DNA from: Mucisphaera calidilacus
Lineage (GTDB): Bacteria > Planctomycetota > Phycisphaerae > Phycisphaerales > Phycisphaeraceae
DNA: 32,000 bases
Direction: 5' to 3'
Assembly: GCF_007748075.1 (NCBI RefSeq)
Contig: NZ_CP036280.1
Location: 1,140,001 to 1,172,000, forward strand
A model generated the notes under the pieces. The model was given only the letters and a program-made list of their open reading frames with translations. It was not told the DNA's origin and did no database searches. Numbering within the stretch: position 1 is the stretch's first letter; each line of letters starts with the position of its first letter. The translations under genes and the position numbers were made by a program. Shown here one piece after another: positions 1 through 32,000 of the stretch.

Positions 1-228
1 GCGGCGGCGCACCTGCTGAGCCTGGGCACCGGCGACGACCCGAGGGCGATGCGCTGCCAGGAGTTGGTCGACCTTGCCATCGAGAGCCGGCTCTGGTCGC
101 CCGGCAAAGGCAAGACGCCCGCGAACACGCTCTACGCCGCCATCTCGCGCGAGATCAAGGTCAAGGGCGACGCCAGCCGCTTCGTCAAGGCCGAACGCGG
201 CAAGTTCGCCCTGGCCAGCACTGCCTGA
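1..228 (+). CDS. HARE-HTH (winged-helix) domain protein, C-terminal fragment; the 5' end lies outside the window
   Basis: Frame 1 is open from the window edge to TGA 226-228. It is absent from the ORF track because there is no start codon in the window. The translation ...SPGKGKTPANTLYAAISREIKVKGDASRFVKAERGKFALAS fits the HARE-HTH consensus (GKTPxxTLxAxIxxxIKxxGxxSRFxxxxRGxFxL). Confidence 0.6.
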   Translation, partial: AAAHLLSLGTGDDPRAMRCQELVDLAIESRLWSPGKGKTPANTLYAAISREIKVKGDASRFVKAERGKFALASTA

Positions 229-317
229 ACGCCGCGTCATACCCCCACCTCCTCGACCCCGGGAGCAGCCTCGGCCTGCGTCGGGGTTGTTTGTCGTGGG
301 ACAACTCGAGACGTAAA

Positions 318-393
318 GAAACGATTGTTTCCTATGGAGGTTGACTGAGAAACGACCGATTCTTAGTATCGGGATCACGGAAAGGACCGTTTC
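318..393 (+). promoter_or_regulatory. fic upstream control region: sigma70-like promoter plus three phased 14-bp inverted-repeat sites
   Basis: Promoter: TTGACT (341-346), 17-nt spacer, TAGTAT (364-369). Sites: GAAACGATTGTTTC (318-331), GAAACGACCGATTC (349-362), GAAAGGACCGTTTC (380-393). Site starts are exactly 31 bp apart. Site 2 fills the promoter spacer and site 3 covers the leader just before ATG 400. Confidence 0.45.
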
Positions 394-399
394 ACAGCC

Positions 400-1551
400 A
401 TGACCCGCGAGACCGGCACATACCGAGCGAGCACCTACCACGACGAGACCGTCAAGGCGTTCGTGCCGCACCCGCTGCCCCCGGCGAACCCGCCCTTGAC
501 GGTCGAAGGCGACCTTGCCGAGCGCCACGCCGCGGCGGCGGAAGCCATCAGCCGGCTCCGTGTCGCCGGGGCGATGGTGCCTGACCCGGGCTGGTTCCTT
601 TACGGTTTTGTCCGCAAGGAGGCCGTGCTGTCGTCGCAGATCGAGGGCACCCAGGCGACGCTCCGCGATGTTGCCACGTTCGAGGCGACCAGCAGCACGG
701 ACCGACCCGACGACGTCGAGGAGGTCTGCAACTACGTCGATGGCCTTCGCCACGCCCGCTCTGCGATCATCGATCCCGCCGGCCTGCCACTGAGCACGCG
801 GCTGCTGTGTGACGTGCACCGCATCCTCATGCGTGGTGTTCGAGGCGCGGACAAACTCCCCGGCGAGATTCGACGCAGTCAGAACTGGATTGGTGGCTCG
901 CGCCCCGGCAACGCCCGCTTTGTCCCCCCGCCTCACGAAGAGGTTGCGCCGGCGCTCGCGGCCCTCGAGAAGTGGGTGCACTCCGACGACCCGCTGCCGC
1001 CGTTGGTGAAAGCCGGGCTGGCGCACGTGCAGTTCGAGACGATCCACCCGTTTCTCGACGGCAACGGCCGCATCGGTCGCATGCTCGTCACGCTGCTCGT
1101 TGAGCACTGGGGCCTGCTGGATCAGCCGCTGTTGTACCTGAGCGTCGCGTTTAAACGTCGCCAGCAGGCGTACTACACGCACCTCGCCGCCGTACGCACC
1201 GAGGGCGACTGGGAGGGATGGACCGCGTTCTTTCTTGACTGTGTTGCGGATGCCGCCAACGACGGCGTCCGCATCGCACAGGCGATTCACGAACTGACGC
1301 ATCGCGATCGTGAGCGTGTCGTGAGGCACGACCGAGCGACCATCGCGGCGGTGCAGCTTCTCGATCGCCTGCCATCGACCCCGGTCCTCACGGTCCCGAA
1401 GGCGCGTGAGCTGCTCGGCATCACCGCGCCGCCCGCACGCAAGGCCGTCGATCTGCTGGAGCAACTCGGCGTGCTCCGCGAGACCACCGGCAAGCAGCGT
1501 GATCGTGTCTACGCCTACCACGCCTACCTTGAACTGTTGACCGAGTCGTAG
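400..1551 (+). CDS. fic: Fic family protein (AMPylase type) with an N-terminal inhibitory motif and a C-terminal winged-helix region
   Basis: Canonical Fic motif HPFLDGNGRIGR (HxFx[DE]GNGRxxR). The upstream SSQIEG matches the [ST]xxxE[GN] inhibitory-helix motif. The C-terminal LLGITAPPARKAVDLLEQLGVLRE is wHTH-like. Confidence 0.9.
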   Translation: MTRETGTYRASTYHDETVKAFVPHPLPPANPPLTVEGDLAERHAAAAEAISRLRVAGAMVPDPGWFLYGFVRKEAVLSSQIEGTQATLRDVATFEATSSTDRPDDVEEVCNYVDGLRHARSAIIDPAGLPLSTRLLCDVHRILMRGVRGADKLPGEIRRSQNWIGGSRPGNARFVPPPHEEVAPALAALEKWVHSDDPLPPLVKAGLAHVQFETIHPFLDGNGRIGRMLVTLLVEHWGLLDQPLLYLSVAFKRRQQAYYTHLAAVRTEGDWEGWTAFFLDCVADAANDGVRIAQAIHELTHRDRERVVRHDRATIAAVQLLDRLPSTPVLTVPKARELLGITAPPARKAVDLLEQLGVLRETTGKQRDRVYAYHAYLELLTES

Positions 1552-1556
1552 CCTCA

Positions 1557-2969
1557 TCAGTCGGCGCTCTCGTCATCGGTCAGGGTTGTCTTAGTCCCGG
1601 CGATCCGCTTCGCCTTCCGCCCCGTGAACTTCTCCCAGCGCTCGACGATCACGTCGCAGTAGGCCGGGTCCAGTTCCATCAGGAAGGCCCGCCGCCCGGT
1701 CTGCTCGCAGCCGATGAGCGTTGAACCACTGCCGCCAAAGAGATCGAGTACGGTCTGGCCCGGCAACGACGAGTACTGGATCGAGCGGACCGCCAGCTCA
1801 ACCGGCTTCTCGGTCAGGTGGACCATGCTCTGCGGGTTGACCTTCTTGACGTGCCACAGGTCGGTGGCGTTGTTGGGGCCGTAGAACTCGTGCCCCGCGC
1901 CCTCGCGCCAGCCGTAGAAGCAGATCTCGAACGCGCCCATGAAGTCCTTACGGGTGAGCACCGGGTGCTGCTTGTCCCAGACAATGCCCTGGCTGAAGTA
2001 GAGCCCAGCGTCCTTGAGCGGACCGGGGTAGTTGCCCAGGTTGGCATACCCGCCCCAGATATAGAACGAGCCGCCCGGCTTGAGCACGCGCGAGGCGTTG
2101 CCGAACCAGTCGGCCAGCATCTGGTCGAACGCCTCGTCGGTCACGAAGTCGTTGGCCAGCGGCCGGTCCTTGGCTCGCATCTTCTTCTTTGCTCTCTTTG
2201 GGTCACTCACGCCGCGAGCCACGTCGAAGTTCTGGTGGTGCATTTTCTTCGACAGGTCGGGGTGAGAGCTGTTTCCCGCTGCGATCGCTGTGGCGCTGCG
2301 CGGCTCGACCTTCACGTTGTAAGGCGGGTCCATGTTGACCAGGTCAACCCCGGAAACATCGCCCGAAGCGAGCAGCCGGTCCAGGTCCTCCGGGGAGCCG
2401 CTGTCGCCGCACATCAGCCGGTGATCGCCAAGAATCCAGATGTCGCCTGGCTGTGTGATCGGCTCGTCCGGCGGCTCGGGGATCTCGTCAGGGTCGGTCA
2501 GCCCCTCGGTGACGTCGCCATCGAGCAGCGTCGCCAACTCGGTCGAGTCAAAGCCGAACGCCTCCATGTCGAAGCCTTCTTCACGCAGGTCTGCCAGCTC
2601 GATGGGCAGGATGTCCAGGTCCCACTCGGCCAGCTCACCGGTCTTGTTGTCAGCGATCCGATACGCCTTGACCTGCTGCTCGCTCAGGTCAGCGGCGACG
2701 TGGACCGGCACCTTGACCAGGCCCAGCTTCTGCGCCGCCTTGAAACGCGTGTGGCCGGCGATAATCACGCCCGCCTCGTCGACCACGATGGGCTGGCGGA
2801 AGCCGAACTGTCGCAGCGATTCGGCCACGGCGTCCACCGCACCGTCGTTGATGCGCGGGTTGGCCTCGTAGGGCGTGATGTCGTCGATCTTGCGGAGCTG
2901 GGTGGTGAACTTCGGGATTCCGGGGGTGCCGGGGGTGCTTGGGTTACCGGGGGTGCTGTTGGTGGTCAT
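1557..2969 (-). CDS. ParB-like N-terminal domain fused to a DNA methyltransferase (DPPY, N6-adenine/N4-cytosine class); phage-type orphan methylase
   Basis: The N-terminal part (PIVVDEAGVIIAGHTRFKAA) is ParB-nuclease-like. It also has the VNMDPPYN catalytic motif and the C-terminal LDLFGGSGST AdoMet motif. Start placed at ATG 2969 (MTTNST), preceded by AGGA; the track ORF extends to 3065. Confidence 0.85.
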   Translation of the reverse strand: MTTNSTPGNPSTPGTPGIPKFTTQLRKIDDITPYEANPRINDGAVDAVAESLRQFGFRQPIVVDEAGVIIAGHTRFKAAQKLGLVKVPVHVAADLSEQQVKAYRIADNKTGELAEWDLDILPIELADLREEGFDMEAFGFDSTELATLLDGDVTEGLTDPDEIPEPPDEPITQPGDIWILGDHRLMCGDSGSPEDLDRLLASGDVSGVDLVNMDPPYNVKVEPRSATAIAAGNSSHPDLSKKMHHQNFDVARGVSDPKRAKKKMRAKDRPLANDFVTDEAFDQMLADWFGNASRVLKPGGSFYIWGGYANLGNYPGPLKDAGLYFSQGIVWDKQHPVLTRKDFMGAFEICFYGWREGAGHEFYGPNNATDLWHVKKVNPQSMVHLTEKPVELAVRSIQYSSLPGQTVLDLFGGSGSTLIGCEQTGRRAFLMELDPAYCDVIVERWEKFTGRKAKRIAGTKTTLTDDESAD

Positions 2970-3096
2970 GGGTGAATCCTGGTGATGGGGGGTCTGAGAA
3001 AAAACGTCACGTAAAACAAACTCTGTCCATCCGCTCGACGCGTTCCCGTGCCATCGAGTGAACATCTTTCGCGGAAGTACCTAATCCACTTCTTTC

Positions 3097-3339
3097 TTCT
3101 TTCACCCCCCCTCGCGTACACACGCGCAAATACGCGTACGGGCGTCGCGCGAGGGGGTAGGGGTGAATGGGTGAAAGAAGAAGAGAGAGTTGTTGTTTTC
3201 CTTTATTTTTACGCTGTTTTCGTGATCAACTTCTTTCACCCTCAGGGGGTGAAACAAGGGTGAAGGAAGGTGAAACATGGACGGGTTTCGGCTCAACTTC
3301 TTTCACCCCCCGGTCTTGTTTCACAGGCTTCTTTCACCC
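3097..3339. repeat. Iteron array flanking an AT-rich tract: putative replication origin
   Basis: Perfect TTCTTTCACCC at 3097-3107, 3231-3241, 3298-3308 and 3329-3339. Perfect inverted copy GGGTGAAAGAA at 3169-3179. Variant inverted copies at 3160-3170, 3247-3257, 3258-3268 and 3268-3278. CAACTTCTTTCACCC occurs twice, 67 bp apart. T-rich tract at about 3188-3222. CTTCTTTCACCCCCCCTCGCG (3096-3116) and CGCGAGGGGG...GGGTGAAAGAAG (about 3147-3180) form a large imperfect inverted repeat. Confidence 0.55.
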
Positions 3340-5845
3340 CGCCCACGAGCCGGTATGCACGCATGCTCCGGCCATGTGTTGAGGCTGTGCTCACCTCGAT
3401 GTCGCCTTGCTGGACGAGCGTCTCGACGAGCGTGGCGAAGCTCTTAGCGTCCATCTTCATCCGCTTAAGCAGCACGCTGTGAGCCAGCTGGTTGCCCGGT
3501 GTGTTGCGCAGCTTCTCGACCGCCTTGAGGCACTCGGCGTGGAAGGGGTTATCCGACACGTGGCCCGCGGCCATAAACAGCATCCGACGGGTCTGGTGCA
3601 TGACGAACGCCGACGCCCACCGCACGGCGTCGGCCCCGATTCGCGGCGATTGGCGGTTCTCGCTGATCGCGTGCAGCAGCGCGAGCTTGCGCGTCTGCTC
3701 GCTGACGCGGCCCCACACCGTGGTGCCCACCGAGTCGCACTTCGCCTCCGCGTCGGCGTACTCGGCCTCGGCCTGTTCGCGGGTCTCGACCAGCAGTCGT
3801 TTGGCCTGGTCGCTGTACTCGACGACGGCCGGCACCGGGTGGACGTTGATCAGGTTGCCGCGGCGATCGCCTGGATGGAACTTGGACCACCAGTCCGCCG
3901 CCTCCACGACGCGCTCGGGCAGGTCGCGGATGGTGGGCTCCTGCCCCGAGCTTCGCGCCCCCGCCTCGAGGATGATCATGCGGGCGAAAAAGCCGTTGGT
4001 GAGCATCCGCTCGGACAGCGCCTCGTAGTAGTGATTCGGGATCGCGGTGCCAAAGATCACCAGGCACGGCTGGTCGATCACGCCCGGCGGTGACTTGCCG
4101 GGGGTGCCCGCTTTGCGCCGCATGGGGTACACGCTGTTGGACGACGAGTACATCGTCAGCAGCGTGCTCATGATCGCTTCGTGCCGGGCGTCCTTGGCCT
4201 TGTTGATCGACTGGAGCATGCCGTCGATCTCGTCGGTCTGGAAGAGCATCGTCGGCGTCTGGAACAGCGCGTCCTGGATGCCCTCGCCCGACGCGAAGCG
4301 CTCGCCCAGCGCGTCGGCCAGACCGACCTCGTGGAGGATCTTCGTGTTGACCTTGCGCGGCCAGTCCTTGCCCGACGCCGAGTGAGCCAGGCCCAGCAGG
4401 TACAGGTTCGTGCGGTTGTCGCCGGGGTCGCGCACCTTGCGCCCGGCCAGGAACGCCATCAGCGACAGGGCTCCGGCGAACGCCATGACCTGGTTGGGGT
4501 ACGGGGCTGTGGCCAGCGTGTGATCCATGACCTCGCTGACCAGGCCTGGCACGCGCAGCATCTCGTCGGGCAGCGGGCCGGGGTCGGCGATCTCCGGCAC
4601 GGGTTCGGCTTGTCCGTCGGACATCGCCAGTGTGTGGCCACTTCCGGGGGTGTCCGGCGGACACGCGCCGGGCGCGACGGACATTCGCTCGATGCCCGAC
4701 ATGTCCGGACCGTCGGCCCTACCGGCCAGAGAATTGCCGACCATGCCGCCATAGCCCTTCATCGCCAACGAACTGGCGGCTAGTTCGTAATCCCCGCCGT
4801 GGTTTAGCAGGGCGTAGACGGCGAACGGCGCGTAGCCGCGATCGGGCTCGAAGGGGGCGGCGTTCGACGAGAAGACGTAGAACACGCCGTCTTTGAGCGT
4901 TGCGGAGGTGCCCGCGTTCTTCCCCGGTCGCCGCCAGTATTCGTTTTCGCCGCCCTTGGTCCGCACCCATCCGTGCTCTGCGAGCACAGCCCGCACATCT
5001 CCGCGATGGTTAAAGTCATCGCCGGGGCGTGCGCCCATCTCTGGCAGAGAACCGCATGGTCTAACGGACATCGCCGCTCTCTGGCCGACCACGCCATTGT
5101 CCGACGGATATTCGCCGCTGTGCGGATTGTCGGCCGACAACTGGCCTTGTCCGACCGATGATCGGCCTCTCTGGCCGACATTGCCGCTCCCGGTAATGTG
5201 CGTCGAGTTCCGGGGGCCATCGACCACCGGCGGCAGATATTCGGTCAGGTCCCACGCTGCCTGGAGCAGCGTGTCGCGTTCGGCCATGGTCAGCACGGGC
5301 GGGCTGGCCAGGTCGCCCTGGATCAGCTTGTACCCGGGTGTCGGCGCGCAGAGGAACAGCCCGCCTTCGCCACGTGTCTCGATCAGCGTGACGATCTTGT
5401 CGCCCTCGCGGCGCTGGGCCAGCTTCATGTTGCCGCAGACCTCGCCCCCGTAGAGGTAATACACGTGCCGCCCGTCGTGCTGCGTGCTCTCGATGACCAG
5501 CTTGGCCAGCAGGTCGGGCGGGATGCGCTGCGTCCAGGCGTCGTACTTCTCGCCGCCCGCGTCGAAGTCGATCATCTCCCCGCCCCCGGAAGTAGCCCCA
5601 CCCCCGCCTCCGGAAGTAGCCCCACCCCCGCCTCCGGAGGCGTTGCCCGACACCTGGCCGCAGAGGATGCACAAAGCTTCGTGTGAATTGGCGAACCAGG
5701 CTGATACCTCGGCGTCGGTAGGCAGGCGCTTTTGGTACTGCTTCCACCTGCCGACGGCCGGTCGTTTCTCAGCCAGTTTTGCGGGCAGGACACGCAGGCC
5801 CGCTCGGTGGTAGCGCTTCGCGGCTTGTGCGAGGTTCACAGCCAT
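3293..5845 (-). CDS. Replication protein: bifunctional primase-polymerase (PrimPol) N-terminal domain, low-complexity linker, DUF3987-type helicase-like C-terminal domain
   Basis: 850 aa. The N-terminus RAGLRVLPAKLAEKRPAVGRWKQYQ...WF...IDFD resembles the bifunctional prim-pol domain. The middle WRRPGK..GTSATL...FYVFSSNAAPFE is a motif common in phage/plasmid primases. The C-terminal half resembles DUF3987. Assignment is from memory of family consensus, not from a search. Confidence 0.8.
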   Translation of the reverse strand: MAVNLAQAAKRYHRAGLRVLPAKLAEKRPAVGRWKQYQKRLPTDAEVSAWFANSHEALCILCGQVSGNASGGGGGATSGGGGGATSGGGEMIDFDAGGEKYDAWTQRIPPDLLAKLVIESTQHDGRHVYYLYGGEVCGNMKLAQRREGDKIVTLIETRGEGGLFLCAPTPGYKLIQGDLASPPVLTMAERDTLLQAAWDLTEYLPPVVDGPRNSTHITGSGNVGQRGRSSVGQGQLSADNPHSGEYPSDNGVVGQRAAMSVRPCGSLPEMGARPGDDFNHRGDVRAVLAEHGWVRTKGGENEYWRRPGKNAGTSATLKDGVFYVFSSNAAPFEPDRGYAPFAVYALLNHGGDYELAASSLAMKGYGGMVGNSLAGRADGPDMSGIERMSVAPGACPPDTPGSGHTLAMSDGQAEPVPEIADPGPLPDEMLRVPGLVSEVMDHTLATAPYPNQVMAFAGALSLMAFLAGRKVRDPGDNRTNLYLLGLAHSASGKDWPRKVNTKILHEVGLADALGERFASGEGIQDALFQTPTMLFQTDEIDGMLQSINKAKDARHEAIMSTLLTMYSSSNSVYPMRRKAGTPGKSPPGVIDQPCLVIFGTAIPNHYYEALSERMLTNGFFARMIILEAGARSSGQEPTIRDLPERVVEAADWWSKFHPGDRRGNLINVHPVPAVVEYSDQAKRLLVETREQAEAEYADAEAKCDSVGTTVWGRVSEQTRKLALLHAISENRQSPRIGADAVRWASAFVMHQTRRMLFMAAGHVSDNPFHAECLKAVEKLRNTPGNQLAHSVLLKRMKMDAKSFATLVETLVQQGDIEVSTASTHGRSMRAYRLVGGVKEACETRPGGERS
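5578..5638 (-). repeat. Perfect in-frame 24-nt tandem duplication inside the PrimPol domain (encodes GGGGGATS x2 plus a partial copy)
   Basis: Units CCGGAAGTAGCCCCACCCCCGCCT at 5586-5609 and 5610-5633 are identical, with partial copies on both sides. The protein reads NASGGGGGATSGGGGGATSGGGEMIDFD. Confidence 0.9.
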
Positions 5846-5866
5846 GCAAAATCCCCCGTTGCGCTC

Positions 5867-5914
5867 TTGACCCGGCCCTGGCGAGCCGATAATGTAATTA
5901 CGCGGTAATTACAT
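5867..5914 (+). promoter_or_regulatory. mazEF promoter with a palindromic operator
   Basis: TTGACC (5867-5872), 17-nt spacer, TAATGT (5890-5895). Perfect 10-bp inverted repeat ATGTAATTAC-GCG-GTAATTACAT (5892-5914) overlaps the -10 element and the likely transcription start, 28 nt before ATG 5942. Confidence 0.55.
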
Positions 5915-5941
5915 TCGGTCTTTGCGACCAAAGGGCCAACC

Positions 5942-6181
5942 ATGCAAGTCAGTCTGGTGAAAATCGGGAATTCTCGCGGCGTTCGCCTGCCCAAGCGGGT
6001 GATCGAGGCCGCCGGTCTCAAGGACGAACTGGACTTGGAGGTCCGCGACGGGGCGGTCATCGTGCGCAACGCCCAGGCCGCTCGCAGCGGGTGGGCCCAG
6101 GCGGCGGCGGCGTGCCACGCGGCCGGTGAAGATGACCTGCGCGACTGGGACGCGGCCGCCGATGACGGTGACTGGTCGTGA
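5942..6181 (+). CDS. mazE: AbrB/MazE/SpoVT-type antitoxin
   Basis: MQVSLVKIGNSRGVRLPKRVIEAAGL is a typical SpoVT/AbrB swapped-hairpin N-terminus. The tail is acidic. The stop codon overlaps the start of the toxin gene. Confidence 0.85.
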   Translation: MQVSLVKIGNSRGVRLPKRVIEAAGLKDELDLEVRDGAVIVRNAQAARSGWAQAAAACHAAGEDDLRDWDAAADDGDWS

Positions 6182-6498
6182 AGGCCGGCCAGGGGCAAGT
6201 GTGGCGGGTCAACCTCGACCCGACGATCGGCAGCGAGATCCGCAAGACTCGGCCGGCCGTGGTCGTATCGCCCGATGAACTCAATGCGCATCTGAACACC
6301 GTGGTCGTTGTACCCCTGACCAGCGGGCGGGCTTATCCGTTTCGCATCGCGACGAAGGTGCAGGGCAAGCCCGGTGTCGCGGCGGTCGATCAGGTGCGCA
6401 CCATCGACAAGCAGCGGCTGGTCAAGCGGATCAAGACGCTCAAGGCCGGCGAATTGAATCCCATTCTTGACGCTTTGGTCGAGATGTTTAGCCACTAA
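6178..6498 (+). CDS. mazF: MazF/PemK family endoribonuclease toxin
   Basis: GQVWRVNLDPTIGSEIRKTRPAVVVSPDELN...VVVVPLTS matches the PemK/MazF consensus. GTG start at 6178 overlaps the mazE TGA (GTGA). Confidence 0.85.
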   Translation: MKAGQGQVWRVNLDPTIGSEIRKTRPAVVVSPDELNAHLNTVVVVPLTSGRAYPFRIATKVQGKPGVAAVDQVRTIDKQRLVKRIKTLKAGELNPILDALVEMFSH

Positions 6499-6509
6499 AC
6501 CGCACGTCA

Positions 6510-8216
6510 TCAAAACGGCACCTCATCGTCGGCGTACGCATACGCCGGTTCGCATAGGCCCTCGTCGCGTTCGTCGCTGCCATCGAGTCGCGGCGGAATC
6601 GGCCCGAGTTGGTAATCCGTGATGCGGTCGAACCGCTCGCCAGCGACCGATCGCACCGTGATCGTCTTCGCCTCGGCGAGCGCGCCGCTGTCGGCCAGGT
6701 CCACGGCGTCCTGGGCGGTATCGGGGATCGGCTCGTTGGACCGCGCCCGCCACCACGCCTCGAACTTGCCTCTGGCGTAGCCGGTGTGTTCGGGGCAAAC
6801 CCACTCGCTGTGGTTGTCGCGAAGCCCGCAGCGGTACTCCACCCGCATCGTGCGCGGGTGGTCGTCGTCGGATCCGCGCTTGGTGTGGACGCTGTAGCTC
6901 ACGTCCTGCACCTGGTACTTGGTCTCGGTCACTTCGCCGGTTAGGACGCCCGCGGTTGTGGCTTGATGCTCGTGCTTGTCTTTCTGGGGCGGCGGGAACT
7001 CATAACCGCATTCCGGGCAGACGCCATACGCCGCGTGGATGACCGCCTGGCACTGCGGGCACTCCTTGGCCGGTGCTTCGCCACTACCGGGCGATCGATC
7101 CTGAATCTGCAAGGCATCGACGGGGCCGTGACGCAGGATGTTGCCGCCGAAGTCGAGGACCAGGCAGTCGGTTTTCGAAGGGTCCAGGCGAAAGCCCCTG
7201 CCCACCATCTGGTAGTAGAGGCCCGGCGAGTTGGTCGGCCGCAGCAGCGCTACGCAGTCGATGTTGGGGGCGTCGAAGCCCGTGGTCAGCACGTTGACGT
7301 TGACCAGGTACTTAAGATCGCCCTGCTTGAACCGTTTGAGGGTCTCGGTTCGCTCAAACGGCAGCGTCTCGCCGCAGACAAAGCCGCACTGGTGTCCTAA
7401 CTCGCCGAGCACGCGCTGCACGTGCAGGGCGTGTTGCACACCTGCTGCGAAGATCAGCACCGAGTTGCGATCTTCGGTCTGTTCGACGATCTCGCGGCAG
7501 GCGGACCGCACCAGCGAGTCGTCGTCCATGAGCGCCTCGACCTCGCCCGCGACGAACTCGCCGCCTCGGATGTGCAGCGCCGAGGTATCCACCTTGTGCC
7601 GACCGGCCTTGGTCTTCAGCGGGCACAGGTAGCCCTGCACGATCAGCTCACGGACGCCGACTTCGTAGCAGACGTGGTTGAGCAGGCCTTGCGGGGGCGA
7701 CGCGCAGATCATGCCGGTGCTCATCCGGTAGGGCGTCGCGGTCAGGCCGATCAGCCGGACGTTGGGGTTGACGATCTGAGCATCGGCCATGAACGTGCGG
7801 TACATGCCCTCGCCGCCCCCGGAATCGTCGAGCGGGATCATGTGCGCTTCGTCGATCAGGATCAGATCAAACCGGTCGAGTTCGGCCGCCCGGCGGTAGA
7901 CGCTCTGGATGCCCGCGACGATGATCGGATGCTCGGTGTCGCGGCTCTTTAGGCCTGCTGAGTAGACGCCGATCCGGTTCCACAGGTCCGGGGCCATCGC
8001 GTGCAGCTTGTCGACGGCCTGCTCGAGTAGCTCCTTGACGTGGGCGAGAATCAGCACGCGGCCGTCCCACTGGGTCACGGCGTCGCGGCAGATCGTCGCC
8101 ATCACCGGCGTCTTGCCGCCCGCCGTCGGGATCACCACACACGGGTTGTCGTCGCGCGTGCGCAGGTGCTCGTAGACGGCGGCGACGGCCTGGGACTGGT
8201 AGGGGCGCAGTTGCAT
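6510..8216 (-). CDS. SF2 DEAD/DEAH-box helicase (phage type) with a C-terminal zinc ribbon
   Basis: Walker A PTAGGKT, DEAH box LILIDEAHM, motif III GLTATP, motif VI QMVGRGFR. Zinc ribbon CPQCQAVIHAAYGVCPECG. ATGA overlap with the stop codon of the upstream rusA. Confidence 0.85.
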   Translation of the reverse strand: MQLRPYQSQAVAAVYEHLRTRDDNPCVVIPTAGGKTPVMATICRDAVTQWDGRVLILAHVKELLEQAVDKLHAMAPDLWNRIGVYSAGLKSRDTEHPIIVAGIQSVYRRAAELDRFDLILIDEAHMIPLDDSGGGEGMYRTFMADAQIVNPNVRLIGLTATPYRMSTGMICASPPQGLLNHVCYEVGVRELIVQGYLCPLKTKAGRHKVDTSALHIRGGEFVAGEVEALMDDDSLVRSACREIVEQTEDRNSVLIFAAGVQHALHVQRVLGELGHQCGFVCGETLPFERTETLKRFKQGDLKYLVNVNVLTTGFDAPNIDCVALLRPTNSPGLYYQMVGRGFRLDPSKTDCLVLDFGGNILRHGPVDALQIQDRSPGSGEAPAKECPQCQAVIHAAYGVCPECGYEFPPPQKDKHEHQATTAGVLTGEVTETKYQVQDVSYSVHTKRGSDDDHPRTMRVEYRCGLRDNHSEWVCPEHTGYARGKFEAWWRARSNEPIPDTAQDAVDLADSGALAEAKTITVRSVAGERFDRITDYQLGPIPPRLDGSDERDEGLCEPAYAYADDEVPF

Positions 8217-15102: not shown

Positions 15103-15507
15103 ATGAACCCCGAATCAGACAAATTCTGGCAGGAGATTGCGAAGGGGCTGGCCCGACGCACCGGTCATGCGCCCCTGACGCCGGAAGAGGCGCAGAAGGA
15201 ATTCGAATCGCTATCCGATGAGAAACTTCCCGACGATCAGATCGAGGAGATCATCGACCGGGTGACCTCGGGCGAGTTCACCGATTGGACCCCGGCCACG
15301 CCGGAGTTCGATCTCCCAGAATTCGACTGCGAATCCATCGCAGACGATGTGCTGCAGCTCAACCGGAACGAAGGCGACGCAGACTCGGAGACCGACGAGC
15401 TACTCGATCAACTGCGCCGCGAGGCGCTTGAGGATGGGCACGACGATGGCCAAGAAGACGCGACTGGAATGGGCGGAGATCAAGAACCGCCAAGACAAGG
15501 CGATTGA
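15103..15507 (+). CDS. Hyperacidic small protein (134 aa)
   Basis: By my count 20 D + 20 E versus 4 K + 7 R. It starts 2 nt after the sigma gene stop codon, behind GGAAAGAGG. There is no zinc anti-sigma HxxxCxxC motif. Confidence 0.55.
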   Translation: MNPESDKFWQEIAKGLARRTGHAPLTPEEAQKEFESLSDEKLPDDQIEEIIDRVTSGEFTDWTPATPEFDLPEFDCESIADDVLQLNRNEGDADSETDELLDQLRREALEDGHDDGQEDATGMGGDQEPPRQGD

Positions 15508-16339
15508 GCAGGCGACTGATGTGTTAGCCGCACTGCACATCGACTCCGCGCCCATCGACCCATTGGCGGTTGTGGCCAGCGAGAAGCCGCTACTCACGGC
15601 CAAGGGGGCAGACTTTCGGGATCGCTTCGACGGCCAGTTGGAATACCACCGATCGAAGAACCGCTTCCTGCTGTTCTTCAACACCAAGTACGACCGCCAG
15701 CCAAACGGCGAGCACCATCCGCGCACGCGTTTCTCGATCGCGCATGAATTGGGCCACTACTTCCTCGACCGACACCGGGCGTACCTGCTGCGGACGGGCA
15801 AGTCGCACCCCTCCAGAGGTGAGTTCCTGAGCGACCGCACCATCGAGACGGAGGCCGATGCGTTTGCCGCCGGCCTGCTGATGCCATCGAAGTTGATTCG
15901 GCCGCTGGTGAATGGCGGCGAGATGTCGTTCGCCGATATTGAACGCTGGGCCAGCGACTTCAGGACATCGATCACGAGCACCGCCCGGCGTAGCGTCGAG
16001 CTGTCGGATTTCCCGTGTGCGCTGATCGGCGTTCGTGAGGGCCGGGTCGCCTTCAGTTTCTTCGCGCAGGCGATGATCGAAGGCGGATGCTATCCGCGCC
16101 CGCGTGGTAGCTCACTTCCCGCCGAGGCCCAGGCGAAGTGGCAGTCGTTCTCGGTCGGGTGTCTGCTTGACACCAAGGGACAAGCCCTCGGCCGGGACTG
16201 GTGCCAGACGTTCGACAGCTACCGAGCGGCACGTGCACCAGTCTACGAGCATTACTTCGGCGTCCCCGCGACGCAAACGCTGCTCATCCTGCTGACTGTT
16301 CCGGAAGACGAACTCTTCACGGATGACGAAGATGACTGA
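15446..16339 (+). CDS. ImmA/IrrE family metallo-endopeptidase
   Basis: HEXXH in FSIAHELGHYFLDRH, followed by EADAFAAGLLMP, which is typical of ImmA/IrrE (COG2856). Start set at ATG 15446 (MAKKTRL); the gene overlaps the end of the acidic ORF by 62 nt. Confidence 0.85.
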   Translation: MAKKTRLEWAEIKNRQDKAIEQATDVLAALHIDSAPIDPLAVVASEKPLLTAKGADFRDRFDGQLEYHRSKNRFLLFFNTKYDRQPNGEHHPRTRFSIAHELGHYFLDRHRAYLLRTGKSHPSRGEFLSDRTIETEADAFAAGLLMPSKLIRPLVNGGEMSFADIERWASDFRTSITSTARRSVELSDFPCALIGVREGRVAFSFFAQAMIEGGCYPRPRGSSLPAEAQAKWQSFSVGCLLDTKGQALGRDWCQTFDSYRAARAPVYEHYFGVPATQTLLILLTVPEDELFTDDEDD

Positions 16340-16354
16340 CGCCATGGGGCCGAC

Positions 16355-16383
16355 TTGTGAACATCCGCGAAAAACGGATAATA
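16355..16383 (+). promoter_or_regulatory. Candidate sigma70 promoter for the HTH-hsd operon
   Basis: TTGTGA (16355-16360), 17-nt spacer, ATAATA (16378-16383), in the 99-nt gap after the ImmA gene. Based on pattern match only. Confidence 0.3.
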
Positions 16384-16438
16384 ATCGATGCGTAAGCGGG
16401 GTTAGGCGATCAGATCACCCCGGGGCGTTGGAGTAGCC

Positions 16439-16633
16439 ATGGCGGCGAAACGCGATGAGATCATGACGATGGACGAACTGGCGGAGTATCTGAAGATCTC
16501 CAAGTCCACGCTCTACAAGCTGGCGGTGGAGAACAAGCTGCCAGGAACAAAGATCGGCAAACGCTGGCGATTCCACAAGGACGCCATTGACGATTGGATC
16601 AAGCGGCAACCTGAGAGAGGCGACGCCCAGTGA
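16439..16633 (+). CDS. Excisionase-family (HTH_17, MerR-superfamily) DNA-binding protein
   Basis: MTMDELAEYLKISKSTLYKLAVENKLPGTKIGKRWRFHKDAIDDWI is the classic HTH_17 signature. Its stop codon overlaps the hsdM GTG start (GTGA). Confidence 0.8.
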   Translation: MAAKRDEIMTMDELAEYLKISKSTLYKLAVENKLPGTKIGKRWRFHKDAIDDWIKRQPERGDAQ

Positions 16634-18642
16634 ACAACTTCGGAGAAAAAGTCAGCTTCATCTGGACGGTCGCGGACCTGCTGCGCGGACCCTATCGGCC
16701 CAACCAGTACAAGGACGTGATGCTCCCCTTGACCGTCCTGCGCCGCCTGGACTGCGTGCTTGAGCCGACCAAGGACGAAGTCCTCGACCGCATGAAGAAG
16801 CTCGAAGGCGGCAAGGTCAAGAACGTCGAGCCGATCCTCTGCCGCGTCACCGGCGTGCCGTTCTACAACACCAGCCGCTACACGTTCGAGAAGCTCAAGG
16901 GCGACCCGAACAACATCGCCGCCAACCTCACCAACTACATCAAGGGCTTCTCCACCCGCGCCCGCGAGATCATCGAACGCTTCGGATTCGAGGAACACAT
17001 CGCCCGGCTGGACAAGACTGATCGGCTCTACCTGGTGATCCAGCGCTTCTGCCAGATCGACCTTCACCCGGACCGCGTCTCGAACATCGAGATGGGCTAC
17101 ATCTTCGAGGAGCTGATCCGGCGGTTCAACGAGGCATCGAACGAGGAGGCTGGCGATCACTTCACGCCGCGCGAGGTCATCCGCCTCATGGTCAACCTGC
17201 TGTTCGACCCTGATGACACCGTGCTGACCACCAAGGGCATCGTCAAGACGCTCTACGACCCGGCCTGCGGCACCGGCGGCATGCTCTCGGTCGCTGAAGA
17301 CTACGTCCGCGAGCTCAACCCCGACGCCCAGCTTGAAGTCTTCGGCCAGGACTACAACGCCCAGGCCAACGCCATCTGCGGTTCGGACATGATGATCAAG
17401 GGCCAGAACATCGATCACATCGCCTTCGGCGACAGCTTCACCGACGACCGGTTCCCCCGACACAAGTTCGGCTACATGCTCGCCAATCCGCCGTTCGGCG
17501 TGGAGTGGAAGCCCGAGCAAGACGCCATCAAACGCGAGCATGAGAACCAGGGCTTCGGCGGGCGTTTCGGTGCGGGCCTGCCGCGTATCAACGATGGCTC
17601 GCTGCTGTTCCTTCAGCACATGATCAGCAAGATGAAGGACCCGGCCGACGGCGGCACGCGCCTGGGCATCGTCTTCAACGGCTCGCCGTTGTTTACTGGC
17701 GCGGCTGGCTCGGGCGAAAGCGAAATCCGCCGCTGGATCATCGAGAACGACTGGCTCGAAGCCATCGTCGCCTTACCCGACCAGCTTTTCTACAACACCG
17801 GCATCTACACCTACCTGTGGATCGTCACCAATCGCAAGGAGCCCGGCCGCCAGGGCAAGATTCAACTGGTCGACGGCACCAGCTTCTTCAAGAAGATGCG
17901 CAAGAGCCTCGGCAACAAGCGCAACAAGGTCTGCGACGACCAGCGCGACGACATCACCCGCCTCTACGGTCAACTGTCAGATGGCGACCACGTCCGCATC
18001 TTCGACAACACCGACTTCGGCTACCAGCGCATCACCGTCGAACGTCCGCTCCGGCTGAACTTCGCCGTGGATGATGAACGCCTCGCTCGTGTTCAGGAGG
18101 CCGGCCCATTCACCAAGCTCGCCACCAGCCGCAAACGCAAGGACACCAAGGCGGCCGAAGCCGAGATCGAAGCCGGCCGCCAGCAGCAGCAGGCCATCCT
18201 CGCCGCCCTCAACACGCTCGCCAGTGAGGGTGTCGTCCAGGACCGCGAAGCCTTCTCCAGTCAGCTAAAAGCCGCCTTCAGGAAGGCCGGTGTTAAAGTG
18301 CCGACGCCGCTGTTCAAGGCCATCCTCATGGCCCTGGCTGAACGCGACGAGACCGCCGAACTCTGCACCGACGCCAAGGGCAACCCGGAACCCGATCCCG
18401 AGCTGCGCGACTACGAGAACGTCCCGCTCAAGGAGAACATCGACGCCTACATGCAGCGGGAGGTCCTCCCGCACGTGCCCGATGCCTGGGTCGACGAATC
18501 CAAAACCAAAGTCGGCTACGAGATCAACTTCAACCGCTACTTCTACCAGTACGCCCCGCCCCGGCCGCTCGACGAGATCGAGACCGACCTCAAGTGCATC
18601 GAAGCCGAGATCGCCGGCATGCTCGCGGAGGTGACCGAATGA
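16630..18642 (+). CDS. hsdM: Type I restriction-modification system methyltransferase subunit M
   Basis: HsdM N-terminal FIWTVADLLRGPY. AdoMet motif YDPACGTGGML. Catalytic motif LANPPFG. 670 aa. Confidence 0.95.
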   Translation: MNNFGEKVSFIWTVADLLRGPYRPNQYKDVMLPLTVLRRLDCVLEPTKDEVLDRMKKLEGGKVKNVEPILCRVTGVPFYNTSRYTFEKLKGDPNNIAANLTNYIKGFSTRAREIIERFGFEEHIARLDKTDRLYLVIQRFCQIDLHPDRVSNIEMGYIFEELIRRFNEASNEEAGDHFTPREVIRLMVNLLFDPDDTVLTTKGIVKTLYDPACGTGGMLSVAEDYVRELNPDAQLEVFGQDYNAQANAICGSDMMIKGQNIDHIAFGDSFTDDRFPRHKFGYMLANPPFGVEWKPEQDAIKREHENQGFGGRFGAGLPRINDGSLLFLQHMISKMKDPADGGTRLGIVFNGSPLFTGAAGSGESEIRRWIIENDWLEAIVALPDQLFYNTGIYTYLWIVTNRKEPGRQGKIQLVDGTSFFKKMRKSLGNKRNKVCDDQRDDITRLYGQLSDGDHVRIFDNTDFGYQRITVERPLRLNFAVDDERLARVQEAGPFTKLATSRKRKDTKAAEAEIEAGRQQQQAILAALNTLASEGVVQDREAFSSQLKAAFRKAGVKVPTPLFKAILMALAERDETAELCTDAKGNPEPDPELRDYENVPLKENIDAYMQREVLPHVPDAWVDESKTKVGYEINFNRYFYQYAPPRPLDEIETDLKCIEAEIAGMLAEVTE

Positions 18643-19754
18643 GCGAAGACACCGGCCCCATCCGCCCCGAAGGTGAGATCGTCCTGTATCAGCCTGCACA
18701 GGGCAACGAGCCGGTCCGCGTGCTGCTCGAAGGCGAGACCGTCTGGCTCACTCAGCGCCTGATCGCCGAGCTCTACGGCGTGTCCGTGAAGACGGTAAAT
18801 GAGCACCTGAAAAACATTTACGAGGAAGGCGAGCTGGACGCGGAGGCAACTATCCGGAAATACCGGATAGTTCAGATCGAGGGCGATAGGCAGGTCTCTC
18901 GCCTCCTCGACCACTACAACCTCGACTGCATCCTCGCCGTCGGCTACCGCACCCGTTCTCCTGTGGGAACCGCCTTCCGCCAGTGGGCTACCGCCCGTTT
19001 GCGCGAGTACCTCGTCAAGGGGTTCACGCTCAACGACGAACGCCTCAAGGGCACCGACAGCGTCACCGACTACTTCGACGAACTGCTCGCCCGCATCCGC
19101 GACATTCGCGCCAGCGAAGCTCGCGTGTACCAGCGCATCCGCGAGATCTTCGCCCTGGCTGTCGACTACCGCGAAGGCGAGCAGGAGACCCAGAGGTTCT
19201 TCGCCACGATGCAGAACAAGATGCACTACGCGGCCACGGGCCACACCGCCGCCGAGATCATCCGCCGCCGCGCCGACAGTGCCTTGCCCAATATGGGCCT
19301 GACCGCCTGGAAAGGCGACCGCGTCATCAAGCGTGACGTGGGCACCGCCAAGAACTACCTCGACGCCCAGGAGATCGACACCCTCAACCGCATCACCGTC
19401 ATGTTCCTGGACCAGGCTGAGTTCCGCGCCGAGCGCCGCCAGGACATCCACATGCACGATTGGCAGGCCTTCCTCGACAAGTTCCTGCGCGACACCGAAT
19501 TGCCCGTCCTCACCGACGCCGGGTCGGTCAGTCACGACGACGCCCTCGACTGGGCGCACGAGCAATACGACGCCTTCGCAGATCGCCGACGACTTGATGC
19601 CGAAAAGCAGGCCGAGTCCCACTATGTCGAGGATCTGCGTACTTCGGCCAATGCGCTCGAACATGAGCGAAAGAAGAAGACCCCCAAGAAGAAGCAGTCC
19701 AAGGGCAAGAAGAAAGGCCGTAAACGTGGCCCGGGCAAAGGGGGCGAGTCATGA
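18639..19754 (+). CDS. rhuM: RhuM family protein (virulence-protein RhuM-like), nested in the hsd operon
   Basis: IVLYQ...VRVLLEGETVWLTQRLIAELYGVSVKTVNEHLKNIYEEGEL...TIRKYRIVQIEG.R.V.R.L.HYNLD.ILAVGYR matches the RhuM family. ATGA overlap with the hsdM stop codon. Lys-rich C-terminal tail. Confidence 0.85.
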   Translation: MSEDTGPIRPEGEIVLYQPAQGNEPVRVLLEGETVWLTQRLIAELYGVSVKTVNEHLKNIYEEGELDAEATIRKYRIVQIEGDRQVSRLLDHYNLDCILAVGYRTRSPVGTAFRQWATARLREYLVKGFTLNDERLKGTDSVTDYFDELLARIRDIRASEARVYQRIREIFALAVDYREGEQETQRFFATMQNKMHYAATGHTAAEIIRRRADSALPNMGLTAWKGDRVIKRDVGTAKNYLDAQEIDTLNRITVMFLDQAEFRAERRQDIHMHDWQAFLDKFLRDTELPVLTDAGSVSHDDALDWAHEQYDAFADRRRLDAEKQAESHYVEDLRTSANALEHERKKKTPKKKQSKGKKKGRKRGPGKGGES

Positions 19755-19813
19755 CTTGGCCCAACATCTATGCAGGCACACGAGCAATCTCCACGGCGAA
19801 TAGGCCGTCGGGG

Positions 19814-19912
19814 ATGAACTGCGCCGATGGCGTTCCCGAGGGCTGGTGCGTTCGCCGCCTCAAGCGGGTCGGAGTAGAGGTCGCCGACATTTTTCAGGAG
19901 GTGGCCAAATGA
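19814..19912 (+). pseudogene. Remnant of an hsdS 5' end (32 codons)
   Basis: The translation MNCADGVPEGWCVRRLKRVGVEVADIFQEVAK carries the HsdS N-terminal signature (PEGW.V.RL). It parallels VPEHWEVRRLKY in the intact hsdS at 20793. Its TGA overlaps the ATG of the membrane-protein gene (ATGA). Confidence 0.45.
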
Positions 19913-20454
19913 GCCGTGACTTCTACGAGCTCTGCTATGACCAGTACAAGCAGGAGATGGCCGAAGCTGACGGCCTGTATCAGAAGGCTGCCGTCATGCT
20001 CGGCGTGATCCCGCTCCTTGGAGCCGTGATGGTCGCCATCGGTCGGGTGGACATCGTCAACCTGTGCTCCGTGCGTGTAGACGTATTCATCTTCTACTTC
20101 GCCTTCCTCGTTGCCACCGCAGCCTTGGTTGTCAGCGTCGTCTTTCTGTTCAAGTGTGTGTGCCCTCAGAAGTACAAGACACTTGCCAGCATGGATATGT
20201 GGCAGAAATGGCGAGACGACTACCAGCGTTGGCTTGATGAGCAAGACGACGAGTGGAAGGAGACCACATCTTTGGACGACGCATTGTTCCCGTGTATATG
20301 CACGAGACTTGCCGAGGCCCAGGCGATCAATGCCAAGATCAATGAGAATCGCAGGAAGGCATTCAAGCGATCCGTACAACTGGCTGCAATAGCACTGGCT
20401 GCCATCGCCATGCAGGCCCTATTCGGGCTGCTGATGACACTACAGGGAGTCTAA
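19909..20454 (+). CDS. Membrane protein with three predicted TM helices (possible abortive-infection-type effector)
   Basis: AGGAGG RBS. Hydrophobic segments AAVMLGVIPLLGAVMVAIG, VFIFYFAFLVATAALVVSVVFLF and VQLAAIALAAIAMQALFGLLMTL. By eye, G+C looks lower than in the flanking DNA. Confidence 0.65.
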   Translation: MSRDFYELCYDQYKQEMAEADGLYQKAAVMLGVIPLLGAVMVAIGRVDIVNLCSVRVDVFIFYFAFLVATAALVVSVVFLFKCVCPQKYKTLASMDMWQKWRDDYQRWLDEQDDEWKETTSLDDALFPCICTRLAEAQAINAKINENRRKAFKRSVQLAAIALAAIAMQALFGLLMTLQGV

Positions 20455-20490
20455 AGCATCTCTAACGGAAAGAAGAAGTGCGTCCCCAAG

Positions 20491-20718
20491 CCTCCACCGC
20501 CGCCGCCAGACAATCAGGATCGAACCGCCGGCGATGACCCGCCCGTCATCAAAACCGGCAGTCAAGATAATCCCAGCAAAGGACAGAAGCATGGCTAAAG
20601 ACAGCGGTAATCAATCGAGTAGCGGACAGACCCAAGGGCCTCCACCGCCTCCACCTAACACAGAGTCAACAAGGGACGGTGGACAAGGTCAATCGCCTCC
20701 ACCCCCGCCGCCAGACAA
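20491..20718 (+). repeat. Three dispersed copies of a roughly 23-nt poly-proline-coding repeat
   Basis: CCTCCACCGCCGCCGCCAGACAA (20491-20513), CCTCCACCGCCTCCACCTAACA (20639-20660), CCTCCACCCCCGCCGCCAGACAA (20696-20718). Copy 1 is in frame 1; copies 2 and 3 are in frame 2. Confidence 0.6.
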
Positions 20719-20761
20719 CGTATCGGTAACCAGGGATGCCACTGGCGTTGAACATAGGTGA
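20591..20761 (+). CDS. Doubtful small proline-rich ORF (56 aa)
   Basis: MAKDSGNQSSSGQTQGPPPPPPNTES...SPPPPPPDNVS. Low-complexity sequence that may be debris of a longer frameshifted ORF. Confidence 0.25.
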   Translation: MAKDSGNQSSSGQTQGPPPPPPNTESTRDGGQGQSPPPPPPDNVSVTRDATGVEHR

Positions 20762-20792
20762 GCAACATGCTCTGAATTGGGATTCAAATGCC

Positions 20793-22136
20793 ATGGGCAA
20801 TGTGACCACTGTGCAAGCTGGCAAACGAGCGACCTACCCGGCGTATAAGCCGTCGGGTACGCCGTGGTTGGGCGACGTGCCTGAGCATTGGGAAGTGCGC
20901 CGCTTGAAGTACAGCGCCGACTTGATCAACCAGAAGGTTGATGGGGCCGAAGCGGATCTCCCGTACATGGGGCTGGAGCACATTGAATCGTGGACTGGCA
21001 AGCGCTTGGGACAGAATGGCGATGCATCGAGCGATGGCCAGGCGAACCTCTTTCGGCGCGGCGACGTGCTGTTCGGCAAGCTTCGACCGTACCTGGCCAA
21101 GGCTTACGCGGCCGACTCCGAGGGCATCTGCACCGGCGAGCTTCTCGTACTACGGCCTAAAGCCGTCGATCAGAAGTTCTTGCTGGACTACGTGCTCAAT
21201 CCAGACTTCGTCACTATCGTCGATTCATCGACGTACGGCGCGAAGATGCCTCGCGCGAACTGGGACTTCATCGGCAACCTACCCACGCTGATTCCCCCAC
21301 TCGACGAGCAGAAGGCCATCGCGGAGTTTCTGGATCGGGAGACGGCGCGGATCGATGCGTTGATCGAGAAGAAGCGGCGGCAGATCGCGTTGCTCCAGGA
21401 GAAACGCTCCGCCCTGATCAGCCACGCCGTCACCAAGGGCCTCGACCCCAACGCCCCCATGAAAGACTCCGGCATCGAGTGGCTGGGACAGATTCCGGCA
21501 CACTGGGCAGAGCGTCCGCTCAAACGAGTCGCGTTAATCGAGAATTCCGGTGCCTACGGTGAAGAGGAAGGCGAATTGGCCAACACCGTTAGGGTCTGCA
21601 CGACTGCTCATATCACGGCTCGTGGCGAGTTTCTGACTGAGGAGATGCCATTGCGGTCGTTCAGCCAGGCCGATTTGGACCGCTACCGAGGCCGTGTCGG
21701 CGACATTTTTGTGGTGAAAAGCAGTGGATCCAACACCAATATCATCAGCGGCAAACTCGCTCTGGTAAAGAATGAAGAGCCTACGGTCGTCTTCACAAAC
21801 TTTCTTATGCGGGTCAGGGCAGTACCAAGAAGCGCCGTGCCGGCGTTCCTGGCGTACCTGCTATCGTCTCACTTCACGCGTGAACGTATTCAGCGAATGG
21901 TCGCGACAACCACCTATCCCAACATTGATGTTGAAGAGTATGCGGGTGATCAACTGCCGCTTCCGCCGGTAGATGAGCAAGAGCGCATTGCAGCATTGCT
22001 TGATGTTGAGGTTGGGAAGATAGACTTAATACATCACCACATCGACAGGAGTATCGCTGCATTGCGCGAGTATCGAGCGTCTCTCATCTCGGCTGCCGTA
22101 ACAGGCAAGATCGACGTTCGGGGGGAGGTCGGATGA
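20793..22136 (+). CDS. hsdS: Type I R-M specificity subunit S
   Basis: Two TRD-like halves, each followed by a conserved helical region (LDEQKAIAEFLDRETARIDALIEKKRRQIALLQEKRSALISHAVTKG, then VDEQERIAALLD...SIAALREYRASLISAAVTGKIDVR). Start at ATG 20793 or 20736. Confidence 0.9.
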   Translation: MGNVTTVQAGKRATYPAYKPSGTPWLGDVPEHWEVRRLKYSADLINQKVDGAEADLPYMGLEHIESWTGKRLGQNGDASSDGQANLFRRGDVLFGKLRPYLAKAYAADSEGICTGELLVLRPKAVDQKFLLDYVLNPDFVTIVDSSTYGAKMPRANWDFIGNLPTLIPPLDEQKAIAEFLDRETARIDALIEKKRRQIALLQEKRSALISHAVTKGLDPNAPMKDSGIEWLGQIPAHWAERPLKRVALIENSGAYGEEEGELANTVRVCTTAHITARGEFLTEEMPLRSFSQADLDRYRGRVGDIFVVKSSGSNTNIISGKLALVKNEEPTVVFTNFLMRVRAVPRSAVPAFLAYLLSSHFTRERIQRMVATTTYPNIDVEEYAGDQLPLPPVDEQERIAALLDVEVGKIDLIHHHIDRSIAALREYRASLISAAVTGKIDVRGEVG

Positions 22137-22756
22137 GCGTTGCAGGCCGAGACATCTTCACCGTCGGACACTCCACACACGAGTGGGAGACGTTCCTCGG
22201 CCTGCTGAAGCAGCACGGCATCACTGCCATCGCTGACGTTCGGTCGCAGCCGTTCAGTCGCCTGCCGGAATACAACCGCGACGCGCTGGCGGCTGGCCTG
22301 AAGCGCGAGGGCATCCAGTATGTCCCGCTGGGCCGCGAACTCGGGGCCAGGCGCGACGAGCCGGAATGCTACGTCGATGGCCAGGCGGTGTATGAGCGGG
22401 TGGCGGAACTGCCGCTGTTCCACGAGGGGATCGAGCGGCTGCTCAAGGGCGCGGAGCGGTTCACCATCGCGCTGATGTGCGCGGAGAAGGAGCCGCTGGA
22501 TTGTCACCGCACGGTGCTGGTGTGCCGCCGCCTGCGGCCCCACGGCCTGCATATCCGCCACATCCTGGCTGACGGGACGCTGGAGGAGCACGCGGACGCC
22601 GAGAAGCGGTTGATGAAGATGATGGGCATTGCCCCTGACCTCTTCCAGCAGGACGTCAAGGAAGCGGACCTGATCGAACGAGCATACGAAGAACGCGGCA
22701 AGCAGATCGCTTACCGCATGGACACAGAAGGAGCCTCGAATGAACCAGCCGAGTAG
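22133..22756 (+). CDS. DUF488 family protein (paralog 1)
   Basis: IFTVGHSTHEWETFLGLLKQHGITAIADVRSQPFSR...ALMCAEKEPLDCHR matches the DUF488 (YeaO-like) consensus. ATGA overlap with the hsdS stop codon. Confidence 0.85.
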   Translation: MSVAGRDIFTVGHSTHEWETFLGLLKQHGITAIADVRSQPFSRLPEYNRDALAAGLKREGIQYVPLGRELGARRDEPECYVDGQAVYERVAELPLFHEGIERLLKGAERFTIALMCAEKEPLDCHRTVLVCRRLRPHGLHIRHILADGTLEEHADAEKRLMKMMGIAPDLFQQDVKEADLIERAYEERGKQIAYRMDTEGASNEPAE

Positions 22757-23213
22757 CAGCACGGACGCCAAGCCCATCACGATCTTCACGATCGGCTTCG
22801 CTCGCAAGTCGGCGAAGGAGTTCTTCGAGAAGCTCCAGAAGGCGGGCGTGAAGCGGCTGATCGACGTCCGCTTGAACAACGTCTCACAGTTGGCGGGATT
22901 CACGAAGAAGAAGGACCTGGAGTACTTCCTGCGTGTGATCGCGGACATCGACTACGTCCACTTCGATGACCTCGCCCCGACGAAGGACATCCTCGACAGC
23001 TTCAAGAAGCAGAAGGAGATGGACTGGGCCGACTACGAACGGCGGTTCAACGCGCTGATGGAGCAGCGCTCGCCGGAGACGCACCACCTGCCGAATGAAT
23101 TTGACCATGCGTGCCTGCTGTGCAGCGAGGCGACGCCGGAGAACTGCCATCGACGACTTGTTGCCGAGCACCTGCGCCGCAGATGGGGCAACGTGGAGAT
23201 CAAGCATCTATGA
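22740..23213 (+). CDS. DUF488 family protein (paralog 2, divergent)
   Basis: IFTIGFARKSAKEFFEKLQKAGVKRLIDVRLNNVSQ...CLLCSEATPENCHRRLVAEHL. Overlaps paralog 1 by 17 nt. Confidence 0.8.
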   Translation: MNQPSSSTDAKPITIFTIGFARKSAKEFFEKLQKAGVKRLIDVRLNNVSQLAGFTKKKDLEYFLRVIADIDYVHFDDLAPTKDILDSFKKQKEMDWADYERRFNALMEQRSPETHHLPNEFDHACLLCSEATPENCHRRLVAEHLRRRWGNVEIKHL

Positions 23214-23224
23214 CGGGGTGAACT

Positions 23225-23866
23225 ATGACGCAGATGATCTGCATGGCAAATTCGATTCGTGAAGGTGACCGATGCGTCGCGGGCATTGAGGTCGGCACTG
23301 GCCGTTGGATTCGACCCGTGCCTCCGGCAGGCGGGGGCATTCCCACGCGTCACGTCAACTTCGGCGGCCATTTGCTCGAACCGCTCGACATCGTTGAGTT
23401 GAACGTTCAGCCTCCGCAGATGACGACACGGTATCAGTGCGAAAACTGCGTGATGCCCGCCTACGACTGGCGGATCGTCGGAAAAGCGGAGCCGATCCAT
23501 CTCTTGCCGTGCTGTGAACGCACGACGCCGATTCTGCACACCGATACGGATCGCGTGGCCCCGGCCCTGCTTGAGCAGCTTCCGCCCGCACAGTGGAGAT
23601 CGCTTCAGCTGGTCCGTGCCAACCCGGTCACGTTCGGCCAAGACTACTGGAACCAGCGTCGTTGGCGGGCCAGTTTTCACGACGAAGCCGGGAACCATTA
23701 CTCGCTCAAGGTCACTGACCCACTGGCGTGCGATCGGCTCGCGCGGGGTGAGGAGATCGGCCAGGATTGCATATTGACGATCAGCCTGATCGAGCCGTGG
23801 ACGCACAACGCCGAAGAGAAGCCGCCCACGTGCTACAAGCTCGTGGCTGCGGTCGTTGAGCTGTGA
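23225..23866 (+). CDS. Hypothetical protein, possibly of the 'dual OB domain' type
   Basis: The N-terminus MICMANSIREGDRCVAGIEVGTGRWIRPV resembles, from memory, proteins annotated as dual OB domain-containing. No enzymatic motif seen. It lies 11 nt after DUF488 paralog 2 and 19 nt before hsdR. Confidence 0.55.
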   Translation: MTQMICMANSIREGDRCVAGIEVGTGRWIRPVPPAGGGIPTRHVNFGGHLLEPLDIVELNVQPPQMTTRYQCENCVMPAYDWRIVGKAEPIHLLPCCERTTPILHTDTDRVAPALLEQLPPAQWRSLQLVRANPVTFGQDYWNQRRWRASFHDEAGNHYSLKVTDPLACDRLARGEEIGQDCILTISLIEPWTHNAEEKPPTCYKLVAAVVEL

Positions 23867-23885
23867 TGAAGGACGGAGAATCAAT

Positions 23886-26800
23886 ATGCCCGTAAACCAC
23901 AAAGAGATCGCCTTCGAAGCCGCCATCGAGCACCACCTGACGACGGCGGGCGGGTACGTCAAGGGTGACCGCGACGGGTTTGATTCGCACCGGGCGATCT
24001 TCCCGGCGGATGTGCTCGCGTTCATCAAGGCGACGCAGCCGGATGAGTGGGCGTACCTGGAGGGTATCCAGAAGGCCAAGGCCGAGGAGACGCTGCTGGA
24101 CGATCTGTGCCGGGCGCTGGATTCGGAGCACGAGGGCTGCCTTTCGGTACTGCGGCACGGGTTCAAGTGCTTCGGCAAGCTGTTTCACGTGGCCTACTTC
24201 GCCCCGGCCAGCGGGATGAACCCGGAGACGAAGAAGCGGTACGAGGCCAACCGGCTGACGATCACGCGGCAATTGAAGTACTCGCCCAAGCACAACAACA
24301 CGCTGGACGTGACGTTGGCGATCAACGGCATCCCGGTGGCGACGGCGGAACTGAAGAACCCGATGACCGCCCAGACCTGGCGGCACGCGGTGACGCAGTA
24401 CAAGAACGACCGCGATCCGGGCGACCTGATCTTCCAGTTCAAGCATCGGGCGCTGGTGCATTTCGCCGTGGACACCGACGAGGTCTACATGACCACGCGG
24501 CTGTCGGGCAGCAAGACGTACTTCCTGCCGTTCAACAAGGGCTGCGGTGGCGGCGGCGGGAACCCGGAGAACACGTCCGGGGGCGGCGGATACAAGACGG
24601 CGTACCTGTGGGAGGAGGTGCTGGAGCGGCACAGCTTCCTGGACATCCTGGCGCGGTTCATCCACCTACAGATCGAGGAGAAAAAGCTCGGCGACAAGAA
24701 GGTCAAGAAGCAGACGATGATCTTCCCCCGCTACCACCAGCTCGACTGCGTGCGGGAGATGGTGGCCGACGCACGCGAGCGTGGTGTTGGGAACAACTAC
24801 CTCGTGCAGCATTCGGCGGGCAGCGGCAAGAGCAACTCCATCGCCTGGCTGGCGCACCGGCTGAGCAGCTTGTACGACGAGCAGGATGAGAAGGTCTTCG
24901 ACTCGGTGATCGTCGTGACCGATCGCGTTGTGCTGGATCAGCAGCTTCAGTACACGATCTACCAGTTCGAGCACAAGCAAGGCGTCGTGGAGAAGATCGA
25001 GATCAACTCGACGCAGCTGGCCGAGGCGCTGGGTGCCGGTGTGCCGATCATCATCACAACCCTGCAGAAGTTCCCGTTCGTGACCGAGAAGATCGGTGAC
25101 CTGCCGAAGAAGCGGTATGCGGTCATCGTCGATGAGGCCCACAGCTCCCAGGGCGGTGAGACAGCCACCGAACTCAAGGGCGTGCTGGCGGGCGCAACGA
25201 TCAAGGAAGAAGCCAAGGCGAAGGCCGAAGCGGAAGGGCTGCCCGACTACGAGGAAGAGATTCTCAAGGCGATGGCCAAGCGCGGCAAACAGCCGAACAT
25301 GAGCTTCTTCGCGTTCACGGCCACGCCCAAGTACAAGACGCTGGAAGTTTTCGGCCAGCTGGGGCCGGATGGCAAGCCCCGGCCGTTCCATCTCTACAGC
25401 ATGCGGCAAGCCATCGACGAAGGCTTCATCCTTGACGTGCTGCAGAACTACACGACGTATAAGACCTACTACCGGCTGATCAAGTCCATCGAGGACGATC
25501 CGAAGGTGGACAAGCGCAAGGCGGCGCGGGCACTGGCCCGGTTCATGAGCCTGCATCCGCACAACATCGCGCAGAAGACCGAGGTGATGGTCGAGCACTT
25601 CCGCCATTTCACGCTGCACAAGAACGGCGGCAAAGCCAAGGCGATGGTGGTCACGTCGAGCCGCCTGCACGCGGTCAAGTACAAGCAGGCGTTCGACAAG
25701 TACATCAAAGAGAAGGGCTACACCGAGATCAAAACGCTGGTGGCCTTCTCCGGCACGGTGATCGACCCGGATGCGCCAGGTGTTGAGTACACCGAGTCGG
25801 CGATGAACATCGACGCCCAGGGCAAGCACATCGGCCAGAAGGAGTTGCCCGAGCGGTTCGCCACCGAGGAATACCAAGTGCTGCTGGTGGCCGAGAAGTA
25901 CCAGACAGGCTTCGATCAACCGCTGTTGCACACGATGTACGTCGACAAGCGATTGGCGGGCATCCAGGCGGTGCAGACGCTGTCGCGCCTGAACCGGACG
26001 CATCCGGGCAAGGAGGACACGTTCGTCCTGGACTTCGTGAACGAGCCGGATGAGATTCTCGCCGCCTTCCAGCCGTACTACGAGCAGACGCTGGTCGGAG
26101 AGCAGGCTGACCCGAAGCAGCTGTACGAGTTGCAGGCGAAGCTCGACGCCCAGCAGGTCTACCACAAGACCGAGGTCGATGAGTTCTGCCGGGTGTTTTA
26201 CAAGCCCAAGCGGAACCAAACGCCGACCGACCACGCCCGGATGAATGCGTGCATCGACCCCGCCGTCGGGCGGTTCACCGAGTTTGATGAAGAGGAGCGG
26301 GAGGAGTTTCGCAAGACGCTGACGGCGTTTCGGAACTTGTATTCGTTCCTGTCGCAGGTCATCCCGTTCCAGGATACCGACTTGGAGAAGCTGTATTCGT
26401 ACATCCGGTTCCTGCTCACGAAGCTCCCCAAAGGCGACAGCGGGCCGGTGTACCACTTCGATGACGACGTGTCGCTCAAGTACTACCGCCTGCAGAAGAT
26501 CGGCGAAGGCTCGATTGATCTTGAGGCAGGCAAGACGGAGCCGGTCGATGGGCCGACATCGGTGGGCACGAAAGCGGCGCACCCTGACGAAATTGAGCTG
26601 TCGCAGTTGATCGACATCCTGAACGAGCGGTTCGGCACGGAGTTCAAGCCTGGCGATCAGCTGTTTTTTGAGTCGATCCGGGAAGATGCCGTGGCGGACG
26701 ATGCTCTGCGGCAGGCGGCGAAGGCGAACACGATTGAGAACTTTGGCTACGTCTTCCGCAAGGCACTGGAAGGCCTGTTCATCGACCGCATGGACCAGAA

Positions 26801-26945
26801 CGAAGAGATCACCGCCCGCTACATGAACGAAGAGCGGTTCCGCGAGGCGGTCAGCCAGCATCTTCTCAAGGATGTGTACGACCACATCCGAGATGAGGCG
26901 GTGACTGCAGGGAGTATCTCGGAAGCACCCAACCAAGAAGGTTAA
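23886..26945 (+). CDS. hsdR: Type I restriction endonuclease subunit R
   Basis: N-terminal nuclease region (LDVTLAINGIPVATAELKN). Walker A HSAGSGKS. DEAH box VIVDEAHSSQ. Motif VI-like QTLSRLNR. About 1019 aa from ATG 23886 behind GGAG. Confidence 0.95.
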   Translation: MPVNHKEIAFEAAIEHHLTTAGGYVKGDRDGFDSHRAIFPADVLAFIKATQPDEWAYLEGIQKAKAEETLLDDLCRALDSEHEGCLSVLRHGFKCFGKLFHVAYFAPASGMNPETKKRYEANRLTITRQLKYSPKHNNTLDVTLAINGIPVATAELKNPMTAQTWRHAVTQYKNDRDPGDLIFQFKHRALVHFAVDTDEVYMTTRLSGSKTYFLPFNKGCGGGGGNPENTSGGGGYKTAYLWEEVLERHSFLDILARFIHLQIEEKKLGDKKVKKQTMIFPRYHQLDCVREMVADARERGVGNNYLVQHSAGSGKSNSIAWLAHRLSSLYDEQDEKVFDSVIVVTDRVVLDQQLQYTIYQFEHKQGVVEKIEINSTQLAEALGAGVPIIITTLQKFPFVTEKIGDLPKKRYAVIVDEAHSSQGGETATELKGVLAGATIKEEAKAKAEAEGLPDYEEEILKAMAKRGKQPNMSFFAFTATPKYKTLEVFGQLGPDGKPRPFHLYSMRQAIDEGFILDVLQNYTTYKTYYRLIKSIEDDPKVDKRKAARALARFMSLHPHNIAQKTEVMVEHFRHFTLHKNGGKAKAMVVTSSRLHAVKYKQAFDKYIKEKGYTEIKTLVAFSGTVIDPDAPGVEYTESAMNIDAQGKHIGQKELPERFATEEYQVLLVAEKYQTGFDQPLLHTMYVDKRLAGIQAVQTLSRLNRTHPGKEDTFVLDFVNEPDEILAAFQPYYEQTLVGEQADPKQLYELQAKLDAQQVYHKTEVDEFCRVFYKPKRNQTPTDHARMNACIDPAVGRFTEFDEEEREEFRKTLTAFRNLYSFLSQVIPFQDTDLEKLYSYIRFLLTKLPKGDSGPVYHFDDDVSLKYYRLQKIGEGSIDLEAGKTEPVDGPTSVGTKAAHPDEIELSQLIDILNERFGTEFKPGDQLFFESIREDAVADDALRQAAKANTIENFGYVFRKALEGLFIDRMDQNEEITARYMNEERFREAVSQHLLKDVYDHIRDEAVTAGSISEAPNQEG

Positions 26946-27002
26946 CGCTGACCGATGCGTGCGAAATCGAAGGACACATTACGGGAAGAGATACTTCGCA
27001 GC

Positions 27003-27437
27003 TTACGGCGGCAAGGCTACACGGTGTGCAATGACCGCATCGCGATACCGCAGCTTGAGGAGTCGCCAAGTTGTTCGTTGGTCAACCCATTCGGTATTCC
27101 GAGTGATCGGCCGCACATCCCGCTCGGTGATCGTGTCATTGCCGGTGTGGACCAGCGGTAGATTCAGCAGTTCCTCCTGAATGTCCGGCGCGAGGTGCAG
27201 CAGATTCATGATCTGCGTCATCCGTGGCTGCGTCACGCGGGTGAGGCGGGCGAGATCAGACATGCTGGCGACTTCGCCATTAACGAGCATTTTATCGAAG
27301 CGGATCGCTAGGGCCATCAATTTCGAGACGCGCGGGATGCGCCCCGTCGGCGGCGACGGTTCGGGCGGCGGACCGGTCTTGATGACCTTGTGTCTTGTCT
27401 TGCGGGCGAAGTGGATCTCGTGCGTGACGGTTGTCAT
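27003..27437 (-). CDS. ParB/KorB-like HTH protein that accompanies the serine recombinase
   Basis: LARLTRVTQPRMTQIMNLLHLAPDIQEELLNLP is a motif I recognise from genes adjacent to DUF2924-recombinase pairs. ATGA overlap with the recombinase stop codon. Confidence 0.7.
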   Translation of the reverse strand: MTTVTHEIHFARKTRHKVIKTGPPPEPSPPTGRIPRVSKLMALAIRFDKMLVNGEVASMSDLARLTRVTQPRMTQIMNLLHLAPDIQEELLNLPLVHTGNDTITERDVRPITRNTEWVDQRTTWRLLKLRYRDAVIAHRVALPP

Positions 27438-29005
27438 GCGGCTTGCTCGATTCGACGGTCGATGAGCGACCGGATGCTGGTCGGGTGGAAGGTGACCGAC
27501 ACGGTACCGGCCTGCCCGTCGTAGTCCACTGTGGCAATCAGCAGCTTCAGAAGCCGCGCCTGCTCGCGGGGGATCAGGTTCGCCCACAACTCGTCGAACT
27601 CGCCGAAGGCGGCTTGGGCATCGACGCGCGTGATGACTTCGCTTTCGATGTCACTGACCCGGGCTTTGAGGTGCGGCTCTTGCCGGTTTCCGTCGGCGAG
27701 GCGGGTGTGCAGATCGGCGACGCGGGAGGTGGTCTGGTCATCCGTACGGCTGCTCGCGGCCAAACGTTTCAGTTCGCGGCTGTCACGGTCCAGTTGCCGC
27801 CGCAGGTCGTCAAGATCGCGTTGTGCGGCCACCCGTTCGCCCTGGATCGCCGCGTGGGCCTCTGTGAGTACCTGGGCAAGCAACGCTTCGTCTTCGCCCA
27901 AGCGGCGAACCTCGTCCACAACCAAGGCCTCGATCTCCTGAGCTGGAAGCGTTTGGGACGTGCAGGCATCACGACCGTTCTTGATCTCATGCGTGCACCG
28001 GTAGTATCGGTAGAGGTGGCGGCCCTTGCCACGATGGAACGTATGCGTCATCGCCGTGTCGCACCCCTTGCACCTCAGCAGGCCACGCAGCAGTGCACCG
28101 TACTTATTACGCACTTCCGCACCGCCGGTCCGTCCGTTTTCCTTGAGCTGGTGCTGGACCTTGTCGAACAGTTCCTGCTCGATGATGGGCTCGTGCTCGC
28201 CCGGGTACAGATCGCCCTTGTAGGTCATCTGCCCGGTATAGATCGGGTTGGTCAGCAGGGCGTGAAGCATGGCCTTGTCGAACCGACGCCCGCCGACTTG
28301 CTTGCCCTTCTTCGTGGTGCGTCGCTTATTGGGCCAGCTGCGTCGTGCTAGCTCCTTGACCACCGGGAGCAGCGACGCCTCACGAAGGTACATGCGGAAG
28401 ATCTCACGAACTCGGGCTGATTCCTTCGCGTTGATGACCAGGCGAGGGCTTGGCCCCGAGCGATCGACGTCGTAGCCGAGCACCGGAACGCCGCCGGTCC
28501 ACTTGCCCTTGCGGGCCTGCGCCGCCAGCTTGTCGCGGATGCGTTCGCCGATGATCTCCCGCTCGAACTGGGCGAAGCTCAGCAGGATGTTGAGCGTCAA
28601 CCTGCCCATCGAATGCGTCGTGTTGAAGTGCTGCGTCACCGACACGAACGAGACCCCTTGGCGCTCGAACGTCTCCATGATGCGTGCGAAGTCCATCAGC
28701 GATCGGCTCAGGCGGTCGACCTTATAGACCACCACGCAGTCGACCTTGCCGGCGTCGATGTCACGTAGCAGACGCTCAAGCGCGGGCCGTTCCATGCTTC
28801 CGCCGGAGTACCCGCCGTCGTCGTAGCGATCGGGCAGCGCCGTCCACCCCTCGGCCTTCTGGCTGGCAATGAACGACTCGGCCGCTTCGCGCTGGGCATC
28901 GAGCGCGTTGAACTCCTGGTCGAGGCCTTCCTCGCTCGACTTGCGGGTGTAGATCGCACACCGCACCGTTGTCTTGACGGGTGTCTTGTTCTTCGCTCGA
29001 CTCAT
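27434..29005 (-). CDS. Large serine recombinase (integrase)
   Basis: Resolvase catalytic domain (AIYTRKSS...VVYKVDRLSRS), recombinase domain, zinc ribbon (CKGCDTAM...YYRCTH) and coiled-coil tail. Start at ATG 29005, overlapping the DUF2924 stop codon (ATGA). Confidence 0.95.
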   Translation of the reverse strand: MSRAKNKTPVKTTVRCAIYTRKSSEEGLDQEFNALDAQREAAESFIASQKAEGWTALPDRYDDGGYSGGSMERPALERLLRDIDAGKVDCVVVYKVDRLSRSLMDFARIMETFERQGVSFVSVTQHFNTTHSMGRLTLNILLSFAQFEREIIGERIRDKLAAQARKGKWTGGVPVLGYDVDRSGPSPRLVINAKESARVREIFRMYLREASLLPVVKELARRSWPNKRRTTKKGKQVGGRRFDKAMLHALLTNPIYTGQMTYKGDLYPGEHEPIIEQELFDKVQHQLKENGRTGGAEVRNKYGALLRGLLRCKGCDTAMTHTFHRGKGRHLYRYYRCTHEIKNGRDACTSQTLPAQEIEALVVDEVRRLGEDEALLAQVLTEAHAAIQGERVAAQRDLDDLRRQLDRDSRELKRLAASSRTDDQTTSRVADLHTRLADGNRQEPHLKARVSDIESEVITRVDAQAAFGEFDELWANLIPREQARLLKLLIATVDYDGQAGTVSVTFHPTSIRSLIDRRIEQAA

Positions 29006-29541
29006 CGCGTGGTTCCCAGCCTGAAGAAGCGAAACCCGTTCATGTGGCTGCCGGTGACTCTCTTCGCGACGGCCGTCAGCGTCCGGAAGCGTTCCCCATC
29101 GCACTCGAAGCCTTGACCATCCTTGAGGACGACGGCCCGGATGGTACGGCCCTTGTATTCACGGACCAGCGCCGTGCCCGGCGGCGGGATCCGCGGGTCG
29201 GTGGGTTTGGCGGGACCGCGTGACATCGGGCGTGTGACTGTCACCGTCTCGCCGGTCTGTGGCGGGCAGATCATGGTCTTTGGTGCCATTACCCTTACCT
29301 CGGCGTCGTTCGCCAGTTCGAACGCCCGCTCCCGGATACGGCGGGCACGCTCTGACAGGTCGCCCTCGGCGTTGGCCTGGATGCGCCAGGCGTTCTTGCG
29401 TATCAGGTAGGCCCGGTGGCGGGTGCGGCAGGGCTGGCCGTGCAGATCCCTGTAGAGGTTGGCCAGCTCGCCGGTCGTCATGTCGTCCAGTGCGGCGAGC
29501 TGCGTTGTCGTGTCTTGCATGCGTGTGGTTCCTTTCGTCAT
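29002..29541 (-). CDS. DUF2924 domain protein
   Basis: ELANLYRDLHGQPCRTRHRAYLIRKNAWRIQANAEGDLSERARRIRE... and the C-terminal REYKGRTIRAVVLKDGQGFECDGERFRTLTAVAKRVTGSHMNGFRFF fit DUF2924. Alternative start at 29520. Confidence 0.8.
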   Translation of the reverse strand: MTKGTTRMQDTTTQLAALDDMTTGELANLYRDLHGQPCRTRHRAYLIRKNAWRIQANAEGDLSERARRIRERAFELANDAEVRVMAPKTMICPPQTGETVTVTRPMSRGPAKPTDPRIPPPGTALVREYKGRTIRAVVLKDGQGFECDGERFRTLTAVAKRVTGSHMNGFRFFRLGTTR

Positions 29542-29561
29542 ACGTTGCGAGACTCGACCCG

Positions 29562-29810
29562 CTAACCGGCGCTTCCGGGGGTGGGTCGTTGAGTCACACT
29601 TAGCCTCGTTTTCGAAGGAACATCAAGTCCGTTCTGCGGCCCCGGTGAAGATGTTTCGCCCGCGTCATCATGTTGCGATTGGGTTGCCCGAACGTAGCGA
29701 ACCAGGCCTGCGGCGAGAATGCTGGCGACCTCGTCACGGCGTTCGCTTTCGGTCATGGTTCGTGGGTCATGAGTCGAGATCATGCGGTCTCCAATGCGGG
29801 GCGAAAACAT
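29562..29810 (-). CDS. Small hypothetical protein, first gene of the recombinase operon
   Basis: GAGAGGA RBS before ATG 29810. TESERRDEVASILAAGLVRY resembles small ORFs seen upstream of DUF2924 genes. The C-terminal part is low complexity. Confidence 0.5.
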   Translation of the reverse strand: MFSPRIGDRMISTHDPRTMTESERRDEVASILAAGLVRYVRATQSQHDDAGETSSPGPQNGLDVPSKTRLSVTQRPTPGSAG

Positions 29811-29823
29811 GCAGTCCTCTCAT

Positions 29824-29858
29824 TAGTTACCTATGCGAACTGGCGCGGCCGGTCCCGA
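29824..29858 (-). promoter_or_regulatory. Bipartite 35-nt motif, copy B
   Basis: The same 15-nt and 12-nt blocks and 8-nt spacer length as copy A (11250-11284). It ends 13 nt upstream of the ATG of the recombinase-operon leader gene. Confidence 0.5.
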
Positions 29859-30080
29859 CTTGCCATAACCGCAAGGTCATGATTCCGAACTGGGCGGCTT
29901 CTACTTCGAACCCAACCTGCCCATAACCCGAGCCTCTGTCTCTGCTCGGTTAAGAGAGACTTTGGGCCCCGGCAGGGCGGTTTGATGGCGAGAGCCGCGG
30001 ACCTGTTTATGGCGTGCGTGGCATCAGAGACACAGCCCGAAATGGCTGTGGGCTGTAACCTGCTGCGAGAACTGGCGTAG

Positions 30081-30117
30081 AAAGCGAAAACGCCGCCGAG
30101 TTCTCTCGACGGCGTTC
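30081..30117 (-). terminator. Intrinsic terminator downstream of tRNA-fMet
   Basis: In the minus-strand RNA, CGCCGTCGAG-AGAA-CTCGGCGGCG forms a 10-bp stem (one G-U pair) with a tetraloop, followed by UUUUCGCUUUC. Confidence 0.7.
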
Positions 30118-30161
30118 TGCGTTTACCGTGGGGCCGGTGAGTTGTGCAACCGGCCGGTTAA

Positions 30162-30235
<74 letters not shown>

Positions 30236-30280
30236 TCTGTGAACATCATGTTAGGGCCAAAAGCCTCCTAGGTCAATCGC

Positions 30281-32000
30281 TCACGCGTTCTCCACAGCCG
30301 TCGCCGCAGCCATATGCTTGAGCGCCGCCGTACGCTGGCGAACCTGCTCCTCCGTCGCCTCAACCACACGCTGGAAACGCTCCGGATCGCTCTTCTTCAT
30401 GATCCGGAAACGAGCCTCCGAATTCATGTAATCCGACACCGTCGTCTTGCCCTTAGGCATGTCCACCTGCAACGGGTTCTTGCCCTCATCCGACCGACGC
30501 GGGTCAAACCGATACAAAGGCCACACGCCCGCCGACACCGCCAGCTTCTGGTGGTTCAGGCCGTCCTTCAGGTCATAACCGTGAGCGATGCAGTGGGCAT
30601 ATGCCACCACCAGCGACGGCCCGTCATAAGACTCCGCCTCCTGGATCACCTTCACCGCGTGGTTGTCATTCGCGCCCAACGCGATCGAACCCACATACGC
30701 ATGACCATAGCTCATCGCGATCTGGCCCAGGTCCTTCTTGCCCGTCAGCTTCCCGGTCGTCGCGAAACGAGCCGCAGCGCCCAGAGGCGTCGCCTTCGAG
30801 GCCTGGCCGCCCGTGTTCGAATACACCTCGGTGTCGAGCACCAGCATGTTCACGTTCCGGCTCTGTGCCAGCACGTGATCCAACCCGCCGAAACCGATGT
30901 CATACGCCCAGCCGTCACCGCCGATGATCCACACCGACCGGTCAACCAGGTTCGCCAGCACCGTCGCCAGACGCTTCGCCGCCGGGTCCGATACCGATGC
31001 CAAAGTCTTGCGGATCGCGTCGATCGCCTCGTAGCGCTCCGAGATCGCCTTGTCGGGATCCTTCAGCACAGCGACCGCGGCCGCCGGCAGACTGCCCTCG
31101 AGACGGTCGAGCAGGGCGGCAGCCTCGCGCGCGTGCAGGTCCGCACCCAGACGCATGCCGTAGCCATACTCCGCGTTGTCCTCGAACAACGAGTTCGACC
31201 ACGCCGGGCCGCGACCACACGCGTCCGTCGTGTAAGGCGTCGTCGGCAGATTGCCGCCGAAGATCGAAGAACAACCCGTCGCATTCGCGATCAGCAGCCG
31301 ATCACCATACAACTGAGTCAACAGCTTGATGTAAGGCGTCTCACCACAACCCGAGCACGCACCACTGAACTCGAACAGCGGCTCGATCATCTGCGAGCCC
31401 TTCGCGTCCAGACGAACCACACGCTCACGCTGCATCTGCGGCAACCCGCGGAAGAAGTCGAAGCGGTCACGCTGACCATCAAGATCATCAAGACGCGGCT
31501 TCATCTCCAACGCACAACGGTCCGGGTTCTCACGGTCAATCGCCGGACAAACCTCAACACACAACTCGCAGCCCGTGCAGTCATCCGGTGCCACGCTCAG
31601 CGTGTAACGCTTGCCCTTGAAGTCCTTGCCCTTCGCATCGACCGCCACAAAGCCCTCGGGAGCGCCGGCCAGATCCGACTCGTCCACCAGCTTCATACGG
31701 ATCGCCGCGTGCGGGCACACCAGCGCACACTTGTTGCACTGGATACAAAGGTCCTCGTCCCACCGAGGCGTCTCCGTCGCGATGCCACGCTTCTCCCACT
31801 GCGACGTGCCCGTCGGCCACGTCCCGTCCACCGGGAACGCCGACACCGGCAGCAGATCGCCCTCGCCCGCAAGAATCTTCGCCGTGATCCGCTGCACGAA
31901 GTCCGGGGCCTCCTCGGGCACCGTCGGCGGCACTTCGTAACCCGCGTCCGCCGCCTCCGGTATCTCGACCTGGTGCAGGTTCGCGACCGCCGCATCCACC
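30281..32000 (-). CDS. nifJ: Pyruvate:ferredoxin (flavodoxin) oxidoreductase, C-terminal part (gene continues beyond the window)
   Basis: Ferredoxin-type clusters CIQCNKCALVCPHAAIR and CTGCELCVEVCP. TPP-binding region GGDGWAYDIGFGGLDHV. The leading M in the track is an edge artefact. Confidence 0.95.
   Translation of the reverse strand, partial: VDAAVANLHQVEIPEAADAGYEVPPTVPEEAPDFVQRITAKILAGEGDLLPVSAFPVDGTWPTGTSQWEKRGIATETPRWDEDLCIQCNKCALVCPHAAIRMKLVDESDLAGAPEGFVAVDAKGKDFKGKRYTLSVAPDDCTGCELCVEVCPAIDRENPDRCALEMKPRLDDLDGQRDRFDFFRGLPQMQRERVVRLDAKGSQMIEPLFEFSGACSGCGETPYIKLLTQLYGDRLLIANATGCSSIFGGNLPTTPYTTDACGRGPAWSNSLFEDNAEYGYGMRLGADLHAREAAALLDRLEGSLPAAAVAVLKDPDKAISERYEAIDAIRKTLASVSDPAAKRLATVLANLVDRSVWIIGGDGWAYDIGFGGLDHVLAQSRNVNMLVLDTEVYSNTGGQASKATPLGAAARFATTGKLTGKKDLGQIAMSYGHAYVGSIALGANDNHAVKVIQEAESYDGPSLVVAYAHCIAHGYDLKDGLNHQKLAVSAGVWPLYRFDPRRSDEGKNPLQVDMPKGKTTVSDYMNSEARFRIMKKSDPERFQRVVEATEEQVRQRTAALKHMAAATAVENA

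Follow-up and report, generated by a model that had tools for sequence, protein, structure and literature searches.

A DUF488-DUF488-DuOB cassette between hsdS and hsdR of a Mucisphaera calidilacus Type I restriction-modification operon: a plausible autonomous conflict module

Described systems and the catalogue entry PDC-M45

In the prr locus of E. coli, the anticodon nuclease PrrC is encoded within the Type I restriction-modification (R-M) system EcoprrI, in the order hsdM-hsdS-prrC-hsdR. PrrC, which combines ABC-ATPase and nuclease in one protein, is kept silent by physical contact with the R-M complex. Two other known proteins bear on the present case: DarT, which ADP-ribosylates single-stranded DNA and is paired with a Macro antitoxin, and Fic, an AMPylase.

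At the level of gene content, the closest described system is the PADLOC candidate PDC-M45, nominated from its embedding in BREX, DISARM or Type I R-M loci (Payne, Hughes, Fineran & Jackson, bioRxiv 10.1101/2024.01.29.577857). In the accessible parts of that preprint, PDC-M45 is a bioinformatic candidate whose phenotype and mechanism are unreported, 68 cassettes are counted in a RefSeq-derived table, and Table S8 gives the gene order as three anonymous families; the same parts describe PrrC as almost exclusively embedded. Dedicated Pfam models exist for DuOB and DUF488-N3a, and no experiment on any of the three cassette proteins was found in the literature searched.

We describe here a cassette found in a stretch of 32,000 nucleotides of the Mucisphaera calidilacus chromosome (hereafter the window). 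A PADLOC search, proposed in a preliminary description of this DNA, showed that all three proteins match PDC-M45 (A, B and C models). The same three families form one cassette in both cases, with no structural difference, so that the window cassette is a member of PDC-M45, and embedding inside an R-M operon, the very signal behind the nomination, is the situation that the window shows. What we report below on the insertion hotspot, on the swap of DuOB alleles and on variant forms of the cassette goes beyond the description of PDC-M45 in the parts of the preprint available to us.

The cassette and its carrier operon

The cassette lies between hsdS (20736..22136, forward strand; 466 aa; Pfam Methylase_S; PADLOC Specificity_I, E 1e-119) and hsdR (23886..26945, forward strand; Pfam HSDR_N, SWI2_SNF2, ResIII and T1R_D3-like; PADLOC REase_I). 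It consists of three genes on the same strand: DUF488-long (22133..22756; 207 aa; Pfam DUF488, E 1.7e-23; PDC-M45B, E 1.5e-77), DUF488-short, of the N3a ("active") subclade (22740..23213; 157 aa; Pfam DUF488, E 5.3e-24, and DUF488-N3a, E 5.5e-12; PDC-M45C, E 2.6e-64), and DuOB ("Dual OB-containing domain"; 23225..23866; 213 aa; PDC-M45A, E 9e-29). The tight packing claimed at the outset is exactly what we read in the sequence: the TGA of hsdS (22134-22136) overlaps the ATG of DUF488-long at 22133 in an ATGA, a stretch of 17 nt (22740-22756) is common to both DUF488 genes, 11 nt (23214-23224) precede the ATG of DuOB, and 19 nt (23867-23885) with a GGAG-like ribosome-binding site precede that of hsdR. 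We place the hsdR start at 23886, with its conserved N-terminus MPVNHKEI; the automatic ORF call had reached a TTG at 23856. The spacing is repeated in 96%-identical relatives, and GC at third codon positions (0.83, 0.87 and 0.74 for DUF488-long, DUF488-short and DuOB, respectively, in a window of 62% GC) is typical of genuine genes here. The protein assignments of the preliminary description hold as well: the first two ORFs are DUF488 paralogues whose GHS/GF, DVR and C.E.....CHR motifs are kept across 64 orthologous cassettes, and the "dual OB" guess for the third agrees with its Pfam DuOB match (E 8.7e-42 over residues 3-210).

The operon begins with hsdM (16630..18642, forward strand; Pfam HsdM_N and N6_Mtase; PADLOC MTase_I, E 5.6e-299), the Type I methyltransferase gene, by a promoter-like site at 16355-16385. 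The hsdM-hsdS interval is a second cargo slot, holding a RhuM-family gene (18639..19754, forward strand; Pfam Virulence_RhuM, E 1e-106; PADLOC PDC-S05, E 4e-143) that occupies the same position in about 12 sister operons. Also in this interval is a predicted membrane protein gene (19909..20454, forward strand) with weak matches only (PycTM, E 6e-5; Tetraspanin, E 0.004) and a relative in one sister locus (L104). Downstream of hsdR, on the reverse strand, a large serine recombinase (27434-29005; Pfam Resolvase, Recombinase and Zn_ribbon_recom) is paired with a DUF2924 gene (29002-29541; Pfam DUF2924), and a host PFOR-like gene (30281-31999) lies beyond this pair (27434..29541). The pair is likely the integration module and the end of a mobile element carrying the hsd locus; the same combination adjoins the cassette-bearing hsd locus L081.

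A cargo hotspot, and the cassette outside it

We compared the window with 67 sister operons that share 72-90% identity with it over the N-terminal 400 aa of HsdR. The hsdS-hsdR junction is empty in 24 of them and otherwise holds ImmA/IrrE+DUF4411 (14 operons), Fic (8), DarT+Macro (6-7), AAA+subtilase (3) or PIN_4; the DUF488-DuOB cassette was found at this junction in none of the 67. The hsdS-hsdR junction is thus a cargo hotspot, and the analogy with prr that had been drawn for this slot is apt. The DarTG, Fic, ImmA/IrrE+DUF4411 and AAA+subtilase insertions sit in the identical position and are, like the cassette, small, self-contained and exchangeable. However, the biochemistry of these insertions is unrelated, and DarTG and Fic have a clear toxin/antitoxin logic that is not evident for DUF488/DuOB.

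Does the analogy extend from the slot to the function? The preliminary description had suggested a PrrC-like effector or sensor guarded by the R-M system, or an R-M accessory. In its guard form, HsdMSR would hold the cassette latent until a phage anti-restriction protein attacking the R-M complex released it. The cassette does occupy the slot of prrC, is translationally coupled to hsdS and is expressed together with the operon, and within the R-M lineage of the window the association is kept at HsdR identities between 96% and about 65% (L087-L090, L081, L001, L002 and L020). However, unlike PrrC, it consists of three unrelated proteins with no resemblance to PrrC, shows no sign of control by Hsd subunits, and is found mostly outside R-M loci, in contrast to the almost exclusive embedding of PrrC in the available parts of Payne et al. 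None of 80 close relatives of the window's hsdR carries the cassette, and the slot accepts unrelated cargos. We therefore consider guarding by HsdMSR very unlikely, and the idea of a dedicated R-M accessory is likewise unsupported.

The distribution of DuOB argues in the same direction. Among 80 species genomes encoding DuOB, the DUF488 pair adjoins it in about 70, and in about 70 of the 80 loci the genes are colinear, either DUF488-long, DUF488-short, DuOB or with DuOB first, across at least 10 phyla: the three families strictly co-occur. By contrast, hsdR is nearby in only 5 of the 80 loci (with the order hsdS, cassette, hsdR in 3 of these 5), most cassettes being solo, and because of this scarcity the cassette cannot be regarded as R-M-dependent. 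Three different hsdR families are linked with it (that of the window, L001, L002 and L020; that of L022; that of L045), one cassette lies inside a BREX-like locus (L054), and a variant seems to be all the cargo that a 4.2-kb plasmid carries (described below). The immediate flanks are heterogeneous (182 Pfam families among 150 neighbours), and a minority only of these neighbours match defence models. The triplet is thus autonomous and independent of the R-M system. A neighbourhood census had been suggested early on; numerically, contexts unrelated to R-M predominate in it, which refutes R-M dependence but leaves a role in conflict unrefuted, and we regard the cassette as a plausible defence or conflict module.

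DuOB, a putative DNA binder with a replaceable N-terminal domain

Structure searches had also been proposed in the preliminary description. The AF2 model of DuOB is confident (pLDDT 94) and has two beta-barrels, that is, tandem OB folds. Its best Foldseek matches are HIN-200, POT1/TEBP/Teb1 and SSB, with low TM-scores (0.3-0.4) and 7-10% identity. HIN-200 proteins (AIM2, IFI16, p202), as well as POT1, TEBP-alpha and Teb1, use tandem OB barrels to grip DNA, and HIN domains are innate-immune DNA sensors, which offers a functional parallel; the likeness is nevertheless a generic tandem-OB similarity, without evidence of common descent. DuOB is acidic (pI 5.8) and has invariant residues of its own (A8, C17, G20, R30, P31, E73, N74, S126 and K205). 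It is naturally fused to RecQ helicases and to DUF559/MTES_1575 nuclease domains of restriction-endonuclease fold, with WD40 and kinase domains as further partners, and occurs as two tandem genes in some Chloroflexota. On its modelled fold, fold matches and fusions, DuOB looks like a DNA binder.

Comparison of the window with L001/L002 reveals a replacement of DuOB between operons otherwise about 87% identical. Identities of 84-92% for HsdM, HsdR and the two DUF488 proteins contrast with 46% for DuOB and 37% for HsdS; homology at the DNA level is lost at 23231-23235 and regained at 23592-23674. The N-terminal OB (about residues 1-125) is the most diverged part, with 33-44% identity for residues 1-125 versus 60% for residues 126-213. 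In these sequence comparisons DuOB appears to behave as a specificity subunit would.

These data bear on a second reading, in which the cassette serves housekeeping or stress DNA repair, an OB binder and end-cleaning phosphoesterases tidying DNA termini or adducts, and its occasional linkage to R-M aiding survival of self-restriction. The RecQ fusions fit this idea, as does YeaO of E. coli, a DUF488 protein encoded as a singleton on the chromosome. Cassettes of Pirellulales/Thermoguttaceae (Planctomycetota) and of Nostocales lie in a conserved gene order beside housekeeping genes (Tex, YjeF_N, PBP, alpha-2-macroglobulin), which looks more like stable vertical inheritance than like a typical defence island. 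Moreover, no recognisable toxin or classical effector (nuclease, NADase, pore-former) was found in the cassette, and this counts against a conflict role. On the other hand, a repair function sits badly with a rare and patchy distribution (141 of 185,579 species representatives in a pattern scan), with its presence on small plasmids and on an element that bears a recombinase, with embedding in R-M and BREX loci, with an allele replacement typical of arms-race specificity modules, and with the WD40, kinase and REase-fold fusion partners of DuOB, which are of a kind usual in conflict systems. We consider repair unlikely.

The DUF488 pair, plasmid variants and a possible mechanism

DUF488-long has canonical TVGHS, DVRS.P.SR and C.E.....CHR motifs and a helical C-terminal extension conserved in 64 orthologues. 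DUF488-short is the most conserved protein of the cassette, with 41 invariant columns that include C125, C128, S129, E130, C136, H137 and R138. The DUF488 fold (AF2 model of DUF488-short, pLDDT 86) is a five-stranded alpha/beta in which every invariant polar residue lies at the C-terminal end of a strand, and on this model DUF488 looks like an enzyme. The only fold matches, to diphthine-synthase-like/tetrapyrrole methylases and PTP/dual-specificity phosphatases, fall below significance (E of 0.012 or more, TM of 0.47 or less).

DUF488 had been said to have no assigned biochemical function. This is correct as far as experimental activities in the searched literature are concerned, but not for computational predictions: Burroughs and Aravind reportedly joined DUF488 and DUF4326, in 2023, with phosphatase/methylase-like families in the rhodanese/PTP superfamily, and the "RapZ-C-DUF488-DUF4326 clade" of this Rhodanese / PTP-type phosphatase superfamily is the nearest described group. 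As in that superfamily, DUF488 has a Rossmannoid alpha/beta architecture, an invariant Cys at a strand end and a His-Arg opening the next helix; it differs by a C-X9-R spacing instead of the canonical C-X5-R, and by having one more invariant Glu and another Cys. Neither sequence nor structure comparison gave a significant score against a characterised member of the superfamily.

A variant of the cassette occurs on an IncP plasmid, and relatives are found on mobilizable plasmids from Klebsiella, Citrobacter, Acinetobacter and Moraxella; in a 4167-bp Klebsiella plasmid the variant is the only sizeable ORF set (ORFs of at least 100 aa). In the plasmid variants mSLOG+DUF4326 replace DUF488-long, DUF488-short and DuOB being present in all variant forms seen. 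Since relatives travel on such plasmids and the copy in the window is part of an integrative element, one may imagine an establishment factor, a single-stranded-DNA-binding OB protein and its enzymes shielding incoming DNA from the defences of the recipient. We find this most improbable: the cassette sits within restriction and BREX operons and shares their transcription, many copies lie on chromosomes away from mobile elements, and neither 50,697 phage records nor a pattern scan of IMG/VR yielded it.

The plasmid variants also suggest nucleotide or ADP-ribose chemistry in place of DNA-end chemistry, DUF488 processing a small-molecule nucleotide derivative or an ADP-ribosyl adduct on DNA (of DarT type, for example) and DuOB binding the modified single-stranded DNA. 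Such a system could serve signalling, or it could undo a modification that a phage or a toxin has inflicted. SLOG domains are nucleotide-binding or nucleotide-processing, the predicted substrates of DUF4326 are ribose-linked terminal phosphates of ADP-ribose derivatives, and viral proteins fuse DUF4326 to Macro/NADAR/SLOG (Iyer et al. 2022); DarT+Macro occupy the same slot in sister operons. However, SLOG, Macro, ART and TIR domains are all missing from the window cassette, the fusion partners of DuOB are DNA enzymes, the activity of DUF4326 is itself a prediction, and its homology to DUF488 is given a probability of 4% by hhalign. This proposal seems to us quite unlikely.

The explanation that we favour, with a confidence that does not exceed an even chance, is that the three genes together make up a single conflict module, autonomous and horizontally mobile, neither a subunit nor a ward of the restriction enzyme, and most likely directed against phages or plasmids. 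The cassette would ride in the hsdS-hsdR hotspot, co-transcribed with a Type I R-M operon that would in turn be cargo of a prophage-like integrated element. DuOB would bind an end, a single-stranded region or otherwise unusual DNA of the invader, and would set specificity through its exchangeable N-terminal OB. We infer that it brings in, or switches on, the two DUF488 paralogues as a complex; these may be Rossmannoid enzymes of rhodanese/PTP-phosphatase type, whose Cys-x-Glu-x5-Cys-His-Arg site would carry out phosphate-centred chemistry, that is, hydrolysis or transfer at the sugar-phosphate of a DNA terminus, a nucleotide or an ADP-ribose-type adduct. The outcome of this putative defence would be that the target DNA is no longer ligated, circularised, replicated or repaired.

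The hsd operon and its catalogued cassette

The Type I restriction-modification (R-M) operon of the window, whose hsdM (16630-18642), hsdS (20736-22136) and hsdR (ATG at 23886 to 26945) genes all lie on the + strand and were identified with Pfam, carries three further + strand genes between hsdS and hsdR. These encode a long DUF488 protein (22133-22756; Pfam DUF488 E 1.7e-23, PADLOC PDC-M45B E 1.5e-77), a short DUF488 protein (22740-23213; Pfam DUF488 E 5.3e-24 plus DUF488-N3a, PADLOC PDC-M45C E 2.6e-64) and a DuOB protein (23225-23866; Pfam DuOB E 8.7e-42, PADLOC PDC-M45A E 9.1e-29). Read from the sequence, the stop of hsdS overlaps the start of the long DUF488 gene in an ATGA, the two DUF488 genes overlap by 17 nt, and gaps of 11 nt and 19 nt precede DuOB and hsdR, respectively. 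The ORF coordinates and this reading agree in every detail with the layout given in the preliminary description, whose guess that the third protein resembles 'dual OB' proteins was also right, the Pfam model being the 'Dual OB-containing domain', matched over the full length (PF22557; 144 bits, cut-off 27, residues 3-210 of 213). The third-codon-position GC of the three ORFs, 0.74-0.87, is what real genes should show in a sequence of 62% GC. A promoter and terminator scan, performing at chance level, gave a promoter-like site upstream of hsdM and no convincing + strand terminator between hsdM and hsdR, and transcription of hsdM-hsdR as one operon is thus weakly indicated.

The hsdM-hsdS junction (18639-20761) is a second filled cargo slot. 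It contains a RhuM-family gene (18639-19754, +; Pfam, and PADLOC candidate PDC-S05), a small predicted membrane-protein gene (19909-20454, +; weak PycTM match) and a short Pro-rich ORF that is doubtful as a gene (third-codon-position GC 0.47). RhuM occupies this position in about 12 sister operons among the 80 hsdR relatives kept, and the corresponding slot of L001, a cassette-bearing operon close to that of the window, holds a YhcG-type PDDEXK protein (PDC-S02).

The cassette is a member of the already catalogued candidate system PDC-M45 and of the Pfam DuOB-DUF488-N3 association: contiguous window genes of one strand match all three models, PDC-M45A, B and C, and their place between hsdS and hsdR is of the kind (embedding in BREX, DISARM or Type I R-M) from which the candidate was nominated. 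The preprint of Payne et al. presents 145 phage defence candidates, chosen because their genes lie inside loci of BREX, DISARM or Type I R-M systems, and placed in PADLOC; entry CAS_00153 of its Supplementary Table S8 is the three-family cassette, which has a count of 68 and is marked 'Assign as candidate PDC-M45' (bioRxiv 10.1101/2024.01.29.577857). The domain combination had already been noticed by comparative genomics, because dedicated Pfam models exist for DuOB (PF22557), DUF488-N3a (PF22751, 'active DUF488-N3 subclade') and mSLOG (PF22565). No NCBIfam model matches any of the three proteins, only two PHROGs families of unknown function are matched (by the short DUF488), and the cassette domains are not mentioned in the eLife 2020 paper on conflict systems. 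Our literature search found no report of a phenotype or activity for DUF488, DuOB or PDC-M45, nor any biochemical paper, in agreement with the earlier remark that DUF488 has no assigned biochemical function; of the E. coli DUF488 protein YeaO nothing is known, according to a preprint on CRISPR adaptation.

Distribution of the cassette and cargo at the hsdS-hsdR junction

When one GTDB genome per species was scanned with a pattern, 141 genomes proved to encode a DuOB relative, and the best 80 loci were kept; the pattern came from a closer DuOB subset, the full 64-sequence DuOB alignment being too diverse for a locus scan. Among these best 80 of 141, a DUF488 relative adjoins DuOB in 74-75 loci, the order long DUF488, short DUF488, DuOB is found in about 58 (split ORFs included) and the order DuOB, long, short in 11, and four intact loci (L028, L031, L054, L061) have a two-gene form with the short DUF488 and DuOB only. 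In two Chloroflexota (L070 9127-10669, L076 9118-10666) two tandem DuOB genes precede the DUF488 pair. The phyla with DuOB include Planctomycetota, Cyanobacteriota, Chloroflexota, Actinomycetota, Bacteroidota, Zixibacteria, Nitrospinota, Acidobacteriota and Armatimonadota, among others. The surroundings are varied: 150 immediate neighbours match 182 different Pfam families, the largest clusters (PLD-like protein, YjeF_N, Tex, PBP, alpha-2-macroglobulin) are each limited to one lineage, and a minority match defence models (OLD/GajA-like ATPases, SNF2 helicases, mad3, nSTAND3). A conserved fourth gene beside the cassette was looked for and none was found, only lineage-specific synteny. The three genes form an independent unit. 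Taken singly, DuOB gave 4,068 clusters at 50% identity (E <= 1e-3, profile run against 1.84 billion representative proteins), nearly all of them stand-alone proteins of 205-240 aa, and the DUF488 family is very large, with at least 8,000 matches at E <= 0.001 in a search with the short paralogue.

The preliminary description compared the cassette with PrrC, the E. coli anticodon nuclease encoded between hsdS and hsdR, and suggested that it could be an effector or sensor guarded by the R-M system, or an R-M accessory. Its position in the window is indeed that of prrC, and the order hsdS, cassette, hsdR recurs in L001 (Zixibacteria), L002 (Planctomycetaceae) and L020 (Aeoliella), with HsdM and HsdR 63-88% identical to those of the window, as well as in the metagenomic relatives nearest to the window DuOB (96% and 79% identity), among them L081, the 79%-identity relative, and the loci L087-L090. 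Two other loci, L022 and L045, have an HsdR unrelated to that of the window (about 24% identity), and in L054, from a Pelotomaculum MAG, the two-gene form (9487-10666) lies within a BREX-like locus, in the order DUF6079, N6_N4 methylase, cassette, SNF2 helicase, then PglZ. An extra gene separates DuOB from hsdR in L020 (10804-11919; no Pfam match) and in L022 (4072-5145; DUF3644). The association with R-M or BREX arose at least four times independently, once for each of three HsdR families and once for the BREX-like locus, far above the expectation for a random gene. It is nevertheless facultative: hsdR is nearby in only 5 of the best 80 of 141 loci, most cassettes occur without any R-M system, and the next DuOB relatives of the window (66% and 56% identity) are solo, among katG/fur/hemE or glycosidase/thioredoxin genes.

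The converse scan, in which metagenome contigs were searched with the N-terminal 400 aa of the window HsdR, leads to the same view from the other side. Eighty loci of 72-90% identity (L094-L173) were kept, and neither DUF488 nor DuOB was found in any of the 80. The 67 of them that contain both hsdS and hsdR are the basis of the junction counts: the two genes abut in 24 and are separated by an insert in 43. By Pfam, the inserts are Peptidase_M78 (ImmA/IrrE) with DUF4411 in 14 loci, Fic in 8, DarT with Macro (DarTG) in 6-7, an AAA ATPase with a subtilase in 3, a PIN_4 protein in 2, and others in the remainder. This Type I lineage has an insertion hotspot between hsdS and hsdR, and the inserts are alternative modules; the cassette is therefore one rare alternative among many exchangeable toxin/defence cargos. 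Such a slot supports a conflict role by association and argues against a dedicated partnership of the cassette with this restriction enzyme.

A PrrC-like role under R-M guard is thus disfavoured by both censuses, that of the DuOB loci and that of the hsdR relatives. It is disfavoured also by the proteins themselves: PrrC combines an ABC-type ATPase with a C-terminal anticodon nuclease, an architecture absent from the cassette proteins, for which Pfam and PADLOC gave no PrrC, ATPase or nuclease match. Neither the near-exclusive tie to R-M nor the PrrC architecture that the analogy called for was found; what survives of the original idea is a conflict role by association, through hotspot and embedding, and not the guard.

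The hsd locus itself is carried by a prophage-like integrated element, whose flanks occupy 1-16339 and 27434-29541. Upstream of the operon are a ParB_N and N6_N4 methylase fusion (1557-3065), a Prim-Pol/DUF3987 primase (3293-5845), genes for a helicase, RusA, DUF669, an AAA_24 protein and a sigma-like factor (within 1-16339) and an ImmA/IrrE peptidase (15347-16339); downstream of hsdR, at the right end of the element, are a large serine recombinase (27434-29005) and a DUF2924 gene (29002-29541), beyond which a PFOR-like host gene starts at 30281. The recombinase/DUF2924 pair is found again in L081, where it lies, with a methylase, next to the cassette-bearing hsd locus. This bears on the rival view that the three genes form a housekeeping repair module, for which one may cite the stable synteny in some lineages and the lack of any toxin domain in the cassette, but which fits poorly with its patchiness, mobility and embedding. 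An anti-defence role on behalf of mobile elements is, we think, the least likely of the four rivals considered here.

DuOB replacement and the DUF488 pair

The AF2 model of DuOB (pLDDT 94, pTM 0.91) has two beta-barrel halves. PDB sequence searches with single cassette proteins and with profiles matched no chain; Foldseek against the PDB with the DuOB model returned HIN-200 domains (p202, AIM2, IFI16), Teb1, TEBP-alpha, POT1 and SSBs. With HIN-200 the best E is 9.7e-4, at TM 0.33-0.40 and 7-10% identity, which is a generic tandem-OB resemblance. There are also rare fusions (P0272, P0311, P0345, P0305, P0279, P0284, P0318; L048 9995-11689), in which DuOB is joined to RecQ helicases (two cases), to DUF559/MTES_1575 restriction-endonuclease-fold domains (two cases, one also with a Ser/Thr kinase) and, in Calothrix and other cyanobacteria, to WD40 propellers. 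Such partners suggest that the ligand of DuOB is DNA.

Compared with L001 and L002, the window operon is strongly conserved in HsdM (85-88% identity), HsdR (84-87%), long DUF488 (86-90%) and short DUF488 (90-92%), against 46% for DuOB and 37% for HsdS. DNA homology of about 85% spans the stretch between the end of hsdS and the opening DuOB codons, is lost at 23231-23235 for the N-terminal two-thirds of DuOB, and is back at 23592-23674, within the C-terminal OB, from where it continues through hsdR; residues 1-125 of DuOB are 33-44% identical and residues 126-213 about 60%. The DuOB allele of L001/L002 is similar to the type of Aeoliella (L020). Of the cassette components, DuOB evolves fastest (mean identity over 2,016 locus pairs 36%, against 46% for the long and 57% for the short DUF488). 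Faster evolution as the sole cause was considered and rejected, the four pairs of window or L081 with L001 or L002 being gross outliers, and in view of the DNA breakpoints. The DuOB gene or domain has been replaced within a conserved operon, like the neighbouring hsdS. This replacement parallels the variability of hsdS. DuOB thus behaves like a specificity subunit, and we take this as the best available evidence that it, above all its N-terminal OB, determines what the module recognises; the tandem DuOB loci of the two Chloroflexota can also be cited here.

DuOB relatives are present on eight plasmids and were found in none of the phage records, a pattern scan of IMG/VR being negative as well. 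On the mobilizable 4167 bp Klebsiella plasmid CP052514.1 (L085 2370-4028), DuOB is followed by a short DUF488 (N3a) and a protein with mSLOG and DUF4326, and this variant cassette accounts for all ORFs of at least 100 aa; the Citrobacter IncP plasmid pLNU-11 (L086 5992-7659) has the order DuOB, DUF488, DUF4326, and an Acinetobacter plasmid (L084) a decayed copy. Because the second enzyme varies (long DUF488, mSLOG-DUF4326, or absent), DuOB and the N3a-type DUF488 form the constant core. The mSLOG-DUF4326 variants are also what suggests a further rival, a role centred on nucleotides or ADP-ribose.

Both DUF488 paralogues score 84-86 bits against the Pfam cut-off of 22.2 (PF04343), and the short one 46.5 bits against N3a (PF22751, cut-off 27). 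The motifs T-[IV]-G, D-[VI]-R and C-x-E-x5-C-H-R are invariant in 32 and 64 orthologues, and the last is kept by both paralogues across 64 cassettes; the long paralogue has the canonical TiGHS and DVRS.P.sr, the short one TiGF and D.RLNN.SQLAGF. The two DUF488 subunits kept side by side are distinct and probably both functional, which suggests a hetero-oligomer. The model of the short DUF488 (pLDDT 86) is a five-stranded alpha/beta Rossmannoid, its strands (13-19, 39-42, 71-74, 124-128, 152-156) alternating with helices, and it is three-layered, as expected in the rhodanese/PTP-phosphatase superfamily. The invariant residues are found where strands end on their C-terminal side: T17, G19, F20; D42, R44; N47, S49, Q50; Y72, H74; C125, C128, S129, E130; C136, H137, R138. 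Of these, C128 ends strand 124-128 and H137-R138 open helix 137-149. In rhodaneses and PTPs a catalytic Cys closes a strand and is followed by a phosphate-binding loop whose final Arg starts a helix (C-X5-R); the loop of the short DUF488 has nine residues in place of five (C-X9-R), with E130 and C136 as extra invariants. Foldseek gave nothing significant for this model (best E 0.012), the weak list being mostly tetrapyrrole/diphthine-synthase-type methylase domains and PTP/dual-specificity phosphatases, and hhalign between the DUF488 alignment and the DUF4326 protein of the plasmid paired nothing but the ...CH[RG]... helix, at a probability of 4%, which is not significant. For DUF4326, Iyer et al. 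(2022) predicted the processing of ribose-linked terminal phosphates. Burroughs and Aravind (2023) reportedly united RapZ-C, DUF488 and DUF4326 in one clade, are said to have placed diphthine-synthase-like methylases in the same superfamily, and reportedly predicted DNA-end-processing activities in virus-host conflict systems. Our fold matches agree with placing DUF488 in the rhodanese/PTP-phosphatase superfamily without proving it.

A possible role and its significance

Four points appear to go beyond the prior descriptions that we found: the multi-cargo hotspot at the hsdS-hsdR junction of the window's R-M lineage, the DuOB allele swap, the constant core of DuOB and N3a DUF488 with a replaceable second enzyme, and the DuOB fusions to DNA enzymes. 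They are incremental, computational observations. We consider the chances evenly balanced that the cassette is an autonomous conflict or defence module in which DuOB recognises nucleic acid and the DUF488 pair does phosphate chemistry. In this account, the most economical one, a module of three proteins would travel horizontally and, in the window, would either have inserted into the cargo slot of an R-M operon of Type I, itself on a prophage-like element, or have come down together with that slot by inheritance; its DuOB would recognise nucleic acid, most likely DNA, and its DUF488 pair may use cysteine for phosphate chemistry, acting on DNA termini or else on groups of nucleotide/ADP-ribose type. 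That this chemistry is specifically DNA-end processing seems to us rather doubtful. It is unlikely that DuOB and DUF488 together represent a new kind of immune effector, one that processes the DNA termini or sugar-phosphate adducts of an invader chemically instead of cutting. Target choice would then be set by the swappable N-terminal OB, analogous to the target-recognition domains of HsdS, and the R-M-embedded copy might act on double-strand ends made by HsdR, making the breaks irreparable for the phage.

If a DNA-terminus effector were the true answer, this would be the first biochemical function for DUF488, which is very widespread and is represented in E. coli by YeaO. The window locus is a clean natural test bed, with an intact Type I R-M operon and the cassette in place, sister operons in which the same slot is vacant or occupied by DarTG or Fic, and near-isogenic operons that differ essentially only in hsdS and DuOB. 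Should the cassette prove to be a defence system, a candidate nominated through guilt by embedding would be validated and phosphatase-superfamily chemistry revealed in immunity; should it not, the lesson would be that a gene embedded in an R-M locus need not be a defence gene. The biochemistry of DUF488 is a worthwhile question, for which the window locus is a good experimental entry point.
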